From an uncultured Clostridia bacterium (GTDB taxonomy: Bacteria > Bacillota > Clostridia > Oscillospirales > Ruminococcaceae): a stretch of 64,000 bases of DNA. Both the position numbers and the translations under genes were made by a program. Below are positions 1-64,000 of the stretch, in pieces. The notes under the pieces were generated by a model. That model worked only from the letters and a program-made list of their open reading frames with translations, did no database searches and was not told the origin of the DNA. How positions within the stretch are numbered: the stretch's first letter is position 1; each line of letters starts with the position of its first letter. The DNA lies in NCBI GenBank assembly GCA_947632025.1, contig CANRNN010000006.1, forward strand, positions 72,030 through 136,029, read 5' to 3'.

Positions 1-149
1 TCGGAAGCGCGGCAAGGTTCCGCGCCGTGTCGGACGCTGTAGGAGAGGCAAAGGATATACTGAACAATATCCGCGCGGATTCGTCGGACGAGCGGCTTAA
101 AAATCTGGATAAGGCATTGGAAAAGATCAAGCTGGAGATAAACAGCTAG
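1..149 (+). CDS. ylxM: 3' end of YlxM-like SRP-associated protein (partial)
   Basis: Open frame from position 3 to TAG at 147-149 (..AVGEAKDILNNIRADSSDERLKNLDKALEKIKLEINS*), helical, directly upstream of ffh, which is the usual ylxM position. The call rests mainly on synteny. Confidence 0.6.
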   Translation, partial: GSAARFRAVSDAVGEAKDILNNIRADSSDERLKNLDKALEKIKLEINS

Positions 150-196
150 AGCCGGATCAAAAATCATATATGTAATCACAGAGAGGTGTGTTGAGG

Positions 197-1555
197 TTGG
201 CTTTTGAGGGATTGTCACAGAAGCTTAACAGCGTTTTCGGAAAGCTCAGAGGTCACGGAAAGCTCACCGAAAAGGATATAAAGGACGCAATGCGCGAGGT
301 GCGAATGGCACTTCTCGACGCTGACGTGAATTTCAAGGTCGCTAAGGACTTTGTCGCGAGAGTAAGTGAAAAGGCTTTGGGAGCGCAGGTGCTTGAAAGC
401 CTTACTCCTGCGCAGCAGGTGATAGATATAGTCCACGGAGAGCTTATCGAGCTTATGGGAAATACTACCGCGAAGCTCAATTTTCCGAGCAAGCCGCCGT
501 GCGTCATTATGATGTGCGGACTTCAGGGCGCAGGTAAAACCACTCACTGTGCAAAGCTTGCAAAGTGGCTCGAAGGTCAGAACCGCAGACCGCTGCTCGT
601 GGCGTGCGACGTATATCGTCCGGCTGCGATAGAACAGCTGCATATCGTCGGCGAAAAGGTCGGCGCGAAAGTCTATGACGAGGGTCAGGGAGATCCTGTT
701 AGGATAGCGAAAAACGGCATAAAACTCGCGAAGGACAACGGTTATGATACCGTGCTGCTGGATACGGCGGGTCGTCTGCATATAGATGAAACGCTTATGC
801 AGGAGCTTAAGAATATAAAGGCGGAAGTTTCGCCGAATGAGATACTGCTTGTCGTGGACTCCATGACGGGTCAGGACGCGGTGAACGTCGCGGAGAGCTT
901 TAACTCCGCACTCGATATCACGGGTGTTATTCTGACTAAGCTCGACGGCGATACAAGAGGCGGCGCGGCGCTTACTGTACTGGAGATAACGGGAAAGCCG
1001 ATAAAGTTCGCGGGTATAGGCGAAAAGCCCGAAGATCTGGAACCGTTCTATCCCGACCGTATGGCGAACAGAATACTCGGAATGGGCGACGTGCTGACGC
1101 TTATCGACAAGGCAAAAGCCGCTGTCGACGAGAAAGCCGCGATGGATACCGTCAAGAAGCTTCAGGAGAATAAGTTTGACCTCAACGATATGTACGCGCA
1201 GTTTGAGCAGATAGAGAAAATGGGCAACGTCCGCTCGCTGCTGAATATGATTCCCGGAGTTGCGGGGAAGATAAAGGACGAGGATATTGACGAGAAAAAG
1301 CTTCCGCATACAAAAGCGATAATCTCCTCGATGACAAAGCGCGAACGCGAGAAACCGTCGATAATCGACGGCAAGAGAAAACGCCGTATCGCAGCGGGTT
1401 CGGGAACGTCCGTTGAGGAAGTGAACGTGCTGCTGAAACAGTTTGACCAGATGCAGAAGATGATGAAGCAAATGGGTATTATGGGCGGCAAGAAGCGCAA
1501 ATTCCCCCGATTTCCGATGAACATGGGCGGCATGGGCGGTTTTCCGGGAATGTAA
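197..1555 (+). CDS. ffh: Signal recognition particle protein Ffh
   Basis: GLQGAGKTT P-loop, DTAGR, TKLDGDTRGG, and a Met-rich M domain. Probable TTG start at 197 (MAFEGL); ORF track starts at 188. Confidence 0.98.
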   Translation: MAFEGLSQKLNSVFGKLRGHGKLTEKDIKDAMREVRMALLDADVNFKVAKDFVARVSEKALGAQVLESLTPAQQVIDIVHGELIELMGNTTAKLNFPSKPPCVIMMCGLQGAGKTTHCAKLAKWLEGQNRRPLLVACDVYRPAAIEQLHIVGEKVGAKVYDEGQGDPVRIAKNGIKLAKDNGYDTVLLDTAGRLHIDETLMQELKNIKAEVSPNEILLVVDSMTGQDAVNVAESFNSALDITGVILTKLDGDTRGGAALTVLEITGKPIKFAGIGEKPEDLEPFYPDRMANRILGMGDVLTLIDKAKAAVDEKAAMDTVKKLQENKFDLNDMYAQFEQIEKMGNVRSLLNMIPGVAGKIKDEDIDEKKLPHTKAIISSMTKREREKPSIIDGKRKRRIAAGSGTSVEEVNVLLKQFDQMQKMMKQMGIMGGKKRKFPRFPMNMGGMGGFPGM

Positions 1556-1567
1556 GAGGAGCGGGAT

Positions 1568-1774
1568 ATGAGCAGCAAAGAATTTTTTAATGTGTTTAAG
1601 TGGTTTAGTCCTTTGTGCATCGCGCTGGGAGTTCTTGTTGCGGTCTTGCTTATAAAGAAAGTAAGCTTTATCGGGCGTTCGTCGGGATACATGAGGGCGC
1701 GTTGGTGGTTTACGTCGGTGTTGCTTGCAGCAATAGGGATTATGGCTATTGTGTTGTGGATCGTTGGGGTATAA
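1568..1774 (+). CDS. Small two-TM membrane protein, hypothetical
   Basis: 68 aa with two hydrophobic stretches; GAGGAG RBS upstream. Confidence 0.6.
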   Translation: MSSKEFFNVFKWFSPLCIALGVLVAVLLIKKVSFIGRSSGYMRARWWFTSVLLAAIGIMAIVLWIVGV

Positions 1775-1842
1775 CACTTTTTCGCATAAAACAGGTACTT
1801 ACCTGATTTTATATAACGATTATTGAAAGGAGAAATAATCCG

Positions 1843-2070
1843 ATGGCAGTTAAAATCAGACTGAGAAGAATGGGCGCGAAGAAAGCCCCGTTCTACCGCG
1901 TTGTAGTCGCTGATTCCCGTTTTCCGCGTGACGGAAGATTCATTGAGGAAATCGGCTACTATGACCCCACCAAAGAGCCTGCTGTTGTCAACATCGACAA
2001 GGAAAAGGCGGACGCTTGGATCAAAAAAGGCGCGCAGCCTACAGACACGGTTAAAAGACTCTTAAAGTAA
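1843..2070 (+). CDS. rpsP: 30S ribosomal protein S16
   Basis: [42 protein letters not shown]. Confidence 0.99.
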
Positions 2071-2175
2071 TTCAGTAAAGTAAAGCAAAAGGTTATTTGG
2101 CAAAGGTATTTTAGTACTCATCGCAACCTCATGCATAATTTACCACAGCAATTAACCGCTATGGAGGGAAAGGCA

Positions 2176-2412
2176 ATGATGAAAGAACTTCTTATCACCA
2201 TCGCAACAGCGCTGGTTGAGGACAAAACAGCGGTTGAGGTAACAGCGGACGAGCCTAATGAAGAGGGCGTTATCGTTTATCACCTGCACGTCGGACCTGA
2301 CGACATGGGACGCGTTATAGGTAAACAGGGCAGAATCGCAAAGGCTATCCGCACTGTTATGCGCGCGGGCGCGGTTCGCGCCAACGAGAAGATTTCCGTT
2401 GAAATCGATTGA
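2176..2412 (+). CDS. khpA: KH-domain RNA-binding protein KhpA
   Basis: DMGRVIGKQGRIAKAIR KH motif, follows rpsP; GGAGGG RBS at 2163-2168 favours a start at 2176/2179. Confidence 0.93.
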   Translation: MMKELLITIATALVEDKTAVEVTADEPNEEGVIVYHLHVGPDDMGRVIGKQGRIAKAIRTVMRAGAVRANEKISVEID

Positions 2413-2443
2413 TTTGTCTAGACGGTTATCACATGGAAATAGG

Positions 2444-2472
2444 AAACGTCCGCGAGTTTTCGCGGACGTTTT
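2444..2472. terminator. Bidirectional intrinsic terminator
   Basis: AAACGTCCGCGA-gttt-TCGCGGACGTTT between convergent genes. Confidence 0.8.
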
Positions 2473-2508
2473 GTCAATTTAATTAGTCTATGCGTAAGAC
2501 TTTTTGGC

Positions 2509-2850
2509 TCAGAAGTTGCTTCCGTTCCAGCCCCAGTTTTCCGTCGGAGAATATTTCACATAAACGCAGTTTGAAGGAACACCGAGCGTATCTCCGAGAG
2601 CTTTGCAGATTATCCCCGTAAGCTTGCTGTAAGCCGAATCGGGCGCGCTTCCGTAAAGATTTACTTCAACAAAGGCTATTTTCGGCGAGCGCTCTCCCTT
2701 AAAATAAAGCGGAACGTTCTGCTCGAATCCTACCATAAGCCACTGCTCGCTCTTGCCGAGGACAGGCATAGCCGAGCCGTAAGCAGCTTTGAGGTTGTCC
2801 ATCTGCTGTTCTGTCATCTCACCGGAAAATTTTGTGTTGATAAAAGGCAT
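2509..2850 (-). CDS. MIF/phenylpyruvate tautomerase-superfamily protein
   Basis: N-terminal Met-Pro (MPFINTK), 113 aa, C-terminal WGWNGSNF typical of MIF-like proteins. Confidence 0.85.
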   Translation of the reverse strand: MPFINTKFSGEMTEQQMDNLKAAYGSAMPVLGKSEQWLMVGFEQNVPLYFKGERSPKIAFVEVNLYGSAPDSAYSKLTGIICKALGDTLGVPSNCVYVKYSPTENWGWNGSNF

Positions 2851-2989
2851 TTCAAATTCCTCCCAAATAAATTTTACTTAAAGTATACCACATTCTGCCG
2901 TATTTGTCAAGGGCTTCCGCAGACTTCAGGTTTTCTTTTTTTCTGAACGTTTTTGTTTTTAAAAAATTGTTAAATCTGCAAAAATATTC

Positions 2990-3018
2990 TTGACAAGTAC
3001 GAAAAATTTTTGTATAAT
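2990..3018 (+). promoter_or_regulatory. SigA promoter of the MCP gene
   Basis: TTGACA(2990-2995)-17 bp-TATAAT(3013-3018), perfect consensus. Confidence 0.8.
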
Positions 3019-3053
3019 ATATATAGTAATAAAAAATGAAAGGGTGTTTCAAT

Positions 3054-4973
3054 ATGTCCAGGCTTGGCAAAAAGCTGATCGGCTGTTTCCTGATATGCCT
3101 CGTGATAGCGATCGCGACAGTAAATACCATTGCAATGTTTATGTCCGCTAATATCATAAGAACGATAATGGCGGAACAGAATGTTTCAAGTGTGAATGAC
3201 ATCAAGGCGGAACTTACAGACGAGGTGTTCCGTCTGAGAACAATTTTCCAGACAATGGATTCCCTCGACCTCACGTTGGAGGGAAAAGAGTCCGACGCTA
3301 TGAAGGTATGGGAACTGCAGAAGAACACTGACAGCGAATTCGCCGCTTTCTGCGATACAACGGGAAAAATGTACTTCAAGACCGAAAATTTTCCGCTGTC
3401 GGACTTTAATGTGGCGGACGGTCTTAGCGGAGGATATATGGGCGCTGTGGTCGATTCCGCAGCTGACCTTACAATCCAGGTGTGCAAGCCTATCGAGCGC
3501 AACGGCAAAACCGTCGGAGTGGCAATAATAGGAATGCTTCTGTCCGAAAGCGCATGGATAGACAAAATAAAGGAAAATACAGGCTCGGAGATCACTATAT
3601 TCACGGGTGATACCCGCCTTGCAACGACCCTTATTGACGATAGCGGAAATCGTGCCGTAGGTACGCAGATGTCCAACGCTATCAAGAAAACCGTTATCGA
3701 CAACGGTCAGGTCTATAAGGGAGAGGCTAAACTCTTCGGCAAGAATCATTACGTTACATATGAGCCTATGCCCGATATCCACGGAAAAATAGTCGGCGCG
3801 TATTTTTCGGGATACGCTTCGGCTGAAACGGATACCATGAAGTACACCCTTATAATTACAACAATTATTTCGGCAGTGGTTATAGCAGTGTTGGCGTCGT
3901 TCCTTATTATTTCTTTTAACAGAAATACTATTATCAAGCCCATCAAGGAGGCAAATAAGGTAGCCGAAAATATGGCGAACGGTAACTTTAAGCCGAGCGA
4001 GTCAACATATAAATTCGCCAATGATGAACTCGGAGATTTTGTCCGTAAGCTGGAATCCACTAAGAGCGAACTCAATAACTACATAGGTGATATAAATTTC
4101 GTTTTGTCGGGAATGGCAACGGGAGATTTTACGGTTCGCCCGAAAGTCGCATATCTGGGCGATTTTGCCGAGATCCGCGATTCTTTCTCGACTATCCAGA
4201 CCTCTCTGCGCTCTATGATAGGGAATATCGGACAGTCGGCGCGTGATGTAAAGAACGGTTCGGAGCAGATAGCCGAGGGCGCTCAGGTGCTTGCGGAAGG
4301 TACTACCGAGCAGGCGGCGGCTATAGAGCAGCTTTCAGCGTCCATTCAGGATATAGCGGATAAGGTTCAGCAGTCCGCCGGAAACGCTGCTGAGGCTTCA
4401 AAGATCTCTACCCAGACCTCCGATAAGATAATTTATCAGGATAAAGAGATCAAGAATATGCTTGCCGCTATGGACGAGATAAAGGAAAAATCCGACCAGA
4501 TCCAGAACATTATCAAGGCGATAGACGATATTGCGTTCCAGACAAATATTCTCGCTTTGAACGCCGCGATAGAAGCGGCAAGAGCGGGCGCGGCAGGCAA
4601 AGGCTTCGCGGTAGTAGCGGACGAGGTAAGAAATCTGGCAGCGAAATCCGCAGAATCCGCTCAACAGACAGGCGACCTCATAAACGCTACGATACAGGCA
4701 GTAGACAAGGGAACCGTTATAGCACAGTCGACCGCGGAAACAATGAAGGAAGTAACGTCGCTGTCGGATAAGACGAACCAGTACATTACGGATATTTCGT
4801 CGGCTTCGGAAGAACAGGCGGAGTCCATTACTCAGGTAAAGATAGGCATAGAGCGTATCTCGACGGTAGTTCAGCAGAATTCCGCGACAGCCGAGCAGAC
4901 CGCGGCGTCCTGCGAGGAGCTTTCAAGCCAGTCGGCAACACTCGAATCTCAGATCGAGAAATTTGTAGTCTGA
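3054..4973 (+). CDS. Methyl-accepting chemotaxis protein (Cache sensor, HAMP, MCP signal domain)
   Basis: Two TM helices flanking a Cache-like region; [37 protein letters not shown] signalling hairpin. Start 3054 preferred over 3036. Confidence 0.95.
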
Positions 4974-5029
4974 AAATTCATGCGTTAAAGTTCCAAATGT
5001 TTCAAACGCGCAAAACGAATTATAAGCAC

Positions 5030-5061
5030 AAAAATCCCGCGATACACTCGCGGGATTTCTT
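5030..5061. terminator. Intrinsic terminator between MCP and rnpB
   Basis: AAATCCCGCGA-tacac-TCGCGGGATTT. Confidence 0.7.
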
Positions 5062-5111
5062 GTTAGGCAAGAAGCGGGGCGTCGTTTGCCTTAGCCTCTT
5101 GCTTTCTGAAA

Positions 5112-5453
5112 GTGACTCCATCGGTAAGCCGAGTTCTGTCGTGTATGGTCATCTATCTAGCCCTGCCGTCGCCGGCAGGATCGAGCCACCTTTCAACGAG
5201 GCGCGCCGAGCAGACGCGTTACTCCCCGCACCAATCGGTGTTGCATCGGATAGGGTTTACACGGCAGCGCAGTCTCCCGCGCTCCGGTGAGCTTTTACCT
5301 CGCCATTCCACCCTTACAGTAAAAACTGCGGTATATTTTCTGTTGCACTAGCCCTGAGGTCGCCCTCGGCTGACGTTATCAGCTATCCTGCTCTGTGATG
5401 CTCGGACTTTCCTCATGACGCTCTCGCGCCCCGCGACCATATAATGAAGTCAC
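5112..5453 (-). ncRNA. rnpB: RNase P RNA (bacterial type A)
   Basis: Minus strand contains GAGGAAAGUCCGAGC near the 5' end and ACAGAACUCGGCUUAC near the 3' end; terminal GUGAC/GUCAC P1 helix; TTGATT-17-TATAAT promoter at 5488-5460. Confidence 0.96.
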
Positions 5454-5684
5454 CTCATTATTATAACATATTTTTCGGAAAAAATCAAGTGGTGGGTCAG
5501 AGCTTCGGCTTTATTCGCCCGATTTTTTTGTATAGGGTATTAAAATCACTTGAAAAAGATTACTGTTTGTGGTAGAATATAAAAGGAATGTTTTTTTCTG
5601 TTTATAATGATTTTTGCGAACCGGAGATCTTTACTCTTCTCCGTTTATGGCGAACCGCAAAATGTCAACAAAGGAGTGCTGAAT

Positions 5685-6323
5685 ATGTCAAAAGTAAGCT
5701 GGAAAGGCGGAACAATGCTCTCGCCCGTGCCCGCTGTGCTGGTTTCCTGCGGCAGTATGGAAAAGCCCACGGCGCTTACTGTAGCCTGGACGGGGATAAT
5801 AAGCTCCGACCCGCCGAGAATGTATATCTCTGTGCGTCCGGAGCGGAATTCCTACAATATCATCAAGGAAAGCGGCGAATTCGCCGTGAATATGCTTCCG
5901 TCGTCGTTTACAAGGCAGCTCGACTACTGCGGGATAAAATCGGGAAGAAACGAGGATAAGCTCGCAAAGAAAAAGCTTACGGCAATACCTTGCGGAAAAA
6001 TATCGGCACCACAGATAGCACAAAGTAAAATTTCACTGGAGTGTAAAGTTTTCGACGTTATACCGCAGGGCTCGCATGATATGTTCTTAGCCGATATACT
6101 CGCCGTGAATATCGAGGAGGATCTTATCGACGAAAATGGCAGGCTCTGCATAGAAAAGGCGGGGCTTGCGGCTTACGCGCACGGAACGTACTTTGCGCTC
6201 GGCAAGAAAATAGGCACGTTCGGATATTCGTGCAGAACAAAGCGCACAAAAGAAGTCGCGAGGAAAAATCCTCCGAAAAGATCCGGAAACTCCGGTAAAA
6301 AGTCCGCGAAGAAAAAGGGATAA
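5685..6323 (+). CDS. Flavin reductase-like FMN-binding protein
   Basis: PVPAVLVSCG, ISVRPERNSY, GEFAVN, GSHDMFLA; AAGGAG RBS before ATG 5685; Lys-rich tail. Confidence 0.9.
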   Translation: MSKVSWKGGTMLSPVPAVLVSCGSMEKPTALTVAWTGIISSDPPRMYISVRPERNSYNIIKESGEFAVNMLPSSFTRQLDYCGIKSGRNEDKLAKKKLTAIPCGKISAPQIAQSKISLECKVFDVIPQGSHDMFLADILAVNIEEDLIDENGRLCIEKAGLAAYAHGTYFALGKKIGTFGYSCRTKRTKEVARKNPPKRSGNSGKKSAKKKG

Positions 6324-6325
6324 AT

Positions 6326-6994
6326 ATGGTACATATAGGTAACGAATGGGACGAGCTTCTGGCAGGCGAGTTCCAAAAGGAATATTATCTGAAGCTCAGA
6401 CAGTTTTTGATCTCCGAGTATAATTCAAGGCGTATCTACCCGCCGATGAACGATATCTTCAATTCGCTGAAATATACGCCGTACAACAGCGTCAAGGCGG
6501 TGATACTCGGACAGGATCCGTATCACGGCGCGGGTCAGGCGCACGGGCTGTGCTTTTCGGTAAAAAGAGGTGTCGTGCCGCCGCCGTCGCTTCAGAATAT
6601 TTTCAAGGAAATTCAGGCGGAACTCGGTTTTCCTGTTCCCGAACACGGCGAGCTTACGGAATGGGCAAAGCGAGGAGTGCTGCTTCTAAATACCGTCCTC
6701 ACCGTCCGCGAGGGAAATCCTAATTCCCATAAAGGAATGGGCTGGGAGCAGTTTACCGACCGCGTGATAACACTTCTGAACGAGCGCGAAAAGCCGATAG
6801 TTTTCCTGCTCTGGGGCGGTAACGCCAGAGCAAAGGCGCGGCTTATCACAAATCCCGCACATCTGGTTTTGCAATGCGCTCACCCAAGCCCGTTGTCGGC
6901 TTATAACGGATTTTTCGGGTGCGGACACTTTGCTGCCGCAAACGAATTTCTCCGGAAAAATGATATCGAGCCGATAGACTGGCGGCTCGAATGA
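6326..6994 (+). CDS. ung: Uracil-DNA glycosylase (family 1)
   Basis: GQDPYH, GVLLLN, HPSPLS motifs. Confidence 0.98.
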   Translation: MVHIGNEWDELLAGEFQKEYYLKLRQFLISEYNSRRIYPPMNDIFNSLKYTPYNSVKAVILGQDPYHGAGQAHGLCFSVKRGVVPPPSLQNIFKEIQAELGFPVPEHGELTEWAKRGVLLLNTVLTVREGNPNSHKGMGWEQFTDRVITLLNEREKPIVFLLWGGNARAKARLITNPAHLVLQCAHPSPLSAYNGFFGCGHFAAANEFLRKNDIEPIDWRLE

Positions 6995-7015
6995 CTTAAA
7001 CTGTGTGGTGAAATT

Positions 7016-8164
7016 ATGCTTGAATATTGCGTCTGCCCGAAGTGTCAGCGTATGATAATGCTCGACAGCGATTTCGAGAGCGGATTTTGCTGCGTGTGCG
7101 GTACTCATATTTCATACGAGGAATCCCGTGAGGAGCTGTTGGCAGGACTGCGCGCCTCTGTTCCCGATGAAATTGCTTTAGAGAATGTATCGGGACTTAT
7201 CGAAGAGGAAGTTCCCGAAGAGCCGGCGGAGGGACAGGCAGAGTGCCGCAACGAGTGCGCTAAGGGTGCAGACCTGCTCGGACAGTGGGATTTTACGGGA
7301 GCATTCGACGCTTTTAATAGGGCGCTTGAGTATTATCCGACGGATTTTGAGAGCTGCTGCGGTATAATGGTCGCGGGAATATTGCGGCTAAAGGATACGG
7401 AAAACTGGGAGAAATATCTCTCGGACTGCCTTGAAAAGATCCGCTCCCAAAGTAACTGGAATATGGCTTCAAGGGCTTTGGAGTATGTTCTCGGAATAAT
7501 AAAAAAATTCCTCTCAAAGGGCGGGAGATATGTATCGCCAAGCTTCACCATCGGATTTTTTGAGCGTGTTACAAGAAGCTTTCCCGCTCTCAAACAGACC
7601 GCAGCCGAGATACTGGCGCATTGTCTGAATGTCGAAAACGCGCCGTTCACCGACGCTGCACGGCTCGACCACGAAACTACGCGGTTCGCCGTTGGAAATT
7701 GCCCCGCCGAGCCCGACAAGGTCTTAAGGCGCGGAATGCTGCTTATAATGCGCTGCCACTGCGATATGAGGGTAAAGGAATCGCTTTGCAGAGCGCTTTA
7801 CGTCTACGACAGAGCGGTCTGGTTAAAGTCTAAAGACACGGCTCGGATAAACGACGCGACTGCGCTGTGTGAGGAAATGACGACGGGCGAATTTCCGCCG
7901 GAGGACGTGAGGATAGTACTGAACACGATCTACGATTTCCTGATGATGGGCGGAATAGAGCAAAACACGACCGAGCGTGAAAAAATACTTTTTCTCTCGA
8001 CGGTTTACTCATACGAGCAGATGCGCCGTTTAGAGCGTTTTTTCAGCGGAAAGATCTTCTTTAACAAAGTCTACGCGGAGGTTTTTTTGAAACAGAAAGG
8101 CGCGTCGCTCATCTCTCCCGAATATAAAAGGATACAGGCAAAAATAAAGCAGCTCTCAAATTAG
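7016..8164 (+). CDS. Hypothetical protein with N-terminal Zn-ribbon (CPKC..CCVC) and TPR-like helices
   Basis: Cys pairs at the N-terminus; GAFDAFNRALEYYPTDFE resembles a TPR unit. Confidence 0.7.
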   Translation: MLEYCVCPKCQRMIMLDSDFESGFCCVCGTHISYEESREELLAGLRASVPDEIALENVSGLIEEEVPEEPAEGQAECRNECAKGADLLGQWDFTGAFDAFNRALEYYPTDFESCCGIMVAGILRLKDTENWEKYLSDCLEKIRSQSNWNMASRALEYVLGIIKKFLSKGGRYVSPSFTIGFFERVTRSFPALKQTAAEILAHCLNVENAPFTDAARLDHETTRFAVGNCPAEPDKVLRRGMLLIMRCHCDMRVKESLCRALYVYDRAVWLKSKDTARINDATALCEEMTTGEFPPEDVRIVLNTIYDFLMMGGIEQNTTEREKILFLSTVYSYEQMRRLERFFSGKIFFNKVYAEVFLKQKGASLISPEYKRIQAKIKQLSN

Positions 8165-9375
8165 CTTTCGTCCGAAGGGCGGCTGTGTGAAGCGGGATCT
8201 GTACCGAATTCTATCGGCTGCGGTCGGGCTATGTTTCCGTGAATGACATAATTCAATACCAGCTTCACACCGTTTTCGTCGGGAAAATACATTTCGGCAC
8301 AGGACGAAATATCATATCCGGAAAGGAAATTTTCCTCGTAATTTTTCTGCATTTCCGAAAGCTCCGAAACACACGTTTCGGGGCTTCTTTGTATGGTTTT
8401 GGTGACATATTCCGTGAAAGTCCCTTCTCGTATTTTCAGCGCAGTCTGTTCGCCGAAGAGCTTTACTACACGGGTTTCCTCTGTGTAAAGAGAATTTTCA
8501 CGAAACGCTTTTCCGAAGAAAAGCGGATAGGTTTCGCCGCCGACAACAAGATACTTGAAGGTTGTTTTTTCGCCTTCGGGAACAGAGATGTCCTCGCGGA
8601 AGGGAACATAGAATTCGGTCGTTTCCTGCCATTCACCGATGATCTCGGCTTCGGAATGAACGACCAGAGTTCCGTCACCGCCGTCCGAAAAAACACCCGA
8701 AACCAATAGCTGACCCGCTGTTACCTCGTCGCCGTAGGCGATCTCGGAATGACCCTCGCGGACTATCTGTCCGACGATTTTCGCGTTTCGGGAAGCGACG
8801 ATGTTTTGTGGCTCGGAGGTTTCCATTTCAGGAATTTCCGTGCCTTTTTCAACGCGGGCATTTACTCGGAAGCCCTCGCACGAAACGTCCACCCACGCAC
8901 AGTTCTCGACTTCGAGCATAAGACGATGTTCCGCTTCGGAAAGCCGCAGACCATTTATTTTTGCGCCGCGGACAATGCCGCTTTCGGCAAGGATAGAGAG
9001 AACGATGCTTTCGGATTCATCGCCCGTAACAGCGATGTCCTGAACTCTCGTCTGCCACAGAGAAAGAGAAGTGATAAATATCAGGGCTCCGATATAGATA
9101 CCGACACGACGTTTGTATTTCACAAGGTCGAAGTACAGTCCACGTCTTGCACCGGAGCGTATTTTCACGCCGTTTCTGCGTGCTGTTTTTGCCGTGATGA
9201 AATAGTCGGAGGGAGATACCTCGCCGGAGATACCGACGTCGGTAAATTTGATATTCCTTACCGATATGCCGTTTTCGAGAAGCTCGGAAATCATTTTCTC
9301 ACGGAATCCGCCGATACCCGAAAATTTCACGCTTCCGAAATATAATCCGCTGTGTTGACTGAATTTATCCTTCAT
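8161..9375 (-). CDS. yqfD: Sporulation protein YqfD (SpoIV-like)
   Basis: WQ.RVQDIAVTG, QNIVASRNAKI..GE..GQLLVSG pattern, downstream of a YqfC-like gene; GGAGG RBS favours ATG 9375. Confidence 0.85.
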   Translation of the reverse strand: MKDKFSQHSGLYFGSVKFSGIGGFREKMISELLENGISVRNIKFTDVGISGEVSPSDYFITAKTARRNGVKIRSGARRGLYFDLVKYKRRVGIYIGALIFITSLSLWQTRVQDIAVTGDESESIVLSILAESGIVRGAKINGLRLSEAEHRLMLEVENCAWVDVSCEGFRVNARVEKGTEIPEMETSEPQNIVASRNAKIVGQIVREGHSEIAYGDEVTAGQLLVSGVFSDGGDGTLVVHSEAEIIGEWQETTEFYVPFREDISVPEGEKTTFKYLVVGGETYPLFFGKAFRENSLYTEETRVVKLFGEQTALKIREGTFTEYVTKTIQRSPETCVSELSEMQKNYEENFLSGYDISSCAEMYFPDENGVKLVLNYVIHGNIARPQPIEFGTDPASHSRPSDES

Positions 9376-9389
9376 ATTATCCTCCGAAT

Positions 9390-9671
9390 TCAAAAATTCC
9401 CGTCCTCGTCAAAACTCAGCGAGTGTATAACACCCGATATTTTCACGCCGTTCACTCCGAAATTTTCAAGCACAAGCGGCTCTCCTACGACCTTTATGTC
9501 CATTCCGAAAACAGACAGCGCTATAAAATTCCCGTCGCAGCTTTTAACGCATTTGCAGTTTTCGACAAATAATTCAGCTCCGCCGCGATAACCGTTTTTT
9601 GACACGAGCGTTATCGTACACTGCTTTGAAGCCTGCTCCTCAAATTGAAGAAGCGAATTTTTCAGTCCCAT
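9390..9671 (-). CDS. YabP/YqfC-family sporulation protein
   Basis: 93 aa, VENCKCV...L.V.G..L.LE....NGVKISG.I.SL pattern, upstream of yqfD. Confidence 0.8.
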   Translation of the reverse strand: MGLKNSLLQFEEQASKQCTITLVSKNGYRGGAELFVENCKCVKSCDGNFIALSVFGMDIKVVGEPLVLENFGVNGVKISGVIHSLSFDEDGNF

Positions 9672-9829
9672 AAAAATTCCCCCAAAAATAATTTATATAA
9701 GTATATTCATTTTTTCAAAAAATAGAACAAAGTGATTTTTGATAAAAATTTATTGTTTTTCGATAAAAAACTATTGACAAAAAGAAAAAAGTATGGTATA
9801 ATAAATTAAATGAAAGAGAGGCGTTGATT

Positions 9830-10273
9830 ATGTGGAATAAAGACAGATCGGTCATACTGTCGCAAATTGTCATTAAAATTTTTTATGCTGTGATAGTTTT
9901 TTGCTGCGTCGCGGCTCCGAATCTTGTGAATTATTACAGCGAAAAAATCGGCGATGAAACAGTGGTGCTGCCGCTTCTGATAACGCTTTACGCGTGCGTG
10001 CCGCCGTCGGTCGCCGCGCTTGTGTGCCTTGATATTTTGCTTGCGAATATCAAGAAAAATAACCCGTTTGTGATGCAGAATGTAGTTTTGCTGAGGATAA
10101 TTTCCTATTGTTGCTTTGCGGTAAGTCTGATTTTTGTTTACTTCTCGTTCTTGCGTCCGTTTGCGTTTTCGATAGTGTTTGCGGGGGCGTTTTTCGGCAT
10201 AATATTGCGTGTTGTGAAGAACTGTTTCCGTCAGGCTATTGAAATTCGGGAAGAAAATGATTTTACTGTCTGA
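9830..10273 (+). CDS. DUF2975-family membrane protein
   Basis: Four TM segments; C-terminal VVKNCFRQAIEIREENDFTV; precedes an XRE gene as is usual for the family. Confidence 0.85.
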   Translation: MWNKDRSVILSQIVIKIFYAVIVFCCVAAPNLVNYYSEKIGDETVVLPLLITLYACVPPSVAALVCLDILLANIKKNNPFVMQNVVLLRIISYCCFAVSLIFVYFSFLRPFAFSIVFAGAFFGIILRVVKNCFRQAIEIREENDFTV

Positions 10274-10283
10274 GGTGAATGGT

Positions 10284-10505
10284 ATGATTGTTGTGAACTT
10301 GGACGTAATGATGGCGAAGCGGAAAATTTCATCTAATGAGCTTGCCGAAATGATTGAGATCACCCCCGCGAATTTATCAATATTAAAGCGCGAAAAAGCT
10401 AAAGCGATACGTTTTTCGACGCTTGATAAACTGTGCCGTGCGCTCGACTGTCAGCCGGGAGATCTGTTGGAATTTGTCGACGATGAATATGATGAGGAGG
10501 ACTAG
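10284..10505 (+). CDS. XRE/Cro-C1 HTH transcriptional regulator (YozG-like)
   Basis: IVVNLDVMMAKRK...LSILK..KAKAIRFSTLDKLC.ALDCQPGDLLE. Confidence 0.93.
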   Translation: MIVVNLDVMMAKRKISSNELAEMIEITPANLSILKREKAKAIRFSTLDKLCRALDCQPGDLLEFVDDEYDEED

Positions 10506-10507
10506 AG

Positions 10508-12349
10508 ATGGAAAATAATTTGCCCGAAAACGTACAGATCCCCGTGCAGAACGGGGAGTTGAGCGACAAGAAAATCCCGCTTCACGAAGCGGTTTTTGCC
10601 TGGATAATATTTGCGCTTTCATTTGTGTTTACGCATTTTTGCGTAAGGTATTTCGGAGGCGTCTGGGGCGGGATATTCTGGGCGCTGTTCGGAATTTCGA
10701 TAATCATTTTCGGAAAATTCAAGAAAATAAAATTCAGGGCGCTGCATTTAACGATTTTCGGAATTTCCGAATTGTTTTGCCTTGTTCCGATTTTTTCCGC
10801 AAACGGATTTATTTGTTTTTTAGCGTCGACATTTTCTTTTGTTCTCGATTTTTATTTGCTGCTTATAATCGGCGGCGCAAAGCCGTTCGGCAGACATTTT
10901 GTGCTTGATGTGCTGCTGTCTGTTTTTGAACGTCCGTTCGAGAAATTCGCGGCGCAGCCTGTGGCGGCATTTTCGGTTTTCAAGGGAAAAAAACGTGCAA
11001 AAAATTTTCTTTACGCTGTAATAGGCTTGCTTATCGCGGTGCCGCTGACGATTACGGTAGTGTATCTTCTGGCGCGCTCTGATGTTTATTTCAGCAGCGC
11101 GGTGGCAAACATCATCAACATTTTTCCGAGGTTTTCTTTTTTATATGTTGTTGAATTGTTTTTTGCGGTTCCGATCTCTATGTATCTTTTTGGAGCATTG
11201 AATTCCGTTGAAAATCAAACAAAAATTTATTCGGGAAATTCTCCGTCATACCGCATAATGCCGCCTGTGGTGGCGTATTTCGCCGTGTCGCCGATATGCG
11301 TTGCTTATCTTGTCTACACGATAATTCAAATAAAAAATATCGCAGGAATTGCTGAAAACACATTGAATTATTCCGAATTTGCGAGAAGAGGTTTTTTTGA
11401 ACTGTGCGCAATTTCAATAATAAATTTGTGCGTGATAATGATAATGCAGATATTTGTCAAGCGCCTTGAAAACGACAAAATGTCCGTTGTGACGAGTGTT
11501 TACACGATAATGATCTCGGTTTTCACGCTGGGGATCATCGCCACAGCGCTTGCAAAAATGTTCCTCTACGTCGGCGAATTCGGTATGACTTTGCTGCGTG
11601 TTTACACGTCATGGTTTATGATTCTGCTGGCGCTTATTTTTATTACGCTGATAATTTTCCGTATCCGTGAATTTCCGCTTTGGAAAGCGCTTTTCTTTGA
11701 ATTTACGATAATGTTTTCCGTGCTTTGCTTCGGAAATTTTGAGGGGAATATCGCTGCTTACAATATCTCCGCATTCCGTGCGGGAAATATCGAAAAGCTT
11801 GATGTTTCGGAGTTTTACGAATTGGGCTATGCCGCTGTAAGACCCGCTTCCACGCTTACTTCGGAGGAACTGGGAGTGCAGTATTTTGAACTTGAAAAGT
11901 GGTTTCATTCAATTGATGAAAATGATTCATTTGAAAACAAATTCGCGTATTTCAGTATTCCGAGGGCTCAGGCAATGAATTTCATTTCGCGGAATTTTGA
12001 AGAGCCGGACGATCTTCGCTTTGCCGTAAGCATTGATGATTCTGCGGAAAAATTGATAAATTCCGTAACGGCAAATATTTATATCGGCGAGGTGTTGAAA
12101 GCGTCCGCAGCCGCTTCTCCCGCGGCGGGAGGCGCTTTTAATGACGAGGATATCGTTTTCGATTTTCCTTATGCCGAAATTTTCGGGAGCGGAGATGTTT
12201 ATCCGGAAGCCGACATCTCGGTTTCGTTTGATGTCGATAACGTGTCTGATCTTCCGTTAGATGAAAAACGATTTGCGTTGTCCTATCCCGATGTTTCAAA
12301 TTTCGGGATCGTATTTGACAATGACTGCTTGACCGTTAAAAAATATTGA
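10508..12349 (+). CDS. DUF4173/DUF4153-family multi-TM membrane protein
   Basis: Many TM segments; YSEFARRGFFEL and YVGEFGMTLLRVY motifs. Confidence 0.8.
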   Translation: MENNLPENVQIPVQNGELSDKKIPLHEAVFAWIIFALSFVFTHFCVRYFGGVWGGIFWALFGISIIIFGKFKKIKFRALHLTIFGISELFCLVPIFSANGFICFLASTFSFVLDFYLLLIIGGAKPFGRHFVLDVLLSVFERPFEKFAAQPVAAFSVFKGKKRAKNFLYAVIGLLIAVPLTITVVYLLARSDVYFSSAVANIINIFPRFSFLYVVELFFAVPISMYLFGALNSVENQTKIYSGNSPSYRIMPPVVAYFAVSPICVAYLVYTIIQIKNIAGIAENTLNYSEFARRGFFELCAISIINLCVIMIMQIFVKRLENDKMSVVTSVYTIMISVFTLGIIATALAKMFLYVGEFGMTLLRVYTSWFMILLALIFITLIIFRIREFPLWKALFFEFTIMFSVLCFGNFEGNIAAYNISAFRAGNIEKLDVSEFYELGYAAVRPASTLTSEELGVQYFELEKWFHSIDENDSFENKFAYFSIPRAQAMNFISRNFEEPDDLRFAVSIDDSAEKLINSVTANIYIGEVLKASAAASPAAGGAFNDEDIVFDFPYAEIFGSGDVYPEADISVSFDVDNVSDLPLDEKRFALSYPDVSNFGIVFDNDCLTVKKY

Positions 12350-12425
12350 TTTTTATAAAAGCTGTTGACAAAGCTCGAAAAATATTGTATAATATTATTA
12401 TATTTTTTTTGACGGCGGTGGATCT

Positions 12426-13811
12426 ATGGCTAAAAGTAAAACTGTTTTCGTCTGCTCGGAGTGCGGCGGCGAATGTTCAAAATGGAACGGAAAATGTCCG
12501 TTCTGCGGCTCGTGGAATACACTTGAGGAAACACAGCCGATAGAGGTGTTTGCCGGAAAAAACGCTCCTGTCGGCGACTTCAGATACAGCAGGATCTCGG
12601 AAATTTCTTTCGAGGACGAAACACGCTACGATACGGGAATGGCAGAGCTTGACCGCGTACTCGGAGGCGGACTTGTGAAAGGTTCGCTCGTGCTTATCGG
12701 CGGCGACCCCGGAATAGGAAAATCGACACTCCTTTTGCAGATATGCGGATTTATGGGCGACGAGCATACCGTACTGTATGTTTCGGGAGAGGAAAGCGAA
12801 CGCCAGATAAAGCTCCGTGCAGAGCGTCTGGGAGTGATGTGCGACAACCTGTTTTTAGCGTCGTGCAATAATTGTGAAACTATAATCAAAGCCGTTGTCG
12901 ACAATAAGCCTGAGGTCGTGATAATAGATTCCATTCAGACGATCTCTTCGGGCGCTATGAATTCCTCCGCGGGAAGCATCGTGCAGGTACGCGAATGTAC
13001 CAACGCTTTTATGCGTATGGCAAAAAGCGAAGATATCCCCGTGTTTATCGTAAGCCACGTCAACAAGGACGGTGGTATAGCAGGTCCGAAAATTATGGAG
13101 CATATCGTCGACACCGTGCTTTATTTTGAGGGCGAAAAGCAGATGTCGTACCGTATCCTCCGCGCCGTGAAAAATCGTTTCGGTTCGACGAATGAAATAG
13201 GCGTTTTCAGAATGGACGACAACGGTCTGGCGCAGGTCGAAAATCCAAGCGAGATGATGCTTTCGGGAAGGCTTGCCAACGTTTCGGGAAGCGCGGTAAT
13301 ATGCGCCGTGGAGGGAACACGTCCTATTCTCGCGGAAATTCAGGCGCTTGTCACAAAATCCAGTTTGCAGTCGCCAAGACGTGTCGCGACAGGCTTCGAT
13401 TACAACCGCTTGTATATGATACTCGCGGTGCTTGAAAAACGTATGGGATTCGCGTTCGGCGGGCTTGATGTGTACCTTAATATCGTCGGGGGACTGCGGC
13501 TTGACGAGCCGGCGACTGACCTTGCGGTGGCGCTCGCGCTTTATTCGGGAGTCCGCGATATGGCAATGCCGGCAGACCTTATGGTGTTCGGAGAGGTCGG
13601 TCTGGGAGGGGAGATCCGTGCGGTTTCTCACGCTGTCGAGCGAGTAAAGGAAGGTGCGCGGCTCGGCTTCAAGACTTGCATAATTCCGCGGAATTGTTTT
13701 TCTTCTCTCTCTAAAAAAACCGATTACGGAATAAAAATTATCGGCGCGGACACGCTTTCAAGCGCGTTCAAGGCGGCTCTTGAAGAGTCAGCGAGATCGA
13801 ACGGTCATTGA
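12426..13811 (+). CDS. radA: DNA repair protein RadA/Sms
   Basis: CSECG..KWNGKCPFC Zn finger, GGDPGIGKST Walker A, KNRFG motif, Lon-like C-terminus. Confidence 0.98.
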   Translation: MAKSKTVFVCSECGGECSKWNGKCPFCGSWNTLEETQPIEVFAGKNAPVGDFRYSRISEISFEDETRYDTGMAELDRVLGGGLVKGSLVLIGGDPGIGKSTLLLQICGFMGDEHTVLYVSGEESERQIKLRAERLGVMCDNLFLASCNNCETIIKAVVDNKPEVVIIDSIQTISSGAMNSSAGSIVQVRECTNAFMRMAKSEDIPVFIVSHVNKDGGIAGPKIMEHIVDTVLYFEGEKQMSYRILRAVKNRFGSTNEIGVFRMDDNGLAQVENPSEMMLSGRLANVSGSAVICAVEGTRPILAEIQALVTKSSLQSPRRVATGFDYNRLYMILAVLEKRMGFAFGGLDVYLNIVGGLRLDEPATDLAVALALYSGVRDMAMPADLMVFGEVGLGGEIRAVSHAVERVKEGARLGFKTCIIPRNCFSSLSKKTDYGIKIIGADTLSSAFKAALEESARSNGH

Positions 13812-13861
13812 CTTTGAACGTTTTTTTCCGGTAGAATCTGAAAATTTCAGGAGGGATCAGA

Positions 13862-14227
13862 ACGAAACGAAAAATTATTGCCGCGGGGATATTTTCGGGT
13901 ATCCTCGCGGCTGAAATTTTAATTGCGCTTTTTGTCCGTGACAGCTTTGTAAGACCGTATTGCGGCGACGTTCTGGCGGTGCTGTGCGTTTATTTTTTCG
14001 TCAGGATAATACTTTCGGAAAAGCCGGCATATCTGTCACCGTTTGTTGTGATATTTGCTTTTTTCGTGGAATTTATTCAGCTGACCCCGTTTTCGGAGAT
14101 GCTCGGAAAAGGCTCGGTCTTGTCAACGATAGCAGGCGGCACTTTTGACGTTAAAGATCTTATCTGTTATACATTCGGCGGAGTTATCTGCTTATTTGCG
14201 GACATTAAATTCTACCGATCATCTTAA
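13862..14227 (+). CDS. DUF2809-family membrane protein (apparent non-canonical ACG start)
   Basis: Frame upstream of the track start (13979) reads KRKIIAAGIFSGILAAEILIALFVRDSFVRPYCGDVL; AGGAGG at 13849-13854 lies 7 nt before ACG at 13862. Confidence 0.7.
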   Translation, partial: TKRKIIAAGIFSGILAAEILIALFVRDSFVRPYCGDVLAVLCVYFFVRIILSEKPAYLSPFVVIFAFFVEFIQLTPFSEMLGKGSVLSTIAGGTFDVKDLICYTFGGVICLFADIKFYRSS

Positions 14228-14699
14228 GCAATTCCACCCCCGCTATATAAGTGTTCGGGTCGGAGAAGATCGCAAGAGCATACTGTCTTGGCGTTGTCAG
14301 CACGTTTGAGCAGTACACGAAAACGCATACAAGCACCGGCACAAGCGAACACGCCGCGAATACGACGCTGTCAAGGTATACACTGTTGTAATGTATTATC
14401 AGATCCGCCAAAAACGCGTCGATCCAGCTCATCAGTCCCCCAACTACGAACTTTATCCCAAAGACCAAAACGAAGGTCAATACTCGCTGTTTGAAAATAT
14501 CACTCATATCCTCATTGAATTTTCCTATCAGAAATCCGCTTATTATCCCGCCCAGAATTCCGAGAATATAAAAATACGTCGGCATATACAAAGTATGCCC
14601 GTAATTTATCATTGAGTAAATACCCCACACTATGCACGCCGCGGGAAAGACCATCGTTTTTATCATCTCAGGATAATCCCAGTCGTCCATTAAAATCAC
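14205..14699 (-). CDS. Hypothetical membrane protein
   Basis: 164 aa with about four TM segments; AAGGAG RBS and a TTGACA/TATAAT promoter upstream. Confidence 0.7.
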   Translation of the reverse strand: MILMDDWDYPEMIKTMVFPAACIVWGIYSMINYGHTLYMPTYFYILGILGGIISGFLIGKFNEDMSDIFKQRVLTFVLVFGIKFVVGGLMSWIDAFLADLIIHYNSVYLDSVVFAACSLVPVLVCVFVYCSNVLTTPRQYALAIFSDPNTYIAGVELLKMIGRI

Positions 14700-14840
14700 G
14701 CTCCTTATTTAATTTTAATTATAATACAAACTTCTTCCGTTGTCAAGCGTTTCTATTTTGGCGCTGAAACGGGAGTTATGTTTTCTTGACAAAGCTTTTT
14801 AATTGTGTTATAATTATTTTGAAAAGAGGTAAGATTTTTT

Positions 14841-16190
14841 ATGACGCAGTATGAAAAGATGACGGAAACGCCTATTCCCAAATTGATTTTAACACTCTCA
14901 GTGCCGACGGTTTTGTCAATGCTCGTGACGAATGTTTACAATCTGGTGGACACCGCTTTCGTCGGCAGACTGGGGACGAGCGCAAGCGGAGCGGTCGGCG
15001 TTGTGTTCGGATTTATGGCTATAATACAGGCGTTCGGATTTATGTTCGGACAAGGCTCCGGAAGCATCATTTCAAGGGCGCTTGGGAAAAAGGACGTTGG
15101 ATCCGCTTCGGACCACGCGATACTGGGATTTGTGTCGTCGTTTACGGGCGGATTGCTTATCACTGTTTTCGGATTCGTTTTTCTTGACGAGATAGTAAGC
15201 ATTTTAGGAAGCACGGAAACCATAGCGCCGTTCGCGAGGATCTACATAACGTACATTTTGTTTGCCGCGCCGTTTATGAGTTCAAGCCTGACGCTGAACA
15301 ACATTTTAAGGTACGAGGGCAGGGCGTCGCTCGGAATGATAGGGCTTATGACGGGCGGTATCCTCAACATCGCGGGCGACCCGATTTTTATGTTCGCCCT
15401 GAAAATGGATATCGCGGGCGCGGGACTTTCTACGGCGCTTTCGCAGATCGTAAGCTGGTGTATTCTGGTGGGAATGTTCCTGTTCGGAAAAACGGAAACC
15501 AAGCTGTCCGTCGGCGGACTTAAAAATTCTTCTGTGAAAATGCTTTTCAACATTATGGCGACGGGATTTCCGAGTATGCTGCGGCAGGGTTTGAATTCAA
15601 TTACGACGGTGATGCTGAATTCACGCTGCAGGGTTTACGGCGACCCTGCTGTCGCGGCTATGAGCATTGTCACGCGTATAATTTTCTTTGCGTTCTCGAT
15701 AGCTCTCGGAATAGGGCAGGGCTTTCAGCCTGTCGCGGGATTCAATTACGGAGCGGGAAAATTCTCGCGGCTTAAAAAGGCGTTCAAGTTTACGATGCTT
15801 GTCGCGGAAGGAATAATTATTGTCGGCTGCGGGGTATTGTTTATTTTTTCGGGAGAGCTTATCGGAATTTTCCGCGACGACCCAGAAGTAATTGAAATAG
15901 GCGTGAGGGCGCTTAGGCTTCAGGCTCTTGCACATATGACGCTTCCGCCGACAATGGCGGTGGAGATGCTGTTACAGAGTACGGGAAAGCGTCTGGGGGC
16001 GTCGGTTTTATCGTCGCTTAGAAGCGGAGTTCTATTCATTCCCGCGCTTATAATCCTTTCGGAAATTCGCGGTCTTGCGGGAATACAGGAGGCGCAGCCC
16101 GTGTCGCTTATATTGGCTCTGCCGATAGCGCTGCCGTTTGCGGTTTCGTTCTTCAAAAAACTCCCGAAAGAGGATAAGGAAACAAAATAG
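14841..16190 (+). CDS. MATE family efflux transporter
   Basis: 449 aa, 12 TM; NLVDTAFVG, NIAGDPIF, GIAGA-like GAGLSTA, GFNYGAG. Confidence 0.95.
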   Translation: MTQYEKMTETPIPKLILTLSVPTVLSMLVTNVYNLVDTAFVGRLGTSASGAVGVVFGFMAIIQAFGFMFGQGSGSIISRALGKKDVGSASDHAILGFVSSFTGGLLITVFGFVFLDEIVSILGSTETIAPFARIYITYILFAAPFMSSSLTLNNILRYEGRASLGMIGLMTGGILNIAGDPIFMFALKMDIAGAGLSTALSQIVSWCILVGMFLFGKTETKLSVGGLKNSSVKMLFNIMATGFPSMLRQGLNSITTVMLNSRCRVYGDPAVAAMSIVTRIIFFAFSIALGIGQGFQPVAGFNYGAGKFSRLKKAFKFTMLVAEGIIIVGCGVLFIFSGELIGIFRDDPEVIEIGVRALRLQALAHMTLPPTMAVEMLLQSTGKRLGASVLSSLRSGVLFIPALIILSEIRGLAGIQEAQPVSLILALPIALPFAVSFFKKLPKEDKETK

Positions 16191-16370
16191 GACGATAGTG
16201 CAGCAGTCCGAATATAACAAATCGTCAAAGTCGGAAAGCTTGATTTATTTGTGAAATTTGCATAAAAAACGGGCGGTAATTTACCGCCTGCTTCTTTATT
16301 TATTTCAACGGGAGTTCCCGGAAAAATCACACAGAAAAACGCCCTTCGTTTTACGCGAGGGGCGCCTCCG

Positions 16371-16463
16371 TTAGTCAAAGTAACTGTTCAGCAGGGATTC
16401 GATAGATTCTGCCGAATTTTCGTTTTTTACAACGTCATAGCAATACGCAATAGACAGAAGCAT
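16371..16463 (-). CDS. Candidate 30-aa small protein MLLSIAYCYDVVKNENSAESIESLLNSYFD
   Basis: AAAGGTGG RBS; perfect TTGACA(16602-16597)-17-TATAAT(16579-16574) promoter upstream; terminator-like hairpin right after the stop. Confidence 0.4.
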   Translation of the reverse strand: MLLSIAYCYDVVKNENSAESIESLLNSYFD

Positions 16464-16762
16464 ATATTTCCCACCTTTCTTTCAGGCTTGCCGTTCACTT
16501 GAACGGTTAAGCCTTTTTTGTTCTACACTTTGCAAGTTCCGAGCTTTTCGCTTCTTTTTTCCCTTGCACCTTTATTATACCATGCTTTGACGTATTTGTC
16601 AATAGGTCGGGCGTATTTTTGTGAAATGTATACAAAAACATTAAACATTAGTGGAAAAATAGCTATATTATTAAACTCGAAATGTGTACAATTGTGTAAC
16701 ATTATGTCTGTTACACGAAATAAGCCTTTGCGGTATGCTTGTCTTGAAGTCTGCACAAAAAT

Positions 16763-16802
16763 AAAGTCCGGAACGGCAAACAAATGTCATTCCGGACTTT
16801 TT
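16763..16802. terminator. Intrinsic terminator after the ANTAR gene
   Basis: AAAGTCCGGAA...TTCCGGACTTT with A/T tails on both sides. Confidence 0.7.
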
Positions 16803-16809
16803 CGATTTA

Positions 16810-17367
16810 TTATATACTGTAGGTTCTTAAAATGTCCTCCGCTATCTGACGCTGTGTGCGGCGCGTGTCCATAGCGAGCTTTTGCATATGCTTGTGAGCC
16901 TGCGCTTCTGTAAAGTTCAGATACTGGATAAGACAGCACTTTGCACGGCTTATCACTCTCGCGTCGTCCAACCGTCCTTGAAGCTCGGATTTTTCCTGCT
17001 CAAGGCGATTTATTTTTTCAGCCGCGACCGCCGCTAATCTCAGCGTTTGTGTCAGGGCGCTTTTCGTGAATGGTCTTGCGAGAACGAAAGCTCCCGTAAA
17101 TTTCACTCTCGACTGAACGTCGTCCGCGATATCCGCTCTCGCTAAAACTATCACGGGAGCGGTCGTCCGCCGTGAGATCTCAGCCACATAATTCAGCCCG
17201 AACTCACTCCGCAGCGGCGTCGAAACTATTACTGCCGACAGATCCTCAATATCGGAAAAACCGTTCTCATCAGAAGAAACCAGCACAAATTCCGTCTGTG
17301 TGTCATCAATGGCGGCTTTGATATTTTCAGCCGCTTCAAGCGTTCTGGCGTTTATCAATATCTTCAA
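16810..17367 (-). CDS. ANTAR-domain antitermination regulator with a degenerate receiver domain
   Basis: C-terminal ISRAKCCLIQYLNFTEAQAHKHMQKLAMDTRRT ANTAR helix bundle; receiver lacks the canonical phospho-Asp. Confidence 0.9.
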   Translation of the reverse strand: MKILINARTLEAAENIKAAIDDTQTEFVLVSSDENGFSDIEDLSAVIVSTPLRSEFGLNYVAEISRRTTAPVIVLARADIADDVQSRVKFTGAFVLARPFTKSALTQTLRLAAVAAEKINRLEQEKSELQGRLDDARVISRAKCCLIQYLNFTEAQAHKHMQKLAMDTRRTQRQIAEDILRTYSI

Positions 17368-17406
17368 TGCCGCACCTTCTTTTGTTCTTTTTTATGCCAA
17401 CAGGCT

Positions 17407-18126
17407 TTAGTTGTTGACGTAAAGCTGCTTATACGGTGATGCCGAGTTCGGAGTAAGCTTGAAGAACGTACCGCTTAACAGATCGTCGACATCGTTTCCG
17501 AAGTGCTTTACAAACCGCTCGACATAGTGACGAATGGACTGTTTTTCCTCGTCGGTGGCTTTTTCGCAGCAGACCTGCACAGGCAGTCCCACGGGTGCCG
17601 TTTCGCTTCTGATAAACATCTCGCCGCCGTGCATTCCCGTACCGCAGAAGCTTCCTACAGGGCAGCCCTCAACTCCGATACCTAGGACGATTATTATGCC
17701 GCCCGCCTGATATTCTCCGAGAAAATCGCCCACCTTGCCGCCGATAACGATTATCGGATACAGATCCTGATAGCTTTTCATATGGATACCGACTCTGTAG
17801 CCCGCGTTTCCCTGAACGTAAATTTCGCCCGAACGCATAGCGTATCCCGTCGTATCGCCGCAGTTTCCGTGAACGATGATAGCGCCGTCGTTCATGGTAT
17901 CCCCGATAGCGTCCTGAGCGTTTCCGTGAACGATTATCTTCGAGCCGTTGAGGTACGCGCCCAGCGCGTTTCCGGGAGTGCCCTCTATCATAATTTCTTT
18001 TCCCGAAAGCCCTGCGCCTATGTATCTCTGTCCGAGGACGTTCACAAGCTGGAATTTCTCGTCGGAGCTTGCTCTTATGACCCTGTTAAGCTCCGTGTAA
18101 CCGTGATTTCTCGCGTCAATTCTCAT
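17407..18126 (-). CDS. Glutamate synthase alpha-subunit C-terminal GXGXG-domain protein (GltB3)
   Basis: GQRYIGAG, GTPGNALGA, GDFLGEYQAGG, GTGMHGG repeats. Confidence 0.92.
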   Translation of the reverse strand: MRIDARNHGYTELNRVIRASSDEKFQLVNVLGQRYIGAGLSGKEIMIEGTPGNALGAYLNGSKIIVHGNAQDAIGDTMNDGAIIVHGNCGDTTGYAMRSGEIYVQGNAGYRVGIHMKSYQDLYPIIVIGGKVGDFLGEYQAGGIIIVLGIGVEGCPVGSFCGTGMHGGEMFIRSETAPVGLPVQVCCEKATDEEKQSIRHYVERFVKHFGNDVDDLLSGTFFKLTPNSASPYKQLYVNN

Positions 18127-19352
18127 CTTACAATACCTCCCAGCTTTTCCTCACGCCGAGCCTTGCCGAACATCATCATCTGCGGTTTTTGCTTCAGCAG
18201 ATCGACGTCGACCTCGTTTAAGTCTATCTTTTCCTTTATCATTGAGGTATATATCCCCGCCCTTGCCACATTTCCGAGCAGGATATATCCCACCAGCCTG
18301 TTGTCACGGAAAACGAGCTTTTTATACGTCGATTCGGTTTCCTCAACGAATTCCTCACCGTCGTAGCTTCCCGCGCTTATAATATGTACGCCCCAAAAGC
18401 CTATGGCGTTCATCGGAATGGCGTTGAGATAATAGCTCTCGCGTCCTGCCATATTGCGCCCCGCGACTTCGCCCTGCATATAAGCATTCGGAAGCAGTGC
18501 GAGTATTTTTTCGGAATCGGAGGACTCGTCATGCGACACCGTGCAGTCGCCTGCCGAATATATGTCGTCGAGCGACGTTTTCTGCGTCTGGTCGGTAATT
18601 ATACCGCGCTCTACTTTTCCACCCGCGTCGGCGACAAGCTCGGTATTCGGACGCACTCCTACTGCCACGATAAGCATATCGAATTCCACTGTCGAGCCGT
18701 TTTTAAGCTTTGCGGAATGTTCGGTAAGCTCCTCAGCCGAAGTTCCCAAAATGAATTTAACGCCGTGAGCCTCAATATGCCTCTGCATTTTCTGAGCCGC
18801 TCTCGCGTCAAGAATAGACGGCAGCACCCTGTCAGCCATATCTATTACCGTAATATCAACGTTATGCTCCGAAAGTGCTTCCGCTGCTTTAAGTCCGATA
18901 AGACCCGCGCCGATTATCAGCACCTTCATTCCGTCTTTAAGTTCCGAACGTATAGCCTTCGCGGAATCGTAGCTCATAAATGTATGATAATGAACCTTGT
19001 CAAGACCGTTCATAGGCGGCACGAAAGGTTTCGAGCCTGTCGCCACCATCAGCTTGTCATACGGCACCGAAAGTCCGTCCTCAAGCACCACCGATTTATT
19101 TGCAGTGTCTATTTTCGTGACCTTTTTGCCAAGCACGGTCTTTACGCCGTTTTTCTCATAGTAATCGTCGGGACGGTAGTAAATGTTCTTGTCGGATACT
19201 CTTCCCTCAAGCCAATAGGAGATAAGCGGGCGGGAATATGTGTGATATTTTTCGTCGGAAATTATCGTGATCTCTCCCGCGCTGTCTATTTCCCGTATAC
19301 CCGAAACCGTACCTATTGCCGCAGCGGAATTGCCGATTATAACGTACCTCAT
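18123..19352 (-). CDS. FAD/NAD(P)H-dependent oxidoreductase (pyridine nucleotide-disulfide family)
   Basis: YVIIGNSAAA, YDKLMVATGS, IIGAGLIG, IYSAGD; start 19352 (MRYVIIG) preferred over 19409. Confidence 0.92.
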   Translation of the reverse strand: MRYVIIGNSAAAIGTVSGIREIDSAGEITIISDEKYHTYSRPLISYWLEGRVSDKNIYYRPDDYYEKNGVKTVLGKKVTKIDTANKSVVLEDGLSVPYDKLMVATGSKPFVPPMNGLDKVHYHTFMSYDSAKAIRSELKDGMKVLIIGAGLIGLKAAEALSEHNVDITVIDMADRVLPSILDARAAQKMQRHIEAHGVKFILGTSAEELTEHSAKLKNGSTVEFDMLIVAVGVRPNTELVADAGGKVERGIITDQTQKTSLDDIYSAGDCTVSHDESSDSEKILALLPNAYMQGEVAGRNMAGRESYYLNAIPMNAIGFWGVHIISAGSYDGEEFVEETESTYKKLVFRDNRLVGYILLGNVARAGIYTSMIKEKIDLNEVDVDLLKQKPQMMMFGKARREEKLGGIVR

Positions 19353-19360
19353 ATTCCCTT

Positions 19361-19795
19361 TCACCTCTCCTCGAAAACTATTGCCTTGTTGGGGCAGCCC
19401 TGAACGCACGCGGGTTCGCCGTCGTGATTTTTAAGGCACAGATCGCACTTTTGAATTCTGTGATTTGCCTCGTCAAACACCACGCACCCGAACGGACACG
19501 ACAGCACGCAAGTCCCGCAGCCGACGCATTTGTTCTCGTCGCAGCATACCACTCCGTCAACAATCGACAGCGCACCCGCGATACACCCGCGCACGCAGGG
19601 CTTTCCGTCGCAGTGACGGCACTGCACCGCGAAATTCACCTTGTCGCCCTCTTCGACCTGAATACGGGAAACGGGCTTTTTTCCGTTCCTGAATGCCGCG
19701 ACCATATTTGCAGCGCCGCTGTTTGCTGCGGCACAGTAATATTCACACAGGTGGCACGCCAAGCACCAATCCTCATTTACATATACTTTTTTCAT
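19361..19795 (-). CDS. 4Fe-4S dicluster ferredoxin-like electron-transfer protein
   Basis: CLACHLCEYYC, CRHCDGKPCVRGC, CVGCGTCVLSCP, KCDLC...PACVQGCP. Confidence 0.93.
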   Translation of the reverse strand: MKKVYVNEDWCLACHLCEYYCAAANSGAANMVAAFRNGKKPVSRIQVEEGDKVNFAVQCRHCDGKPCVRGCIAGALSIVDGVVCCDENKCVGCGTCVLSCPFGCVVFDEANHRIQKCDLCLKNHDGEPACVQGCPNKAIVFEER

Positions 19796-19809
19796 CGCAA
19801 ACTCCCTCC

Positions 19810-21315
19810 TTATTCTCCGGCGTGCTGGATCCCCAGAATTTCAAGCTCTTTGGGATTCAAGCCCACGCCGCGCAGCATTAGTCTGTTGCCTCTGAGAGCT
19901 TCGATGGAGTTTATTCCCATACCGCCCATCATTTCTTTTATCTCGTGATTCCACGCGGTAACGAGATTTACAAGCCGCTTGCTTGCGACTTCCGGATTAA
20001 GACGCTTTACAAGGTCGGCTCTCTGCGTTGCAATACCCCAGTTGCACTTGCCGGTGTTGCAGGAACGGCACAGATGGCAGCCCATGGACAGCAGTGCTGC
20101 CGTCGCTATATAGCAGGCGTCCGCGCCGAGAGCCACAGCCTTTACCACGTCCGCTGCCGAGCGGATAGAACCTCCGACAACGATTGAAACATCATTTCTG
20201 ATGCCCTCGTCACGGAGTCTTGAATCCACGCTTGCAAGCGCGAGTTCTATCGGGATACCAACGTTATCGCGAATTCTCGTCGGAGCGGCTCCTGTGCCGC
20301 CTCTGAAACCGTCGATAGCGATAATATCCGCGCCCGAACGCGCCACGCCCGACGCTATTGCCGCAACGTTATGCACTGCCGCGATTTTTACGATAACGGG
20401 CTTTTCCCAGTTTGTAGCTTCTTTCAGCGAGAATACCAGCTGCCGCAGATCCTCGATAGAATAAATATCGTGATGCGGAGCGGGAGAGATAGCGTCCGTG
20501 CCTTTAGGAATCATACGGGTCTTGGAGATCTCGTCATTTATCTTCATTCCCGGCAGATGACCGCCGATACCGGGCTTTGCGCCCTGACCCATTTTTATTT
20601 CGATAGCCGCGCCCGCGTCAAGGTATCCCTTGAACACTCCGAAACGTCCCGAAGCTACTTGACAAATCGTATTTTTGCCGTATTTGTAGAAATCCTCGTG
20701 CAAGCCGCCCTCTCCGGTATTGTAGTATGTACCCAGCTCTGTTGCGGCGCGCGCAAGGCTTTCGTGAGCGTTTTTGGAAATTGAACCGAACGACATCGCC
20801 GAGAACATTATCGGCACGTCAAGCTCCAGATACGGCGTTTTTTCGTAATGCGCCTTGCCGTTCTCGTCGTAAGATATTGCCTGCGACTTTTTGCCGAGGA
20901 AAGTTTTCGTTTCCATAGGCTCGCGAAGCGGGTCGATAGGCGGATTCGTGACCTGCGAGGCATTGAGGAGTATCTTGTCCCAGTAAACGGGATATTCTTT
21001 CGGAGTTCCCATAGCGGAAAGCAGAACGCCGCCGCTGTCCGCCTGTTTGTAAATTTCCGTCATTATCTGCTGATTCCAGTTTGCGTTGTCACGGAAACGA
21101 TTTTCGTTCGGGCGGATCTTCAAAGCGTTTACGGGGCATAAGCAAACGCACCTCTGGCAATCCACACAGGTCATTTCGTCGGAAACCATTCTGTCAAGCT
21201 CCGCGTCGTACTTGTGGACTTCGTTTGCGCACTGGCGCTCACACACACGGCATTTTATGCACTTGTCATGATCTCTCACGACCTCGAAAAGAGGATTCAT
21301 ATAATTGACAGGCAT
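19810..21315 (-). CDS. Glutamate synthase FMN-binding subunit with N-terminal 4Fe-4S domain (GltB2)
   Basis: CIKCRVCERQC, CVDCQRCVCLCP, AMSFGSIS, NTGEGG, EIKMGQGAKPGIGGHLPG, CHLCRSCNTGKCNWGIATQ. Confidence 0.95.
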   Translation of the reverse strand: MPVNYMNPLFEVVRDHDKCIKCRVCERQCANEVHKYDAELDRMVSDEMTCVDCQRCVCLCPVNALKIRPNENRFRDNANWNQQIMTEIYKQADSGGVLLSAMGTPKEYPVYWDKILLNASQVTNPPIDPLREPMETKTFLGKKSQAISYDENGKAHYEKTPYLELDVPIMFSAMSFGSISKNAHESLARAATELGTYYNTGEGGLHEDFYKYGKNTICQVASGRFGVFKGYLDAGAAIEIKMGQGAKPGIGGHLPGMKINDEISKTRMIPKGTDAISPAPHHDIYSIEDLRQLVFSLKEATNWEKPVIVKIAAVHNVAAIASGVARSGADIIAIDGFRGGTGAAPTRIRDNVGIPIELALASVDSRLRDEGIRNDVSIVVGGSIRSAADVVKAVALGADACYIATAALLSMGCHLCRSCNTGKCNWGIATQRADLVKRLNPEVASKRLVNLVTAWNHEIKEMMGGMGINSIEALRGNRLMLRGVGLNPKELEILGIQHAGE

Positions 21316-22428
21316 TTACTTGTTCCCCCTTTCAGCGCCTTTGTCAAGCGTTACAATAATAGGCTCTCCTCCGCGTGGGCTCCATATTTTATCCACGTCG
21401 GGGCACATTGTTCTTATGGAACATTCCTCCGAAGAGATATAGACCGTATCGCCCTTTTCGGCAGCTACCATAGAACGCAGTTTCAGACGGTCGTTCAGCG
21501 CCATAAGTCCGTTGTTGAATCCGAGGATTATCGAAAAAGGACCTGTTATGAGCAGGCTTGAATAAACGTTTCTGAAATGGCGGTATTTTTCGGTATCTTC
21601 TGGAGAGAATTTTCCGCTTTCAAGCTCGCTCCAGAACGGAGAAGCTATCACCTTTGCCACATCTTCGAGCGGCATATCCAGCCGCCTGTGGAGATAATCT
21701 ATAATATAGGTGATGACCTCCGTATCGGTAAGCAGATTGCACTTATATCCGAACATCTCGATAAAGCGTCTGTTCGCGTCATAAGACGATATCTCGCCGT
21801 TATGTACTATTGTGTAATCCAGCAGTGAGAACGGGTGAGCGCCGCCCCACCAGCCGGGCGTATTCGTCGGGTAACGTCCGTGGACAGTCCATGCCCAGCC
21901 GTCGTATTCCTCCAGACGGTAGAAATCGCCCACGTCCTCAGGGTAGCCGACCGCCTTGAAAACGCCCATGTTCTTGCCGCTTGAAAAAACATATGCGCCA
22001 TCTATTTTATCGTTTATTTTGATAACGCATTTTGCAACATAGGTGCGCTCGTCAAGCTGACTGTCCTGAAGTTTCGTAGGCAGAGGATTCACGAAATAAC
22101 GCCAGATAAGCGGCTCGTCAGTGATATTTGGATTTTTCCTGACGGGGATCCTTGACAAATTAACCACATCGAAATGTCTGTCAAGAAACGCCTCCGCTTT
22201 TACTCTTGCTTCTCCCGAATCGTAGAATACATGCAGCGCATACTGATCCTTATACTCCGGATAAATTCCGTATCCCGCATAGCCGCCGCCCAAGCCGTTT
22301 GAACGCTCGTGCATACACGCTATGGAATTTACGATCACGCTTCCGTTGGTACGCTTTCCGCTTCGGTTTATGAAGCCCGAAATCGCGCAGCCCGCAGGTA
22401 TCCTCGTTTCTCCCTCTCTTTGTAACAT
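21316..22428 (-). CDS. Glutamate synthase class-II glutamine amidotransferase subunit (GltB1)
   Basis: GCAISG N-terminal Cys, HERSNGLGGG, HGRYPTNTPGWWGGAHPF, VHNGEISSY, NDRLKLR; AGGAG RBS before ATG 22428. Confidence 0.93.
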   Translation of the reverse strand: MLQREGETRIPAGCAISGFINRSGKRTNGSVIVNSIACMHERSNGLGGGYAGYGIYPEYKDQYALHVFYDSGEARVKAEAFLDRHFDVVNLSRIPVRKNPNITDEPLIWRYFVNPLPTKLQDSQLDERTYVAKCVIKINDKIDGAYVFSSGKNMGVFKAVGYPEDVGDFYRLEEYDGWAWTVHGRYPTNTPGWWGGAHPFSLLDYTIVHNGEISSYDANRRFIEMFGYKCNLLTDTEVITYIIDYLHRRLDMPLEDVAKVIASPFWSELESGKFSPEDTEKYRHFRNVYSSLLITGPFSIILGFNNGLMALNDRLKLRSMVAAEKGDTVYISSEECSIRTMCPDVDKIWSPRGGEPIIVTLDKGAERGNK

Positions 22429-22604
22429 AAACTCACTCCTTATTATATAGCGGAAGCCTTTTTCGGTTTCCGCCCGTTTTCGGGAACGCAGTATTTTGTT
22501 TTCCCGAATTTCACAAATGTAAAAAAATGTAACTGTGAAATTTTTGCCGCCGAGGGTAATTTCAGGCAGAATAATCCCTAAATCACCTATGTCCGACAAT
22601 TCAT

Positions 22605-22633
22605 ATTATATCACCCTTTACGGAATTTGTCAA
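22605..22633 (-). promoter_or_regulatory. SigA promoter of the glt operon, giving a ~170-nt leader
   Basis: Minus strand TTGACA(22633-22628)-17-TATAAT(22610-22605). Confidence 0.8.
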
Positions 22634-22940
22634 GCGTTTTTGCAAGAATTTTTTTGGAAACTTTCATTTTTGAAGAATCGTATATCCGAATCGTCCATAA
22701 ATTCAACCGTAAAATCACCCCCGAAAACCAACTTCTGCACTCAAAACCGAATTTTCGTAATTTTTGCAAGAATTAAACATTTTGAAATGCAAAAATTTTG
22801 TGAAAATTCACAAAATAGAATTCGGAAATAATTTTGAATATCTACTTGAAAAATATTATGAAATGGGATATAATATTAAATGTATAGCTTTTTTATGAAT
22901 TTTTTACGGCAAAAATAATTCAAAAGAAAGGAAAATTGCT

Positions 22941-23225
22941 ATGGCTGTTGAACTTGATACTATCAAGCACCTCTGTGAGCTTTCAAAGCTCAACTACGAC
23001 GAGGACGGACTTAAAAAAGTAATGGGCGAGATGAGCGACATCATCGACCTTATGGACGAGATAAAGAGCTTCGACCTCGAATACGATGATACAAAAGACG
23101 GGTGCGAAATACGCTTTTGCGATACCCGCGAGGATATCGCCGAGGAGAGCGCTCCCACCGATAAGCTGCTCTCGAATACCGAACCGAGCAACAACTGCTA
23201 CGTTGTTCCGAAGGTCGTAGAATAA
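22941..23225 (+). CDS. gatC: Asp/Glu-tRNA amidotransferase subunit C
   Basis: 94 aa ending in YVVPKVVE, upstream of gatA. Confidence 0.9.
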   Translation: MAVELDTIKHLCELSKLNYDEDGLKKVMGEMSDIIDLMDEIKSFDLEYDDTKDGCEIRFCDTREDIAEESAPTDKLLSNTEPSNNCYVVPKVVE

Positions 23226-23242
23226 CGGAGGTCTGACAGAAT

Positions 23243-24691
23243 ATGGACATTACAAGAGCTAAAATCCGGGATCTGCGCCGTTCTCTGGACAGCAGGGAGA
23301 TCGGCGCGGAGGAGCTTTGCGCCGAATATCTCAAGCGAATAAAAGAAAAAGACAAAAAGGTGCTGTCGTTTATTACCGTAACGGAGAATGAAGCCCTGCA
23401 ATCCGCAAAACGCGCTCAGAAGATGATAGACGAGGGAAAATCCTCGGCGCTTACGGGAATCCCGCTAGCGATAAAGGACAACATCTGCATTGACGGCGTT
23501 CGCACGACGTGCGCAAGCCGTATGCTTGAAAATTTCGTTCCGCCGTACAACGCTACGGTCATCGAAAAACTGAACGCCGAGGGATACGTTCTGCTCGGAC
23601 GGGCTTCTATGGACGAGTTCGCTATGGGCGGCTCGACGCAGACCTCCGCGTTCGCGAAAACGAAAAATCCGTATGACCTCGAATGTGTTCCGGGCGGCTC
23701 TTCGGGCGGTTCGGCGGCGGCTGTGGCAGCGTCATTCGCACCGGCGGCTCTCGGCTCGGACACGGGCGGGTCTATTCGCCAGCCGTCGTCGTTTTGCGGC
23801 GTTACGGGAATAAAGCCCACCTACGGACGCGTTTCACGTTACGGACTGGTGGCGTTTGCAAGCTCGCTTGACCAGATAGGTCCTATCGCGAACGACGCTT
23901 ACGACTGCGCCGTTTTGCTGAACGTTATCTGCGGACATGACCGCCGTGACGCGACTTCCGCAAGGCGCGATGTTCCCGATTTCACCGAAAAACTCGGCGA
24001 ACCGATAAAGGGCTTGAAGATCGCCATGCCCAAAGAGTTTTTCTCGGACGATATTGACCCTGTTGTCAGAACACACGTTACCAATGCTGCAAAGGAGCTT
24101 GAAAAGCGCGGAGCGGTGCTGGTTGACTGCTCGATTCCGGGGCTGAAATACGCTATCCCCGCGTACTATCTTATCGCGTGCGCCGAGGCGGCTTCAAACC
24201 TCTCGCGTTTTGACGGAATAAAATACGGTTTCCGCGGCGAGGGCAGGACATATGACGAGCTTATTCGCGACAGCCGTTCACGCGGATTCGGCGAGGAAGT
24301 AAAGCGCCGTATCCTTCTCGGAAACTATGCGCTTTCAAGCGGATATTATGACGCTTATTACAAGAAAGCTCTCGCTTTGAAACAAGAGATAATCAAAGAA
24401 TACAACGATATTTTCGATATTGCCGACGTTATCTTAACGCCTACTGCACCTACGCCCGCCTACAAAATAGGCGCGCAGGACAACGACCCCGTTAAGATGT
24501 ATATGGCGGATATCTGCACGGTAACAGTGAATATCGCGGGACTTCCCGGAATTTCCACCACCTGCGGATATACCGACGGGGGACTTCCGATCGGAATGTC
24601 GATAATCGGACGGCGTTTTGACGAGCAGACTATCCTTCAGGTCGCAAACGAATGGGAAACCGGATTTGTTCCGCTTTCTCCCGAACTTTAA
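23243..24691 (+). CDS. gatA: Asp/Glu-tRNA amidotransferase subunit A
   Basis: AIKDNI, GGSSGGSAAAV, GSDTGGSIRQP amidase signature. Confidence 0.98.
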   Translation: MDITRAKIRDLRRSLDSREIGAEELCAEYLKRIKEKDKKVLSFITVTENEALQSAKRAQKMIDEGKSSALTGIPLAIKDNICIDGVRTTCASRMLENFVPPYNATVIEKLNAEGYVLLGRASMDEFAMGGSTQTSAFAKTKNPYDLECVPGGSSGGSAAAVAASFAPAALGSDTGGSIRQPSSFCGVTGIKPTYGRVSRYGLVAFASSLDQIGPIANDAYDCAVLLNVICGHDRRDATSARRDVPDFTEKLGEPIKGLKIAMPKEFFSDDIDPVVRTHVTNAAKELEKRGAVLVDCSIPGLKYAIPAYYLIACAEAASNLSRFDGIKYGFRGEGRTYDELIRDSRSRGFGEEVKRRILLGNYALSSGYYDAYYKKALALKQEIIKEYNDIFDIADVILTPTAPTPAYKIGAQDNDPVKMYMADICTVTVNIAGLPGISTTCGYTDGGLPIGMSIIGRRFDEQTILQVANEWETGFVPLSPEL

Positions 24692-24703
24692 GGGGGTGTA
24701 CTG

Positions 24704-26137
24704 ATGAGTGCTTATTTTCCCACTATGGGTCTTGAGATACACGCGGAGCTTCTTACGAAATCAAAGGTTTTCTGCACCTGCTCGGCTGAATTCGGAGGAG
24801 CGCCGAACTCCCGCTGCTGTCCTGTGTGCAGCGGATTTCCCGGAACGCTTCCCGTACTCAATCACAAGGCTGTCGAGTACATCATTAAGGCGGGCTATGT
24901 GATGAACTGCGAGATCTCGCGCTTTACAAAATGGGACAGAAAAAACTACTTCTACCCCGATCTTCCTAAAGCGTATCAGATCTCCCAGATGCCGCGCCCC
25001 GTCTGCCTTTCGGGAAACGTTAAGATAAACGTTGACGGCGAGGAAAAAACTATCCGCATAAACCGAATTCACCTCGAAGAGGACGCGGGAAAGCTGGTTC
25101 ACGACGACGTGAACAGAATTTCCCTTGCGGATTACAACCGCTGCGGTATACCGCTTATCGAGATAGTCACCGAGCCGGATTTTCATTCCGCGGACGAGGT
25201 TATAGCTTTCCTTGAAAAGATAAAGCTGCTCTTGCAGTATGCGGGAATTTGCGACTGCAAAATGGAACAGGGCTCTATTCGCTGCGATGTGAATATTTCG
25301 ATAGCTCCAAAAGGTTCGACAGAACTGGGGACGAGAACAGAGCTTAAAAACCTGAACTCCCTTAAGGCGATAACTCGCGCTATAGAAGCGGAGATAGAGC
25401 GTCAGGAAGAACTTCTCGAAAGCGGCGAGCGCGTTATTCAGGAAACGCGCCGTTTCAACGAGCAGGCAGGCGAAACCGTCGCCATGCGCTCGAAAGAGGA
25501 CGCTCACGATTACCGCTATTTCCCCGACCCCGATATCCCGCCGATTATTTTCACCGAGGAAGAACTTGAAGAGATAAGAAATTCTATCCCCGAACTTCCC
25601 GAACAGAGAATAGAGCGCTATGTGTCGGAATACTCCATCAAGAAAACCGACGCTGACATTATCGTCGGAGATAAGAGAGTGTGTGATTTCTTTGAGGAGG
25701 CGGTTTCGGAGTACAATAATCCCAAAGCCGTCGCGAATTATATAATCGGTGAGCTTATGCGCCGGATAAACCTCGGCGAAGCGGATATGGACGCGCTGAA
25801 ATTCGGCGGCAGGGAATTTGCAAAGCTTGTGGAATATATGCAGACCGACAAAATTTCTCAGGCAAACGCAAAAAATATCCTGCGTGAGATGATAGAAAAC
25901 GGCGGCGACCCGAAGTCCATTGCCGACAGAGATGATCTGTGGATAAAAGAGGACAGCGGCGCGCTTGCGGCGGTGGTGGACGAGATAATCGCGAATAATC
26001 CCAAAGCCGTCGAACAGTACAAGAGCGGCGACCAGAAGGTGTTCGGATTCTTTATGGGACAGGCGAACAAGGCTCTCAAGGGCGCGGCTTCGCCAAAGGC
26101 TGTTCAGGATTATCTGAGAAAGAAGCTATCGGAATAA
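24704..26137 (+). CDS. gatB: Asp/Glu-tRNA amidotransferase subunit B
   Basis: GLEIHAEL, KNYFYPDLPKAYQISQ, HLEEDAGK, YRYFPDPD. Confidence 0.98.
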   Translation: MSAYFPTMGLEIHAELLTKSKVFCTCSAEFGGAPNSRCCPVCSGFPGTLPVLNHKAVEYIIKAGYVMNCEISRFTKWDRKNYFYPDLPKAYQISQMPRPVCLSGNVKINVDGEEKTIRINRIHLEEDAGKLVHDDVNRISLADYNRCGIPLIEIVTEPDFHSADEVIAFLEKIKLLLQYAGICDCKMEQGSIRCDVNISIAPKGSTELGTRTELKNLNSLKAITRAIEAEIERQEELLESGERVIQETRRFNEQAGETVAMRSKEDAHDYRYFPDPDIPPIIFTEEELEEIRNSIPELPEQRIERYVSEYSIKKTDADIIVGDKRVCDFFEEAVSEYNNPKAVANYIIGELMRRINLGEADMDALKFGGREFAKLVEYMQTDKISQANAKNILREMIENGGDPKSIADRDDLWIKEDSGALAAVVDEIIANNPKAVEQYKSGDQKVFGFFMGQANKALKGAASPKAVQDYLRKKLSE

Positions 26138-26199
26138 GATTTTAAGCCCGATAAAATATATTGTTTGTCGCGCTTTTCCGCAGGTCAGCTGAATAAAAT

Positions 26200-26228
26200 A
26201 AGGGACACTTCGGTGTCCCTTTTGTTTT
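26200..26228 (+). terminator. Intrinsic terminator after gatB
   Basis: AAGGGACAC-ttcg-GTGTCCCTTTT. Confidence 0.85.
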
Positions 26229-26302
26229 TGCGGTAAAATGCTTGACAAACTATGCTTGTTGTGATATACTTATATTGAATACTGATTGAATGAGGTGGTA
26301 TT

Positions 26303-27781
26303 TTGAAAGTCAACTGGAACAGAAAATACACAACTATCGCCGTCTATGCGCTGCTTGTTATCGCACTGGCTGCTTTGTTCGTGATTTTCTTGTGGAGATT
26401 CGACAGCATCACCAAAGGCTTTTCATGGGTAGGAAGCGTCGCGTCGCCTGTAATTTGCGGCGTAGTTATCGCGTATATCCTCAATCCACTGATGATGTAT
26501 TTTGAAAACAGAATTTTCAGGAAGCTGAAGTATTCCGAGCCGCCCGAAGAAAACCTTGTAATGAGAAAGCTGCATAATTCGTCGGTAGGAGATTCCACGG
26601 TCGTGAAAACTCTCGAAAAACACTCAACGCCCATGGAGAAAAAAATTCGCCGAAGAAAATCCGCTGCAAGGATCCTTTCATTGTCGCTGACGTTTATCGT
26701 GGTGTTCGCGGTGCTGGCGGGAGTTATAATCGCGGTCGTGCCGTCAGTCGCGAATTCTTTGGTCGACCTCACGAAAAGAATGCCCGCCTATCTTAATCAG
26801 TTCGAGGATTGGGCTGAAAAAATATTTGAAGATAATCCGCAGATACTACAGTATATTTCCGCCGAGGTTACGTCGTTTGCCGATATGATAAGCAAACTGG
26901 CAGAGTCGCTGCGCCCCATGGCGGGAGATATTCTGGGCGGAGTTTCAAGCGAGGTATTTAAATTCGTCGGAAACCTTATCGTAGTACTGAAAAACGTTAT
27001 AATCGGCTTTATTATAGCTATCTACCTGCTTTACAGCAAGGAAAGACTGCTGGCGCAGGCAAAGAAGATCCTTATAGCATTCCTTAAAAAAGAACGCTGC
27101 GTAAGGCTGTTTTCCGGATTTGAAAAAAGCAACGATATCTTCAAGAAATATATAATTTCAAATCTCCTTGACGCAATGATAATTTTCGTTTTTATGCTGA
27201 TAGGAATGTTCGCTATGGGAATGCCGTATCAGACGCTTATCGCCGTGGTATGCGGAATAACGAATCTTATACCGTTCTTCGGACCGTTTATCGGGGCTAT
27301 CCCGTGCGGAGTGCTGATACTTCTTGACGACCCCGTCAAGGTCATTTGGTTCGGCATTTTCGTGCTTGTTTTGCAGCAGATCGACGGCAACATCATAAAG
27401 CCTTTCCTCTTCGGCGAAACTATGGGACTTCCCGCTATCTGGGTGCTTATTTCCATCGTCGTGGGCGGAGGATTTTTCGGTATTCCGGGAATGCTGCTCG
27501 GAGCGCCTGTGTTCGCGGTGTTCTATCTGCTGTTCGCGGAATTTGTTTCGGGAAAGCTCCGCGCAAAGAACCTTCCGGGAGAAACAGAGGCGTATGTGGG
27601 AACATTTGAAGAGTTTTCAAACGATTATTTCGTCGACCCTCCCGAAGAGTATATGCCATCGCAGCAGACGCAGGAAAAAAATTCCCCCGCACCTCCCGAA
27701 AGAAACGCTTCTTCCGTGAGAGCCGATCCTCCGAAGCCCGCCGCGAAGCCGCAGATAAAGAAACGTTACCACAAAAAATAG
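26303..27781 (+). CDS. AI-2E family transporter
   Basis: TNLIPFFGPFIGA, QQIDGNIIKPFLFGETMGLP, GIPGMLLGAP. Confidence 0.92.
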   Translation: MKVNWNRKYTTIAVYALLVIALAALFVIFLWRFDSITKGFSWVGSVASPVICGVVIAYILNPLMMYFENRIFRKLKYSEPPEENLVMRKLHNSSVGDSTVVKTLEKHSTPMEKKIRRRKSAARILSLSLTFIVVFAVLAGVIIAVVPSVANSLVDLTKRMPAYLNQFEDWAEKIFEDNPQILQYISAEVTSFADMISKLAESLRPMAGDILGGVSSEVFKFVGNLIVVLKNVIIGFIIAIYLLYSKERLLAQAKKILIAFLKKERCVRLFSGFEKSNDIFKKYIISNLLDAMIIFVFMLIGMFAMGMPYQTLIAVVCGITNLIPFFGPFIGAIPCGVLILLDDPVKVIWFGIFVLVLQQIDGNIIKPFLFGETMGLPAIWVLISIVVGGGFFGIPGMLLGAPVFAVFYLLFAEFVSGKLRAKNLPGETEAYVGTFEEFSNDYFVDPPEEYMPSQQTQEKNSPAPPERNASSVRADPPKPAAKPQIKKRYHKK

Positions 27782-27813
27782 ATCATAAAAGCTCCCTTTC
27801 GGGAGCTTTTATT

Positions 27814-28704
27814 TTATTCTTCCGCAAAGGAGACAGAAATGCCGAGGCGGGTGTTTTCATATTTCGCGGAGATCTTTCCGCCCATTCGCTCGACGAGATT
27901 TTTTGCTATGGAAAGCCCCAGACCTGTGGAATTTCCCGCTGTCCTGACTGTAAAAAACCTGTCGAATAATTTTGATATCTGAACGCTGCTCAATTCTTCG
28001 GCGGAATTTGAGAAAACAATTTCGCCTGTTTCAAGCAGCTCGACCGTCAGATCGCCGCCGCTGTAATTTGCAGCGTTTGAAAGAATATTTCCGAAAACGC
28101 GCAGCAGAGCCGTTTTGTTTACATTTCGGAATATTTTTTCGTTGGGGATCTTTATTTCGGGCGTGATGCCTTTGCGTGAAAATTCCGTATAAAGACCCGC
28201 GAGAGATTCTTCCAATATCTCGTTCAGACAGCGGCTTTCAAGTTCCATAGGCTCGTTTTCGGAAATTATCACAAAATAGCGGAAAAGCTCTTCCGTAAGC
28301 GCCTTTAACACTTCGGTGCGGTTTTGTATAGCTGAAAAATAACGTGAAACATTTTCGGTTTTCTCCTCGTTTTCCAGAAGTTCCAGATACCCGCAGATCG
28401 CCGTGAGCGGCGTGCGAAGGTCGTGGCAGATATTTGTTGCCGCGTCTTTAAGCTCCCTGTCGCCGCGCTCGTATTTAAGGCGCTGTTTTCGGAGTATTTC
28501 AAGCTGCTTGTTGATGTCGTTCGCCAGAAGGCGGATATATTTGTCGCCCGACGAAACGGTGACAAGCAAATTGGTGTCGCTGTCAAGGCTTGCCGCAAAC
28601 CCCGTGCGGATCTCGTCAAGACTTTTTTTCATAACCAGAATTTTCAGAAGCAATATTACCGAGATCACTCCGAATATCCCGCACAAAGCCCACGGCAAAA
28701 CCAT
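27814..28704 (-). CDS. Sensor histidine kinase (single N-terminal TM)
   Basis: ICHDLRTPLT H-box, NILSNAANY N-box, STGLGLSIAK G2 box. Confidence 0.95.
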   Translation of the reverse strand: MVLPWALCGIFGVISVILLLKILVMKKSLDEIRTGFAASLDSDTNLLVTVSSGDKYIRLLANDINKQLEILRKQRLKYERGDRELKDAATNICHDLRTPLTAICGYLELLENEEKTENVSRYFSAIQNRTEVLKALTEELFRYFVIISENEPMELESRCLNEILEESLAGLYTEFSRKGITPEIKIPNEKIFRNVNKTALLRVFGNILSNAANYSGGDLTVELLETGEIVFSNSAEELSSVQISKLFDRFFTVRTAGNSTGLGLSIAKNLVERMGGKISAKYENTRLGISVSFAEE

Positions 28705-28714
28705 TTTTTCACCT

Positions 28715-29569
28715 CTATCTTATATCTTTTTTACGGAAAATACAGACCCCCAACGCCGTTATCGCGGCAGTCACCAAAGCCGAAACCACAATATCGGGCA
28801 GATAAAATCCAACAGAGAGCCCTATATTATTTAAGACATCTTCAATGCTGTTTTCGCTCTGCATAAATAACATTTGACACGTCGGGAGAACCTTTGACAG
28901 AATGCCGCAGAGAATGAACTTTCCTTTTGCGCTGTCGGCGATCATGAAAGAATCATTTTCACCGGGAACAAAATCGTCCGGATTGATGTTTTCAAATTCC
29001 CCTAAGATGCAGTATCCCGCGATAGTAAGTCCTATCCAGATGACAAGCGACAATGCGACAGTGACCGTCCGGTTCGATATCAACATTCCGATAAAGACGT
29101 AAACAGCGCAGAATACCGCCGTAAATCCGAGCGCCGTCAGAAATTTTACGAGAATATCCCAAAAACCCATATCTAAGATTCCCGAATAGATCATTCCGAA
29201 AATTATTCCGATAAACCATAAAACGATTGTCGCCGCTCCTCCCGCAAAGCAGGTGAAAAGATTCGCAAGGTATATATTCCTCCGCGAGTGACCGATAATT
29301 ATTTTGTTGCGTATAGTGCCGCATGAATAATCCGTGCCGAGAAATGTTCCGGAAAAAAGCGCCGCAAAGCCGCCTAAAACGGGAGCCAATATGAACGCCC
29401 TTTCTTCGCCGAAGCCTGCCTGATAATATCCGTTTTCAATTGCTTCTCTTACATAATTCGCATAGTCAAACGCCATTACGACCGACAGCACGAACATTGC
29501 CGCAGCGCACAGCCAAAATGTTTTCGAGCGGAAAAGCCGCGACAGATCCGCCCTTAAAAGTTTAATCAT
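28715..29569 (-). CDS. ABC-2 type transporter permease
   Basis: DYSCGTIRNKIIIGHSR, six TM; start MIKLLRAD at 29569. Confidence 0.9.
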   Translation of the reverse strand: MIKLLRADLSRLFRSKTFWLCAAAMFVLSVVMAFDYANYVREAIENGYYQAGFGEERAFILAPVLGGFAALFSGTFLGTDYSCGTIRNKIIIGHSRRNIYLANLFTCFAGGAATIVLWFIGIIFGMIYSGILDMGFWDILVKFLTALGFTAVFCAVYVFIGMLISNRTVTVALSLVIWIGLTIAGYCILGEFENINPDDFVPGENDSFMIADSAKGKFILCGILSKVLPTCQMLFMQSENSIEDVLNNIGLSVGFYLPDIVVSALVTAAITALGVCIFRKKDIR

Positions 29570-30476
29570 TATTATCCCCTCCCACAATATCAAGGAAATA
29601 GCTTTCCAGACTTTCCTCGTTTTCGTGAAGGGAAATAATGTCGCAGCCTTTTTCGGAAAGCGCAAGTGCAAGCTCGGTCACGTTTATTTTCGCGTAAATT
29701 TCGGCGTGCGTTTCGTCGAGAATCTTATATTCAACACCCATTTTATCGAGCGTTTCCGCAAGCGCCGACGTGTTTGTAACTTCGGCTGTGACGCTTTTCC
29801 TGAATGCGTTTTCAAGCTCCCGCGAGCTGATCTCCTTGACGAGCTTTCCGCTGTCGATTATCCCGTAATGTGTGGCGAGCTTTGACAGCTCCTCAAGGAT
29901 ATGGCTTGAGATAAGCACCGTGATCTTCCGTTCGCGGTTAAGCTTCAGGATAAGTTCGCGTATTTCGATAATTCCCTGCGGGTCCAGTCCGTTTATCGGC
30001 TCGTCGAGAATAAGAAAATCGGGATTCCCGCACAGCGCGACGGCTATCCCAAGACGCTGACGCATTCCCAGTGAAAAATGCCCCGCGTGTTTTCTGCCTG
30101 CCTTATCCAGATCGACCAGCTTTAATAATTCGCGGATACCGTCAAACGACGGCATTCCGAGCACGCGGTACTGCATTTTGAGATTTTCCTCGGCGGACAT
30201 TCCGAGATACACCGACGGCGTTTCCACCACGGCACCCATACGCTTTCGTATTGCGGAAATATCCGCGTCGGAATTGCGCTTGCCGTAGATGAAATATTCC
30301 CCCGAATCCGGTTCCTGCAAGCCGCAGATAAGCCGGATAAGCGTGGTCTTTCCCGCTCCGTTCCTGCCGATAAGCCCGTATATAGAGCCGTTCGGGACGT
30401 GAATGGAAAGTCCGTCAAGCGCCCTGAATTTTCCGTAGTTCTTTGTAAGACCCTGTGAAGTCAGAACAAAATCCAT
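29562..30476 (-). CDS. ABC transporter ATP-binding protein (BcrA-like)
   Basis: GRNGAGKTT, FSLGMRQRLGIA, LILDEP. Confidence 0.96.
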   Translation of the reverse strand: MDFVLTSQGLTKNYGKFRALDGLSIHVPNGSIYGLIGRNGAGKTTLIRLICGLQEPDSGEYFIYGKRNSDADISAIRKRMGAVVETPSVYLGMSAEENLKMQYRVLGMPSFDGIRELLKLVDLDKAGRKHAGHFSLGMRQRLGIAVALCGNPDFLILDEPINGLDPQGIIEIRELILKLNRERKITVLISSHILEELSKLATHYGIIDSGKLVKEISSRELENAFRKSVTAEVTNTSALAETLDKMGVEYKILDETHAEIYAKINVTELALALSEKGCDIISLHENEESLESYFLDIVGGDNND

Positions 30477-30542
30477 AAAATACCTCCTTTTTTCGGTAAT
30501 TTTATTTTACCGCAAAAAAGTTGAGTTTTCGGTAAAGAAAAG

Positions 30543-30561
30543 GTTGAGATACTGTTGAGAT
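30543..30561 (-). promoter_or_regulatory. Tandem direct repeat, candidate OmpR-family binding site
   Basis: GTTGAGAT at 30543 and 30554 (11-bp period), upstream of the TAAAAT -10 (30507-30502) of the ABC operon. Confidence 0.55.
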
Positions 30562-30562
30562 T

Positions 30563-31219
30563 TTATTTCATCTTGAATCCTATGCCCCACACTGCTTCTA
30601 TATATTCGCGCCCGCCGACTTCGCGCAGCTTTGAGCGCAGATGACTTATGTGCGTTTTAAGGGAGCTTTCGGTGCAGTCGGGTGTGTCCTCGGAAATTCT
30701 GTCAAGCAGCTGCGATTTCGTTATTACCTGTGTCGGATTCAGCATAAGAAGCTTTAATATTGCGAATTCGGTACGGGTAAGCCTTATTTCTTTTTCGTTT
30801 ATTTTCGCTGTTCTGGAGTTTAAGTCGAGAGTGATCCCCGAAAAGCACAACCCGCCGTCGTTTCGCGGCTGCTCTTTACGCAGACGGACGGAGATCCTTG
30901 CCATGACCTCTTTTATCTGAAACGGCTTGGTAATATAGTCGACCGCTCCTCCGAGGAGCGTGTTCACCTTGTCGTCTACGCCGATCTTAGCGCTTATGAC
31001 TATCACGGGAACGTCCTTTATTTTCGGCAGCAGTTCCTCTCCCGAAAGCCCCGGAAGCATCAGGTCAAGCAGCACAAGATCGGGCTTTTCGCGCTCGAAC
31101 GAAAGCAGCGCTTCCGTTCCGGAATATGCCCTGACTGTTCCGTATCCCGCGCCTTGAAGCGATTCTTCAAGAACGTTTCCGATATGTATGTCGTCGTCGA
31201 CAATAAGAATTTTTTCCAT
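30563..31219 (-). CDS. OmpR/PhoB-family response regulator
   Basis: KILIVDDD, DLVLLDLMLP, DYITKPF, IEAVWGIGFK; start 31219. Confidence 0.96.
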   Translation of the reverse strand: MEKILIVDDDIHIGNVLEESLQGAGYGTVRAYSGTEALLSFEREKPDLVLLDLMLPGLSGEELLPKIKDVPVIVISAKIGVDDKVNTLLGGAVDYITKPFQIKEVMARISVRLRKEQPRNDGGLCFSGITLDLNSRTAKINEKEIRLTRTEFAILKLLMLNPTQVITKSQLLDRISEDTPDCTESSLKTHISHLRSKLREVGGREYIEAVWGIGFKMK

Positions 31220-31294
31220 GCTCCACCGCCGTTGTATAAACAAAATTTTATTTTATTATAACAGAATTTCTGATAAAAATCAATATATAAAATA

Positions 31295-31367
31295 AAAACG
31301 AAAAATGCCGTCGGCACAAGTCCAACGGCATTGATCGGGAAGTACACTATGAAATTAACATTCTGTA
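31295..31367 (-). ncRNA. Candidate ~70-nt sRNA
   Basis: TTGACA(31402-31397)-17-TATAAT(31379-31374), followed within ~35 nt by an AATGCCGT/ACGGCATT hairpin and U-tract; no substantial ORF. Confidence 0.4.
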
Positions 31368-31508
31368 TCTTTAATTATACAACTTTTTCGGGAGTTTGTC
31401 AAGCGAAATAATATACATTATTACGCGAAAGTGATAAAAAATTCCTTGCATATGTTGAAAATTTGAAATTACGGGTATTGCGAGCGGAAAATCAAATCAC
31501 CGCGGCAA

Positions 31509-32060
31509 TTATTTTGCCTTTTTGAATTCTTCGAGGAATCGCCGTACTTTTCCCGGACAAACGTCCGACGAGGAAACTATCCCCGTTTCGGCGCGTATTT
31601 TTTTAAGCAGCTCGCGGGCGGCTGTTTCATCGGTAAATTCGACTTCAAGTTCATAGTCGGTCTTTCCGAAATATCCGCTCCTGTCAAGGTCAAGCTCACA
31701 CCCGTCAAAGTGTTTCACGGCGCGGTTGGTAGAAAGTTTTCCGAGCAGCTTCACGTCCGGAAGGTCGGTTCTTCCCGAAAGGGAATCAAGCTCCTCCGAC
31801 GATATTTTTTCGGGCAGCGACGTGAGTTTTCTTTCAAGCTCGATACGGGAATGTTCCGCGCCGTTTGGCAGCTTTATCTGGAGAAAAAATTCACCCTTTA
31901 TCTCGCGTACCCTGCAGGTTATGTGCAATTCCGAGAGCTTCAGATCGTCCGTATCGTAATAGTAGTTTACCTGTTCAATTATTTTGTCGTACTTGAAAAG
32001 CGAAAAGATCTTCTCGTATTGCTCTTTTGTGAGCATTACCTTAAACTCGTTCTCGACCAT
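31509..32060 (-). CDS. CYTH-domain protein
   Basis: ENEFK (ExExK) N-terminal motif, QVNYYYDT, TCRVR, DYELEVEF. Confidence 0.9.
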   Translation of the reverse strand: MVENEFKVMLTKEQYEKIFSLFKYDKIIEQVNYYYDTDDLKLSELHITCRVREIKGEFFLQIKLPNGAEHSRIELERKLTSLPEKISSEELDSLSGRTDLPDVKLLGKLSTNRAVKHFDGCELDLDRSGYFGKTDYELEVEFTDETAARELLKKIRAETGIVSSSDVCPGKVRRFLEEFKKAK

Positions 32061-32068
32061 TTTTCCTC

Positions 32069-32794
32069 CTAAATGTAGCCGTTTTCGCCGCGGACGGAAA
32101 CCTCTCCCGAATTCACCTGAAATACTCCGTTCTCGTCACGGCAGATAAGCGCGCCGTTTTGGGCAATATCGACCGCGAACGCGCTTCTTTCGCCGTTTGG
32201 GGAAATAAGCCGAACTTGTCTGCCGATATTCAGCAGACGTGAACGGTATTCCTCAATACACTCCGAAAACGGCATAGCGGCACGGCTCTTCGCCTGTTCT
32301 GCAATTTCGCGCAGCAGCACTTCACGCCCGACATTCTCACCCGAAACCGACAATATCGACCCCGCGTTCGGAAGTCCTGCTTCCTTAAAATACTCCTCGT
32401 TTTGGGAAATATTTACCCCTATCCCGCATATGACGAAATTTTTGTCACAAAAGCGAACGCTCTCGCATAAAATACCACAGACCTTGCGATTGGCGATAAT
32501 AACATCATTAGTCCATTTTATTCCGCATTTGCGAATTTTTGGGACTGTTCTTTCGATAGAATCGCATACCGCAAGACCCATTCTGGCGGTCAGTGTTTCG
32601 TATTCGGGCGGGTCGACAAACGCGACGGACAGCGGCAGCATACCCGCTGCTCCGTTCCAGCTGTGACCCAGACGTCCGCGTCCGGCGGTCTGTTCTTCGG
32701 CTGTGACAATAGTCCCGTCTGAAATCTCCCCGATATGAGATTTGAGGTAGCTGTTTGTGGAATCCACAGACTTAAGGAAAATTATGTCACTCAT
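32069..32794 (-). CDS. birA: Biotin--protein ligase (no HTH)
   Basis: STNSYLK, QTAGRGRLG, IKWTNDV..KVCGILCE, GIGVN; start 32794. Confidence 0.93.
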   Translation of the reverse strand: MSDIIFLKSVDSTNSYLKSHIGEISDGTIVTAEEQTAGRGRLGHSWNGAAGMLPLSVAFVDPPEYETLTARMGLAVCDSIERTVPKIRKCGIKWTNDVIIANRKVCGILCESVRFCDKNFVICGIGVNISQNEEYFKEAGLPNAGSILSVSGENVGREVLLREIAEQAKSRAAMPFSECIEEYRSRLLNIGRQVRLISPNGERSAFAVDIAQNGALICRDENGVFQVNSGEVSVRGENGYI

Positions 32795-33284
32795 AATCTG
32801 ACCCCTCAAGGTCGATGATCTCAGGAATGACCTCTCCTTTTTCTGTAACGGAAAGAATCCCGAACGACGGCGGATTGCCGCCCCTCGGAAGTGACGGACT
32901 GCCCGGATTCATAAGCAGCACGCCGTTTACGGTGCGTATATCGCATATGTGAGTATGCCCGTAAAGTGCCGCCGTACAGCCGTTTTTTGCGGCTTCGGCG
33001 GCGAGAAGCTCCTTGCCGGTTTCGCTTCTTACATTGAATTTATGACCGTGCGCACAGAAAATTTTCACACCGCAGACCGTCATAATATGCGAATCCTCGT
33101 GCCGACCGTAATCGCAGTTGCCGCCGACGTAGACCATTGGTTTTTGGGGGAAAATGCTTTCACAGAAAGCAAAATCGCGCTCGCCGTCACCCAGATGGAT
33201 AAGGTTGTCCCACGAATTATTTTCGAGGATAGACTTCATTCTCAGGGGATCGCCGTGTGTATCGGAAATTACCAGAATTTTCAT
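32787..33284 (-). CDS. YfcE-family metallophosphoesterase
   Basis: ISDTHG, HLGD, GNCD, AHGH, YGHTH, NPGS. Confidence 0.93.
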   Translation of the reverse strand: MKILVISDTHGDPLRMKSILENNSWDNLIHLGDGERDFAFCESIFPQKPMVYVGGNCDYGRHEDSHIMTVCGVKIFCAHGHKFNVRSETGKELLAAEAAKNGCTAALYGHTHICDIRTVNGVLLMNPGSPSLPRGGNPPSFGILSVTEKGEVIPEIIDLEGSDYE

Positions 33285-33477
33285 AATCGTCGCCTTTCAC
33301 ATTTATACAATAATTATACAACATTTTCAATCAATTTTAAAGGGAATTTTGAAATTTTCGCGGTACTCAGCGCAAGTTTTGCATTTTTGTGCAATTTGAC
33401 GAATTTTTTGCCGTTTCAAGTGGGAGTCCGAAAAAATTGTGCAATTTTACAATAGATTCTGTCAGGAGGGAATAATT

Positions 33478-33711
33478 ATGAACAATGAAAGCTTTGACAA
33501 ACTGGTCGACGCTGCCAGCAAGAAGCTGGGTACTTCGCCCGAAAAACTCCGTGAAACTCTGGTAAACGACGATATAAAGGCTCTTTCGGCAAGGCTATCG
33601 AAGCAGGACAAAGCGCGGCTTCGTGCTATCCTCGCGGACGAGCAGCTTATGGCGCGCCTGAAAGCCGCGTCCTCTCCCGAAGAGCTGGCTAAGATCCTCG
33701 GCGGAAAGTAA
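33478..33711 (+). CDS. Hypothetical small helical protein
   Basis: AGGAGGG RBS before ATG 33478; first of three closely spaced small ORFs. Confidence 0.7.
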   Translation: MNNESFDKLVDAASKKLGTSPEKLRETLVNDDIKALSARLSKQDKARLRAILADEQLMARLKAASSPEELAKILGGK

Positions 33712-33729
33712 TTGTGAAAGGAGATGCAC

Positions 33730-34044
33730 ATGGATAATATCGAGGACATTCTCCGTGTGCTTGCGGAGGACGACGAAACCGACGGCGACGCCGACTGCGG
33801 TCAGCAGGAAGGCTCTTCGGACGGCGGTCTGTTTTCGGGATTAGACCCCGAAACGCTGATAAAAATTATGGCGCTTTCGGATTCGCTCAAAGAAAGTGAC
33901 GACAACGAGCGGTTCCTTTATGCACTCAAACCGCTTCTCCACGAGGAAAACCGCCCGAAGGTCGATTCGGCGGCGCGTATTCTGAAGCTCCTGCGAATAT
34001 TGCCGATACTTCGTGAAAGCGGGCTTATGGGGAAGCTTTTGTGA
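33730..34044 (+). CDS. Hypothetical acidic protein
   Basis: AAAGGAG RBS; DNERFLYALKPLL..ENRPKVDSAARILKL. Confidence 0.7.
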   Translation: MDNIEDILRVLAEDDETDGDADCGQQEGSSDGGLFSGLDPETLIKIMALSDSLKESDDNERFLYALKPLLHEENRPKVDSAARILKLLRILPILRESGLMGKLL

Positions 34045-34057
34045 CGGAGGTGATCTT

Positions 34058-34375
34058 ATGGTATTCAATTCCGCACAGTCGACGCTTTATCACGCTGTCG
34101 ACGCGTATAATTCAAGTCTTTCGTCGGAATGCACAAATAAATTCAACCGTGAAGAACCGAAGACCGGAAGAAATGATACGGACAACTGCCGAAGAATTCA
34201 CGAAGCACCTCCGCCGAAAAGCTGCGTAAATCCGCGGCGTTATCAGAAAAACCCGCTTAACGGCATTTTTTCCGACAGCGACTCAATGCTTATACTGGGA
34301 CTTATTTTCCTGCTTATGTCACAGGACGCGGACGATTCGCTTATTCTGGCTCTGGCTTTTATACTTCTGAGTTGA
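34058..34375 (+). CDS. Hypothetical protein with a hydrophobic C-terminal DSDSMLILGLIFLL..ADDSLILALAFIL repeat
   Basis: GGAGGTGA RBS before ATG 34058. Confidence 0.7.
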   Translation: MVFNSAQSTLYHAVDAYNSSLSSECTNKFNREEPKTGRNDTDNCRRIHEAPPPKSCVNPRRYQKNPLNGIFSDSDSMLILGLIFLLMSQDADDSLILALAFILLS

Positions 34376-34469
34376 ATTTGTGCAAGGTGCACAAAAATAA
34401 TTTTCGGGATAGTAAAAAAATCGTCACAAAAAGTTTGCAATTCTGTTTTAACGGTGGTATAATTAAAGT

Positions 34470-34712
34470 ATATGCTAAAGACGTTGACGCGGCAGGAGTA
34501 ACCGGAAAATTCCCCGCAGAGAGCCGTGGGTGCTGGAATCACGGCGGGATATTCCGGCGAAGTGCAGCCGCATAGTCGGCTTGAGGAAAGGTCTGCTCTG
34601 AGTATTCAAGCCCGTTTTCCGCGTTAAGGATCTTGAGGGGCAATTATGCCCGAAGCGAAGTGGAACCGCGTTCTTAACGCCTTCGTGCCGTGCGCACGGA
34701 GGTTTTTGTTTT
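34470..34712 (+). promoter_or_regulatory. T-box riboswitch, Cys specifier
   Basis: TTGCAA-17-TATAAT promoter (34435-34463), AGAGAG and GGTGCTGGAA stem-I motifs, specifier GAAG-UGC (34563-34565), T-box AAGTGGAACCGCG (34658-34670), terminator CCTTCGTGC/GCACGGAGG-TTTTT, upstream of cysE-cysS. Confidence 0.92.
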
Positions 34713-34740
34713 TTCACTTTATGAGAATTCCGGAGGTTTT

Positions 34741-35415
34741 ATGTTTGATAAGATAAAAGAGGATATAGCGTCGATAAGGGCAAGGGACCCTGCCGTTCAC
34801 TCCTCACTGGAGGTGTTCTTCCTCTATCCGTCGTTCAAGGCAGTGAGGAGCTATCGTATGGCGCACTGGTTTTACGAGCGGAAACACTATTTTATAGCAA
34901 GGTGGATATCACAGCGTTCTCTCAGAAAAACGGGAATAGAGATCCACCCCGGAGCTAAAATAGGTAAGGGACTCTTTATCGACCACGGAAGCGGCGTCGT
35001 TATCGGCGAAACGACCGAAATAGGCGATAACTGCACGCTTTACCAGAACGTCACGCTCGGCGGAACAGGAAAGGATATAGGCAAGCGTCACCCCACTCTC
35101 GGAAACAATGTTATGGTCGGAGCGGGCGCGAGAGTTTTAGGTCCGTTCAAGATAGGGGACAACTCCAAAATTGCCGCGAACGCCGTCGTTCTCGAAGAGG
35201 TGCCGCCAAACTGCACGGCAGTGGGCGTTCCCGCAAGAGTGGTGAAGCGGGACGGAGTAAGACTGAACAACTCCGAACTCGACCAGATACATATTCCCGA
35301 CCCCGTTTCGGAAATTCTTTGTGAACATCTCATTCACATCGAACGTCTGGAAAAGAAGGTCAAGGAACTTACAGAGGAGCTTTCGGCGTTAAAGTCCGAA
35401 AATCCCGCCAAATAA
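34741..35415 (+). CDS. cysE: Serine O-acetyltransferase
   Basis: RDPA, TGIEIHPGAKIG, FIDHGSGVVIGET, GKRHPTLG hexapeptide repeats. Confidence 0.97.
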   Translation: MFDKIKEDIASIRARDPAVHSSLEVFFLYPSFKAVRSYRMAHWFYERKHYFIARWISQRSLRKTGIEIHPGAKIGKGLFIDHGSGVVIGETTEIGDNCTLYQNVTLGGTGKDIGKRHPTLGNNVMVGAGARVLGPFKIGDNSKIAANAVVLEEVPPNCTAVGVPARVVKRDGVRLNNSELDQIHIPDPVSEILCEHLIHIERLEKKVKELTEELSALKSENPAK

Positions 35416-35429
35416 AAAGGAGAAATGCT

Positions 35430-36821
35430 ATGCAGATCTACAACACGATGAGCAGAAAAAAAGAGGAACTGAAACCCGTCACCGAGGGTACGGTAAAGAT
35501 CTACTGCTGCGGTCCGACGGTCTATAACCTTATCCATATCGGAAATGCAAGGGCTTTGTGCGTTTTCGATACGCTGAGAAGATATCTTGAATTCAGGGGG
35601 TACAAAGTCTTATATGTTCAGAACTTCACGGACGTTGACGACAAGATCATCAAAAAAGCCAACGAACTCGGCAAGACAGCGCTCGAAGTTTCCGAAAACG
35701 CGATCAGGGAGTACTTCATCGACGCGGAGGGACTTAACGTGCGCCGTGCGGACGTTCACCCGAAAGTTACGGAAAATATGGACATCATTATAGATATTGT
35801 GAAAACTCTGGTGGACAAGGGCTACGCATATGTCGTGGACGGCGACGTTTACTTTGAAACGGCAAAATTCCCCGAATACGGAAAGCTCTCTCATCAGCCG
35901 CTTGACGACCTGAAAGCGGGCGCGAGAATAGAAGTCGGCGAGAAAAAACGCGACCCTATGGATTTTGCAGTGTGGAAAGCCGCAAAGCCCGGCGAGCCGT
36001 ACTGGGATTCGCCGTTTGGGAAAGGGCGTCCGGGGTGGCATATCGAGTGTTCGGCTATGAGCCGCCATTATATAGGCGACACGATAGATATTCACGGCGG
36101 CGGCGCAGACCTTATCTTCCCGCACCACGAGAACGAAATAGCACAAAGCGAGTGCGCGACGGGCTGCACTCTCGCGAATATCTGGATGCACAACGGTATG
36201 CTGAATGTCGATAATAAGAAAATGTCGAAGTCGGCGGGAAATTTCTTCCTTGTTCGCGATATGGCGGCAGAATTCGGCTACGAGCCTATACGTTTTATGC
36301 TGCTTTCGGTGCATTACAGAAGTCAGCTGAACTACACGGTCGAGGTAATCGAAAGCTGCAAGGCGGCTCTGACAAGGCTTTATAACTGTCGGGGAGCAAT
36401 GGAACGCGCTCTCGGTCACGCTGCTGAGGGAGAAGCAAGCGCAGAGGCTCTCGAAAACGTGAAATCCGCCCGCGAGGCGTTTATCAAGGCGATGGACGAC
36501 GATTTCAACACCGCGGACGGCATTGCGGCGGTGTTCGAGCTGGTGCGCGTGATAAATACGGCTCTCAATTCGGCAGAAATCACAAAAGGTACGATCTCGG
36601 CGTACTTAAATGAATTTACGGCATTGACAAACGTGCTTGGTTTGTTGTATAATAAAGATGAGGAAGAAATTCCCGCCGAGGTGACGGAGCTTCTCGAACA
36701 GAGAAAAGCCGCCCGCAAGGCGAAGGATTTCGCGACTGCGGACGCTCTGCGCGACAAAATCACGGCTTTGGGATATATTGTCGAGGAAACTCGTCAGGGC
36801 ACGGTTGTAAAAAAAGCATAA
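35430..36821 (+). CDS. cysS: Cysteine--tRNA ligase
   Basis: CGPTVY, HIGN, GRPGWHIECS, KMSKS. Confidence 0.99.
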   Translation: MQIYNTMSRKKEELKPVTEGTVKIYCCGPTVYNLIHIGNARALCVFDTLRRYLEFRGYKVLYVQNFTDVDDKIIKKANELGKTALEVSENAIREYFIDAEGLNVRRADVHPKVTENMDIIIDIVKTLVDKGYAYVVDGDVYFETAKFPEYGKLSHQPLDDLKAGARIEVGEKKRDPMDFAVWKAAKPGEPYWDSPFGKGRPGWHIECSAMSRHYIGDTIDIHGGGADLIFPHHENEIAQSECATGCTLANIWMHNGMLNVDNKKMSKSAGNFFLVRDMAAEFGYEPIRFMLLSVHYRSQLNYTVEVIESCKAALTRLYNCRGAMERALGHAAEGEASAEALENVKSAREAFIKAMDDDFNTADGIAAVFELVRVINTALNSAEITKGTISAYLNEFTALTNVLGLLYNKDEEEIPAEVTELLEQRKAARKAKDFATADALRDKITALGYIVEETRQGTVVKKA

Positions 36822-36843
36822 AAGCAACAAAAGGAAGGGTTTT

Positions 36844-37716
36844 ATGAAATTCAGGAAAATAATAGCCTGCTCGCTGGCGGCGTGTGCGCTGCTTGCGGGC
36901 TGCGCACAGAATAAAGGAGCAGATTCTATGATTACAAGCAATAAGCCGAAAGAAATTGACGGATTTTTGGGAAATACGGTAGAAGTCACACCTCAAGCAG
37001 GGGATCTTATCGCGGAATTTGAAATTGAGGGCTTCGGCACGATAAAAGCGGTGCTGTTCCCCGAAGCCGCGCCCATGGGCGTGGATAATTTCAAAAAACT
37101 CGCCGACGCGGGATATTTCAAGGGGCTTAATATTCACAGAGTTGTCGCGGATTTTATGCTTCAGGGCGGCTCGCTTAACGGCGACGGCACGGGCGGCGAC
37201 GCTATGGTAAGCGACGACAAGGGCGACGGCGAATTCGGCATAGAAACCGCGCAGAATGCCCGCCACTTCTACGGCGCGCTGTGCTATGCGAACGCGGCGG
37301 GGCGCAATTCCACGCAGTTTTATATTGTCAACAACAAACAGCCGCAAAATCTTGCGGATTTCGACCTTGATCAGTACGCGGCTGTTGTCGAGGAGGGAAA
37401 GGGCTATCTTCAGCAGGCTCTCGACGCAAATCAAGCCGCGGCAGTGGAATATTATCAGTTCCAGACGCAGTATTATCAGAATACTATGGACTGGGTAAAG
37501 AACGCCACGGACGAGATTTCCGCACTCTATAAGGAAAAGGGCGGCACGCCGTTCCTCGACGGAAATTACACCGTTTTCGGACAAGTTTACGAGGGATTTG
37601 ACGTTATTGACGCTATCTCGGCTGTGGAGGTCGAGGATAACGGCAACGGCGAGAAATCGTCCCCCGTTCAGGAAATAATTATCAAAGACGTTACGGTTAC
37701 GGAATTCGCGGGATAA
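36844..37716 (+). CDS. Cyclophilin-type peptidylprolyl isomerase lipoprotein
   Basis: LLAGC lipobox; IHRVVADFMLQGG, GALCYAN, STQFYIV, LDGNYTVFGQV. Confidence 0.9.
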   Translation: MKFRKIIACSLAACALLAGCAQNKGADSMITSNKPKEIDGFLGNTVEVTPQAGDLIAEFEIEGFGTIKAVLFPEAAPMGVDNFKKLADAGYFKGLNIHRVVADFMLQGGSLNGDGTGGDAMVSDDKGDGEFGIETAQNARHFYGALCYANAAGRNSTQFYIVNNKQPQNLADFDLDQYAAVVEEGKGYLQQALDANQAAAVEYYQFQTQYYQNTMDWVKNATDEISALYKEKGGTPFLDGNYTVFGQVYEGFDVIDAISAVEVEDNGNGEKSSPVQEIIIKDVTVTEFAG

Positions 37717-37725
37717 GGAGGAAAT

Positions 37726-38589
37726 ATGAAGCTTCGGAAAATACTTTTGGGAGCGGGAATGGCGTTATGCTGTCTGCTTACGACGGGCTGCAATAAGCAG
37801 GTCGGAAACTCCGCTGTTGAAATAGCGCTTTACGAGGGCGATAAGATCGCCGAAATAAGCATAGAGGGATACGGGGTCATCAAGGCTAAACTGTTTCCCG
37901 ATATCGCTCCGATGGCTGTCGAGAACCTTGAAAAGCTCTCGGAATCGGAATACTATAACGGTCTGAAGATACACCGCGTGGCAAAGGATATGTGTATTCA
38001 GGGCGGCTCACAGTACGGCGACGGAACAGGCGGAGAAAGCCCGCTTAATTCCGACGGCTATTTCGCAAACGAAATAAATGAGGACGCACGGCATTTCTAC
38101 GGCGCACTTTGTATGGCAAATCAGGACGGGCGGAACACGACGCAGTTTTATATCGTCACCGCGAAAACCACGATGGATATAACCGACTTCGACGAATCGA
38201 AGATCCAGGCAAAAGCCGACGAATTCACCGCTCAAAAGGAAGGTCTTGAAGAAACCGACCCCGAACTCGAACACATCAACGCTCAGGAGGCGTATTATAC
38301 CAACCTCGCGAGTATGATGGCTAAGGTTTCTTCGGATGTTGCCGCGAAATATATGACCGTAGGCGGCTATCCGCTCTGGGACGGCGGCGACACGGTTTTC
38401 GGACAGGTAATAGAAGGATTCGATGTGTTGGATAAGATAGCCTCTGTCGAGGTCACGACTTCCGCGACGGGAGAGGTTTCAAAGCCTGTTCAGGATATAA
38501 TAATAGAATCCGTCAAGGTTTACGAGTACGTTCCCCCGCAGCCCGAATCGGAACCTGAGGAATCGTCCTCCGGAAAGAAGAAAAAATAA
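37726..38589 (+). CDS. Cyclophilin-type peptidylprolyl isomerase lipoprotein (paralog)
   Basis: LTTGC lipobox; IHRVAKDMCIQGG, GALCMAN, TTQFYIV, WDGGDTVFGQV. Confidence 0.9.
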   Translation: MKLRKILLGAGMALCCLLTTGCNKQVGNSAVEIALYEGDKIAEISIEGYGVIKAKLFPDIAPMAVENLEKLSESEYYNGLKIHRVAKDMCIQGGSQYGDGTGGESPLNSDGYFANEINEDARHFYGALCMANQDGRNTTQFYIVTAKTTMDITDFDESKIQAKADEFTAQKEGLEETDPELEHINAQEAYYTNLASMMAKVSSDVAAKYMTVGGYPLWDGGDTVFGQVIEGFDVLDKIASVEVTTSATGEVSKPVQDIIIESVKVYEYVPPQPESEPEESSSGKKKK

Positions 38590-38620
38590 TTCCCCTGTTT
38601 GAAAATACGGAAATATACAT

Positions 38621-38650
38621 TAAGGACACTTTTGCAAAAGGTGTCCTTTT
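38621..38650 (+). terminator. Intrinsic terminator
   Basis: AAGGACAC-ttttgcaaaag-GTGTCCTT followed by a T-tract. Confidence 0.75.
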
Positions 38651-38930
38651 CTTTTTGCGGGAATTTTGCGTTATTTCGGATCTCAAAAAATATCAGTGCT
38701 TGTTAAATTTTTAACTATGTAACGCATTACACGGGAATTATTGTAGAAAATTGTGTAAATTGCAAAAAAATTTCAAAAAAAATGAAAAAACATCTAGCAA
38801 TTTTTTCAATATTCTGTTATAATAGTAGTTAGGGAACATAAAATGTTCGCCGGATTTTTTTATTTAATGAGAACAGAGCGTTTGGTTTGACGCGTTCGTT
38901 CTCAAATAACTTTGTAGGAGGAACATTCCA

Positions 38931-41570
38931 ATGGCTAAAAAATGGGTCTATACCTTCAAAGAAGGTAATATGACAATGCGTAACCTGCTTGGCGGAAAGG
39001 GCGCTAACCTCGCGGAAATGACCGAGATAGGACTCCCCGTGCCGCAAGGATTTACTATCACAACAGAAGCCTGCACTCAGTATTACGAGGACGGCAGAAA
39101 GATCAACGACGAAATTATGGCTCAGGCAATGGAAGGCGTTGCCTGGATGGAAAAGGAAAACGGAAAGAAGTTCGGCGACCTTAAAAATCCGCTGCTCGTT
39201 TCCGTGCGTTCGGGCGCGAGAGCTTCTATGCCCGGTATGATGGATACTATCCTTAACCTCGGTCTTAACGACGAAGTCGTTGCCGCTATGATAGCGGGAA
39301 ACCCCGACCCTAAGTTTGAAAGATTCGTTTACGATTCCTACAGAAGATTTATTCAGATGTTCTCCGACGTCGTAATGGAAGTCGGAAAGAAATATTTCGA
39401 GCAGCTCATTGACGAGATGAAAGCAAAGAAGGGCGTTAAGTTCGACGTCGACCTTACCGCTGCCGACCTTAAGGAGCTTGCGTCACAGTTCAAGGCTGAA
39501 TATAAGAAACAGCTCGGCAAGGATTTCCCGTCCGACCCCGTAGAGCAGCTGAAGCTCGCTATTGAAGCCGTTTTCCGTTCTTGGGACAACCCCAGAGCGA
39601 ACGTTTACCGCCGCGACAACGATATCCCGTATTCATGGGGTACTGCCGTAAACGTAATGCCGATGGTATTCGGAAACCTTAACGATGATTCGGGTACGGG
39701 CGTTGCGTTCACGCGTGACCCCGCTACAGGCGAAAAGAAGCTGATGGGAGAATTCCTGTTTAACGCACAGGGCGAGGACGTTGTAGCAGGCGTGCGCACT
39801 CCTATGCCTATCGAGCAGATGGCGGACAAGTTCCCTGAGGCATATAAGGAATTCGTTAAGGTCTGCGGAATCCTTGAGGATCACTACAGAGATATGCAGG
39901 ATATGGAGTTTACAGTAGAGAACAAGAAGCTCTATATGCTCCAGTGCCGCAACGGTAAGAGAACCGCTCAGGCGGCTCTGAAGATCGCGTGCGACCTCGT
40001 CGATGAGGGTATGATCGACGAGAAAAAGGCGGTTTCCATGATCGACCCGCGCAACCTCGACACGCTGCTCCACCCGCAGTTCGACACAAAGGCTCTTAAA
40101 GCCGCTGTTCCTGTAGGAAAGGGCTTGGGCGCTTCTCCGGGAGCTGCCTGCGGTAAGATAGTATTCACGGCAGAAGACGCTGTTGAGTGGAAAAAGCGCG
40201 GCGAGAAGGTAGTTCTCGTTCGTCTAGAAACCTCTCCTGAGGATATTACGGGTATGAAAGCGTCGCAGGGTATCCTGACCGTTCGCGGAGGTATGACCTC
40301 TCACGCTGCTGTTGTAGCGCGCGGAATGGGTACTTGCTGCGTTTCGGGCTGCGGCGATATCGCTATGGACGAGGAGAACAAGAAGTTCACTCTCGCGGGC
40401 AAGACCTATCACGAGGGCGACCCGATCTCCATCGACGGCTCCACCGGTAACATTTACGACGGAATTATTCCGACTGTTGACGCGACTATCGCGGGCGAGT
40501 TCGGACGTATTATGGCGTGGGCTGATAAGTACAGAAAGCTGAAAGTCCGCACTAACGCAGATACTCCGACTGACGCAAAAAAGGCTCGCGAGCTTGGCGC
40601 GGAGGGCATCGGTCTTTGCCGTACAGAGCATATGTTCTTCGCAGCTGACAGAATTGCGGCGTTCCGCGAGATGATCTGCTCCGATACCGTTGAAGAGCGC
40701 GAAAAGGCTCTCGATAAGATCCTTCCCATGCAGCAGAGCGACTTTGAAAAGCTGTACGAGGCTCTTGAGGGCAATCCCGTAACAATAAGATTCCTCGACC
40801 CGCCTCTGCACGAGTTCGTTCCGACTGAGGAGGCTGACATTAAGGCTCTGGCTGACGCACAGGGCAAGCCTGTTGAGGCTATCAAGAACATTATCGCGTC
40901 GCTGCACGAGTTCAACCCGATGATGGGTCACCGCGGCTGCCGCCTTGCGGTAACTTACCCCGAAATCGCGAAAATGCAGACAAGAGCTGTTATCAGAGCG
41001 GCAATAAACGTTATCAAGGCTCACCCCGACTGGAACCTCGTTCCCGAAATTATGATTCCGCTGGTAGGCGACGTCAAGGAGCTTAAGTACGTCAAGGATA
41101 TAGTTGTAGCAACGGCTGACGAGGAAATCAAGGCTGCGGGCAGCAATATGAAGTACGAAGTCGGCACAATGATAGAGATCCCGCGCGCGGCTCTCACCGC
41201 TGACGAGATCGCGAAGGAAGCGGAGTTCTTCTGCTTCGGTACGAATGACCTCACGCAGATGACCTACGGCTTCTCGCGCGACGACGCGGGCAAATTCCTT
41301 GGCGCTTATTACGACAAGAAGATATTTGAAAACGACCCGTTTGCGAAGCTCGACCAGACAGGTGTGGGCAAGCTGATGGAGATGTGCATCAAGCTCGGCA
41401 AGGCGACGCGTCCCGACCTGCATATCGGCATCTGCGGCGAACACGGCGGCGATCCGTCCTCCGTTGAGTTCTGCCACAAGCTCGGACTTACCTATGTTTC
41501 CTGCTCGCCGTTCCGTGTTCCGATCGCACGTCTTGCGGCAGCACAGGCAGCTATCGCCGAGATGAAATAA
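38931..41570 (+). CDS. ppdK: Pyruvate, phosphate dikinase
   Basis: LLGGKGANLAEM, SVRSGA..SMPGMMDT, GGMTSHAAVVARG (phospho-His), GICGEHGG. Confidence 0.99.
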   Translation: MAKKWVYTFKEGNMTMRNLLGGKGANLAEMTEIGLPVPQGFTITTEACTQYYEDGRKINDEIMAQAMEGVAWMEKENGKKFGDLKNPLLVSVRSGARASMPGMMDTILNLGLNDEVVAAMIAGNPDPKFERFVYDSYRRFIQMFSDVVMEVGKKYFEQLIDEMKAKKGVKFDVDLTAADLKELASQFKAEYKKQLGKDFPSDPVEQLKLAIEAVFRSWDNPRANVYRRDNDIPYSWGTAVNVMPMVFGNLNDDSGTGVAFTRDPATGEKKLMGEFLFNAQGEDVVAGVRTPMPIEQMADKFPEAYKEFVKVCGILEDHYRDMQDMEFTVENKKLYMLQCRNGKRTAQAALKIACDLVDEGMIDEKKAVSMIDPRNLDTLLHPQFDTKALKAAVPVGKGLGASPGAACGKIVFTAEDAVEWKKRGEKVVLVRLETSPEDITGMKASQGILTVRGGMTSHAAVVARGMGTCCVSGCGDIAMDEENKKFTLAGKTYHEGDPISIDGSTGNIYDGIIPTVDATIAGEFGRIMAWADKYRKLKVRTNADTPTDAKKARELGAEGIGLCRTEHMFFAADRIAAFREMICSDTVEEREKALDKILPMQQSDFEKLYEALEGNPVTIRFLDPPLHEFVPTEEADIKALADAQGKPVEAIKNIIASLHEFNPMMGHRGCRLAVTYPEIAKMQTRAVIRAAINVIKAHPDWNLVPEIMIPLVGDVKELKYVKDIVVATADEEIKAAGSNMKYEVGTMIEIPRAALTADEIAKEAEFFCFGTNDLTQMTYGFSRDDAGKFLGAYYDKKIFENDPFAKLDQTGVGKLMEMCIKLGKATRPDLHIGICGEHGGDPSSVEFCHKLGLTYVSCSPFRVPIARLAAAQAAIAEMK

Positions 41571-41636
41571 TTTGAAACTTATCGTATGATTTAGGATTTT
41601 CTCATTAAATTATTTTCTTTAGCGGATAATACCGCA

Positions 41637-41671
41637 ACTCCCCGACGCGAAAGCATCGGGGAGATTTTTTT
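41637..41671. terminator. Intrinsic terminator after ppdK
   Basis: CTCCCCGA-cgcgaaagca-TCGGGGAG followed by a T-tract. Confidence 0.8.
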
Positions 41672-41685
41672 ATAAGGTTTTTATT

Positions 41686-42057
41686 TTACGGAAAATCTTT
41701 TGGGATACCGCTGTTAAGGCTTGATTTTGCAGAACCGGGAAGTCTGGCGTAACATACCGGAAGCCCCGATGCAGTCGTCATTTTCGCGATTTTCTGCAGT
41801 ACCAAGGTACAGCGTTCGGGATAGATATTAAACAGTATACACGCAACGTCCTTCTGAATGGAAACACTGGAGCTTTTAAGATACGGCAGCAATTCGTCCT
41901 GCCGCTCTTTTTCAAGCAGCTTGTGTGCAGCCTGAACCATTATTTCATTGTATTTGTTGTATTTCCCTATGCTGCTTGTTCCTTCGCGGAGTGCTTCGTC
42001 GCGCCTGTTCAGGGCGTCGATAAGTGTTTCCAGCGTGCCGTCGTCTTTGTATTTCAT
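41686..42057 (-). CDS. Hypothetical protein resembling DUF2019-type helical immunity proteins
   Basis: LLPYLKSSSVSIQKDVACIL HEAT-like unit; AAGGAGG RBS and its own promoter. Family call is tentative. Confidence 0.55.
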   Translation of the reverse strand: MKYKDDGTLETLIDALNRRDEALREGTSSIGKYNKYNEIMVQAAHKLLEKERQDELLPYLKSSSVSIQKDVACILFNIYPERCTLVLQKIAKMTTASGLPVCYARLPGSAKSSLNSGIPKDFP

Positions 42058-42331
42058 AAATTTCCTCCTTGAATTTCAATCTAATTTTAGAATTTCCCGA
42101 AAGAAACGCCGTGTTTTTATCTGAATGACAAGATCCGAAATAACGTTTTTTATCTGTTTCTTCTTAATATATTATACCATTTTGAGCATATTTTGTCAAG
42201 TCGGTGTATTTGACCTATGTTCAAAAATTGTCAAAAGCTATTGAAAAATAATGTGAAATATGGTATAATAATTGTGATTGATGATTTATTTCTGATATTC
42301 AAATTATGCCATAAAAGGAGAATTATCAAAG

Positions 42332-44050
42332 ATGAAATTGGACAAGTTGGTCGGTGACAGATTTAAGGAGCGTCCGTCAGACTGCCAGATAGATTCACAC
42401 GCGCTTATGGTGCGCGGCGGATATATCAAGTATGTCGCAAACGGCATTTACTCTAATTATCCTCCGCTAAAGCGCATAACGAGAAAGATCGAACAGATCA
42501 TTCGCGAGGAAATGGACGCAATAGACGGACAAGAGGTAATGTTCCCGGTGGTAATGCCCGCTCCGCTGTGGGAGGAGTCGGGAAGATACACAAGTATAGG
42601 CAGCGAGATGGTGCGTTTCACAGACAGAAACCGTCAGCCTATGGTACTGGGTATGACGCATGAGGAGGCAGCTGTGCAGCTCGTGCGCGAGTACGCAAAC
42701 TCCTACACAAAATATCCGTTTATGATCTATCAGATACAGACGAAATTCCGCGACGAGGCGCGTCCGCGCGGCGGTCTTATCCGCGTTCGCGAATTTACGA
42801 TGAAAGACGCGTATTCATTCCACACTTCTCAGGAGGATCTGGAGGAGTATTATCAGCGCGCACATAAGGCTTACGAGAAAATTTATAAGCGCTGCGGAGC
42901 AAAGGGAGTTATCTCCGTAAAGTCCGACAGCGGAATGATGGGCGGCAGCGTTTCCCACGAGTTTATGCTGCTGACGCCTATAGGAGAGGATTCTATCGCT
43001 ATCTGCAGGAAGTGCGGCTATACCGCGAATGTAGAAGCTGCAAAGTCCATAATCGAAAACGTCCGCGACGAAAATTCCGAAGCTCTTACCGAGGTGAATA
43101 CTCCGGACTGCCACACTATTGAGGAGGTGTGCGCGTTTTTGAAAGCCGCTCCCGAAAAGTCGGCGAAGGCTGTAGTTTATCAGAAAATTCCGGGCGACGA
43201 GTTCGTAATTCTGTTTATCCGCGGGGATCTGGACGTGAATGAAACAAAGCTTACGAATTTCCTCGGCTGCGATATCCGTCCTGCCGTAATTGACGAGGAG
43301 TGCGGTATTTGCGCGGGATTTATCGGTCCCGTAAACCTTAAGGTAAACGCGCCCTGCACCGTGCTTTTCGACGAGTCGTTAAAGAATCTCAACAACCTCG
43401 TCTGCGGCGCGAATAAGACCGATTTCCATATGACGGGACTTGATATGGAGCGCGATGTTCTGAACGCCGAATACCGCGATTTTGCGAAGATAATCGAGGG
43501 CGGTATCTGCCCCGAATGCGGCGAACACACTATTACCATTTCCCGTGGAATTGAAGTCGGGAATATCTTCCAGTTAGGAACAAAATACTCAAAGTCAATG
43601 GGTATGACCTACCTTGACGCAAACGGTGAGGAAAAAGTCCCGATAATGGGCTGTTACGGTATAGGCGTGGGACGCTTGGCAGCGTCGGTGTGCGAGGCTT
43701 CTCACGATGATTACGGTCCGATCTGGCCTATGGCGATAGCGCCGTGGCAGGTACATCTTTGCGCGGTGCGCCCCGACGACGAGCGCGTAAAGTCCGCCGC
43801 TGACAAGCTGTACAACGATTTGCAGGACGCGGGAGTTGAGGTTATTTACGACGACAGAAACGTCCGCGCGGGAGTTATGTTCTCGGACGCGGACTTGCTC
43901 GGAGTGCCGCTGCGGGTGGTAGTAAGCCCGCGAAACCTTGACGAGGGAGTATTTGAGCTTTCGTCGCGTGACAAGACGCTCTCCGAAAAGCTCGACCCGA
44001 ACAGCGCTGTGGAAAGGCTTAAAGAACTGATAAAACAGATGATGTCATAA
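42332..44050 (+). CDS. proS: Proline--tRNA ligase (with editing domain)
   Basis: GMTHEE, QIQTKFRDEARPRGGLIRVREF.MKDAYSF, GIEVGNIFQLG, MGCYGIGVGR. Confidence 0.98.
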   Translation: MKLDKLVGDRFKERPSDCQIDSHALMVRGGYIKYVANGIYSNYPPLKRITRKIEQIIREEMDAIDGQEVMFPVVMPAPLWEESGRYTSIGSEMVRFTDRNRQPMVLGMTHEEAAVQLVREYANSYTKYPFMIYQIQTKFRDEARPRGGLIRVREFTMKDAYSFHTSQEDLEEYYQRAHKAYEKIYKRCGAKGVISVKSDSGMMGGSVSHEFMLLTPIGEDSIAICRKCGYTANVEAAKSIIENVRDENSEALTEVNTPDCHTIEEVCAFLKAAPEKSAKAVVYQKIPGDEFVILFIRGDLDVNETKLTNFLGCDIRPAVIDEECGICAGFIGPVNLKVNAPCTVLFDESLKNLNNLVCGANKTDFHMTGLDMERDVLNAEYRDFAKIIEGGICPECGEHTITISRGIEVGNIFQLGTKYSKSMGMTYLDANGEEKVPIMGCYGIGVGRLAASVCEASHDDYGPIWPMAIAPWQVHLCAVRPDDERVKSAADKLYNDLQDAGVEVIYDDRNVRAGVMFSDADLLGVPLRVVVSPRNLDEGVFELSSRDKTLSEKLDPNSAVERLKELIKQMMS

Positions 44051-44124
44051 AATAAAATGCTCCCGAAGCCGCAAGGTTTTGGGAGTGTTTTTTTATAAAT
44101 AAAATTTACAGAAATTATTTACGA

Positions 44125-44802
44125 TTATTTACGAATGACCAGCAGTTTATTATCTCCTTTTTGAAATTCATATTTTGTCTGTTTTATTTCCACGTTATAA
44201 ATTTCAGTAAAATGCTTAATTACATCTGCCGTCAATTCGCTTTTGTTTGCGTCAAGGTCAACGATAGGGAAGATCCGGATCTCTTTGCAGACTCTCAGCA
44301 TTTCGGTCATTGCGCTAATATGAAAATCAAATCCGAGCATTGTGTACATCAGCAAAAAATGGGAGCTTAATCCTATGTCAAAATAATTATTTTCATATGG
44401 CAGTTTTTCGGGAAGCTCGTGATAAATGTATCTCTTTTCTGCCTTTCCTTTTTCATAATCCGTAAGGAAAAGGCGCATTGCGGACATTCGTCTGTTTTCC
44501 AGATCGTCAAGATTTTTGATATTTGTCCAAACGTAGTTTTCTGTATTCTCGCGCATTTGCTCCATAACAATTGTGCGCACTTCGTCGATGCGATTGCGGA
44601 GTTCATCGGCTGAAAACTGATAGATCGGATCAAAGGATGTCACGTTATATCCCTGCTTCGTTGCCTCATAGTTAAAGCTTGCGGGACCATCTCCAAATCC
44701 CGCAATTTTCTTTTTCAAATCTTCATCACTGAGATCAAACATAAGTTTGTACTCCGCGAAATTTCTTCCCCACGGAACAACGTTGTTTAACTGAAACGAC
44801 AT
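44125..44802 (-). CDS. Putative SAM-dependent methyltransferase
   Basis: IAGFGDGPASFN motif I-like; FDIGLSSHFLL..Y; EMLRVCKEIRIFP. Confidence 0.8.
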   Translation of the reverse strand: MSFQLNNVVPWGRNFAEYKLMFDLSDEDLKKKIAGFGDGPASFNYEATKQGYNVTSFDPIYQFSADELRNRIDEVRTIVMEQMRENTENYVWTNIKNLDDLENRRMSAMRLFLTDYEKGKAEKRYIYHELPEKLPYENNYFDIGLSSHFLLMYTMLGFDFHISAMTEMLRVCKEIRIFPIVDLDANKSELTADVIKHFTEIYNVEIKQTKYEFQKGDNKLLVIRK

Positions 44803-44992
44803 ATGTATGTTCCTCCATAAATATTGTTTTTCTGACGATTATAATTTCAAACAAATTTAATGTTATTATACCACATTTGAAAAAATCTGTCAATAGTATT
44901 CAGTCATAAAACATATCAAGGCGTTTGCCTTTGTTTTTTACATTATAAGCCTTATTTTTTCAAGTCGGGATAAAATGTTATTTCATCAAAGA

Positions 44993-45652
44993 TTATAAAT
45001 ATTCGACTTTGTTGCGTATAGATGTCGCGTTTTCCGAACTTACGATAATGTGGTCGTAAAGATCAATGCCGAACGCCTTAAAAATTTCGTTCAGCTCTTT
45101 TACGGAAATAATATCTTCTGCCGACGGAAGCGCCGGACCGTAAGGGTGGTTATGCGCCGTTATAACGATCGAAGCAGAAAACTTTTTTGCCTTATTGACA
45201 GTTTCATTAAACGTTACCGAATTCTTGTCCGGAAACGCGGACTCAAATACTTCGGCAAAAAGAGCTTTTCCCGAATCATCAAAAAATATTGCACACGAAC
45301 ATTCTATGGGTCTTTTTCCTATTGCATCTGAAAAGTATTTCTTTATCGACTCGCCTTGAGCGATGGTAATATCATTGCTCAACACACAGTCCTTGACCAA
45401 TGCGCAGCAGAATAAAATAAAATCTTTGTCACGCTTTGTCATTCCCGGAATTTTCGAATATTCATCAATATTCGCGTACAGGAAATTCATGACCGTGCCG
45501 AAATGCCGGATCAGCTTCTCGCATAGCTCGTTTCTTTTTTTGGAATCCACGAGCAAACGTTTCAAACGTTCTGTTTCTCTTTCTTGAGTTTCCTTATCAA
45601 TATGTATTATTGGAAGCGAATGAAACCCTTCATTAAAACTATCGGATTTCAT
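44993..45652 (-). CDS. RadC-like JAB-domain protein
   Basis: AHNHPYGPALPSAEDI...DLYDHIIV JAB/MPN motif. Confidence 0.88.
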   Translation of the reverse strand: MKSDSFNEGFHSLPIIHIDKETQERETERLKRLLVDSKKRNELCEKLIRHFGTVMNFLYANIDEYSKIPGMTKRDKDFILFCCALVKDCVLSNDITIAQGESIKKYFSDAIGKRPIECSCAIFFDDSGKALFAEVFESAFPDKNSVTFNETVNKAKKFSASIVITAHNHPYGPALPSAEDIISVKELNEIFKAFGIDLYDHIIVSSENATSIRNKVEYL

Positions 45653-45833
45653 AATATTTCTCCTTGCTCAATTTCTATTTTTACATTATACCATATATTG
45701 TTTCAATTTTCAATACTTTTTCAAAATGTAAAAATTCTACAAAATAACGGTTTTCACACCTTGCCGAACAACCTGCAAACACTCATACCTTTTGATTCCA
45801 CAGGCTGCTTGGATTGTGATAATCAGCCTCTAT

Positions 45834-46484
45834 TCACTTTTGGGATTTAAAATAGTGAACGCCAACTTCCATATCTTCCGGACGCTCCGGTTCGGGCTCT
45901 TTAGCTCCGTTTATTCGTCTTTCATTCCAATTCCCCCATTCTGTTGAATATTCGGTCTGAACATTGCTGTTAATGATATATATCCAGTCCAAACCAAGCT
46001 TTGTTTCATCGTCAGCAGCTGTAACAACACCTACCTTGAACCAATATAATGTTCCTTTATCAGTTGTAACATAAGTATTTGCAGAATATCCGGCGCTTAC
46101 CGTAACTCCGTTTCTTACAGAGCTGTAATCGCCTGATGCCCCGACATGCCGCATCTCAACAACTTTGCCGTCAAGAAAATTTACGAGTATTTCGATATCG
46201 GACATCATATCAAATTTGGTTTTATCATACTCACTGAACATATCAAAAATTGCCCTACTGTCTTTTGTTTCAACAAGTTCCAAAACCTCGTTAAACGTAT
46301 TAACAGCATACTCAAGCGGATATTTGTAAGGATTTGCCTCGTAATTCGCCGAAGCAGCCTCGGAAGCTGCTTCCCTGACCCTCCCAATGACGTCTGAAGC
46401 TAAATCTTTAATGCTTCTGCAGCCCGTCATAAGTAATAACGCCAAAATTGGGCAAGTCAATTTCAAAATCTTCCGTATATGCAA
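45834..46484 (-). CDS. Lipoprotein, DUF5104-like
   Basis: LLMTGC lipobox; VLELVETKDSRAIFDMFS...DETKLGL pattern. Family call is tentative. Confidence 0.65.
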   Translation of the reverse strand: MHIRKILKLTCPILALLLMTGCRSIKDLASDVIGRVREAASEAASANYEANPYKYPLEYAVNTFNEVLELVETKDSRAIFDMFSEYDKTKFDMMSDIEILVNFLDGKVVEMRHVGASGDYSSVRNGVTVSAGYSANTYVTTDKGTLYWFKVGVVTAADDETKLGLDWIYIINSNVQTEYSTEWGNWNERRINGAKEPEPERPEDMEVGVHYFKSQK

Positions 46485-46546
46485 AATTATATCCCCCTAT
46501 CGCCCTGTCCAAAGTATCCATTTAAAACGTCTTTAATTTAAACAAT

Positions 46547-47193
46547 CTAACTAAATGAATTGTAAAACGCATCTTCATTTCCAAATTCACTTTCGTTTGA
46601 AAAAGTTAAACTGCTTCCCAAACATATCACGGTTACTGTGTACCTTGTAAAAGGGATACTCTCTTTACAATAACAGTAAAAATCGTACAGCCATCCTAAA
46701 GATTTGGGGTTAGTACACTCACCATCGTAAATCACAAAACCTACGCCGCCATCGAATTGTGAAATATCCGCTTCAGGATTATTCTTAAAAAAAATTTGTA
46801 ATTGATTTGTATTGTAGCTGAATTTTGCGGTAATATTTCTTGATTCTGTAAACGGCTTGATATAGGTGTCGTAGAGTTGATGTTCCGCAAATGCACTCCG
46901 GTAACTATCAATTGTAATTTTTCCACGCTCAGCGAAAATTGAAAACCTTATCCGTTCAGATCAAAAACAAATTGATCATATCCGTTATTTTCAAAATTGA
47001 TTTTTGTTGTGCCATAGTGAGCCTCTATGAATTTAGCATCGGAGTAATTTGCGTTTATATATTCCAAAGCAGCCTGTTTGTTTTTTCGAGCCTCCTTCTG
47101 CCACGGAAATAAAAGGTTCACGTTGAAAATAGCACAAATTCCGATTGCAGCTGCCAATGACAGTAAAATTTTGATTAAAACCGTTTTCTTCAT
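46547..47193 (-). pseudogene. Frameshifted membrane-anchored hypothetical protein (~215 aa if repaired)
   Basis: ORF 46948-47193 (..FDLNG*) continues in a shifted frame (IRFSIFAERGKITIDSYRSAF..VIYDGECTNPKSLGWLYDFY..FS*) that is open to 46547. Confidence 0.7.
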
Positions 47194-47326
47194 ATGCCCC
47201 CTAATCTCCTATATATTTTAATACAGTGTTCTGCATTTGTGTAAACTTTATAAAAAGATTTTTTTGATCCGTCCCCATAATTAAATTATATCACATTTTT
47301 CAAGACCTGTCAACAACTTAATTTTA

Positions 47327-47423
47327 TTACACTCCAATCTCCATTCTCTGACCCTCGGACTCGCTCAAAGCGATGCTTTTCATATTTTATTGATTTATTA
47401 TCCGCCGGATAAGTATGAATTTA
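47327..47423. repeat. Downstream arm shared with 59822-59860 and 60197-60249
   Basis: TTACACTCC..CATTC.CTGACCCTCGGAC.CGCT and GCGATGCTTT.CATAT.TTATTGATTTA.TAT..GATAA..GAA.TTTA, overlapping the GNAT stop codon. Confidence 0.85.
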
Positions 47424-47864
47424 GATTTTCCGCTTCAGGTAAACCATATCTATCAGTTGCTTACCGCATTCGAATATTGGATGATTATAGTGCTCAACAA
47501 AGAAATTACTGACAATATGTGAGCGAACGAAACCGCAGCTCTCATAAAACGGGATCGTCAGCGGACTATCCCCCGTACCGACCTGTAAAACCGAATACTG
47601 CCCTTTGTACTTTTCCGCAACAAACTCAATCAATGCTTTGCCATACCCCATTCTTTTATATCCGGGTTCTGTTGCTATATTCTTTATCTCCAGAACGCCA
47701 TTTCCCTCATCTGTAACCACGCATTCAGCTTTTGCGCCGTCATTGATAAGAACATACATCGTTCCTCTGTCAAGATAGCTGTCGATCATATTCTCTTGTT
47801 CATCTGCCAATAACAGTAATGCAAGATAGTCTTTTTTATTTGTTTTTATCTCTTCGATCTCCAT
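47421..47864 (-). CDS. GNAT family N-acetyltransferase
   Basis: EIKNIAT.P.Y.RMGYGKALI, GTGDSPLTIPFYESCGF; start 47864. Confidence 0.92.
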   Translation of the reverse strand: MEIEEIKTNKKDYLALLLLADEQENMIDSYLDRGTMYVLINDGAKAECVVTDEGNGVLEIKNIATEPGYKRMGYGKALIEFVAEKYKGQYSVLQVGTGDSPLTIPFYESCGFVRSHIVSNFFVEHYNHPIFECGKQLIDMVYLKRKI

Positions 47865-47910
47865 TTCATACCTCAATAAATCCCGAATTATCGGTGGGCC
47901 TACGCCCTGC

Positions 47911-47985
47911 CCGACTGTATACAATTATACCACATTTTCCCCAAAAAAGCAAGCTCAAACGATTTTCGCATATCAATATTTAGAG
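47911..47985. repeat. Upstream promoter-bearing arm shared with 60744-60819
   Basis: CCGACTGTATACAATTATACCACA(T/C)TTTCCCC(A/G)AAAAAGCAAGC: 42/44 identical; contains minus-strand TTGCTT-17-TATAAT. Confidence 0.9.
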
Positions 47986-48205
47986 TCACGTAGCATTTAG
48001 TCAGCGTTTTCTGCCGTTCTAATAATTTCGTTCGCACGGTCTTTCTCAGGAATTATTGTTATTTCAGACATTTCATCAACTTCTTTCACAACACATTATA
48101 CCGTACAATTCAATAAATGCTTCGCACACGTCTTGGCGCAGTGCTCCTGTCGCTTTCTCCTTGTCAGGCTGCGCAAGGGAAAGTATCTGAAATACTGCTA
48201 TTCAA

Positions 48206-49084
48206 TTGTCAAAGAACATAAGGGGAGAATTTGCCCCTCTACTATATGGAGATTTACTCTTCGTTTTGTACACCCCTTTAGGAGATATTCCCGATGAATA
48301 TTTCGGACGGCTATATAACCTGAAATGGCTTCAGCTTGTGAGCGCGGGCGCGGACAGGATAATTTACGGGAACGCAATTTCCGATAAAACCGTTCTGACA
48401 AACGCTTCCGGTGCATTCGGAGAGGTTATTTCGAAATATGTCATCGGCGGCATTCTTTGCCTATTCCGCGATTTTTTCAGCTATCGTGAAAATCAAATCG
48501 AAAAGCACTGGCATGATACAAAAAACGAACGTATGATCTGCGGCTCGACAGCGTTGATTTTGGGCTGCGGGAATATCGGCAAATGCGTTCCAACTCGTCT
48601 GAGGGCATTCGGAGCAAAAACCGTAGGAGTTCGTCAAAGCCGTAAAAATGCCCTGAATTTGACGAAACATATCCCGTTGAGAAACTTGATATGCTGCTTC
48701 CGGACGCCGACATAATTGTCTGCACCCTGCCGCGGACGCCTTCAACGGAACATTTCTTAAACCGCGAGCGGCTTATGCTGATTAAAAATGACGCGGTTAT
48801 CGTGAACGTCGAGCGCGGAAATGTTATTGACACAAACGCGCTTTGTGAAAGGCTGAAAAGAGGAGAATTGTTCGGCGCGGTGCTTGACGTTTTCGAGAAC
48901 GAACCGCTTGAACATAATTCACCGCTGTGGGATATGAAAAACGTTTTTTGTCACTCTGCATATTTCGGGGAAATCGTTCGGTCATTCTGAAAGAACCGAA
49001 AATCTGATAGCACAGATCTGTGAAGAAAATCTAAGGCGGTTTGTAAACGGAAAACCGCTTGTAAATATAGTTAAACAGAAATAA
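48206..49084 (+). pseudogene. D-2-hydroxyacid dehydrogenase, frameshifted
   Basis: LQLVSAGAD, ILGCGNIG, DIIVCTLP.TPSTEHFL, VNVERG, AVLDVFENEPL, then TLHISG..NLRRFVNGKPLVNIV* across at least three frames. Confidence 0.85.
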
Positions 49085-49132
49085 ATTTGAAATTTGTTTT
49101 TAAGGAGCCCATTTCAGAGGAGGTAAACTACA

Positions 49133-49315
49133 ATGTCAGGAAAACCGTTATCACACGAAGTCACAAAGGAAAACGGCTTCAAAAAGCCCGACCGTGTTGA
49201 CAGACATCCGCGTTCAAACAATAATGAAACTTCGGGATCGGATAACAGATCCTCTAATTATCTGCCTGACCCGAACGATGGATTGCACAAGCCGAAAATC
49301 GTACCATGGAAGTAA
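49133..49315 (+). CDS. Small hydrophilic 60-aa protein, hypothetical
   Basis: Strong GAGGAGGT RBS; MSGKPLSHEVTKENGFKKPDRVDRHPRSNNNETSGSDNRSSNYLPDPNDGLHKPKIVPWK. Confidence 0.65.
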   Translation: MSGKPLSHEVTKENGFKKPDRVDRHPRSNNNETSGSDNRSSNYLPDPNDGLHKPKIVPWK

Positions 49316-49543
49316 ATGATGACAATATATCCGGCGGGCAAAAACACCGTGAAATAATAATTCATCTTGTTTTTTGTTTTGTGAAGAAAGTCAACTCCCG
49401 CTTCCGCAGATATTTTCGTTGAAATGCCCATAAATGCAACTTTCAATTTGAAATAATTCAAAAAAACCACAATAAATTAAGAAATTTTGTGCATAATGCC
49501 CTAAAATTTGCAATTTTATTTTGAAAATCTGTTAAAATAGTGC

Positions 49544-49629
49544 TTGACATAATATTCTCTTTGTGATATAATAAAGGTGTAAAGCAAGGGCGCTTTGGCG
49601 GATCTCCGTCAAGGCGCCCTTTATTTTTT
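49544..49629 (+). promoter_or_regulatory. SigA promoter plus ANTAR-type hairpin overlapping an intrinsic terminator (attenuator)
   Basis: TTGACA(49544-49549)-17-TATAAT(49567-49572); AAAGC-[AAGGGC]-GCTTT hairpin (49581-49596); 16-bp terminator stem 49586-49621 followed by TATTTTTT. Confidence 0.75.
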
Positions 49630-49647
49630 GAAAAGAGATGAATTTTT

Positions 49648-50967
49648 ATGAACACGCCTGTTGCAAACTCAAAGGAAATAAACGAGCTTCTGGCACGCTA
49701 TGGCGTAAAATTCGGGATTTACAAAAACGGAAATTTCCACGAACAGCTTTTCCCGTTTGACGCGATACCCCGCGTTATTTCAGCATCGGATTTCTCTGAG
49801 CTTGAAAAGGGGCTTATTCAGCGCGTCGATGCGCTGAATATGTTTTTGAGGGACGTTTATTCCGACAAGAAGATAATTGCCGACGGGGTCGTTCCCGAAG
49901 ATTTTGTTTACAGCTCAACGGGTTTTTTGCAGCAATGCGACGGGGTGCTGCCGCCAAAGGGCATATACAGTCACATTTCGGGTATTGATTTAGTTCAGGC
50001 AAAGGACGGCGTCTGGTATATTCTTGAGGATAACCTTCGCATACCGTCCGGCGCGTCCTATCCGCTTATAGCGCGCGAGCTTTGCCGAATGACAAGTCCC
50101 GATGTTTTCCGTGAGGCTAAGGTGCGCGACAACAGAAATTATATTGCACTGCTCCGCGAAACGATGAATTATGTAAACTGCGGCGGGATAAACGTTATAT
50201 TGACACCCGGAAGATATAACGCCGCATATTTTGAACATTCCTATTTCGCGGAGAAAACGGGAGCTGCGCTGGTTCAGAATTCCGATTTGTTTGTGGAGGA
50301 CAATATTCTCTATCTTAAGGATTATCAGAACGGAAAAACGCGCGTGGGAGCGGTCTACCGCAGGATCTCGGACGAATATCTCGACCCGCTTACGTTCCTG
50401 CCGGAGTCGCTTATCGGAATTCCGCATATTATGGACGCGTACCGCGCGGGAAATGTCGCGCTGATAAACGCTCCCGGAAACGGCGCTGCCGACGACAAGG
50501 GAATTTACTATTTCGTGCCGAAGATGATAGAGTACTATCTCGGCGAAAAGGCAATTCTGAAAAATGCGCCGACATATCTGCCGTTCTATGAAAACGACAG
50601 GAAGTATGTCCTCGATAACCTTGAAAAGCTGGTTATAAAGGACGTTTCGGAGGCGGGCGGCTACGGCGTTGTGTTCGGCTCGGATATGACCAAAGAGCAG
50701 CTTGCCGACTGGCGAAAGCTGATAACAGAGCAGTCCCGCCGGTTTATCGCGCAGGAGGTGATAGATTTCATTGACCTGCCGATAACGGACGAGCAGGGAA
50801 ATACCACGCTGCACAAAGCGGATCTCAGAGCCTTTGTGCTTTCCGGGGAAACCACAAGGGTATGGTGCAGCGGACTTACAAGATTTTCACGGAATGTTGA
50901 CTCATTTGTAGTCAATTCATCGCAAGGAGGAGGCTTTAAGGATACATGGGTACTATCACAAGAATAA
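49648..50967 (+). CDS. Circularly permuted type-2 ATP-grasp protein
   Basis: QRVDALNMFL.DVY, ISGIDLV, LEDNLRIPSGASY, YRRISDEYLDP, NAPGNGAADDK, GGYG, FIAQE, DLRAF, VVNSSQGGGFKDTWV. Confidence 0.95.
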   Translation: MNTPVANSKEINELLARYGVKFGIYKNGNFHEQLFPFDAIPRVISASDFSELEKGLIQRVDALNMFLRDVYSDKKIIADGVVPEDFVYSSTGFLQQCDGVLPPKGIYSHISGIDLVQAKDGVWYILEDNLRIPSGASYPLIARELCRMTSPDVFREAKVRDNRNYIALLRETMNYVNCGGINVILTPGRYNAAYFEHSYFAEKTGAALVQNSDLFVEDNILYLKDYQNGKTRVGAVYRRISDEYLDPLTFLPESLIGIPHIMDAYRAGNVALINAPGNGAADDKGIYYFVPKMIEYYLGEKAILKNAPTYLPFYENDRKYVLDNLEKLVIKDVSEAGGYGVVFGSDMTKEQLADWRKLITEQSRRFIAQEVIDFIDLPITDEQGNTTLHKADLRAFVLSGETTRVWCSGLTRFSRNVDSFVVNSSQGGGFKDTWVLSQE

Positions 50968-51659
50968 ACATAAACAATCTTTTCTGGCTTGGGAGATATA
51001 CGGAGCGTGTGTTTATAACGCTTAATTCGTTTTTCAGGTTCTCGGACAAAATTATCGAGCAGGGCGGGGAGTTTTACGGGAAATATCTCGAAAACATAAG
51101 CGTGCCGAATATTTACAAAAATTCCGACGACTTTTTCGACCGTTATGTGTTTGACGAAAATGACCCGAATTCTATTTATTCAAATCTTTTACGCGCTTTA
51201 GGAAACGGCATTGTACTTCGCGAGGAAATTAAAACTCCGTCGCTGTCGTATCTGCAAATGGCTGCGGACAGGTTCAAGTCCTGCCGCGGTACGGACAAGA
51301 TACGCTACGACCTGCTGCCCGTCCGCGACGCAATTTACGCGTTCTGGGGGAGCGTCGACAGCAATATGACCGATTTTGACGCGCTGAAAATAATTCACCT
51401 CGGCAAGTCCGTGGAGCATGTTGATATGTCGCTTCGGCTCTCTTTGCCGGAGGAGGAAACCTTTGTCGGGCTTCAGAACCTTGTAAAGCACGTTGAGCGT
51501 TATATCGGGCAAAGCGGCTGTATCATAAACAAAGTGGCTCTTTCGGCTTTGAAAGCCGCACTTGCTGTTCCCGAAAAGCTTGACGAAAACAGAAGCGCGC
51601 TTATCACGAATGTTGAAGAGCTTATAGAGGTGAATTTCCTTGAAACGGTTGCGGTTTGA
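50946..51659 (+). CDS. Alpha-E domain protein (DUF403-like)
   Basis: NLFWLGRYTER, PNSIYSNL..A..N....RE, LGKSVEHVDM.LRL; overlaps the ATP-grasp stop. Confidence 0.9.
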   Translation: MGTITRININNLFWLGRYTERVFITLNSFFRFSDKIIEQGGEFYGKYLENISVPNIYKNSDDFFDRYVFDENDPNSIYSNLLRALGNGIVLREEIKTPSLSYLQMAADRFKSCRGTDKIRYDLLPVRDAIYAFWGSVDSNMTDFDALKIIHLGKSVEHVDMSLRLSLPEEETFVGLQNLVKHVERYIGQSGCIINKVALSALKAALAVPEKLDENRSALITNVEELIEVNFLETVAV

Positions 51660-52419
51660 ATATTCCGCGCGGCTGGAATTTGCGGAAAGCGTGTCGGAGC
51701 ATTGTTTCACGCTGCGCTGTCTGCCCGTATCCGACGGCAGACAGCTTATCCGCGAGCCGCAGTATGAAATTTTTCCGCTTGAAAACAGCAAAATATGGCT
51801 TAGTCGCGACAGTTTCGGGAACACTTTGCTTTGCGGAAGAATTCCCGATCCGCACAACATTTTTTCGTTTCACGTTTCGGGGAAAGCCGAGATAATAAAC
51901 ACGCGGGATATTTCCGGGTTTCCCGCGGCGATTTACGGGTACAGCTCTCCGCTTGCAAAGCCGGGGGATTTTATCCGAAAATTTTACAGCGAAAACACCC
52001 CGACGGCAGAATTGCCGATTGACCGCGCAATGGAGCTTTGCAACGCGCTTTATAACTCGATGAAATACGAAAAGGGAGTTACAAACGTGCATACCGCGGC
52101 TGAGGACGCTTTGAAACTCGGCGCGGGCGTTTGTCAGGACTATGCGCATATTTTTTTAGCGCTTTGCAGGCTGGACGGAATCCGGTGCAGATACGTTTCG
52201 GGTCTGGCATTTGAAAGCGGGGAAACTCACGCCTGGACGGAAGTCGGCAGCGGCTCTCGGTGGTACGGCGTTGACCCCGCAAACAACAGATTTATCGGCG
52301 AAAATTATATAAAACTCTGCCACGGCAGAGATTATTCCGATTGCCCGATAGAATGCGGGATCTATCTCGGAAATTCTTCGGGCGTTCAGACGGTAACGTC
52401 GTCTGTTGCCGAATTTTAA
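51640..52419 (+). CDS. Transglutaminase-like protein with Bact_transglu_N domain
   Basis: GVCQDYAHIF (Cys), HAW (His), GVDPAN (Asp) triad; GRDYSDC. Confidence 0.93.
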   Translation: MKRLRFEYSARLEFAESVSEHCFTLRCLPVSDGRQLIREPQYEIFPLENSKIWLSRDSFGNTLLCGRIPDPHNIFSFHVSGKAEIINTRDISGFPAAIYGYSSPLAKPGDFIRKFYSENTPTAELPIDRAMELCNALYNSMKYEKGVTNVHTAAEDALKLGAGVCQDYAHIFLALCRLDGIRCRYVSGLAFESGETHAWTEVGSGSRWYGVDPANNRFIGENYIKLCHGRDYSDCPIECGIYLGNSSGVQTVTSSVAEF

Positions 52420-52431
52420 GGGAGTGGAATT

Positions 52432-53376
52432 ATGATAGAAGCGGTCACACGGGCGGGACTTGCGGTAAACGAAAATATAGTTATAAAGAAAAACCGTATA
52501 GTCGGCTCTGACAATAAAAATCCTTCCGGAAAAAGAGTTTGTATCGTCACGGGAACGCACGGCGACGAGCTTGAAGGGCAATATGTCTGCGCGAAACTGT
52601 CAAACGTTCTGCAAAATAATTTGACGCTGTTAAACGGGACGGTTGATATTTATCCCGCGCTTAATCCCTTGGGGGTTGATTCAATTACGCGCGGAATACC
52701 TCTGTTTGACCTCGATATGAACCGCATTTTCCCCGGAAGCGCGGACGGCACTATGGCGGAGTGCCTTGCCGCAGACATAATCGCCGATATAAGCGGCGCG
52801 GATATCTGTATAGATATTCATTCGAGCAACATTTATTTGAGAGAAATTCCGCAGGTGCGGATAAACGAAATTACCGCCGACGAGCTTATTCCTTATGCAA
52901 AAATGCTGGGGTGTGATTTTATCTGGGTTCACGCGTCGGCAACGGTCCTTGAATCCACGCTTGCATACAGCTTGAACAGCATCGGCACGAAAACGCTTGT
53001 CGTGGAAATGGGCGTCGGAATGAGGATCACCTGCGAATACGGCGACAGACTGACGGAGGGGATCTTAAATCTTCTCAAAAATCTCGGAATGTGGAAAGGC
53101 GACTGCAAGCCCGTAAAAGAGCCGATTGTGTCCGCGGACAGAGCGGTGGAATTTGTAAATTCGGGAGCGGCGGGGATATTTATTCCGACTGCAAAGCACT
53201 GGTCGAACGTTAAATGCGGCGATGCCGTGGGGAGCGTTATTGACCCCGTCACGGGCAACGTCGAGGAATATGTGACTTCTCCCTGCGACGGGATAATTTT
53301 CACGCTTCGTGAGTTTCCGATAGTGTACGGCGGGTCGCTTATTGCGAGAATTTTAGGGGGTGACGAAAATGCGTAA
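52432..53376 (+). CDS. M14 succinylglutamate desuccinylase/aspartoacylase-family peptidase (catalytic residues intact)
   Basis: GTHGDE, NPLG, DMNRIFPG, DIHSS, VEMG; C-terminal barrel-sandwich region. Confidence 0.9.
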   Translation: MIEAVTRAGLAVNENIVIKKNRIVGSDNKNPSGKRVCIVTGTHGDELEGQYVCAKLSNVLQNNLTLLNGTVDIYPALNPLGVDSITRGIPLFDLDMNRIFPGSADGTMAECLAADIIADISGADICIDIHSSNIYLREIPQVRINEITADELIPYAKMLGCDFIWVHASATVLESTLAYSLNSIGTKTLVVEMGVGMRITCEYGDRLTEGILNLLKNLGMWKGDCKPVKEPIVSADRAVEFVNSGAAGIFIPTAKHWSNVKCGDAVGSVIDPVTGNVEEYVTSPCDGIIFTLREFPIVYGGSLIARILGGDENA

Positions 53377-54295
53377 AAAGACGTTGTATTCCCTGAAATC
53401 CCCCTACCGTGAGAGTATGGATATAATCGGTTTTCAGTTTGGTCACGGCGAGAAATCAATGTGCGTTATCGGCGCTATGCGCGGCAATGAAGTCCAGCAG
53501 ATGTATGTCTGCTCACAGCTTGTAAACCGCCTAAAATGCCTTGAAAGCGAGGGGCTGATTGCCGAAAACCGCGAGATTATGATAATCCCGTCCGCTAACT
53601 ATTATTCCATGAATATCGGAAAACGTTTCTGGACAATGGACAACACGGATATAAACCGAATGTTTCCCGGTTACGACCTTGGGGAAACCACACAGCGAAT
53701 TGCCGCGGGAATTTTCGAGAGCATTAAAGGCTATAAATACGGCGTTCAGCTTGCGAGTTTTTATCAGCAGGGCGATTTTCTGCCGCACGTCAAACTTATG
53801 GAAACAGGCTTTACCGACCACGAGCTTATGAAATGTTTCGGGCTGCCGTTTGCGTTTATCCGAAAGCCTCGTCCTTATGATACTACAACCTTGAATTATA
53901 ACTGGCAGATTTGGGAAACACAGGCGTTTTCGCTTTACACAAACGCCACCGATAACATTGACGAACCGTCCGCAAAACTTGCGGTAGACGCGATCTTAAG
54001 GTTTATGGCGGCGAACGGCGTTATAAAAACAAAAGTCCCCGGAGGATACATTACCGAAATGTTGGACGAAAAATCTCTCGTGCAGATACATTCGCCTGCC
54101 GCGGGGATTTATAAGAGTTTTGTCCGCACCGGCGACGAATTCAGAAAGGGCGACGTTTTGTGCGAGATAACCGACCCCTTGGACGGGAGCGTTATCCGTA
54201 AAATTTCCGCGCCTTCGGACGGAATTGTTTTCTTTCGATATAATCGTCCGCTGGAGTTTGAAAAAACCGTACTGTATAAAATTATACCTATTTAA
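53369..54295 (+). CDS. M14 desuccinylase/aspartoacylase-family paralog, probably inactive
   Basis: GAMRGNE, DINRMFPG, GVQLAS and FSLYT where the paralog has H..E, DIH and VEMG. Confidence 0.85.
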   Translation: MRKKTLYSLKSPYRESMDIIGFQFGHGEKSMCVIGAMRGNEVQQMYVCSQLVNRLKCLESEGLIAENREIMIIPSANYYSMNIGKRFWTMDNTDINRMFPGYDLGETTQRIAAGIFESIKGYKYGVQLASFYQQGDFLPHVKLMETGFTDHELMKCFGLPFAFIRKPRPYDTTTLNYNWQIWETQAFSLYTNATDNIDEPSAKLAVDAILRFMAANGVIKTKVPGGYITEMLDEKSLVQIHSPAAGIYKSFVRTGDEFRKGDVLCEITDPLDGSVIRKISAPSDGIVFFRYNRPLEFEKTVLYKIIPI

Positions 54296-54485
54296 TTAAG
54301 TAAAAACAGCAAACAGGCTGTAATTTGACTTTATGTACAAGCTGGGTATTATCATTGCAGACGGACGTGGCAATTGTCGCGGCTCTGGGATTTGATAATA
54401 TATAAATAAAAGTTATGAACAGCACGGCAAAACGCAACGTTAAAATGCCTTTGCAAAGGAATTTCTTCTAAGTCGAACGAAAACA

Positions 54486-54515
54486 AAACGTCCCGCAGGA
54501 GCCTGCGGGACGTTT
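54486..54515. terminator. Strong inverted repeat, likely bidirectional terminator
   Basis: AAACGTCCCGCAGG-ag-CCTGCGGGACGTTT. Confidence 0.75.
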
Positions 54516-54960
54516 CAATGCAAGGCATTGTCCTGCCGTGTAACTTTTACAAAAAATATTTGTTGATGTTTTGTATCTCGTAATAATAAAATAACACATT
54601 TTCAAGATTTGTCAATACCATAAAATTAAAATATGATAGCTATAAAATATCGGGTGTAATACATTCAAAAATAAACATTTTTACAACTAATCTCAATATG
54701 ATGAAATTTGTAGGCATTTCAAATCGGAATTTTGGGGTTCATATTTCATTCTTTTTGATTATTATCCGAATTTTTAGTTGTTTTAATTTTAGTGTCCATT
54801 TTGAAATAAAGAATACCTTGCCTGCAGAATCGCCTGTAAAAGGAATTATAGCAAAACGCCTGTCGCTTTCAGAGTTGAGTGGGGACAGATTGCGACAGGT
54901 GTTCACAACGAATCAGCAGTTGTCAAAACCATATGTTTCAAATTATAATAATTAATTCAC

Positions 54961-57900
54961 TCAATTAAAGTTTAATTCTCTGCGAAGTTGTTGTATAGTT
55001 TTAAATGTAATTTCTTTATTATTGCTCAAGTAACTTTTTCTTTTGGAATCTGCCCAATATGAATCAGGAATTTTAATCAATAATTCCTTAATATCATGTA
55101 TTCCAGGAACAGCAACGATTTCAAAATCCTCAGTATATAGAATGCTCCACCCACTTATAGCGCCATTATAGTAATCAGGGTAAATATCCTTTAGCGATTC
55201 TACATATTCTTGCTGTTCTGTTGTTAAATTTGATGTGATAAAAGCATAAATCAGATACGACCTATCATATGACAATCTTCTATTAAATGGAACAAAATTA
55301 TAATATTTTCCGTTCAATAAATCCCTTATACGATATTCGTTTGGATGATAACGAGAGTACATGATATTTCCAAATATACTTAGCGAGTCAACTTCATATA
55401 AAAATCTAATATCGTTGTCGTTAATTTTCCCTTTGATAATATTACCTTTGACAAAGGACTTATTGTTTTCAGCAAGCAGGTTGAAAAAATCGGTATTTAC
55501 CATCGGTAGTAGTGAATTCACAACATTGTAGTGATGATAATCAGTTTGTGAAAATCTGCCTTTCTGTAAACCATACTAGTATAGTCGTCAAATCTGTTTC
55601 TAATTATTTGTTCTTCAATTTTGAACTTTGGTGAATATAGAACAACCTCATTTTGACGCAATACAATTTCTTCCGATGACGCTATTTTATTAGCAACAAT
55701 AACCTTAAAGAACGGCGTTGACATTAAGTAATTTATATTTGTTTTGATGATGATATTTTCCACTGTAAGAAAATCCGACAATGAAATATTGCTGCAAATA
55801 TTATCGGATAAATCGCTCCAGAAAATATTTTGCGGTTTGCGTCCCAGATAGTATGCAATGTAATCCCAAAGAAATCTCCTCGACGTAAAATAGTAGGTCC
55901 ACATTATGTCGGATATATGGGATTTGTATTCATTCGGAACAGTTTCTAAATATTCGCAAATACAGTGTATTTCATTATCAACGACCTTAAAAAATAACAT
56001 CTCTGTTTCATCTACAAGCTGCGTTGGAACGCTTATTATATTTCTGTGGTCGATACTCAATTTCGGACGCACTTCTCCTATAAAATTCAACGTAAAATCT
56101 GTGTCGTAGTTGGTGGGTAATTTCATATTTCGGCTTAACTGCACAGTTATGCCGTCAATTAAAAAACCCGATTTATGAAACTCTAAAATCCGATAAAAAA
56201 GCAAACTTTCGGCGTTTATCGGCTTGGAATAATCTTTAGGAAAGTATAAAATGTTGCGGTATTGCAGGTTTTGGGTGTCTACAAAAATTTCTTTTCTTAC
56301 AACATTGTCTTCAGATAGGGAATTAATGATGCTGCTGAAATCATGATATTGGTATGAATATTTTTCTGCAACTTTTTTGCATGTCATATCTATCAATTTG
56401 ATTGTATTCAGATTTATAAAAAAGTAAGAGCCGCTTTTATACGAAGCCTTATATTTGGAACATTCTCCGGTACATCTTGAAAATATATTGATGCTTGGAG
56501 GACAAAGCTTAATGTATCTTGTCAGTATCGTGAGAAAATACTTTTTCTCTTGTTGATTAATTTTATAATTTCTTTCAGAGCCTTCTTCGTATAAAGAATA
56601 CATATCTAAAAACAATTCCCATTCCTTACAGTGGGTACTTCGTTCGGATGTTGACTGATACATAAGTATATCGTTTAATGTTTTCTTATTTGGTATTTCA
56701 TCAGAAATATTATCATCTTTTAAGAATAATTTGACAATTGTACCCGAATTTTTAAGGCGTTCAGCGTCGTCAAAAAGAGGGGTTGAAAAATATAAGTATT
56801 CTTTTTTCCCGTCTAAAGTTAGGCAAATGACATCGGAATTATTTTTTTTGGTTGTTATCTCTATTAAATCGCATAACATAAAGCACGACAAAATGCCTAT
56901 TCCGAATTGTGAAATAGGGTAAAATTTTTTGGAAGATTCCGCGCGCATTTGATAAAAATCGGCAGAAGAATAGAAGGTATGTCCTATATGTAAAAGGTAG
57001 TTCGTTATTATTGACTTATCCATTCCAATACCGTTATCATAACAATATAAATATTTTCGTTCTTTACCATGTTTAGTGCATACATCAATTCCAAATTCAA
57101 TATTCCCAATAAAGTCAGGCAAATTTAATTGTTTACACCAGCATGCGTCAAGAGAATTTTGATATAATTCTCGAATACAAGCATATTTGTCTTTATATAA
57201 TTCTTCGCTCATCAGCAAATCAATAATGTTGGATTGATCCATTTTTATACATAAATCATCAGCCGGAATAAACTCTTTAGAACAAGACGTAACCCCTTTA
57301 GCATTGATTTTGTTGTTTATATTAAGTCCAAGCTGGTTGAGCCTATTGCATTTTTGCAGATTTAATAATTCGCCTTCAACATATTTAATATAGTCTTTTA
57401 AGAAGTAATACTCTTCCGGATTTTCACAAGGAGAATATGCATTTATTACAACATTACCCCCATTGTTGTTTATTACAAAATTAAACCCTGTAAGTTTAGA
57501 ACTCAGTGAATATTGTTATTTGTCCCTTTTTCATAGCTTAATGAATAAGATACTCTGTCCGACCCGAAATGAAGTGCGTCTGCAACTCTTAACATTGCAG
57601 CGACAAACAATAAATCAGCTTTTTCGTTTTCAAAATATTTTCCTGAAAGCTTCTGAATTTCATTTTGTGCTTCATCAAAATTTATGCCGTGAGAAAAGCA
57701 TAATTCCCCAAAAATTTGAGAAAACAATTTGCTGTAATTATGCAATTTTTCCCTGTCAAATTTTTTCTAAATTTATGCAGTAAATTCTGCTTAATTTGGC
57801 ATGATTTGCTCTTATATATTCTTTGCGAATTTGCGTGTTGATTTTATCAGCATTTGTATCAGACAATTTGTTTTTTAACTGCGGAAGCCTGCCGCTACGA

Positions 57901-58478
57901 TATTTGTGATAATCTATAGCGAGCATGGCTAAATGCTCTGTAAACATTCCTTCGTTCTGAAATCCAAAGATAAGATGCTGTTCATATCTATTTGAACTTA
58001 AAAGATTTCCATATAATTTTGTTTTAAAATTATTTATATATCCCTCCATCCATTTCTGCGTTATTTTTCCTTTTCCATCCAAACCGAACTTAGGCACAGA
58101 TAAATTTTCATCTTTGCCTTCGCAAGCAATCAATACGTTTAATTCCCTGTTCTGATATTGCCATGCTGCAGTCATGTAATAATGCGGTCATATACAGAAA
58201 AAAAGCTCCATAGTAGAGAGCTGCGCTATTTTATCGCCCAAAATCTTTTCCATGTTCATTAATACAGATCGGCTATGATCTATATTATGCGAGTCAAACT
58301 CCGGGGAAAAGCGGCAAATTTGTTGTAAATGATTAATTACATCCGGTTCAATTCTACCTATAAAATCGATCAATTCTTTTACATTGCTGTTATTTGTACT
58401 TCTGAATTTCAATTCATCAATAATTTTACCTTCCATAATGTCCTCCATAAAACAGAAATTATCGCATATATTATCCAA
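54961..58478 (-). pseudogene. HD-domain (HD-CE-like) + Hsp90/HtpG-like GHKL ATPase fusion, ~1170 aa if repaired
   Basis: Fragments in order: PEFDSHNIDHSRSV; LLHDCSM (58176-58171, a frame absent from the track); YIRANH; CFSH..LRVADALH; SPCENPEEYYFLKDY in frame with IRELYQNSLDAC, DNGIGM, ISQFGIGILSCF, GTIVKL; C-terminal piece 54961-55521. Confidence 0.8.
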
Positions 58479-58488
58479 TAAGCCATAG

Positions 58489-59543
58489 TTATAATTTTAC
58501 TATTGCCTGACCAATTATTTTCATAAGTGCTTTTCTATTTTCTATAACAACATTCTTTCGTTCGTTAGAAAGGTCAAATGGATATTTATGCAAAAAATTA
58601 TCAGAAACCACATGTAAATATGAGAATTTTATGTTTGTATTTTGTGCTGCGTAAGCCATATGACCTATCTCTGGATCAACAAAAGAGTATTCTTGACATG
58701 AATCCTCAACCCATTGTTTCGTTTCTTGTAAAACAGATGGAAGCGTTAAATGCTTTCCAAATCTAATATGCTCGTTTGAAGCTGTATCAAACATATTATT
58801 TCATGTAACAATTTCTCCATTTGGAAGAAGACTTACATTTCCTGTTGCAATAATTTCGTTAGGTACATATGAAGAATTAAGCGTTCCAAGTTTTCCGGAA
58901 TATATTATTTGTTTTACTCCAATCGAGGATAAAAAAAGAAATAATTCTACCAGCAATTTCACCCCAATAAGTATGTTTACATCCAAGTAATATTGCATTT
59001 CCCGACTTAATCTTTATTTGTTTGTATAAAAAATTTCCTCTTCCTTTCCATTCTTTATCATCTGATAGGAAATCAAGCCCTTCAACATAGCCCATTAAAA
59101 CTTATCAACTTTAGGAATATCGTTAAGTGAAGAGTTACAAATTTCATTCCAACATTGTTCCTCACTTGGTATTTCGCTTATAATATGGATATCTTTTTTA
59201 ACAGACTTGAAAAAGTAGAATAAATATTGCTATAATGATAAATATAATCAATTCCTGGGAAACACCTTATCTCTGCCTTATCGTCTATGATTTGTACTGT
59301 AGGCCTCATAAAATTAAAAAACTTCCCACCCTTTTCGTTTTCTGAGATACCGTTACTCCTATCAAAACATCCAAACACTCTTATTTGACTGATTTTTTGA
59401 AAATTTATAGAAGAATTTATTTTCATTTCTAAATATGACAATAATGAATTTCCCATAGAATGTATTTCTGCTGACATTTTAAGTGGAAAAAAATAATTAT
59501 TGTTATAGGGCAAAGGGTAAGCATACATATACAGCATCTCCAA
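58489..59543 (-). pseudogene. Nucleoside phosphorylase (PNP_UDP)-fold protein, fragmented (~350 aa if repaired)
   Basis: Fragments: ILLGCKHTYWGEIAG; IIYSGKLGTLN..PNEIIATG; HLTLPSVLQET..FVDPEIGHMA.AA...YLHVVSDN; frameshifts plus an in-frame TGA at 58803-58801. Confidence 0.72.
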
Positions 59544-59821
59544 TTTTTAATATGTTTAGACCTAATCAAATTTGATATTCATTATAAAGATATGATAATA
59601 TATACAATTATCCTTCGCTATCATTTATAACTATTATATCACACAATTCCCTAAAAGTCAACAAAAAAATTAAGGCTTTGCGCAAGATGTAAAAATCCTG
59701 CGAAAATGCAAAATTTGTTTGTGGAATTAGCTAATTTTCAAGCATATTTTTGTGCAATTTCACAAATGAGAGCTTTCGCGATTCCAACCCTTGTGATCTG
59801 TACTGCAGCAAACCCATTGAC

Positions 59822-59860
59822 TTACACTCCCATCGTCATTCCCTGACCCTCGGACCCGCT
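59822..59860. repeat. Downstream arm, distal part (homologous to 47327-47365)
   Basis: TTACACTCC..CATTCCCTGACCCTCGGACCCGCT; minus frame encodes ..SEGQGMTMGV*. Confidence 0.8.
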
Positions 59861-60196
59861 TTCATCCTCATTGAGATCCTCATCACATCGACTTCCTCGG
59901 TTTCTTCCTCAGACACGCTCACAGCGGCTGATTCGCGCTGTTCCTTTTCAGTCGATTGAATTAACAGCAGCTCATAAAGCTACAGAGAAATTTCTATCTT
60001 CAAATTATCGCTCCTCTCCCATATTTATTTGAATGTTAGATCCTTTAACCTGTATTGATATGCGTTTTTTTGTTGTTTGCAACAATTTGTCCAATAATCT
60101 TTCCATGCTGCTGTATCGTCATATTTCACCAACTTGAAATCCTATTGTTCAAGAGCTGCTACACCTGCAAAATTGCATGAAAAAGCACCGCTTAGT

Positions 60197-60249
60197 GCGA
60201 TGCTTTCATATGTTATTGATTTACTATTTGCTTGATAAATGGAAATTTA
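60197..60249. repeat. Downstream arm, proximal part (homologous to 47370-47423)
   Basis: GCGATGCTTTCATATGTTATTGATTTACTAT..GATAAATGGAAATTTA, includes the GNAT stop codon. Confidence 0.8.
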
Positions 60250-60702
60250 TGCTTTTTCCATATATACAAATTGAAGCTCATCATTGATTACTTTGATATC
60301 AAAAATTTTATATCCTAAACTTTGATATAAACGAATATTATCTTTGCTTCTCGTGCTTGTAAAAAGCTCATATCGCTTATCTGGGAAGTATTCTTCTATT
60401 TTTTTAATTAGCCTTGTGCCATAACCATTGTGTCTGTAGTTAGGGTGAACCATTAGTTTTCCAATGTATACTGTTCCCTTAGCTTCTTTTGCACGGACTG
60501 AACCAATGATAGTATTTTCATCATTATACATTTTGAGTATAACACCATTATTATATTCGTCTACTACCTCATCCAGTGTTTGCTTTAGCGGTGGAATATC
60601 CCTCCCAAAGAGTGCTGCTTCGCTTTGATAGGAAAAATATTGAAGTTGTAATATTTCCTGCAAATCATCAATGTTCGCTTGACATATCTTCAATATAAAC
60701 AT
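60247..60702 (-). CDS. GNAT family N-acetyltransferase
   Basis: YIGKLMVHPNYRHNGYGTRLI, NIRLYQSLGY; start 60702 or TTG 60693. Confidence 0.92.
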   Translation of the reverse strand: MFILKICQANIDDLQEILQLQYFSYQSEAALFGRDIPPLKQTLDEVVDEYNNGVILKMYNDENTIIGSVRAKEAKGTVYIGKLMVHPNYRHNGYGTRLIKKIEEYFPDKRYELFTSTRSKDNIRLYQSLGYKIFDIKVINDELQFVYMEKA

Positions 60703-60743
60703 CCCCCTCCAAAATTCAATTTGTAGGTCAGTCTTAAACGTAA

Positions 60744-60819
60744 CCGACTGTATACAATTATACCACACTTTCCCCGAAAAAGCAAGCCCGAAAGAAACTT
60801 CAACTATCAATATTTCGAG
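60744..60819. repeat. Upstream promoter-bearing arm (homologous to 47911-47985)
   Basis: 42/44 identity over the first 44 nt, plus a shared TATCAATATTT.GAG tail. Confidence 0.9.
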
Positions 60820-60866
60820 CAGTATTTAATTGTAAAAGTGTGACAAAAAACTTCCGCTTAAAATAT

Positions 60867-61505
60867 TTATCTTATTTTTTGAATTTTCCCCTTTTCCATT
60901 TCATAAACACAGTCGCACAGAACGTCAATATCTTCCGAAGAATGGGAAGCGACTATAATCGTTTTCCCTTGTTCCTTTAATTCCAGAAGATATTTTCTCA
61001 TATCAAGCACGCCTTCTTTGTCCAAACCGTTCATAGGTTCATCGAGAATTAGAATATCCGGATCCTCCATAATCGCTTGAGCAAGCCCCAAACGCTGGCG
61101 CATTCCAAGCGAAAATTTGCCGACGTGCTTTTTATCATCGGGGTCCAGTCCGACTTGTTTTATCGCCGCGCGGACTTCACTTTTTCCAATTTTTCGTCGT
61201 ATTCTCGCAAGCTGCATTAAATTATTGTATGCAGAAAAATTTGGTAAGAATCCCGGATTTTCAATGATAACTCCAATATTATCGGGAATATCAATTTCCT
61301 TTCCGACCTGTTTTCCGCGCACAAAAACATTTCCCGAAGTTGGAGATACAAGTCCAAGAATACATTTCATCAGCACCGTTTTCCCGCTGCCGTTCCTGCC
61401 GATAAGTCCTGTTACCGAACATGGTTCAATTTCCAATGAAACATTATTCAATACTATATTATCGCGAAACTTTTTAGTAACATTTTCCAATTTAATAATG
61501 CTCAT
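60867..61505 (-). CDS. ABC transporter ATP-binding protein
   Basis: GRNGSGKT, FSLGMRQRLGLAQA, LILDEP. Confidence 0.96.
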   Translation of the reverse strand: MSIIKLENVTKKFRDNIVLNNVSLEIEPCSVTGLIGRNGSGKTVLMKCILGLVSPTSGNVFVRGKQVGKEIDIPDNIGVIIENPGFLPNFSAYNNLMQLARIRRKIGKSEVRAAIKQVGLDPDDKKHVGKFSLGMRQRLGLAQAIMEDPDILILDEPMNGLDKEGVLDMRKYLLELKEQGKTIIVASHSSEDIDVLCDCVYEMEKGKIQKIR

Positions 61506-61514
61506 TTTATCACC

Positions 61515-62357
61515 TCAACGAATATTCAAATCAGATTTTTTACGAGAGCAAATTGCCGTAATAATTGCTGAAATTAAAAACAGACAAACAAGCACCATTA
61601 TAACGACAACGGGCGACGCTCCCTCAGAGCTTTTCGGAGTAAATCCCGCCCATTCGATAATTACAAAATTTTTATACCATTGGAGAGCAACAAATCCTTT
61701 GAAAAGATACAGCGAAATGAGAATTATTCCTGTCACAGTTCCGCAATAACCTCCGCGTGAAATTGAATTTAACGATAATATAAGATTCCCGAAAACGAAC
61801 ATCAACAGCACTCCGACAGGAATGCTCCACGTCAGCGCCTCATACGGCGAAACTGCTTTTAATGCAGCGTCGGATACGCTTGCGGAAACATTGTATTCCG
61901 TAAGTGCAGGAGAAAAATTTGCTGCATTTTTGTGAATAATTCCCCATGAATTTTTGAAATTCAATTTGCCGATCAAAGGAATTATTGAAAACAGCGAAAT
62001 AATTAAAATCAATAAAATCGAAACACAAAAAACATACATTATCTGACTTAAATACCACGCGCGTTTTCCTCCGCGAATAACAAGGAAAGTCTGCTGCGTA
62101 TCTTTGAAAGGCAATTCCGAAAAAATAAAAAGCAATGAAATAAATATTTTTAATATTGAATAGTATTCCGAAAAATTATACGCGATAATTCCTATGCTGA
62201 TAGTTTCGCCAAACGCATATGCCGAACGCACAAACGGCATTATCAATGAAAAAACGGATGACAGGATCAGTAAAATCCCCGCCCAGACTTTCGGACTGTT
62301 CAGCGCGTACAGTAAGTGCCGCCGTGCCATTCCCCATGCGTAAAAAAGTGTTTTCAT
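61515..62357 (-). CDS. ABC-2 type permease-like membrane protein
   Basis: Six TM; ELPF.D.QQTFLVIRGGKRAW. Confidence 0.8.
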   Translation of the reverse strand: MKTLFYAWGMARRHLLYALNSPKVWAGILLILSSVFSLIMPFVRSAYAFGETISIGIIAYNFSEYYSILKIFISLLFIFSELPFKDTQQTFLVIRGGKRAWYLSQIMYVFCVSILLILIISLFSIIPLIGKLNFKNSWGIIHKNAANFSPALTEYNVSASVSDAALKAVSPYEALTWSIPVGVLLMFVFGNLILSLNSISRGGYCGTVTGIILISLYLFKGFVALQWYKNFVIIEWAGFTPKSSEGASPVVVIMVLVCLFLISAIITAICSRKKSDLNIR

Positions 62358-62365
62358 TGCTCCTC

Positions 62366-63199
62366 CTAATTTACGTCAGAACTCCTTGCATATTTTCGCT
62401 CGATTAGAAAATATGCGGTGACAATTATTATCACAAGGCAAACTGCAGAATAAATAAACGGGTAAAGTGTTGAAAATAAATTCATTCCCGCTCCCGTCGG
62501 ATCGCCGAATTGCGTATAGGGAGCATTTGTTTGACTGAACGCAAATTTTGGCATTATAAAAACAGGCAAGGGGATTATGCCCGCAATTATCCAGACAAGC
62601 TCTAAAATTACAAGCGGTGTTACCATTGCGATATAGGGGTTTGTGACCCATACGGAAACCAGTGCGGCAAACGCCGAAAATGTCCCCATATAACACGCGT
62701 TCACCATAAACGCCAGCGCGTAATATCCCAAAACATTTCCTTTTACAAGCAATTCTCCGCCTGTTTTCATCAACATCAAATAAATATATCCACCTTCGTT
62801 GTCGGCGGGAATTGTAAACGAATTATTAAACGATAATATGACAGTAAAAATTGAAAGCCCAATTACAGCTACTAAAGCTGAAATTGCAAATGTTGACAAA
62901 ATAGTTGACGCGGCGTAATTGAATTTTCCGGTTCTCTGATAGATATAAACAAATCGTCCGCTGCGCCAATCCTCAGAGAACAAAACTGCCGATGGTATAG
63001 CGCATATCACAAGCAAAAAGCTGTCGCTGTCAAACATCAGTGTATCGCCAATTATAAGTGCTATGCAATCATTAGTATGCACTAAATAACGGCTCATACA
63101 AAAAAGCATTAAAAAATAAAGCCCTGCCGAGATCCAGAATCTAGCGGTGCGAAGAGCGTAAAAAACATTTACACCGATCGCCGAAAATAGCCTCACCAT
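62366..63199 (-). CDS. ABC-2 type permease-like membrane protein
   Basis: Six TM; FSEDWRSGRFVYIYQRTG. Confidence 0.8.
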   Translation of the reverse strand: MVRLFSAIGVNVFYALRTARFWISAGLYFLMLFCMSRYLVHTNDCIALIIGDTLMFDSDSFLLVICAIPSAVLFSEDWRSGRFVYIYQRTGKFNYAASTILSTFAISALVAVIGLSIFTVILSFNNSFTIPADNEGGYIYLMLMKTGGELLVKGNVLGYYALAFMVNACYMGTFSAFAALVSVWVTNPYIAMVTPLVILELVWIIAGIIPLPVFIMPKFAFSQTNAPYTQFGDPTGAGMNLFSTLYPFIYSAVCLVIIIVTAYFLIERKYARSSDVN

Positions 63200-64000
63200 G
63201 TTATATCCTCTCCGGTAAATGCGTTTATTCGATAAAGCGGATGGCTGAACATTGCGTCAGCAGTTACACCGTCCATAAATTCATAATAAAATTCCCACGT
63301 CGGGTACATTATGAATTTATCGTTGTTCCAGATAGAAACATATCGAAGCGCAGCGTCCTCAATCACAATATTTTCATGTCCCAACTGTTCGTCTATTTTA
63401 TCGGCAACCATTTTTTCAGCTTCCGCAAATTCGATAAATTCCCTGTCGGGAGCAATTTCCTCGTTGAAATTATAAGGAAAATCAATACAAAAAAATTCAA
63501 TTCCACGTTTTGAATAAATAGCCTCTATCCTGCAACCGCACCTGTATTCACCTGAATAATTCAGTGCGCCCGTGAATACCTCGATTCCGTCCACCGCCTG
63601 CCGAGCTTTTATGTAATAAAAATCTTCCGGCTCGGTCCAGTTCATTGTAGGATTGGGGAAATTATTATTGCTCGAAACTGCGTTAAAATCATCTTTTGTT
63701 ATCGGGTAAACAACATAATTTATATCTGTCGAAATATATTTCTTAACATCATTTTCAAATCTGTCGGAAACCTCGGAAAGCGTCATAAAATCAAGATCCT
63801 TTTGCACCGGAGAGGGATCGTTAAAATAATGCTGCGCGACCAAATACAGGCTGTTGTTTTTTTGCCCGTAAATTGCAGACGGATACGACCCTTGAGCCGA
63901 AATATTCGAACTCCCGTATTCGGTTTCGTTGTCAAAATTTATTTCATTCGGATGAGGATAATTTTCTTTAATTTCGGGCTTGGAAAAAAACATCTCGCTC
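63193..64000 (-). CDS. C-terminal part of a hypothetical (probably extracellular) protein, truncated by the window edge
   Basis: Frame open to position 64000; ends ..MYPTWEFYY..LYRINAFTGEDITW*, overlapping the permease start. Confidence 0.7.
   Translation of the reverse strand, partial: SEMFFSKPEIKENYPHPNEINFDNETEYGSSNISAQGSYPSAIYGQKNNSLYLVAQHYFNDPSPVQKDLDFMTLSEVSDRFENDVKKYISTDINYVVYPITKDDFNAVSSNNNFPNPTMNWTEPEDFYYIKARQAVDGIEVFTGALNYSGEYRCGCRIEAIYSKRGIEFFCIDFPYNFNEEIAPDREFIEFAEAEKMVADKIDEQLGHENIVIEDAALRYVSIWNNDKFIMYPTWEFYYEFMDGVTADAMFSHPLYRINAFTGEDITW

Follow-up and report, generated by a model that had tools for sequence, protein, structure and literature searches.

Two GNAT genes within shared upstream and downstream arms

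The 64,000-nt stretch of DNA analysed here (the window) carries two GNAT genes on its minus strand, GNAT A and GNAT B, whose products are 27% identical over 90 aa and are not close paralogs (Table 1). The exact protein of GNAT A is recorded as P0121; for GNAT B, the 148-aa form is recorded as P0122, and an ATG at 60702 is the other possible start. Each gene is enclosed by an upstream promoter (P) arm and a downstream terminator (T) arm. The P arms, about 115–140 nt long, can be aligned over some 75 nt, and their core (47911–47954 versus 60744–60787) is identical at 42 of 44 positions (95.5%; blastn-short). Both contain TTGCTT-17-TATAAT, with the Gram-positive TRTG extension of the -10 element, TGTGGTATAAT, followed in cassette A by a 5′ untranslated region of about 45 nt. 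A consensus promoter scan omitted this promoter because its -35 element matches the consensus at only three of six positions. The P arm of cassette B is truncated in its 5′ part, about 50 nt from an ABC-transporter gene. Both T arms start at the stop codon (TAAATT...); that of cassette A is cut within the terminator loop, so no intact terminator is left on the minus strand.

Table 1 Features of the two cassettes and of the flanking element relics (LSR, large serine recombinase; positions are those of the window)
Feature	Position	Strand	Basis and remarks
GNAT A, cargo of cassette A	47421-47864	-	147 aa (MEIEEIK...); Pfam PF13508 / PF00583
Promoter arm, cassette A	47871-48010	-	blastn-short, nhmmer E=4e-30, alignments
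Promoter, cassette A	-35 TTGCTT 47947-47952; -10 TATAAT 47924-47929	-	17-nt spacer; read from sequence
P-site, cassette A	47877-47890	-	TAATTCGGGATTTA, 14-bp quasi-palindrome immediately 5′ of RBS GAGG
T-site, cassette A	47410-47423	-	TAAATTCATACTTA; opens terminator arm, overlaps stop codon
Terminator arm, cassette A	47361-47423	-	62 nt; nhmmer E=5e-13; alignment; terminator scan
GNAT B, cargo of cassette B	60247-60693	-	148 aa, TTG start; Pfam PF00583
Promoter arm, cassette B	60705-60819	-	nhmmer E=4e-25; blastn-short
Promoter, cassette B	-35 TTGCTT 60780-60785; -10 TATAAT 60757-60762	-	read from sequence
P-site, cassette B	60710-60723	-	CAAATTGAATTTTG, immediately 5′ of RBS GGAGG; alignment
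T-site, cassette B	60236-60249	-	TAAATTTCCATTTA; then spacer, terminator, end motif AATTTTG
Terminator arm, cassette B	60168-60249	-	~81 nt; nhmmer E=6e-21; covariance model R3, 98 bits
Intrinsic terminator, cassette B	60185-60198	-	terminator scan
Conserved non-coding block	48113-48217	-	upstream of first recombinase gene in intact element
LSR1 remnant, first ~20 codons	48012-48071	-	MSEITIIPEKDRANEIIRTAE...; translation; 75% identity to intact elements
Element right end and end (~40 nt) of 191-aa ribbon-helix-helix gene	47248-47366	-	85% to L029 6537-6667
LSR3 remnant, last ~40 codons	60042-60153	-	78% identical to L026 5340-5448; translation
Decayed pieces, 191-aa ribbon-helix-helix gene	59822-59943	-	77-88% identical to L025-L029

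The genome contains five P arms and five T arms, after which both blastn-short and nhmmer show a gap to noise; the best non-cassette match of the P-arm profile in the whole genome reaches only E=0.04 (nhmmer). These arms, which we call type I, thus form three further cassettes (C–E) enclosing a NUDIX hydrolase, a nitroreductase and a third GNAT. The five copies are spread over three contigs, and their cargos, each single-copy in the genome, represent three protein folds. Cargo boundaries are sharp, running from RBS to stop codon and lying 0–20 nt from the start codon and 0–13 nt from the stop codon, and the outer cassette boundaries are ragged. At 34–38% GC, the cassettes differ from the host core (about 50–55%). 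A first-pass annotation had proposed that two unrelated GNAT genes share an upstream arm (42/44 identical, with the TTGCTT-17-TATAAT promoter) and a downstream arm beginning at the stop codon, so that different ORFs occupy a common frame. All of this held, and the possibility it had left, that the arms occur only with these GNATs, did not.

Alternatively, a single GNAT locus might simply have duplicated and diverged, or the pattern might come from faulty assembly. Cargos A, B and E do all belong to the GNAT superfamily, as duplication would have it. Against it, the arms also carry NUDIX and nitroreductase folds, and the GNATs are mutually only 24–30% identical as compared with 81–96% for the arms of the five cassettes. 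Against an artefact, the cassettes recur in independent ENA (contigs L042 and L064), NCBI and Logan assemblies, among them two Logan contigs (L062 and L063) with a likewise armed GNAT-B variant that is 93% identical. We regard both explanations as all but excluded.

The arms are also mosaic. Cassettes A and C share their P arm (95%), the type of 5′ untranslated region and a rare distal junction, but neither the cargo nor the proximal T arm, which in C is 96% identical to that of B. This is the outcome expected of recombination inside the arms. Cassettes D and E form the only tandem pair, with about 350 nt of recombinase-gene remnant between the T arm of one and the P arm of the next.

Relics of a large-serine-recombinase element and occurrence elsewhere

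All five cassettes occupy the recombinase-gene position in relics of an integrative element with three LSR genes. In the intact backbones (L025, L026 and L029), this position holds LSR1, a 167-aa recombinase and LSR3. The cassette loci align with these elements over the left block, the LSR1 start, the LSR3 end, the genes for 44-aa and 191-aa proteins and the right end (...TCTTTTTTGTAA), so that both the backbone synteny and the defined end of an LSR integrative element are present. The conserved non-coding block beside cassette A is 85% identical to L026 1036–1142 and 100% identical over 52 nt to L029 1333–1384, and the adjoining LSR1 remnant matches the regions spanning the LSR1 start (L026 1796–1894 and L029 2194–2294). 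The P arm of cassette A begins at the LSR1 breakpoint, a junction found identically in cassette D and L063; the junction of cassette B with the LSR3 remnant recurs in cassette E and L063. The latter contig displays the full layout of LSR1 N-terminus, P arm, GNAT-B variant, T arm and LSR3 C-terminus. On the other side of cassette A, the end of the ribbon-helix-helix (RHH) gene is followed by a TTGACA-17-TATAAT promoter and the element right end (...TCTTTTTATAA), the same point past which the DNA of L025 and L026 differs.

In this genome, the backbone-family recombinases (Resolvase, Recombinase and Zn_ribbon_recom domains) survive only as N-terminal fragments of 20 and 96 codons and C-terminal fragments of about 45 codons; none is intact. 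The earlier claim that the window lacks a recombinase held only in part, being true of intact genes, with LSR remnants directly flanking both cassettes. The recombinase-less relic is one of two refinements of the first reading; the other is the junction palindrome described below, which it had missed. LSR triplets have been described for Tn5252/Tn1806-type integrative and conjugative elements, to which the backbone surrounding the type I cassettes corresponds, with its three tandem Resolvase/Recombinase/Zn_ribbon_recom genes, then small RHH genes and a defined right end. By contrast, the loci described here are relics only, with cassettes in place of the recombinase genes and no linked conjugation genes.

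We also considered a GNAT/RHH type II toxin–antitoxin system (TacAT, AtaRT) and rejected it: such a system has a DUF1778/RHH antitoxin gene upstream of the GNAT toxin and co-transcribed with it, but there is no ORF between promoter and GNAT, the adjoining RHH genes are part of the element backbone, where they occur whether or not a cassette has been inserted, and NUDIX and nitroreductase genes are found in these arms as well.

Of 100 other species in the genus, six or more carry diverged arms, and these enclose additional cargos, namely a fourth GNAT type, a lipoprotein and unknown proteins of 120 and 125 aa. Searches of 185,579 species genomes, of IMG/VR, of JGI metagenomes, of plasmids and phages, and of 400 genomes sampled across the order returned no exact copy of the type I arm core.

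Cargo homologues also exist without arms. A nitroreductase gene with 87% DNA identity lies between response-regulator and histidine-kinase genes on seven contigs, its homology spanning -20 to 10 nt past the stop codon. A NUDIX gene with 86% DNA identity lies 3′ of a YitT gene in GCA_947630755.1; here, the homology spans -19 to the stop codon and begins at the P-site centre. In a further species (G112), another promoter precedes a GNAT gene whose product is 90% identical to that of cargo E, with similarity to cassette E from the P-site to the T-arm end.

A 14-bp palindrome at the cargo junctions

Each cargo junction carries a 14-base quasi-palindrome, YAAATY-NN-RATTTR, with a 6-2-6 architecture and AAATC/GATTT half-sites. 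The P-site consensus is YAAATC-GG-RATTTR; the T-site is its inverse, TAAATY-CC-RATTTA followed by TC, with CC or CT at the centre. Since the P-site has GG at this position, the two sites are in inverted orientation. The palindrome occurs 27 times in the genome against 4.1 expected, and at least 20 of these copies lie at ORF boundaries. At least two further, unrelated arm families of the genome, types II and III, also have their cargo bounded by it, and they have little in common with type I or each other outside the 14 bp. Taken over several species and no fewer than three unrelated arm families, the sites bound 15 or more different cargos. The cargos are functionally alike (GNAT, VOC/glyoxalase, nitroreductase, NUDIX and MBL-fold proteins), and the palindrome also precedes ordinary-looking genes, one chorismate-mutase-like (between two aldo-keto reductase genes) and one PhzF-like.

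One reading of the palindrome, which we consider unlikely, is that of an operator for a dimeric transcription factor controlling a regulon of small detoxification-type enzymes; the likeness of the arms would then be duplicated regulatory DNA, and the sharp boundaries would reflect selection keeping the operator next to the RBS. The position between promoter and RBS, common for repressors, the occurrence before ordinary-looking genes and the single functional flavour of the cargos all favour it. However, an operator leaves unexplained the second site right after the stop codon and before the terminator, the unrelated ORFs within near-identical arms, and the end of the arm-less homologies at the sites. 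Moreover, no candidate regulator has been identified.

A second possibility is a site-specific cassette system. The palindromes would be recombination sites for a dimeric recombinase, possibly a serine recombinase acting at the central dinucleotide, and RBS–ORF units would be traded between site-bearing platforms by recombinase-mediated cassette exchange, integron-like in outcome. The sharp inner boundaries at the sites, shared by so many cargos, arm families and species, support this possibility, as do the 6.6-fold enrichment of the sites together with their position at gene boundaries, the breakpoints at or in the P-site for the same cargo in other contexts (NUDIX C versus contig L038; GNAT E versus G112), and the location of the cassettes within relics of serine-recombinase genes. 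A near-empty slot at the G033 locus, where only 125 nt lacking an ORF separate a P-site from a T-site, also supports it. On the other side, the cassettes of G002 and G112 are not accompanied by a recombinase, nor does this genome retain an intact one of the backbone family; the conserved 14-bp core is short compared with known serine- or tyrosine-recombinase sites; and in other families of the class the exact T-site 15-mer sits mostly in coding DNA. Sites inverted on a single molecule should also lead to inversion, yet all of about 20 cargos read in the sense direction, a uniformity that selection for expression could account for.

Proposed cassette exchange and comparison with known systems

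On balance we favour, without regarding the case as settled, the explanation that the five type I units, A and B among them, are single-gene expression cassettes exchangeable by recombination at their arms or junctions. In order, a cassette consists of a promoter arm (weak -35, TRTG-extended -10, ~45-nt 5′ untranslated region), a P-site, the RBS–ORF–stop unit, a T-site, a spacer and an intrinsic terminator. Because the arms are predicted to provide both a transcription start and a transcription stop, any RBS-plus-ORF between the sites would be expressed independently, as in a phage moron. The type I platform would have originated in a small integrative element with three LSR genes, in which a cassette took the place of the recombinase genes; the five copies would now be immobile relics. 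Recombination in the conserved arms would swap cargo between platforms, most crossovers falling at the P-site and T-site palindromes.

The layout, the number and variety of cargos, the boundaries, the recombinase-gene relics and the mosaicism of the arms are observed; the function of the promoter and terminator, continuing exchange and the mechanism of recombination are all inferred, and activity is a prediction only. Exchange is supported by the two arm-less homologues, whose homology stops at the cassette boundaries; even so, no event has been caught, and there is no circle, no empty platform and no pair of strains differing in cargo alone. The evidence leaves the enzyme and the site-specificity of exchange undetermined, and the swap itself is inferred from anatomy and homology. 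Since families I, II and III have little but the 14-bp sites in common, exchange between families would need a site-specific or microhomology step.

A difficulty is that homologous recombination in the arms swaps existing cassettes without explaining how a tightly bounded RBS-to-stop unit first entered. The rarity of type I arms also weighs against the favoured reading.

In its behaviour, the family is like a system for exchanging gene cassettes, here in bacteria without classical integrons. A bolder reading, which may be entertained, is an undescribed Clostridia site-specific system of promoterless RBS–ORF units, bounded by the 14-bp palindrome, with an unidentified dimeric recombinase. The units would move among promoter/terminator platforms resident both on mobile-element relics and in the chromosome. 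If true, it would be a functional equivalent of the integron in a phylum where complete integrons have not been found.

Integrons and CALINs likewise have single-gene cassettes with tight boundaries, the same cargo in different contexts, acetyltransferase and glyoxalase-type cargo, and an imperfect palindrome directly 3′ of each ORF. The integron-cassette likeness suggested by the first-pass annotation held for behaviour only. No IntI was found, the best whole-genome TIGR02249 match scoring 76 bits where the cut-off is 265 (sub-cut-off matches to ordinary tyrosine recombinases occur in all 14 control genomes as well), and Rfam attC models had no match at E<=1 on the cassette regions. IntI next to the cassettes is not required of a CALIN. 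The attC core, GTTRRRY (R''-L''...L'-R'), also differs from the junction motif, and integrons use one Pc promoter for an array of promoterless cassettes whereas the cassettes here are dispersed, each with its own promoter and terminator. A 2016 survey found complete integrons missing from Firmicutes genomes (PMC4889954). Acinetobacter-type dif modules (XerC/XerD) were rejected, as the sites are 6-2-6 and not 28-bp 11-6-11, and the junction-site alignments show no XerD arm like that of dif.

The promoter-early stem-loops (PeSLs) of T4-like phages (Arbiol et al. 2010, PMC2839356; Comeau et al. 2014, PMC4122927) are promoter–terminator motifs that mediate ORF shuffling, and we propose the mode of exchange by analogy with them. 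Both systems place a conserved sigma-70-type promoter and a terminator stem-loop around diverse ORFs. Here, arms conserved at 81–96% around five ORFs, with a terminator found by scan and an extended -10 read from the sequence, meet this description. PeSLs have a strong promoter and mostly enclose small non-essential ORFs (PMC2839356, PMC4122927). They are one composite terminator-plus-promoter unit between ORFs in hyperplastic regions of lytic phages; the arms here are separate, the cassettes are dispersed in a bacterial chromosome or integrative-element relics, and both cargo junctions bear an extra 14-bp palindrome. A composite PeSL unit was rejected given the distance between the D and E arms and the non-phage context. 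Recombination between PeSLs gives rise to indels, replacements and mini-circles, the last of which have been shown experimentally, whereas the mosaic arms of A, C and B are only consistent with such recombination.

Morons, as described by Hendrix and colleagues, are independent promoter–ORF–terminator units that have inserted into a mobile element. Phage morons are similarly autonomous transcription units in a mobile-element backbone with a GC content unlike the host core, but different morons are not known to share promoter and terminator sequences or to have common junction sites, as these cassettes do. Finally, the Neisseria minimal mobile elements are reported to place alternative cargo between conserved flanks (Saunders and Snyder 2002). 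Their flanks are conserved housekeeping genes at one locus, in contrast to short non-coding expression signals at many loci here, but cargo exchange there relies on homologous recombination, with no recombinase dedicated to it, as we propose for the type I cassettes.

Cassette anatomy and copies in the genome

We analyzed the two acetyltransferase (GNAT) genes of the window within their 2.36-Mb assembly of 31 contigs (C1, C2 and so on; the window is C6:72030-136029). The first-pass annotation had placed them between near-identical upstream arms carrying a TTGCTT promoter and downstream arms of about 50-100 nt that start from the stop codon. This anatomy held. The core of the upstream, promoter (P) arm is identical at 42 of 44 positions between cassettes A and B, with about 75 nt alignable, and the downstream, terminator (T) arm extends from the stop codon for 62 nt (A) or 81 nt (B). 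The promoter held as sequence, its activity being inferred: a TTGCTT -35 element and an extended -10 element, TGTGGTATAAT, can be read in both cassettes, although TTGCTT is absent from the list of the consensus promoter scan because it is weak. A terminator scan predicted an intrinsic terminator at the end of the T arm of B; the T arm of A is broken off within the terminator loop. Both proteins match GNAT Pfam families and share only 27% identity over 90 residues, as expected from the claim that they lack close similarity.

Searches with blastn-short and nhmmer profiles found exactly five P and five T arms of this type (type I) genome-wide, the next matches having E>=0.04. They form cassettes A to E (Table), whose enclosed genes, or cargos, are each single-copy; the three GNATs are mutually 24-30% identical. 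Every NCBIfam match to the cargos was far under the cut-off, and we use superfamily-level names only. The platform would have been refuted had the arms occurred only with the two GNATs of the window, or had these been close paralogues. Neither is the case, given the NUDIX and nitroreductase cargos and the divergence of the GNATs, and the proposal of a cassette platform with interchangeable ORFs is thus supported and extended. Anatomy, copy number and cargo diversity are shown. Cassettes A and C share P arm and UTR type, as well as a distal junction that is rare, but differ in cargo and in the proximal T arm, which in C matches that of B. Such a mosaic is an expected outcome of recombination inside the arms.

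GC content is 30-40% in two stretches of the window, against about 50-55% in flanking core genes. We conclude that A and B each lie within a horizontally acquired island, low GC being noted there. A dehydrogenase gene broken into two frames, probably a pseudogene, adjoins the outer end of the cassette A relic.

Coordinates of the cassettes and associated features (in the window unless a contig is named)
Feature	Coordinates	Strand	Description
Cargo A	47421-47864	minus	GNAT, 147 aa; gene-caller's start backed by exact protein match
A P-site	47877-47890		
A T-site	47410-47423		
Cargo B	60247-60693	minus	GNAT, 148 aa from TTG start; exact protein match
B P-site	60710-60723		
B T-site	60236-60249		
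Recombinase remnant	48012-48071		
Recombinase remnant	60042-60153		
Low-GC stretch	44000-49500		
Low-GC stretch	54500-64000		
Split gene	48206-48990	plus	D-isomer-specific 2-hydroxyacid dehydrogenase; 169 aa and 99 aa
Lone T-site-like sequence	54709-54728	minus	AAATTCCGATTTG
Cassette C	C16:~1090-1761		NUDIX hydrolase, 158 aa
Cassette D	C18:21461-22269		nitroreductase, 197 aa
Cassette E	C18:22571-23248		third GNAT, 157 aa
Type II unit	C21:19900-20722		239-aa unknown protein
Type II unit	C6:14810-15515		VOC/glyoxalase
Palindrome-bounded unit	C18:27623-28160		
Palindrome-bounded unit	C18:31500-32263		
Palindrome-bounded unit	C6:~141800-142351		
Palindrome-bounded unit	C3:~4900-5788		
Palindrome-bounded unit	C24:9452-10017		
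Palindrome-bounded unit	C9:115435-115750		
Palindrome-bounded unit	C16:3223		
Methyltransferase 3′ end	C18:31500-31580		before type III arm
Methyltransferase 3′ end	C6:~142900		before type III arm
Methyltransferase 3′ end	C3:~5800-5880		before type III arm
Near-empty slot	L088 (G033:C357), ~1355-1574	reverse	P-site CAAATCGTAATTTG, then T arm
SpF25 match	60175-60252	minus	24 bits
SpF25 match	L023:3643-3742	plus	31 bits

The junction palindrome and the limits of the cargo

In all copies, arm similarity ends just ahead of the ribosome-binding site (RBS) and restarts 0-13 nt past the stop codon. Alignment of all cassettes showed that every P arm ends in YAAATC-GG-RATTTR immediately ahead of the RBS (the P-site) and that every T arm starts with TAAATY-CC/CT-RATTTA, followed by TC (the T-site). 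The two sites are the same 6-2-6 quasi-palindrome, inverted relative to each other. The 14-mer class occurs 27 times in the genome, against 4.1 expected from a third-order Markov model, and at least 20 of the 27 copies abut an RBS (before it) or a stop codon (after it). Thus, both the sharp inner boundaries and the enrichment of the palindrome are shown. Across the class, the exact 15-mer of the T-site was present in 11 of 150 genomes, against none for a reversed control; outside the genus, it lay mostly in coding DNA. One lone T-site-like sequence in the window lies about 230 nt downstream of a 186-aa ORF of the low-GC block 54961-59661, and no P-site partner was seen for it.

Two RNA-level ideas were rejected. 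Pairing of the P-site with the T-site in one transcript was unsupported, being no better within than between cassettes (permutation p=0.09), without P/T covariation and without sense-strand bias (187 vs 179 pairs). Structure in the 5′ UTR was dropped as evidence, since no consensus structure was found and single-sequence z-scores (-1.7 to +0.9) were not significant.

The palindrome also borders the cargo of two further arm families, types II and III, with promoters unrelated to type I. Type III cargos are proteins of 155, 136 and 254 aa, the last with an MBL fold. The approximately 80 nt before each type III promoter arm read as the 3′-terminal part of a C5 DNA methyltransferase gene (ending in ...GNAVTTNVIEAMAGG), which leads us to suggest, tentatively, that this platform came from DNA downstream of a dcm-like gene carried by another mobile element. 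Further single cases enclose a RimJ-like GNAT gene and a chorismate-mutase-like gene, the latter with an aldo-keto reductase gene on either side; a 120-aa protein is bounded in three copies. In all, at least nine more single-gene palindrome-bounded units with non-type-I promoter arms lie outside the window (Table), their cargos including VOC/glyoxalase, MBL-fold hydrolase, RimJ-like GNAT, chorismate-mutase-like and several unknown proteins.

Two cargos have close relatives that lack the arms. The nitroreductase of cassette D falls in a cluster of 339 members at 90% identity, and in seven contigs an arm-less copy sits between response-regulator and histidine-kinase genes, with 87% DNA identity to cassette D from -20 to 10 nt past the stop codon. 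An arm-less NUDIX copy follows a YitT-family gene in GCA_947630755.1, with 86% identity from -19 to the stop codon, and the homology begins at the centre of the P-site. These limits indicate that the unit common to the contexts runs from RBS to stop codon. In ENA/NCBI contigs L031-L037 (4231-6770), the nitroreductase protein is about 90% identical to cargo D; its gene is oddly placed, between the response-regulator gene and the cognate kinase gene and ahead of an ABC/FtsX transporter. Because a P-site-like TAAATTGTAATTTG precedes this gene, an inserted promoterless cassette is conceivable.

We propose that the arms would constitute an autonomous transcription unit, in which any RBS-ORF placed between the sites would be expressed (promoter and terminator activity being inferred), and that cargo may move between platforms by recombination inside the arms. 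Such movement is inferred because common arms hold unrelated ORFs, because one and the same cargo can lie behind different promoters or lack arms altogether, and because A, C and B form a mosaic. We lean towards this reading, with ongoing exchange and its mechanism both inferred. Homologous recombination in the arms, however, leaves unexplained how each ORF was first captured within such tight limits, and why one 14-bp site is used in arm families otherwise without similarity. Both points keep alive the main rival, site-specific exchange at the palindrome, which remains possible. A minor rival, that the palindrome is the operator of a regulator, is unlikely, as it can account neither for a site after the stop codon nor for the breakpoints.

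The recombinase-element backbone and cassettes in other species

Homologues of the 195-aa protein encoded downstream of cassette E led to intact relatives of the surrounding backbone. These comprise, in order, a non-coding block, LSR1 (a large serine recombinase of about 504 aa), a 167-aa recombinase-domain protein, LSR3 (another large serine recombinase, 533-554 aa), a 44-aa gene with a ribbon-helix-helix gene of 191 aa (PF10723 in homologues) and a defined right end, ...TCTTTTTTGTAA, past which the DNA differs between two samples with the same element. All five type I cassettes occupy the expected position of the recombinase genes. In A, D and the Logan contig L063, codon ~20 of LSR1 marks the start of the P arm; in E, the start is at about codon 77-96 of LSR3. 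The T arm adjoins the LSR3 upstream region in D and, in B, E and L063, the final ~145 nt of the LSR3 gene. A and C carry half a T arm, fused to the 191-aa gene at its 3′ end. These recombinase-gene relics are shown, and the earlier claim that the window has no recombinase therefore held only in part: no intact one is present, but remnants lie outside both cassettes. Arm similarity has ragged outer edges, with different cut points in B, C and E, which speaks against a transposon-like unit whose outer ends are fixed.

The exact core of the type I arms was not found in the public collections scanned. An exact 22-mer of the arm gave just two chance promoter matches among 185,579 species, each represented by one genome; no match was obtained with both arm patterns in IMG/VR, with the T-arm pattern in JGI metagenomes, or at <=3 mismatches in 400 genomes of the order; and blastn against plasmids and phages returned no arms, only coding matches to a GNAT and recombinases. 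Profile and covariance-model searches for diverged arms in 100 other species of the genus found two cassettes in G002 (a fourth GNAT type and a lipoprotein), two in G112 (a 125-aa unknown protein beside CRISPR-Cas, and a GNAT with 90% identity to cargo E), an E-like pseudogene in G018, a 120-aa protein in G071 and a weaker case in G023. For cargo E, the cassettes of the present genome and G112 are similar from the P-site to the end of the T arm (AATTTTG), with unrelated upstream promoters. Arms are more similar within than between genomes, as in the terminator stem (GCATCGC/GCGGTGC in the present genome, CCCGCC/GGCGGG in G112). No recombinase relics were found around the G002 and G112 cassettes.

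In G033, a P-site immediately after a LacI-family gene is followed by 125 ORF-free nt and a T-site; this near-empty or decayed slot is the most promising locus from which to define an unoccupied platform. Both G112 cassettes (G112:C3, L074; G112:C2, L075) are followed by convergent radC-like genes, with extended downstream homology common to them, and adjoin defence loci (DUF262-type genes at one, type I-C CRISPR-Cas at the other). Two locus comparisons were rejected. An empty site at the SWIM-gene locus could not be defined between the present genome and G002, the upstream DNA being unrelated, and a shared locus with different cargo beside flavin-reductase-like genes in G002 and G112 lacks established orthology, the reductases being only 43% identical.

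Significance and comparison with known systems

The layout, in which any small gene lies between a promoter arm and a terminator arm with the palindrome at both junctions, recurs with more than 15 cargos in one genus. It makes it possible to test whether the cassettes move and what protein acts at the palindrome, and bears on how single genes enter working expression contexts in Firmicutes. Accessory genes are freely exchanged among Gram-positive gut and rumen bacteria. Acetyltransferase, nitroreductase, glyoxalase-type, MBL-fold and NUDIX proteins often modify drugs and xenobiotics, so the platform could conceivably matter for the spread of such traits.

In a limited search, we found no description of promoter/terminator-armed, palindrome-bounded cassettes in Clostridia. 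The genome has no integron integrase, and neither attC nor any other Rfam family reached the gathering score on the cassette regions; sub-threshold matches to the Streptococcus sRNA SpF25 (Table; gathering score 48) align mainly with the terminator hairpin of the T arms. A 2016 survey (PMC4889954) found Firmicutes genomes to be without complete integrons. Recombination inside the arms, our preferred reading, has a parallel in the promoter-early stem-loop (PeSL) promoter-terminator motifs of T4-like phages, where the recombination shown (PMC2839356, PMC4122927) matches the mosaic pattern seen here. The cassettes also offer a second case for studying the origin of ORF-tight cassette boundaries, beside integrons, where that origin is likewise unsettled.

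Follow-up and report, generated by a model that had tools for sequence, protein, structure and literature searches.

The operon that begins with a circularly permuted ATP-grasp (cpATP-grasp) gene at position 49648 is preceded by a compact leader in which a small hairpin, P1, carries an A1/G4 hexaloop and shares its nucleotides with the 5' arm of an intrinsic terminator. Coordinates refer to the window, by which we mean the whole 64,000 nt stretch of DNA that was analysed. We propose that the leader is a switch in which an ANTAR-domain protein holds P1 and prevents termination under nitrogen limitation, a reading to which we assign a probability of roughly 0.7. As the same switch lies before ammonium-transporter and glutamine-synthetase genes, the ATP-grasp operon very probably belongs to a nitrogen-starvation regulon. 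An earlier note on this DNA had assigned the operon to a nitrogen regulon through an ANTAR-type attenuator, and the presence of the same module before amtB-glnK, a type III glutamine synthetase (GS-III) gene and a P-II/permease operon supports that assignment at the level of sequence comparison.

The putative target of the switch comprises five genes on the forward strand. The first encodes a circularly permuted ATP-grasp type 2 protein of 439 aa (49648–50967; PF14403, E 4.9e-136; PF04174), and is followed by genes for an Alpha-E domain protein of 237 aa (50946–51659; PF04168, E 2.9e-14), a transglutaminase-like protein of 259 aa (51640–52419; PF01841, PF08379) and two AstE/AspA-family (succinylglutamate desuccinylase/aspartoacylase-like) hydrolases of 314 and 311 aa (52432–53376 and 53360–54295; both AstE_AspA_cat, PF24827). 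The five genes overlap or abut and so form one operon, with the cpATP-grasp, Alpha-E and transglutaminase-like core together at 49648–52419. No Anbu (proteasome beta-like) gene was found in the operon, the remaining two genes being the PF24827 hydrolases. The flanking regions (44000–49500 and 54300–64000) have a GC content of 32–40%, compared with 49% for the operon, and contain few long ORFs; the genes there encode RadC, DUF5104 and GNAT proteins, and 48206–48715 is a truncated fragment of a 2-hydroxyacid dehydrogenase gene. This low-GC, ORF-poor context suggests that the operon may sit among decayed or mobile DNA. The window also contains two Rfam matches, a class A RNase P RNA (5109–5452, reverse strand, 268 bits) and a T-box leader (34475–34687, forward strand, 106 bits).

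A sigma-70 promoter is located at 49544–49572 (TTGACA at 49544–49549, a 17 nt spacer, TG at 49564–49565 and TATAAT at 49567–49572). It scored 12 of 12 consensus matches plus an extended −10 in a promoter scan, and is kept in orthologous ATP-grasp leaders. Judged from the spacing to the −10 element alone, the TSS is predicted at about 49579–49580, which would make P1 the extreme 5' end of the RNA. Beyond TATAAT, the leader consists of AAAGGUG, U-AAAGC-[AAGGGC]-GCUUU-G (49580–49597), GCGGAUCUCCGUCAAGGCGCCCUU to 49621, UAUUUUUU and GAAAAGAGAUGAAUUUUU, and ends at the ATG at 49648. A purine-rich ribosome-binding region (GAAAAGAGAUG) and the start codon of the first gene occupy 49630–49650, and GAAAAGAGATG of the ribosome-binding region is kept in relatives. 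The whole leader folds to −30 to −32 kcal/mol (z −5.4 to −7.4).

The predicted terminator spans 49586–49629. Its stem of 16 pairs, 10 of which are G-C, joins 49586–49601 to 49606–49621 across the loop AUCU (49602–49605) and is followed by the U tract TTTATTTTTT at 49620–49629. The folding energy of about −30 kcal/mol (z=−7.4) was equalled by none of 200 shuffled sequences, and RNAalifold recovered the terminator from 11 species with compensatory changes in 6 of 12 consensus pairs. P1 (49580–49597) is formed by UAAAGC (49580–49585) and GCUUUG (49592–49597), which enclose the hexaloop AAGGGC (49586–49591) with A1 at 49586 and G4 at 49589; the stem is 5–6 bp long with its core at 49581–49596. The terminator 5' arm is built from the P1 loop and the P1 3' arm. 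Nucleotides 49586–49597 are thus common to both, and the two structures are therefore mutually exclusive, with the terminator as the default. Both the AAAGC-[AAGGGC]-GCUUU stem-loop and its overlap with a 16 bp U-tailed terminator had been recognized in the earlier note, and the overlap is conserved with covariation.

Related genomes provided a comparative view of P1. The operon was present in 15 of 61 of them, and the orthologous leaders retain the promoter, an NNGC[AARGGY]GCNN motif and the U-tailed terminator. We aligned P1 from 32 leaders of ATP-grasp, amtB and P-II genes. Invariant positions were A1, G4 and the closing C-G pair; A2 was at least 90% conserved, double changes occurred at five of the six stem pairs and 88.6% of cells were paired. 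None of 500 shuffles reached the observed pairing and covariation, and pairing collapsed to 23–41% when the partner columns were slid as a control. Compensatory versions of the stem include AAAGC/GCUUU in this genome, GAAAC/GUUUC in G030 and G032, AUAGC/GCUAU, and UGGC/GCCG in G049, a member of a different family. On this comparative evidence, the P1 hairpin is under selection, beyond chance.

These data bear on the simplest alternative, that the leader is unregulated, with the strong hairpin acting as a constitutive or leaky terminator or marking where a short RNA ends, and with a 5' flank whose pairing is accidental or reflects local conservation. On its own, P1 is weak (−4.7 kcal/mol, with 17 of 200 shuffles folding equally well), and much of the flanking sequence is common to close relatives, as such an explanation would have it. 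However, the three-way covariation between the P1 5' arm, the shared segment and the terminator 3' arm reaches other families and non-orthologous genes. Moreover, invariance of the loop bases contrasts with free drift in the distal part of the terminator, both stem and loop, among orthologous leaders. We therefore consider an unregulated leader very improbable.

It is equally improbable, in our judgement, that AAAGC-N6-GCTTT acts as the DNA operator of a dimeric repressor, beside an independent terminator that is constitutive or leaky. The 16 bp palindrome lies at +1 to +18, a frequent repressor position, and a second conserved palindrome, TGTYA-N10-TGACA, occurs in orthologous −35 regions. 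Against this, the half-sites vary by compensation (AAAC/GTTT, GGC/GCC, GAC/GTC) around a conserved, asymmetric 6 nt centre, which is the opposite of what a DNA operator would show. The element also always overlaps the terminator arm, and it is found 10–100 nt from promoters and in tandem copies that each have their own terminator. The TGTYA-N10-TGACA palindrome itself covers the −35 element (49528–49549) and is conserved in the ATP-grasp promoters of the genus (loci L003–L012). It resembles a TnrA/GlnR box with a spacer of 10 rather than 7 nt, and could be a DNA-level control layer.

Two RNA-level readings of the loop were also considered. A CsrA-type loop was rejected, since its GGA is not kept throughout: the loops include AAGGGC, AAAGGC and AACGAG. 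Direct sensing of a small nitrogen metabolite by a minimal riboswitch would account for a conserved loop in competition with a terminator, an arrangement that resembles an expression platform. Nevertheless, an element of 20 nt with a 6 nt loop offers no plausible ligand pocket, and the leader matched no Rfam family beyond noise, at the gathering cut-off or at E ≤10; we regard direct sensing as very improbable.

The ANTAR reading of the leader has to accommodate the number of hairpins. The ANTAR dual-hexaloop signature was defined by Ramesh in 2012 as two tandem hairpins with A1/G4 loops (PMC3369931), and removal of either hairpin abolishes antitermination and induction by EutV (PMC3369931, PMC8934654). 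The ATP-grasp site, by contrast, has one hairpin, a departure from the published two-hairpin requirement that counts against the ANTAR reading. The earlier note had already allowed that the site may be single-hairpin, while listing a weaker AU-[AAAGGU]-GU loop directly upstream that would be transcribed from an extended −10 at 49530–49538. Neither element held up: the loop has two pairs, falls within the −10/TSS region (49571–49580) and is missing from orthologous leaders (for example TATAATAAGAATA and TATAATAAACTTA), and the upstream −10 shows no conservation as a −10. With this loop spurious, one hairpin remains. No second A1/G4 hexaloop was found in the ATP-grasp leader, either here or in 11 aligned species, and 38 of 49 attenuators at 45 loci had no further hexaloop candidate, the remainder looking like chance. 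A search of the ATP-grasp terminator tips gave no hexaloop of this kind, the loops there being AUCU, UUUU, UUAAUU and similar. More recent structural work is relevant to this point. In the crystal structure of EutV bound to RNA, the ANTAR dimer contacts a single hexaloop, and the minimal binding motif was redefined as one hexaloop (Walshe 2022, PMC8934654).

The recurrence of the module in the same genome ties it to nitrogen genes. We scanned for C-closed A(A/G)NGNN hexaloops on stems of 3 bp or more for which a downstream segment, ahead of a T run, is complementary to the loop and 3' arm together. The scan returned 24 sites with a hexaloop and an overlapping terminator, and a perfect TATAAT lay 5–10 nt upstream of exactly four of them: the ATP-grasp operon (C6:121615, window 49586), the GS-III gene on C7 (GAAAC[AACGGC]GUUUC), the amtB-glnK fusion on C5 (CAUAGC[AACGAG]GCUAUG) and a P-II gene with an amino-acid permease gene on C18 (AAAGC[AAGGGU]GCUUU). 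A genome-wide look for the motif before glnA and amt genes had been suggested in the earlier note, and it is before GS-III and amtB-glnK that the module was found. With a P1 covariance model, the ATP-grasp site ranked among the top three matches in its own genome at 25 bits, all three being training sequences; the next match scored 20 bits, and both it and the other lower matches sit in coding-like regions without a terminator. Scanning the genome for dual hexaloops followed by a T run gave only unrelated, non-recurrent matches.

Three further loci of this genome deserve mention. The P-II/permease operon (C18 1–3500, 43.7% GC) adjoins a gene resembling, by resemblance only, a TraG/VirD4-type coupling protein, and none of 60 relatives has an orthologue of its P-II gene; it is possible that the operon was horizontally acquired together with its leader. 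At about 227270–227400 on the reverse strand of contig C1 (G000), TTGACA-17-TAAAAT is followed 4 nt on by AAC[AGAGCC]GUU and about 75 nt on by a strong terminator. No ORF lies downstream, where the sequence is coding-like on the opposite strand. This element could be a small RNA whose hexaloop is ANTAR-like, and it might serve as a decoy in the manner of EutX/Rli55. Finally, GGGGGC[AAGGGU]GCUUCC and a weak U-rich stretch occur at 56100–56150 on the forward strand of contig C10, between genes that by appearance resemble an ABC substrate-binding gene and a permease, and this hairpin may represent the same regulon at a site inside an operon.

In relatives, P1-model matches precede genes for GS-III, AsnA, an M20 amidase and a hydantoinase, with a consensus promoter directly upstream, the terminator overlap and one hairpin in each case. 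The amtB leaders are of particular interest. Among 20 species of the genus, 12 have a second A1/G4 hexaloop hairpin, P2, 9–13 nt after P1. The P2 loops are AAUGGC, AACGGA, AAAGGC, AACGAA and AAAGGU, and the P2 stems covary (CUUC/GAAG, AUCUC/GAGGU, GGCUC/GAGCC, GAUC/GAUC). These dual leaders are built differently from the eut leaders, with P1 at the base of the terminator, which it overlaps, and P2 as the terminator tip. The P1 hairpin of the G018 amtB leader, AAAGC[AAGGGA]GCUUU, is one loop base off the ATP-grasp P1. The hairpin pair of the congeneric amtB leaders is the published ANTAR dual-hexaloop signature (PMC3369931). P2 is degenerate in the clade of this genome (G000, G014, G003, G015), and is absent throughout from the ATP-grasp, GS-III, asnA and P-II leaders. 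ANTAR regulons on P-II, amt, glutamine synthetase and glutamate synthase genes were predicted in 2012 with a two-hairpin model, and the target list in Table S2 of that study has no ATP-grasp or transglutaminase entry (PMC3369931).

To gauge breadth, we examined 320 nt upstream of 80 cpATP-grasp loci from named genomes. The P1 and terminator module was present at about 45 of them, in Oscillospiraceae, many Lachnospiraceae and Anaerovibrio, and its carriers include Ruminococcus albus KH2T6, R. flavefaciens and Anaerovibrio slackiae. The association of operon and module across families is therefore old and widespread. Terminator tips at the cpATP-grasp loci are tri- to octaloops without the A1/G4 pattern. 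Tandem one-hairpin attenuators 70–80 nt apart, each with its own terminator, were seen at four cpATP-grasp loci (L130, L131, L135, L142) and likewise at two GS-III loci (L231 in G039, L243 in G052); serial attenuators of this kind would multiply the regulatory ratio. A literature search for nitrogen-dependent transcriptomes of Ruminococcus albus yielded nothing usable.

The candidate trans-acting antiterminator of P1 is an ANTAR-domain protein of 185 aa, consisting of a probable pseudo-receiver and an ANTAR domain, encoded at 16810–17367 on the reverse strand. Its PF03861 match (residues 128–180) scores 57 bits against a cut-off of 27.3. The earlier note had singled this protein out as the only ANTAR protein in the window and suggested a trans link to the ATP-grasp operon, a link that is at present a prediction; it is also the only one in the whole genome, the single PF03861 match in a 2.36 Mb, 100% complete assembly. 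The gene is the last of a split glutamate synthase operon (22599–16810) whose other products carry GATase_2, Glu_synthase, Pyr_redox_2 and GXGXG domains. The closest solved relatives of the protein are Rv1626 (E 6.6e-15), AmiR (E 1e-5) and EutV, and NasR is also homologous. In one pairwise alignment with Rv1626, 'AVIVSTPL' is placed over 'DLVIMDVKMP', with Ser at the position of the phospho-acceptor Asp, and in this same single alignment the N-terminus 'ILINART' is without the acidic pair. A Response_reg Pfam search of the protein gave no match at E ≤0.001. With Ser in place of Asp and no acidic N-terminal pair, the protein looks like an AmiR-type pseudo-receiver.

The surroundings of the ANTAR gene have regulatory features of their own. 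The glutamate synthase operon has its own 12/12 promoter (22633–22605, reverse strand) and a leader of about 170 nt. Within 22430–22633 on the reverse strand, the competing hairpins UUCGGGAA...UUCCCGAA and CCCG-AAAA-CGGG were noted, together with GCGGAA...UUCCGC; this leader has no P1-type hexaloop and no U-tailed terminator, and inspection of 22430–22600 for P1 was likewise negative. A third 12/12 promoter (16602–16574, reverse strand) lies just downstream of the ANTAR gene and shares TATAATAAAGGTG...CAAGGG with the ATP-grasp promoter. It is followed, in the region 16270–16602 on the same strand, by a leader of about 110 nt, a 30-codon ORF at about 16462–16370 (MLLSIAYCYDVVKNENSAESIESLLNSYFD) and two terminators; neither P1 nor an attenuator was found in the region of this promoter. 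No AmiC/NasS-like partner gene adjoins the ANTAR gene.

We then considered the distribution of the module relative to ANTAR genes. An ANTAR gene is present in all 15 relatives with the operon, and in a broader profile in 47 of 50 operon-bearing genomes, whether or not the leader is present, which renders that profile uninformative. The GS-III leaders were more discriminating. In other families, a P1 attenuator before GS-III (or an asnA-glnN operon) was present in 9 of 14 ANTAR-positive genomes, compared with none of 7 ANTAR-negative genomes (p=0.007, uncorrected for phylogeny). Outside the genus, amtB-P-II fusions occurred in 8 of 24 family representatives, and all eight were ANTAR-positive, as against 15 of 24 overall (p=0.009, uncorrected for phylogeny). 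At least nine of the profiled genomes have an ANTAR gene near GS-III or amtB, with both on one contig. Incomplete MAGs account for several of the ANTAR-negative congeners in which the leader is retained. Outside the genus, the P1 covariance model did not separate ANTAR-positive from ANTAR-negative genomes, because the model is genus-trained and scores outside the genus at chance level; a match in the ANTAR-negative genome G038 has no terminator after it.

The same observations allow an alternative binder to be weighed. P1 could be a genuine antiterminator that is bound by some other RNA-binding factor belonging to the nitrogen network, either a P-II-associated factor or an unrecognized protein. 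In favour of this, the second hairpin needed by characterized ANTAR proteins is missing from the leaders of the ATP-grasp, GS-III, asnA and P-II genes, the operon of the ANTAR gene itself has no P1, and the presence of an ANTAR gene does not tell cpATP-grasp operons with the leader from those without it. On the other hand, a hexaloop with invariant A1 and G4 is what marks ANTAR targets (PMC3369931), and in congeneric amtB leaders this P1 has a second A1/G4 hexaloop as its partner. In addition, the GS-III leaders follow the ANTAR profile, and no alternative candidate binder co-occurs. We consider a different binder unlikely, and favour the ANTAR protein.

The switch would operate as follows. 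Transcription would start at about 49579, and the first ~20 nt of the RNA could fold into the weak P1 hairpin. By default, P1 (−4.7 kcal/mol) would be outcompeted by the terminator (−30 kcal/mol), and RNA polymerase would halt in the U tract at 49620–49629 after making about 50 nt of RNA. When nitrogen is limiting, the single ANTAR protein of the genome, which is NitR/AmiR-like, would bind the A1/G4 hexaloop as it emerges and lock P1. The terminator would then fail to nucleate and the five-gene operon would be transcribed, together with amtB-glnK, GS-III and P-II/permease.

This putative mechanism can be compared with known ANTAR systems. As in the eut leaders of Enterococcus faecalis that are bound by EutV/EutW, we see a short stem, an A1/G4 hexaloop, a conserved closing pair and exclusivity with a terminator, and the genome encodes a protein of about 190 aa with a receiver-type and an ANTAR domain. 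Unlike the eut leaders, the ATP-grasp leader has one hairpin instead of two, predicted to lie at the extreme 5' terminus of the RNA, and the terminator is overlapped by this hairpin rather than by a downstream P2. Unlike EutV, the regulator appears from one alignment to have no phospho-acceptor Asp, and so would not be a member of a two-component system; its putative targets belong to nitrogen assimilation and not to ethanolamine utilization. The proposed system also resembles AmiR/AmiC of the Pseudomonas aeruginosa amidase operon and NasT/NasS, where an ANTAR regulator with a non-phosphorylated pseudo-receiver relieves a promoter-proximal terminator of a nitrogen-related operon. By analogy, control through a protein partner is probable here also. 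The differences from these two systems are that the ANTAR gene ends a glutamate synthase operon and that the RNA site is a single hexaloop.

NitR is a small ANTAR protein linked to glnA/gltAB in solventogenic Clostridium and a proposed antiterminator of nitrogen genes. Like NitR, the ANTAR protein studied here is encoded inside an ammonium-assimilation cluster of a member of the Clostridia. To our knowledge, the target RNAs of NitR have never been defined at comparable resolution. Here, by contrast, comparison of RNA leaders delimits the putative regulon, of which a cpATP-grasp operon is one member.

For the operon itself, the closest precedent is the Anbu operon of Pseudomonas (PMC3235984, PMC5666114), which has the same three-gene core. 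Valas & Bourne 2008 (PMC3235984) and Fuchs 2017 (PMC5666114, citing Hervas 2008) report the homologous P. putida operon to be among the genes most induced under nitrogen limitation, which fits the placement of the ATP-grasp operon in a nitrogen regulon. Nitrogen limitation would be the input common to both operons, predicted in our case from the shared leader. The two differ in that Anbu is replaced by two AstE/AspA-type hydrolases, and in that control would be exerted by RNA attenuation here and, presumably, by NtrC/sigma-54 in Pseudomonas.

These comparisons lead us to a broader proposal, which we advance tentatively and at slightly under even odds: that one hexaloop at the 5' end of a transcript suffices for co-transcriptional ANTAR antitermination, that P2 is an optional affinity anchor kept mainly on amtB, and that a non-phosphorylatable NitR/AmiR-like protein runs the whole nitrogen-limitation regulon, including the cpATP-grasp system, in many gut and rumen Clostridia. 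We would then have, in the leaders of the ATP-grasp, GS-III, asnA and P-II genes, natural one-hairpin ANTAR switches whose hairpin is itself the antiterminator. A 20 nt RNA and a 185 aa protein would make a very small system in which to address the question of one versus two hairpins, on which the genetics and the structure of EutV differ, and a one-hairpin class would improve searches for ANTAR targets, which now demand two hairpins. Our analysis also predicts nitrogen limitation as a testable physiological context for the cpATP-grasp/Alpha-E/transglutaminase system, itself originally a comparative-genomic prediction, in agreement with the hint from Pseudomonas putida and via an unrelated regulatory mechanism in the Firmicutes. 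If this is true, phyla that are unrelated would use the system in nitrogen starvation, with NtrC as its regulator in Pseudomonas and an ANTAR protein in that role in Clostridia.

Follow-up and report, generated by a model that had tools for sequence, protein, structure and literature searches.

A triad of adjacent genes for a circularly permuted ATP-grasp ligase, an Alpha-E protein, and a transglutaminase-like protein (COG2308-COG2307-COG1305), with or without Anbu, was reportedly described as the "Anbu operon" by Valas and Bourne in 2008 and by Iyer et al. in 2009, and the latter are said to have predicted that it is a peptide-tagging system. Enzyme pairs that ligate and then hydrolyze an amide include RimK/TTL-type ligases with M14-type deglutamylases, glutathionylspermidine synthetase/amidase, and the PuuA/PuuD gamma-glutamylation enzymes. 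The RNA targets of ANTAR proteins were reportedly defined by Ramesh et al. in 2012; the definition used here is a hexaloop that starts with A and has G as its fourth base, carried on a stem of 3 bp or more, in a hairpin (P2) overlapping an intrinsic terminator, with a further hexaloop hairpin, P1, 5 to 12 nt upstream and an ANTAR protein from the same genome that binds the RNA. The sole biochemistry reported for the triad is ATP hydrolysis by a Yersinia homolog (PMC6376114). Anbu is upregulated in nitrogen-limited P. putida, as mentioned second-hand in PMC5666114, and a transglutaminase-like cluster of B. cenocepacia is dependent on NtrC and sigma-54 (PMC5491218). Characterized members of the DoeB/CphZ branch cleave small N-acyl amino acids or dipeptides, with CphZ acting on beta-Asp-Arg (PMC9974463). 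ANTAR regulons consist for the most part of nitrogen genes, and EutV-type antitermination requires the upstream P1 hairpin in vivo (PMC3369931); one hexaloop, in which G4 is essential, suffices as the minimal ANTAR target (PMC8934654).

We analyzed a window of 64,000 nucleotides from an uncultured Clostridia bacterium of the Ruminococcaceae, in which five co-directional genes, g1 to g5, follow a structured leader (Table 1). A first-pass annotation had proposed a five-gene unit here, and the open reading frames matched its boundaries exactly, with all five products assigned to Pfam families. In the window, g1/g2, g2/g3, and g4/g5 overlap by 22, 20, and 17 nt, respectively, and a 12-nt gap lies between g3 and g4; across loci, the three overlaps occur at frequencies of 85%, 78%, and 95%. 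Among 80 related loci, all retrieved by means of g5 alone, g1 to g5 were colinear in 80 of 80 wherever the contig extended far enough. The arrangement is well beyond chance, and this neighborhood check upheld the conservation of the M14-type genes with the core on which the first-pass proposal depended. The hosts are gut and rumen Clostridia, comprising Oscillospiraceae, Ruminococcus, and Lachnospiraceae. Purifying selection acts on each of the five genes, whose dN/dS values range from 0.03 to 0.19, and the GC content of the operon equals that of the genome (48.6% versus 47.3%), which indicates that the operon is native. The flanks of the cassette show no conservation across loci, so the unit is modular. 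The best reading is a native, self-contained five-gene operon, itself conserved within the nitrogen-assimilation regulon of gut and rumen Clostridia.

Table 1. Positions of the cassette, its leader, and the candidate regulator within the window
Feature	Position	Strand	Family or basis
Sigma-70-type promoter, TTGACA-17-TATAAT, TG-extended -10	49544..49572	+	12/12 consensus
Antiterminator-type hairpin P2, 6-bp stem UAAAGC/GCUUUG	49580..49597	+	hexaloop AAGGGC
Intrinsic terminator, 16-bp stem (49586-49621) plus U-run	49586..49629	+	covariation
g1, circularly permuted ATP-grasp amide ligase, 439 aa	49648..50967	+	PF14403
g2, shortened Alpha-E protein, 237 aa, R17/E20/R21 motif	50946..51659	+	PF04168
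g3, transglutaminase-fold Cys-His-Asp protein, 259 aa, TTG start	51640..52419	+	Bact_transglu_N + Transglut_core
g4, predicted canonical Zn-dependent AstE/AspA-family (DoeB/CphZ-like) deacylase, 314 aa	52432..53376	+	AstE_AspA_cat
g5, non-canonical AstE/AspA paralog without Zn ligands, 311 aa, GTG start	53360..54295	+	AstE_AspA_cat
Candidate trans-acting regulator, REC-like + ANTAR	16810..17367	-	genome's only ANTAR-domain gene

The products of g1 to g3 have the composition of the triad, namely a circularly permuted ATP-grasp, an adjacent Alpha-E protein with the ER motif, and a transglutaminase-like Cys-His-Asp protein. The g1 protein matched the CP_ATPgrasp_2 profile with an E value of 4.9e-136 over positions 1 to 373 of 374, and PDB entry 3n6x with an E value of 2.7e-116; 208 of its 439 columns are invariant among 58 sequences, and its dN/dS is 0.03 to 0.09. 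The g2 protein matched Alpha-E at 2.9e-14, covering only profile positions 7 to 164 of 294, and it falls about 100 aa short of the 336-aa Alpha-E proteins of plain triads elsewhere in the phylum. It is fast evolving (35 to 60% identity), yet its dN/dS is 0.08 to 0.19 and the ER motif is kept in 46 to 47 of 47 orthologs. Its AF2 model is all-alpha, with a pLDDT of 85.9, and no structural neighbor of that model was found in the PDB. For g3, the profile match had an E value of 3.5e-20 and the match to PDB entry 3isr an E value of 2.9e-15, and the C165/H197/D212 triad is present in 71 of 71 orthologs. The earlier claim that the ligase and transglutaminase motifs are intact stands. The companion idea that the M14-type pair occupies the slot of the Anbu peptidase was oversimplified. 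The other circularly permuted ATP-grasp loci in the phylum are plain triads with neither Anbu nor M14 genes, and no match to PF00227, the proteasome family to which Anbu belongs, was found in the 100%-complete genome, the cassette loci, or the plain triads of the phylum.

The last two genes had been annotated as two M14 peptidases, a description that suits g4, which keeps the Zn site and the catalytic Glu, and fails for g5, which has neither. The g4 protein matched AstE_AspA_cat (PF24827) at 2e-23, and its closest PDB relatives are 3cdx, 2qj8, and DoeB (6twl/6twm). Its H43, H130, and E192 occur in 76 of 78 orthologs and E46 in 78 of 78, the four residues aligning with ligands of 3cdx and 2qj8, and an N97-R98 motif is also conserved. 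The g5 match to the same profile was weaker (1.9e-9), though the fold is DoeB/CphZ-like, with TM scores of 0.70 to 0.76 and an E value of about 1e-18. Both Zn-binding His residues of g5 are replaced, by R41 in 79 of 79 orthologs and by A132 in 77 of 80, and the catalytic position holds no Glu. Neither protein belongs to a named equivalog: g4 and g5 scored 58 and 29 bits against DoeB (TIGR02994), with a cut-off of 402.7, and scores against AstE (TIGR03242) and aspartoacylase (NF002601) were 17 to 22 bits, with cut-offs of 170 to 306.

The promoter upstream of g1 is the only one with a 12/12 consensus between positions 49400 and 54900, and most orthologous loci have an equivalent in the same place. 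The P2 hexaloop (49586-49591) has both A1 and G4, and the 5' arm of the terminator includes this loop and the 3' stem of P2, so the two structures are mutually exclusive. This hexaloop/terminator leader precedes about 58 of 62 cassette loci and also heads the distant cassettes G040 and G196; it is absent before plain triads. A1 is found in 50 of 54 loops and G4 in 54 of 54, in a consensus of A-A-N-G-G/A-C/U with a conserved C-G closing pair. The inner three pairs of P2 form in all of 49 distinct sequences (100%), with swaps between AU and GC, and the 5' stem of P2 covaries despite having no role in the terminator. Pairing in the terminator stem reaches 94% over 46 leaders, and the stem has 93 double-change cells, a value that 0 of 500 shuffles reached. 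The first-pass annotation had called this an ANTAR leader. Its hexaloop, stem, and overlap with the terminator agree with the ANTAR definition, but the hairpin is single and the classical dual motif is not present, no upstream P1 being found in the g1, glnN, amt, or PII leaders. There is no P1 in the cassette leader because the promoter -10 box lies about 8 to 20 nt upstream of the hairpin; in the window it ends 7 nt before it. The leader has no Rfam match at the gathering score; the best hit reaches 21.7 bits where 45 would be required. In Ruminococcus, a PuuD-like Peptidase_C26 gene adjoins the cassette and bears its own copy of the leader.

The promoter-hairpin-terminator design also stands, in the same genome, before glnN (GS-III), amt-glnB (Amt-PII), and a PII-permease gene, and at glnN a model derived from the leaders of g1 reaches 38 bits (E=1.4e-5). 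In six other genomes this model matched upstream of GS-III in four, Amt in two, PII in one, and GOGAT subunits in two, and further matches lay at AsnA, citrate synthase, aconitase, a class-III aminotransferase, and a Peptidase_C26 gene, some of the matches being ordinary terminators. On sequence grounds, the shared leader supports the link between cassette and nitrogen supply that the first-pass annotation had suggested. The candidate regulator is the last gene of a split glutamate-synthase operon (22599..16810). An ANTAR gene occurs in 7 of 7 genomes with the cassette versus 0 of 14 control genomes, with open frames of 190 to 207 codons in all six of the other cassette genomes and 193 codons here, and in two of those six the gene lies downstream of a GOGAT leader match. 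This REC-ANTAR protein is most likely the factor that would bind the hexaloop as antiterminator; with a leader that has no P1, another RNA-binding factor is possible instead.

The whole is best explained, with a probability of roughly 0.6, as an antitermination operon induced by nitrogen limitation that encodes a make-and-break module for a small, amide-linked amino acid conjugate. Transcription would start at the strong sigma-70 promoter and meet the leader within about 10 nt, where the small A-A-N-G-G-C hexaloop hairpin would compete with the intrinsic terminator. A hexaloop-binding antiterminator, presumably the single REC-ANTAR protein from the end of the glutamate-synthase operon, would hold the small hairpin and let RNA polymerase read through. 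Read-through probably occurs under nitrogen limitation, since the same leader heads GS-III, Amt-PII, PII-permease, and GOGAT genes. The g1 ligase and its Alpha-E partner g2 would then form an amide bond at the expense of ATP, probably between a carboxylate and an amine, and the Cys-His-Asp enzyme g3 would hydrolyze or transfer the amide. The Zn deacylase g4 would release an amino acid with a free alpha-carboxylate, and g5, with the same fold and no metal site, may be a non-catalytic or differently catalytic partner in a putative g4-g5 complex. Such a module would salvage or capture nitrogen and would not be a proteasome-like tagging system. The first-pass annotation had raised glutamyl/aspartyl tagging or an N-storage peptide; making a storage compound is hard to reconcile with an operon co-regulated with GS, GOGAT, and Amt. 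A more specific version, which we consider improbable as it stands, is that the cassette is an unrecognized ATP-driven branch of nitrogen acquisition. Under nitrogen starvation the ligase would capture ammonia, or an amine that the cell has scavenged, by joining it to a small carboxylate through an amide bond; its transfer or release would fall to the transglutaminase-fold enzyme, and a g4-g5 heteromer of enzyme and pseudo-enzyme would free the amino acid. If true, this would reveal the role of the whole "Anbu-type" triad, unexplained since 2008-2009 and present in many phyla, and would add a class of single-hexaloop ANTAR attenuators that controls a complete nitrogen regulon. The leader that the cassette has in common with ammonium-assimilation genes ties a long-unexplained enzyme system to nitrogen supply.

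Reversible tagging of a protein or peptide is an unlikely alternative, in which g1 and g2 would add one or more amino acids, such as Glu, to a protein carboxylate and g3 with g4/g5 would erase them, the target being a nitrogen-metabolism protein; the analogs are RimK- or TTL-type ATP-grasp ligases with M14 deglutamylases. The N-R motif of M14-type enzymes binds a free C-terminal carboxylate, and g4 retains it. A single operon with translational coupling brings together an ATP-grasp ligase and amide hydrolases of two kinds, and a regulatory modification would suit membership in a nitrogen regulon. Peptide tagging is also the published prediction for the triad, as cited in PMC5666114 and PMC6376114. 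However, all characterized close structural relatives of g4 and g5 (DoeB, CphZ, AstE, and AspA) act on small molecules in closed pockets (PMC9974463), and pull-downs in Yersinia gave no complexes (PMC6376114). A conserved C-terminal Gln/Glu tail, which might have served as a built-in acceptor, is absent from all five proteins, and no conserved target or carrier gene was found beside the cassette in the flanks of orthologous loci. Still less probable is that g1 builds a small peptide-like metabolite or protectant that g3 and g4 mature or trim, with an incidental nitrogen link and a leader that is a mere promoter-proximal attenuator or 5' stabilizer. Small peptides are frequent products of ATP-grasp ligases, the unit is modular, and the leader has a single hairpin in place of the dual ANTAR motif. 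Against this, the leader design and loop consensus recur before GS-III, Amt, PII, GOGAT, and AsnA in seven genomes of two families, which is very unlikely by chance, and the covariation of the P2 5' stem serves no terminator. The proteobacterial triad is, moreover, nitrogen regulated through a different mechanism (PMC5491218; PMC5666114).

The place of g5 in the make-and-break module is a separate matter. That g5 is itself an active enzyme or a ligand sensor, giving the cassette two different AstE/AspA-fold activities, seems doubtful to us, albeit not far-fetched. It is as constrained as the ligase, with 84 of 311 columns invariant and dN/dS of 0.03 to 0.10, and its subfamily also occurs as orphan genes in housekeeping contexts with no g4 or ligase nearby, including a copy in the same genome (C4:72603-73523) and one in L076, between secDF and recJ. 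These copies retain RG[ND]E, KRFW, DNTDINRMFPG, GETTxRIA, SFY, and TLNYN, and since g5-type proteins occur alone, g5 need not be a mere partner of g4. On the other hand, the orthologs lack the general-base Glu as well as two of the three Zn ligands, the 95% frequency of the g4/g5 overlap is typical for subunits of one complex, and dimers are formed by relatives such as CphZ (PMC9974463). The invariant loop at residues 86 to 105 has a modeled pLDDT below 50, as if it might require a partner or ligand.

Among known systems, the "ligate, then hydrolyze" pairs resemble the cassette in that an amide ligase and amide hydrolases are encoded together, which is an analogy only; profile searches detected no membership of the cassette proteins in the RimK/TTL, glutathionylspermidine, or PuuA/PuuD families. 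The N-acetyl-L-2,4-diaminobutyrate deacetylase DoeB/EutE (6twl/6twm) and the beta-Asp-Arg dipeptidase CphZ (8EIN/8EIP; PMC9974463) have their fold, H-E-H Zn triad, and catalytic Glu in common with g4, and their fold alone in common with g5. Unlike these, the cassette has no ectoine or cyanophycin gene context, and g5 has no metal site. The leaders recognized by EutV, NasR, and AmiR (PMC3369931, PMC8934654) likewise have a short stem and a hexaloop with A1 and G4, a hairpin overlapping the 5' arm of an intrinsic terminator, and a regulon of nitrogen genes with a REC-ANTAR protein in the genome; the cassette leader differs in its one hairpin, its tighter loop consensus, and its status as a predicted target only. 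With the Anbu operon triad (PMC5666114, PMC6376114), the first three genes share families, order, translational coupling, intact ER and Cys-His-Asp motifs, and a link to nitrogen limitation. Here, however, Alpha-E is shortened to about 237 aa, two strictly conserved AstE/AspA-family genes are added, and a hexaloop/terminator leader in gut and rumen Clostridia stands in place of NtrC/sigma-54. We found no published description of this five-gene system in the literature searched, in keeping with the first-pass remark that this variant was not known to be characterized. The triad itself is already known and uncharacterized; what is new here is a variant of it with an AstE/AspA pair.

The cassette at 49648-54295 is genuine and conserved, a nitrogen-regulated form of a system that is known but uncharacterized. 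Open reading frames were found at exactly the coordinates that the first-pass annotation had claimed for five genes, encoding a cpATP-grasp ligase (g1), an Alpha-E protein (g2), a transglutaminase-fold protein (g3), an AstE/AspA Zn deacylase (g4) and a metal-less AstE/AspA paralogue (g5). Within the window, g1 and g2 overlap by 22 nt, g2 and g3 by 20 nt, and g4 and g5 by 17 nt. The ATP-grasp domain is complete in g1, and the helper motif of g2 and the thiol-enzyme triad of g3 are present: R17/E20/R21 of g2 were retained in 46 to 47 of 47 orthologues and C165/H197/D212 of g3 in all 71. Structures have been solved for relatives of g1 (3n6x, E=2.7e-116), g3 (3isr) and g4 (3cdx, 2qj8 and DoeB 6twl/6twm). 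A PDB fold search with the AlphaFold2 model of g2 (pLDDT 85.9) was uninformative, the top match having an E value of 0.68 and a TM score of 0.25. The NCBIfam models for DoeB, AstE and aspartoacylase were matched only far below threshold.

Coordinates of features (window positions unless a contig or locus is named)
Feature	Location	Strand	Detail
RNase P RNA	5109-5452	-	ordinary feature, 268 bits
ANTAR gene	16810-17367	-	REC-like + ANTAR; the only one in the genome
Glutamate synthase (glt) operon	16810-22640	-	split, archaeal type; GATase_2, Glu_synthase, Pyr_redox_2, GXGXG
glt leader	22440-22630	-	hairpin GAA-AAAGGC-UUC
T-box leader	34475-34687	+	ordinary feature, 106 bits
Direct repeat, 52 nt	47911-47962, 60744-60795		90% identity, 12.8 kb apart
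D-2-hydroxyacid dehydrogenase gene	48206-49085	+	at least 3 frames: 48206-48715, 48691-48990, C-terminal tail to ~49085
60-aa ORF	49133-49315	+	strong GAGGAGG ribosome-binding site; polar Ser/Asn/Asp-rich product
Promoter	49544-49572	+	TTGACA-17-TATAAT, TG-extended; sole perfect sigma-70 promoter in the region
Hairpin	49580-49597	+	UAAAGC-[AAGGGC]-GCUUUG; begins 7 nt after promoter
Terminator	49586-49621 + U-run	+	16 bp; 5' arm = hairpin loop + hairpin 3' stem
g1	49648-50967	+	CP_ATPgrasp_2 (Pfam), E=4.9e-136, full length
g2	50946-51659	+	Alpha-E (Pfam), E=2.9e-14, profile positions 7-164 of 294 only
g3	51640-52419	+	Bact_transglu_N + Transglut_core (Pfam)
g4	52432-53376	+	AstE_AspA_cat (Pfam), E=2e-23
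g5	53360-54295	+	AstE_AspA_cat (Pfam), E=1.9e-9
Orphan g5-type gene, own genome	C4:72603-73523	-	50% identical; near ybaK-like and radical-SAM genes
Orphan g5-type gene, locus L076	L076:8004-8936		between secDF and recJ
PII-like gene, then APC-family amino-acid permease, own genome	C18:1656-3488	+	downstream of cassette-type leader
Leader copies, R. flavefaciens FD-1 (G001)	C8:39568-68411		five inspected within 29 kb; L083, L089, L095, L102, L111
Weaker model matches, R. flavefaciens FD-1 (G001)	C8:55800-56071		two

By sequence, g4 is an AstE/AspA family member with a complete set of Zn deacylase residues. H43, H130 and E192 were found in 76 of 78 orthologues and E46 in all 78, and the N97-R98 pair was invariant; the counterpart of this zinc triad and general base in CphZ is H50/E53/H179/E251 (PMC9974463). 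The first-pass annotation had counted two M14 peptidases, and for g5 that proved wrong. Arg replaces the first His in 79 of 79 sequences, Ala replaces the second in 77 of 80, and the Glu at the catalytic position is absent, with E44 and the N-R pair retained. The g5 protein thus has the AstE/AspA fold but fails the family-defining metal site; its AlphaFold2 model, with a pLDDT of 83.8, aligns with the structures of DoeB, CphZ and Mlr6093 at TM scores of 0.70 to 0.76 and E values of about 1e-18 to 1e-19. It is not decaying: an alignment of 80 sequences has 84 invariant columns out of 311. The most invariant stretch, residues 86-105 (GKRFWTMDNTDINRMFPGYD, window 53615-53674), is also the only region with a pLDDT below 50, and the model suggests that this loop may become ordered only on a partner or ligand. 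The likeliest reading is that g5 is a dead partner of g4, and this strictly conserved, metal-less paralogue is probably a partner subunit. That reading is not safe, because the g5 subfamily, with all of its private motifs (among them RG[ND]E, KRFW, DNTDINRMFPG and TLNYN), also occurs as orphan genes, and both orphan copies listed in the table lie in housekeeping contexts without g4 or a ligase.

A scan with g5 only, in one genome per GTDB species, yielded at least 326 loci, of which the best 80 were analyzed in detail. In these 80, the order g1-g2-g3-g4-g5 was intact wherever the contig extended far enough, so the AstE/AspA pair is conserved with the core. The 80 loci belong to Oscillospiraceae, Ruminococcus (including R. 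flavefaciens FD-1 and Ruminococcus sp. YE71) and Lachnospiraceae (including Sporofaciens). Identity was 70 to 98% (mostly 70 to 85%) for g1 and 57 to 96% for g4 and g5, and fell to 30 to 45% for g2 and g3 beyond the nearest relatives. Purifying selection acts on every one of the five genes, with dN/dS values of 0.03 to 0.09 (g1), 0.08 to 0.19 (g2), 0.09 to 0.16 (g3), 0.05 to 0.08 (g4) and 0.03 to 0.10 (g5). The start/stop overlaps, mostly ATGA, were kept at g1/g2 in 85% of loci, at g2/g3 in 78% and at g4/g5 in 95%. Genes flanking the orthologous cassettes were mostly not conserved, the sole recurring neighbors being a FUSC_2-HAD fusion (18 loci), a Peptidase_C26 gene (11 loci) and a RelA_SpoT-like gene (9 loci); the Peptidase_C26 and FUSC-HAD genes each have their own copy of the cassette leader in one genome.

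The GC content of the operon, about 49% against flanks of 31 to 38%, raised the possibility of horizontal transfer. This was ruled out: the operon (48.6% GC) matches the genome average (47.3%) and lies at the 58th percentile, so the cassette is native in its own genome, and it is the flanks, not the operon, that look acquired. The two copies of a 52-nt direct repeat bracket the operon and its low-GC flanks, each adjoining a GNAT-type gene. Immediately upstream of the operon promoter region is a broken D-2-hydroxyacid dehydrogenase gene, probably a pseudogene. A 60-aa ORF occurs at the same position in one orthologous locus (L005, 67% identity); a tblastn search of 81 loci returned it beyond there only in the window's own locus (L001), no second copy was found in the own genome, and the product was placed in no family.

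The promoter, hairpin and overlapping terminator ahead of g1 recur in about 58 of 62 orthologous loci. The hexaloop consensus is A (50/54), A, N, G (54/54), G/A, C/U, closed by a C-G pair. In the stem of the small hairpin, the inner three pairs form in all 49 distinct sequences. Because these had been preselected for stems of 3 bp or more, the evidence for this hairpin is covariation, seen as exchanges between AU and GC, and not pairing. The terminator stem is 94% paired with 93 double-change cells, a score reached by none of 500 shuffles. No Rfam family matched the leader. The dual-hairpin ANTAR motif was considered and rejected, as the upstream hairpin (P1) is absent from the leaders, which have no room for it. 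The leader also precedes the more distant cassettes of two sampled genomes (G040 and G196) and is absent ahead of plain triads, the cpATP-grasp/Alpha-E/transglutaminase sets without AstE/AspA genes.

A strict scan of the own genome for the motif plus a terminator reduced 592 motif matches to 8 sites, and the 3 of these in promoter context head g1, a type III glutamine synthetase gene (glnN) and an Amt-PII fusion gene. With a covariance model trained on g1 leaders alone, the glnN leader ranked second (38 bits, E=1.4e-5, a rough value from a home-made RNA model), and a fourth site precedes a PII-like gene and an amino-acid permease gene, a pairing that suggests PII-gated amino-acid uptake. A relaxed scan for the hexaloop across the genome returned mostly noise, which left the strict motif and the covariance model as the informative searches. 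Model sites in six further genomes with the cassette carry the hexaloop motif, most after promoter-like sequence, and some further matches are ordinary terminators. With a subset of annotations confirmed by Pfam and the rest named by eye, these sites head, besides the cassette, a GNAT gene, citrate synthase, Peptidase_C26, AsnA and a DUF1989 protein in R. flavefaciens FD-1; a FUSC-HAD gene, GS-III, GltB, an aconitase-family gene and two regulators in Ruminococcus sp. YE71; PII, GS-III and a class III aminotransferase in Sporofaciens; GS-III and a GOGAT subunit in Oscillospiraceae U.5_2; Amt and a deaminase in Lachnospiraceae Zagget2; and Amt-PII in Huintestinicola. Five inspected copies on one FD-1 contig, heading the GNAT gene, citrate synthase, the cassette, Peptidase_C26 and the DUF1989 gene, look like a clustered nitrogen-regulon island. 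The nitrogen link proposed in the first-pass annotation is upheld by the leader common to the cassette and to GS-III, GOGAT, Amt/PII and AsnA genes.

Co-regulation of the cassette with ammonium-assimilation genes is therefore well supported, and from the usual behavior of GS, GOGAT and Amt regulons we infer induction under nitrogen limitation. The likely regulator of the leader would be the ANTAR protein encoded by the final gene of the split glutamate synthase operon; the nearest solved relatives of this protein are Rv1626, AmiR and EutV. ANTAR genes, in open frames of 190 to 207 codons, turned up once or twice in each of the six other genomes, and in two genomes such a gene follows the GOGAT leader site on the same strand. 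The glt leader itself, of roughly 170 nt, was not accepted as a clear regulon member; its hairpin lies directly ahead of the ribosome-binding site without an overlapping terminator, and for that reason control of the glt operon may be translational. Classical ANTAR targets carry two hexaloop hairpins (PMC3369931), whereas cassette-type leaders carry one. Under the redefinition that came with the EutV-RNA structure, the smallest unit for binding is one hexaloop in which G4 is essential (PMC8934654). The leader is probably a single-hairpin ANTAR-type attenuator, which would define a nitrogen regulon in dominant fiber-degrading gut and rumen bacteria.

As to chemistry, g1 with g2 would form an amide at the expense of ATP, and g3 and g4 would cleave or transfer one, g4 probably as a g4-g5 heteromer. 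A serious rival is that the cassette reversibly modifies proteins, a reading that draws on analogy with RimK or TTL ligases paired with M14 deglutamylases. DoeB, CphZ, AstE and AspA, the nearest characterized relatives of g4 and g5, all have small N-acyl amino acids or dipeptides as substrates. No gene for a carrier or target accompanies the cassette among the orthologous loci, and none of the five proteins has a conserved built-in acceptor tail (a Gln/Glu C terminus on Alpha-E or transglutaminase). On these grounds the preferred reading is a small amino-acid conjugate with an amide link rather than protein tagging, and a role in salvage or capture rather than storage.

To our knowledge, cpATP-grasp/Alpha-E/transglutaminase is among the most widespread bacterial enzyme sets without a known product. 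The substrates of the g4 family narrow the kind of product to seek, and the condition under which to seek it, ammonium limitation, can be predicted because the cassette has its leader in common with the assimilation genes. The Clostridial variant offers experimental handles in a defined hydrolase, a conserved metal-less paralogue and a clear regulatory context, and it is present in cultured strains (R. flavefaciens FD-1, Ruminococcus sp. YE71 and Sporofaciens sp.). A literature search that did not extend to Iyer et al. 2009 returned no paper linking AstE/AspA proteins with ATP-grasp ligases and none describing the five-gene cassette.

Across 401 genomes sampled evenly from the phylum, 3 had g5 and 6 had a cpATP-grasp gene. 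A g1 with 70% identity was present in three genomes, precisely those with g5, where the two genes were adjacent. Two of the remaining three (G028 and G253) have a plain triad each, in which Alpha-E is full length (336 aa) or fused to the transglutaminase, and no Anbu or AstE/AspA gene was found at these triads; the third (G306) belongs to the genus of G028 and has a g1 that is 44% identical. No proteasome-family gene was found anywhere in the own genome. The cassette belongs to the cpATP-grasp/Alpha-E/transglutaminase system and not to the Anbu operon in the strict sense. Structural work on Anbu has reportedly identified no substrate. Anbu is up in nitrogen-limited P. putida, according to a statement cited in PMC5666114, and a cluster of transglutaminase-like genes in B. 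cenocepacia depends on NtrC and sigma-54 (PMC5491218). In Proteobacteria the core triad would thus also be nitrogen regulated, by other means than the Clostridial leader.

Follow-up and report, generated by a model that had tools for sequence, protein, structure and literature searches.

A decayed, AT-rich cassette in a Clostridia genome combines a predicted PNP/MTAN-fold gene with an HD-CE/Hsp90-like gene of a putative immune class

Does the minus strand at 54961-59661 of the window (the whole 64,000-nt stretch of DNA from an uncultured Clostridia bacterium analyzed here) hold the remains of a two-gene defence system, as a first-pass annotation made from the sequence letters had proposed? The ORF track presents this region as nine minus-strand fragments, all of which were found, and the fragments correspond to a promoter match and two pseudogenes, here called gene 1 and gene 2 (Table 1). 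Both genes are on the same strand with a single promoter 5′ of gene 1, i.e., the operon-like layout that had been described. A read-through query of gene 1 identified an intact homolog of 346 aa (76% identity, 99% coverage), and a read-through query of gene 2 identified an intact homolog of 1159 aa (66% identity, 100% coverage); the initial sizes of ~350 and ~1170 aa were close and are corrected to 346 codons (start at 59528) and ~1158 codons. The initial 10-nt gap between the genes was wrong for the window; homology and a GGAGGA ribosome binding site place the gene 2 start at ATG 58436, 52 nt from the gene 1 stop codon. Across the lineage formed by the window copy and its two closest relatives (L003 and L005), this gap is 10-55 nt.

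Table 1. Positions of the features identified at the locus, numbered along the window
Feature	Positions	Strand	Basis or detail
Shared mobile cassette (promoter, gene 1, gene 2)	54911..59650	-	DNA match to metagenomic locus L003
σ70-type promoter match	59633..59661	-	TTGACT-17-TATAAT, extended -10 TG; 11/12 positions
Imperfect palindrome in leader, candidate operator	59594..59612	-	GATAAT-N7-ATTATC; read from sequence
Gene 1 pseudogene, 346 codons	58489..59528	-	Homology to intact 346-aa family
Gene 1 frameshift	near 59193	-	A run
Gene 1 frameshift	59096-59101	-	Single base
Gene 1 frameshift	58924-58931	-	T run
Gene 1 in-frame TGA	58801-58803	-	Replaces family-invariant Trp
Gene 2 pseudogene, ~1158 codons, HD-CE phosphohydrolase and Hsp90-like ATPase	54961..58436	-	Homology, domains
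Gene 2 HD-CE domain region (approximate)	57362..58307	-	PF24391; H..H, LLHD, R..D..H
Gene 2 Hsp90-type GHKL ATP-binding domain (approximate)	56636..57236	-	PF13589 and PDB profile match
Gene 2 Hsp90-like middle and variable C-terminal region	54964..56635	-	P0001 model, Foldseek
Gene 2 frameshift	near 58197	-	T run
Gene 2 frameshift	near 58146	-	Single base
Gene 2 frameshift	near 57761	-	A run
Gene 2 frameshift	near 57505	-	Within invariant Trp codon
Gene 2 frameshift	near 55551	-	T run
Intrinsic-terminator-like hairpin, strong, downstream of gene 2	54484..54517	-	15 pairs and T tail

The promoter was found where it had been placed, and its -10 region and leader are also kept in L003; its 11/12 matching positions are to be read against a background in which AT-rich DNA yields weaker matches by chance (44 observed vs. 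32 expected). The palindrome in the leader, a possible operator, is likewise kept in L003 with a spacer shorter by 2 nt.

The decay of both genes was borne out by nine lesions in the cassette (eight single-base frameshifts and one nonsense codon); three frameshifts and the in-frame TGA are located in gene 1, and five frameshifts are located in gene 2 (58436-54961). Assembly or sequencing errors at homopolymers in AT-rich DNA could, if the genes of the organism itself are intact, account for such frameshifts; 5/8 frameshifts are indeed located in runs of at least four identical bases, and the read-throughs retain nearly all invariant family residues (41/42 for gene 1 and 68/71 for gene 2). We nevertheless consider this explanation very improbable. 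While 4/19 cassette homopolymers of at least six bases are lesion sites, 0/74 such homopolymers are broken in the intact genes of the window (42.8 kb), including 14 of the 74 in the AT-rich right flank (hypergeometric p ~0.001); because the lesions are confined to the cassette, general sequencing error is unlikely. In addition, for three frameshifts the run is just 1-3 bases long, the TGA arose by base substitution, and the gene 2 protein shows a threefold higher evolutionary rate than its sister (end branch of 0.44 vs. 0.14; 189 vs. 69 lineage-specific amino acid changes). Because both genes are pseudogenes, the window locus is most likely without function today. L003 presents a gene 1 frameshifted at a site other than those of the window and an intact gene 2, which speaks against a dependence of gene 2 on gene 1. 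Independent breaks of gene 1 in two relatives, together with the decay of the whole pair in the window, suggest that modules of this kind carry a cost and are readily lost.

Gene 1 belongs to a widespread, well-conserved and unnamed family without a Pfam model, in which an N-terminal domain of ~115 aa is followed by a predicted PNP/MTAN-fold domain (the C-terminal ~230 residues). The PNP fold named by the first-pass annotation is invisible to Pfam: the best PF01048 match, obtained with a 235-aa piece from L003, had E 0.21 and 11.4 bits (cut-off 25.1), and a Pfam search with the gene 1 read-through gave zero PF01048 matches. The family thus differs from the PNP/MTAN/UDP superfamily (PF01048), whose fold it shares, in lacking a significant sequence match to PF01048 or to PDB chains; a search of the family profile against the PDB yielded zero significant chains, PNP included. 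The three-layer α/β fold is clear in the AlphaFold model of P0040, an intact homolog with 76% identity (pLDDT 94, pTM 0.93), which matched MTAP 1je1 in Foldseek with E 7e-11 and a target TM of 0.69 and gave hundreds of MTAN/PNP/UP matches with a probability of 1.0. A weak MTAN sequence match (NF005522, E 7e-4) covers residues 270-325, a segment with the order Glu...Asp, and E287 ("DPEIGH") and D310 ("SD"), 23 residues apart, are invariant in the family and retained in the window. The spacing matches that of E174/D197 in MTAN or E181/D204 in PNP and, together with the weak MTAN match, points to a possible equivalence of these residues; in the E. coli MTAN and PNP enzymes, the Glu binds ribose and the Asp is catalytic. 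As a PNP/MTAN-fold enzyme, the gene 1 product would cleave nucleosides or nucleotides at their glycosidic bond. E. coli AMP nucleosidase also has an extra N-terminal domain, and its structure 1t8s aligns over 317 columns.

Gene 2 encodes, as had been proposed, a fusion of an HD-CE phosphohydrolase and an Hsp90-like GHKL ATPase of a predicted conflict-protein type, as supported by Pfam PF24391 and PF13589. All motifs originally listed were seen in a three-frame translation (SHNIDH, LLHD in a third frame, LRVADALHF, RELYQNSLDA, YDNGIGM, and SQFGIG). PF24391 matched window fragments with E 1e-11 and 6e-4 (45.5 bits vs. a cut-off of 27 for the fragment at 57506-57766) and matched the intact homolog P0001 at residues 44-358 (113.8 bits vs. 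27; profile positions 1-261/263). Nine HD-type residues (D48, H50, H54, H88, D89, H212, H250, R284, and D287) show no variation across 27 members of the family, and all nine are retained in the window read-through, with LLHD in a shifted frame. The GHKL domain contains the motifs ELYQNSLDA, DNGIGM, SQFGIG, and SGT; HATPase_c_3 (PF13589) matched gene 2 fragments with E 7e-7 (29.7 bits vs. a cut-off of 25), and the Bergerat-fold residues E424, N428, and D431 as well as the DxGxG and GxxGxG-type motifs are invariant in the family. The family profile matched the N-domains of HtpG, Grp94, and Hsp90 in the PDB (E 4e-14), and the NCBIfam model "HSP90 family protein" matched with E 3e-19, under its curated cut-off. 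What had been described as a long unknown C-terminus is for the most part built like the middle and C-terminal parts of Hsp90; for P0001, an AlphaFold model (pLDDT 83) was aligned by Foldseek with full-length Hsp90, TRAP1, and Grp94 over 500-840 columns (E 3e-11), with a TM of only ~0.4.

This predicted architecture is already known. HD-CE effectors coupled to HSP90-related modules were described as predicted immune, stand-alone proteins in the comparative genomics of Nicastro, Burroughs, Iyer & Aravind (NAR 2023); the Tiamat preprint, where it cites Nicastro et al. 2023, speaks of Hsp90-like defence proteins that carry an HD or calcineurin-like domain at the N-terminus and vary at the C-terminus, predicted to activate a nucleotide-hydrolysing effector. 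Gene 2 resembles the HD-CE/HSP90 class (PF24391) in its N-terminal HD-CE domain, its Hsp90-like ATPase and middle regions and its variable C-terminus, and its family resembles the class in its sporadic, horizontally moving distribution and defence-like neighbourhoods; the window copy differs in being a pseudogene with a PNP-fold gene 5′ under the same promoter. The type is a predicted immune one, and the anti-phage role of gene 2 is putative. At E < 1e-30, the class numbers ~3,300 representative clusters; it is distributed sporadically and evolves fast, as is typical of conflict genes, and the window adds one case to this large class, computationally predicted to be antiviral.

PADLOC names neither gene, in agreement with the initial view that the pair is not a named system. 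The PNP-domain ATP nucleosidase effectors of CBASS and Detocs destroy nucleotides by cutting the glycosidic bond. Gene 1 shares with them the general idea of immunity through a PNP-fold enzyme but differs in domain organisation; the PADLOC models of these effectors matched neither P0040, P0099 nor the window fragments, and the cassette contains no cyclase, SAVED, receiver or histidine-kinase partner. With neither a PADLOC match nor signalling partners, gene 1 does not fit the CBASS and Detocs effectors. The Hsp90/GHKL-type ATPase switch, N-terminal or central, is common to gene 2 and the GHL-ATPase defence proteins Tiamat, MORC, and paraMORC. Pfam detected no NOV_C/PD-(D/E)xK nuclease domain in P0001 or P0006, and gene 2, also lacking a Tiamat or other significant PADLOC match, does not fit Tiamat; the Tiamat preprint itself places "putative antiphage Hsp90-like proteins" in a separate clade. 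Anti-phage dGTPases and Clover (CloA dGTPase and CloB nucleotidyltransferase; PMC12265719) represent dNTP depletion by HD-superfamily enzymes as immunity, and the closest intact gene 1 homologs adjoin a dGTPase-class gene; the HD domain of gene 2, however, belongs to the HD-CE family and not to the HD and HD_assoc dGTPase family, and no dGTPase was found in the window.

The cassette (~4.7 kb, AT-rich) is horizontally acquired, foreign DNA. Its match to L003 (79% DNA identity over 4764 nt) spans the promoter and both genes, its GC content is ~31% vs. ~48% in the left flank, synteny with congeners stops at 54298, and both genes were missing in 40/40 related genomes examined. The pair could instead serve the salvage or modification of nucleosides or nucleotides, outside immunity, with gene 1 as a metabolic nucleosidase and gene 2 as a chaperone-like regulator of the pool. 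In a neighbour survey of both families, which reports the most common neighbour families, those of gene 1 across bacterial phyla were DUF2797, thymidylate-kinase-like proteins, CYTH, and nucleoside 2-deoxyribosyltransferase, and actinomycete homologs had 7-deazaguanine-type neighbours (QueD, QueE, and GTP-cyclohydrolase-like genes); neighbours of this kind suggest nucleoside metabolism more than immunity. A salvage role is nonetheless most unlikely here, given that the window cassette is foreign, missing in the 40 relatives and, because it is dead, dispensable, that close homologs of both genes are found among R-M, Abi, BREX, Wadjet, dGTPase, integrase, and transposase genes, and that the HD-CE/Hsp90 class is as sporadic and fast-evolving as conflict genes are.

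The nearest intact gene 1 homologs are located directly 3′ of a PADLOC-class dGTPase gene (E 1e-88; TIGR01353 above cut-off), at loci that adjoin integrase or Wadjet genes; this dGTPase gene is coupled to a 5′ gene of 224 aa, in which no nucleotidyltransferase match was found. Further gene 1 homologs are located near BREX, in a conjugative element, and near HipA and Fic with an integrase; on mobile elements, gene 1 homologs are also present as single genes. The family is found on mobile elements and in defence islands of gut and rumen Clostridia, twice beside HD-type nucleotide hydrolases. Around gene 2 relatives, the neighbours include R-M methylases, AbiH, Abi_alpha, SIR2, the PADLOC candidates PDC-S05 and PDC-S23, DCD, calcineurin-type, and transposon genes. 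The gene 2 family looks stand-alone, with no constant neighbour in 64 non-redundant loci.

The two families rarely meet. No gene 2 homolog was found within 10 kb at 69 species-representative loci with a gene 1 homolog (0/69), and a gene 1 homolog was present at only 2/87 gene 2-family loci, L003 and L005, which are nearest to the window copy and belong to the same sub-lineage. Because co-occurrence is restricted to these three copies, the pairing is one inherited event in a small lineage and not a recurrent system; the two-gene proposal stands as a pairing in the window, L003, and L005, and an obligate two-gene defence system is not supported, as the families do not recur together across independent lineages, which is largely the outcome that the first-pass annotation had itself named as refuting.

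The genes might be mere island neighbours, i.e., autonomous single-gene units transferred together as a block without functional interaction. The rarity of co-occurrence, the lack of a constant partner of gene 2, the solitary gene 1 homologs on mobile elements, and the state of L003 (gene 1 frameshifted, gene 2 intact) all agree with this alternative. It accounts less well for the shared strand, the 10-55 nt gap and the single strong promoter 5′ of gene 1, for a gene order kept in all three lineage members despite a gene 2 protein identity of only 61-67%, and for the HD-type dNTP hydrolase beside the nearest intact gene 1 homologs; we regard it as possible but somewhat doubtful. The reading that we favour, and hold to be fairly probable, is that two defence-island genes with nucleotides as their targets were combined in this lineage alone, on a foreign AT-rich cassette with one promoter, and that the combination has decayed.

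With regard to anti-phage role, substrates, order of action and functional coupling, we infer the following for this favoured combination. The Hsp90-like ATPase and variable C-terminal region of gene 2 would form an ATP-driven sensor or clamp; upon an infection cue, the ATPase would activate the fused HD-CE phosphohydrolase, which would degrade free nucleotides. In this lineage, gene 1 would plausibly act downstream of the HD enzyme and render the depletion irreversible, as a lineage-specific add-on rather than as half of an obligate system. The functional coupling is suggested by one evolutionary event and by operon-like spacing; a literature search found no experimental test of any member of either family. 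Because the nearest intact gene 1 homologs adjoin an HD-type dNTP hydrolase, the data also hint at a recurring logic in which an HD enzyme is paired with a gene 1-type PNP-fold enzyme. A bolder version, which we think unlikely and raise tentatively, is that the 346-aa PNP/MTAN-fold family is a portable second-step partner of HD-type immune enzymes (dGTPase and HD-CE/Hsp90 classes), borrowed from nucleoside-processing operons with DUF2797, kinase, and CYTH genes; once the HD enzyme had stripped the phosphates, the PNP-fold enzyme would separate base and sugar, so that depletion would be irreversible and phage nucleoside and nucleotide kinases could not refill the pool. Such two-step degradation, if true, would broaden what is known of nucleotide depletion in bacterial immunity. 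The dead window locus matters mainly as a pointer to the HD-CE/Hsp90-like class and to the PNP-fold family of gene 1.

Downstream of gene 2, we also identified a hairpin resembling an intrinsic terminator; further copies of this short element are found on other contigs of the genome.

At 54500–59700, GC content is ~31%, as compared to ~48% in the operon on the left, and three-frame translation of the minus strand showed that nine ORF fragments here are successive pieces of two frame-switching genes (gene 1 and gene 2). Read-through translations of both broken genes were used solely as queries and for counts of conserved residues. In public data, the crude gene-2 read-through (1166 aa) matched the intact homolog P0001 (1159 aa) with 66% identity and 100% query coverage; seven further intact relatives showed 51–62% identity, followed by a large group at ~30%. 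The gene-1 read-through (350 aa) matched >160 clusters of intact proteins of ~346 aa, the best homologs showing 76% (P0040) and 74% identity at 99% coverage; no Pfam domain was found in these clusters. Full-length intact relatives thus exist for both genes, and the nine fragments represent two pseudogenes, bearing out the first-pass annotation, which had described a two-gene operon hidden among nine ORFs. Its placement of the gene-2 start 10 nt after gene 1 was counted from an ORF-track TTG (58478) and is replaced here by a homology-supported gap of 52 nt; L003 and L005, the two loci closest to the window copy, have gaps of 55 and 10 nt, respectively. With these boundaries corrected, the original observation stands, while its interpretation as a decayed two-gene defence system is supported in part.

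Positions of the two broken genes, their lesions, and the hairpin downstream of gene 2
Feature	Position	Strand	Description or basis
Gene 1	ATG 59528, stop 58489	minus	Alignment to P0040
Gene-1 lesion	near 59193	minus	Single-base frameshift, A run
Gene-1 lesion	59096–59101	minus	Single-base frameshift
Gene-1 lesion	58924–58931	minus	Single-base frameshift, T run
Gene-1 lesion	58801–58803	minus	In-frame TGA; Trp in every family member
Gene 2	ATG 58436, stop 54961	minus	Alignment to P0001; GGAGGA four bases upstream
Gene-2 lesion	near 58197	minus	Single-base frameshift, T run
Gene-2 lesion	near 58146	minus	Single-base frameshift
Gene-2 lesion	near 57761	minus	Single-base frameshift, A run
Gene-2 lesion	near 57505	minus	Single-base frameshift within invariant Trp codon
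Gene-2 lesion	near 55551	minus	Single-base frameshift, T run
Strong terminator-like hairpin	54517–54484	minus	Downstream of gene 2

Indirect evidence indicates that the lesions in the window are real. None of the 74 homopolymers of ≥6 bases in forty intact window genes (42.8 kb) is broken, including 14 in the AT-rich genes directly right of the cassette, as compared to lesions at 4 of 19 such homopolymers in the cassette itself (4.6 kb; hypergeometric p ~0.001). Three frameshifts occur where the run is just one to three bases long, and a substitution accounts for another lesion. An alternative code reading TGA as Trp was considered and rejected, since eight frameshifts persist whichever code is used and table 11 gives intact neighbouring genes; programmed frameshifting and phase variation were likewise rejected, as the lesions are too numerous and of mixed kinds. 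The LLHD motif of gene 2 lies in a short out-of-frame stretch between the frameshifts near 58197 and 58146. The read-throughs keep 41 of 42 (gene-1 family) and 68 of 71 (gene-2 family) invariant residues, and the decay of both genes is not deep. The locus is most likely inert today.

A maximum-likelihood tree placed the window gene 2 as sister to P0001 (support 100/99), with an end branch of 0.44 vs 0.14; by raw identity, the closest pair is L003 (which encodes P0001) and L005. Because the tree makes the window copy and P0001 sisters, a three-taxon rate test with L005 as outgroup stands. Gene 2 presented 189 lineage-specific amino-acid changes in the window vs 69 in L003 and 106 synonymous changes vs 58; the nonsynonymous-to-synonymous ratio was 1.78 in the window and 1.19 in L003 (Fisher p 0.065). 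These data fit relaxed constraint in the window copy; the excess may also reflect a window lineage that evolves faster in general.

Pfam gave nothing significant for the gene-1 fragments or read-through (best, PNP_UDP_1 at E 0.21), and no PDB relative was found by sequence with the family profile; the NCBIfam MTAN model weakly matched residues 270–325 (E 7e-4). The AlphaFold model of P0040 is a confident one (pLDDT 94, pTM 0.93): its C-terminal ~230 residues resemble structures of MTA phosphorylase, MTA/SAH nucleosidase, purine nucleoside phosphorylase, and uridine phosphorylase (best E 7e-11, with a probability of 1.0 and target TM ~0.7), and the E. coli AMP nucleosidase structure aligns to the model over 317 columns. 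The PNP_UDP fold called in the first-pass annotation was therefore correct as to fold, but PF01048 membership was not recovered by sequence. The family has 42 invariant columns in 35 sequences (identity down to 38%), with motifs including LLGCKHTYWG, GKLGTL, VDPEIGH, HxxSDN, and DLSNER, and its first ~115 residues form a separate domain. An invariant Glu (DPEIGH) and an invariant Asp (SD) are 23 residues apart, as are the ribose-binding Glu and the catalytic Asp of E. coli MTAN and PNP. This PNP-fold family without a name is a more original lead than gene 2 or the pairing.

The gene-2 fragments matched HD-CE (PF24391) and HATPase_c_3 in Pfam, and P0001 matched HD-CE across nearly the whole model (113.8 bits) as well as a GHKL domain. 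HD-CE, Calcineurin-CE, and PRTase-CE effector domains are reportedly described, together with HSP90-related modules, in the abstract of Nicastro et al. 2023. In an alignment of 27 family sequences, HD-type residues (D48, H50, H54, H88, D89, H212, H250, R284, and D287) and the Bergerat-fold ATPase motifs RELYQN..DA, DNGxGM, SQFGxG, and GT are invariant; catalytic-type residues are kept in the read-throughs of both window pseudogenes. Searched against the PDB, the family profile matched the N-terminal ATPase domains of HtpG, Grp94, and Hsp90 (E ~4e-14), and NCBIfam “HSP90 family protein” matched the family at E 3e-19, under its curated cut-off. The AlphaFold model of P0001 (pLDDT 83) had full-length Hsp90, TRAP1, and Grp94 as best matches (500–840 columns, E 3e-11), with a TM of ~0.4 that is expected for a multi-domain protein. 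By these full-length matches, the C-terminal part, described in the first-pass annotation as long and unknown, largely has an Hsp90-like middle and C-terminal architecture that ends in a variable stretch.

Searched with the gene-2 profile, a set of 1.84 billion representative proteins gave 10,614 matches at E ≤ 1e-3, of which 3,292 reached E ≤ 1e-30, with whole-length coverage in ~90 representative clusters; a scan of viral contigs yielded no relatives. Neither the window fragments nor the intact homologs of either gene matched a PADLOC v2 family. The architecture of gene 2 has already been predicted, according to a passage of the Tiamat preprint that cites Nicastro, Burroughs, Iyer & Aravind (NAR 2023); in that passage, the C-termini are proposed to bind signals of infection, thereby triggering “the fused nucleotide-hydrolyzing effector”, and such proteins are named “putative antiphage Hsp90-like proteins”. 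With gene 2, this computationally predicted class gains a new member, in pseudogene form.

Comparison with L003 (79% DNA identity over 4764 nt, from the promoter to ~50 nt past gene 2, with conservation of the −10 region and of a palindrome in the leader) shows a real co-inherited cassette, but one that reflects a single evolutionary event; co-occurrence of the two genes, which the first-pass annotation expected of a two-gene system, was not found beyond the nearest kin. Scanning one genome for each prokaryote species gave 69 gene-1 loci; tblastn with 39 family members (E 1e-5) found no gene-2 relative up to 10 kb away from any of them. Among 87 gene-2 loci, of which 80 came from scanning metagenomes and seven from looking up contigs, gene 1 was present at two, L003 and L005, which are the window's nearest kin in the tree. 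No fully intact pair was found: at L003 (400–520), a frameshift in gene 1 leaves two ORFs, of 122 and 235 aa, next to an intact gene 2, and the L005 contig carries only the last 141 codons of gene 1. The L003 frameshift is at a site unlike those in the window, so gene 1 was lost there independently. This loss and the absence of the pairing elsewhere argue for an optional partnership; pairing with the PNP-fold gene is a lineage-restricted variant. The leader is not common to the dGTPase-linked gene-1 homologs, L003 alone having the same one. It contains an imperfect palindrome, GATAAT-N7-ATTATC (59594–59612, minus strand; ~41–57 in L003, where the spacer is 2 nt shorter), which may be an operator for a cassette repressor.

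The two closest intact gene-1 homologs lie directly 3′ of a translationally coupled pair encoding a 224-aa protein and a 419-aa HD plus HD_assoc protein, the latter matching the PADLOC anti-phage dGTPase model (E 1e-88) and TIGR01353 over its cut-off. The 224-aa gene overlaps the dGTPase start by 4 nt, and the PNP-fold gene follows 97–295 nt after the dGTPase; these arrays adjoin an integrase or Wadjet JetABC. This order of three genes recurs in L077 (6312–9379), L078, and L079 (1193–4458). The 224-aa protein had no match in Pfam, NCBIfam, or PADLOC; its identification as a Clover-type nucleotidyltransferase was rejected, as neither Pfam nor NCBIfam matched. Other clostridial gene-1 homologs adjoin BREX brxABC, are flanked by IS66 and ISL3 transposases, lie within a conjugative element or near HipA, Fic, and an integrase, or share an island that also encodes an MmeI-type enzyme as well as two HD proteins.

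Across the 69 species loci, the commonest immediate neighbours of gene 1 were DUF2797 (17), thymidylate-kinase/AAA_33-like (13), CYTH (7), and nucleoside 2-deoxyribosyltransferase (6) genes. Outside the clostridial defence contexts, the usual order is DUF2797, the PNP-fold gene, and then a CYTH, thymidylate-kinase-like, or nucleoside deoxyribosyltransferase gene. This context was seen at L014, L015, L017, L029, L035, and L058 and at the actinomycete loci L030–L076; near the latter, genes that we take, from reading their sequences, to be QueD-, QueE-, and GTP-cyclohydrolase-like were also present. The DUF2797-type context may represent an uncharacterised nucleoside-processing or modification pathway. 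The gene-1 family is always found amid nucleoside or nucleotide enzymes, and not always in an immune context.

Relatives of the cassette genes occur in defence and mobile contexts. For gene 2, no constant neighbour was found in 64 non-redundant locus groups; among the commonest neighbour families were DNA methylases, an EcoO109I-type restriction enzyme, AbiH, Abi_alpha, the PADLOC candidates PDC-S05 and PDC-S23, RhuM, Fic, DUF2971, a Schlafen-type helicase, Mob, and TraM. Nucleotide-enzyme neighbours were notable in the window's own gene-2 subfamily (51–66% identity). Upstream of gene 2, L007 carries dCTP-deaminase/dUTPase-like, GNAT plus Ham1-like, and guanylate-kinase genes; L007 also has a type I restriction-modification system and transposases. 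Downstream of gene 2, L004 carries an AAA_33/PRTase-like gene, a calcineurin-type plus DCD fusion, and a DHO-dehydrogenase-like gene. Both are tight same-strand arrays (L007, 2574–9038; L004, 6804–14371), and they may represent larger nucleotide-targeting islands or operons. The gene-2 neighbours are calcineurin-type plus SIR2 in L006, and SIR2 and AAA_15/21 in L002. The L001 homolog is in a phage-like region, the rest of which carries YopX, Lar, Macro, PP2C, and CobT/AAA_5 genes. Giant ORFs of ~2000 aa with no Pfam matches lie near the homologs in L001 (3–6014) and L002 (13073–19207).

Published prediction and domain logic suggest that, in the ancestor, the Hsp90-like ATPase, with its variable C-terminus, would have sensed an infection cue and turned on the HD-CE phosphohydrolase, which would then have degraded free nucleotides. 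More tentatively, the PNP-fold enzyme might have cut the resulting nucleoside, or the nucleotide directly, making depletion irreversible. This two-step idea gains some independent support from the nearest gene-1 relatives, as these follow a dGTP triphosphohydrolase, an enzyme that releases deoxyguanosine.

The cassette is foreign and lineage-restricted. It sits after a five-gene ATP-grasp operon that ends at 54295, and neither gene was found in 24 genomes of the same genus or 16 of the same order. For the four closest congeners (L178–L181), DNA similarity to the window (82–89%) ends at 54293–54322, directly after this operon; beyond that junction, their DNA is unrelated to the window and different in each genome, which makes 54295–54322 a variable site of insertion for the genus. 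The hairpin past gene 2 forms part of a short REP-type-like element (54448–54517, ~40–50 nt), which recurs with 81–91% identity elsewhere in the genome, on at least five further contigs (C1, C3, C8, C9, and C19). Right of the cassette is a GNAT cassette with flanks repeated around a second GNAT gene 12.8 kb away; three direct-repeat pairs (87–90% identity, one 78%) at 47327–47962 and 59822–60795 surround two different GNAT genes 12.5–12.8 kb apart, and the right-hand repeat copy abuts the promoter side of the cassette.
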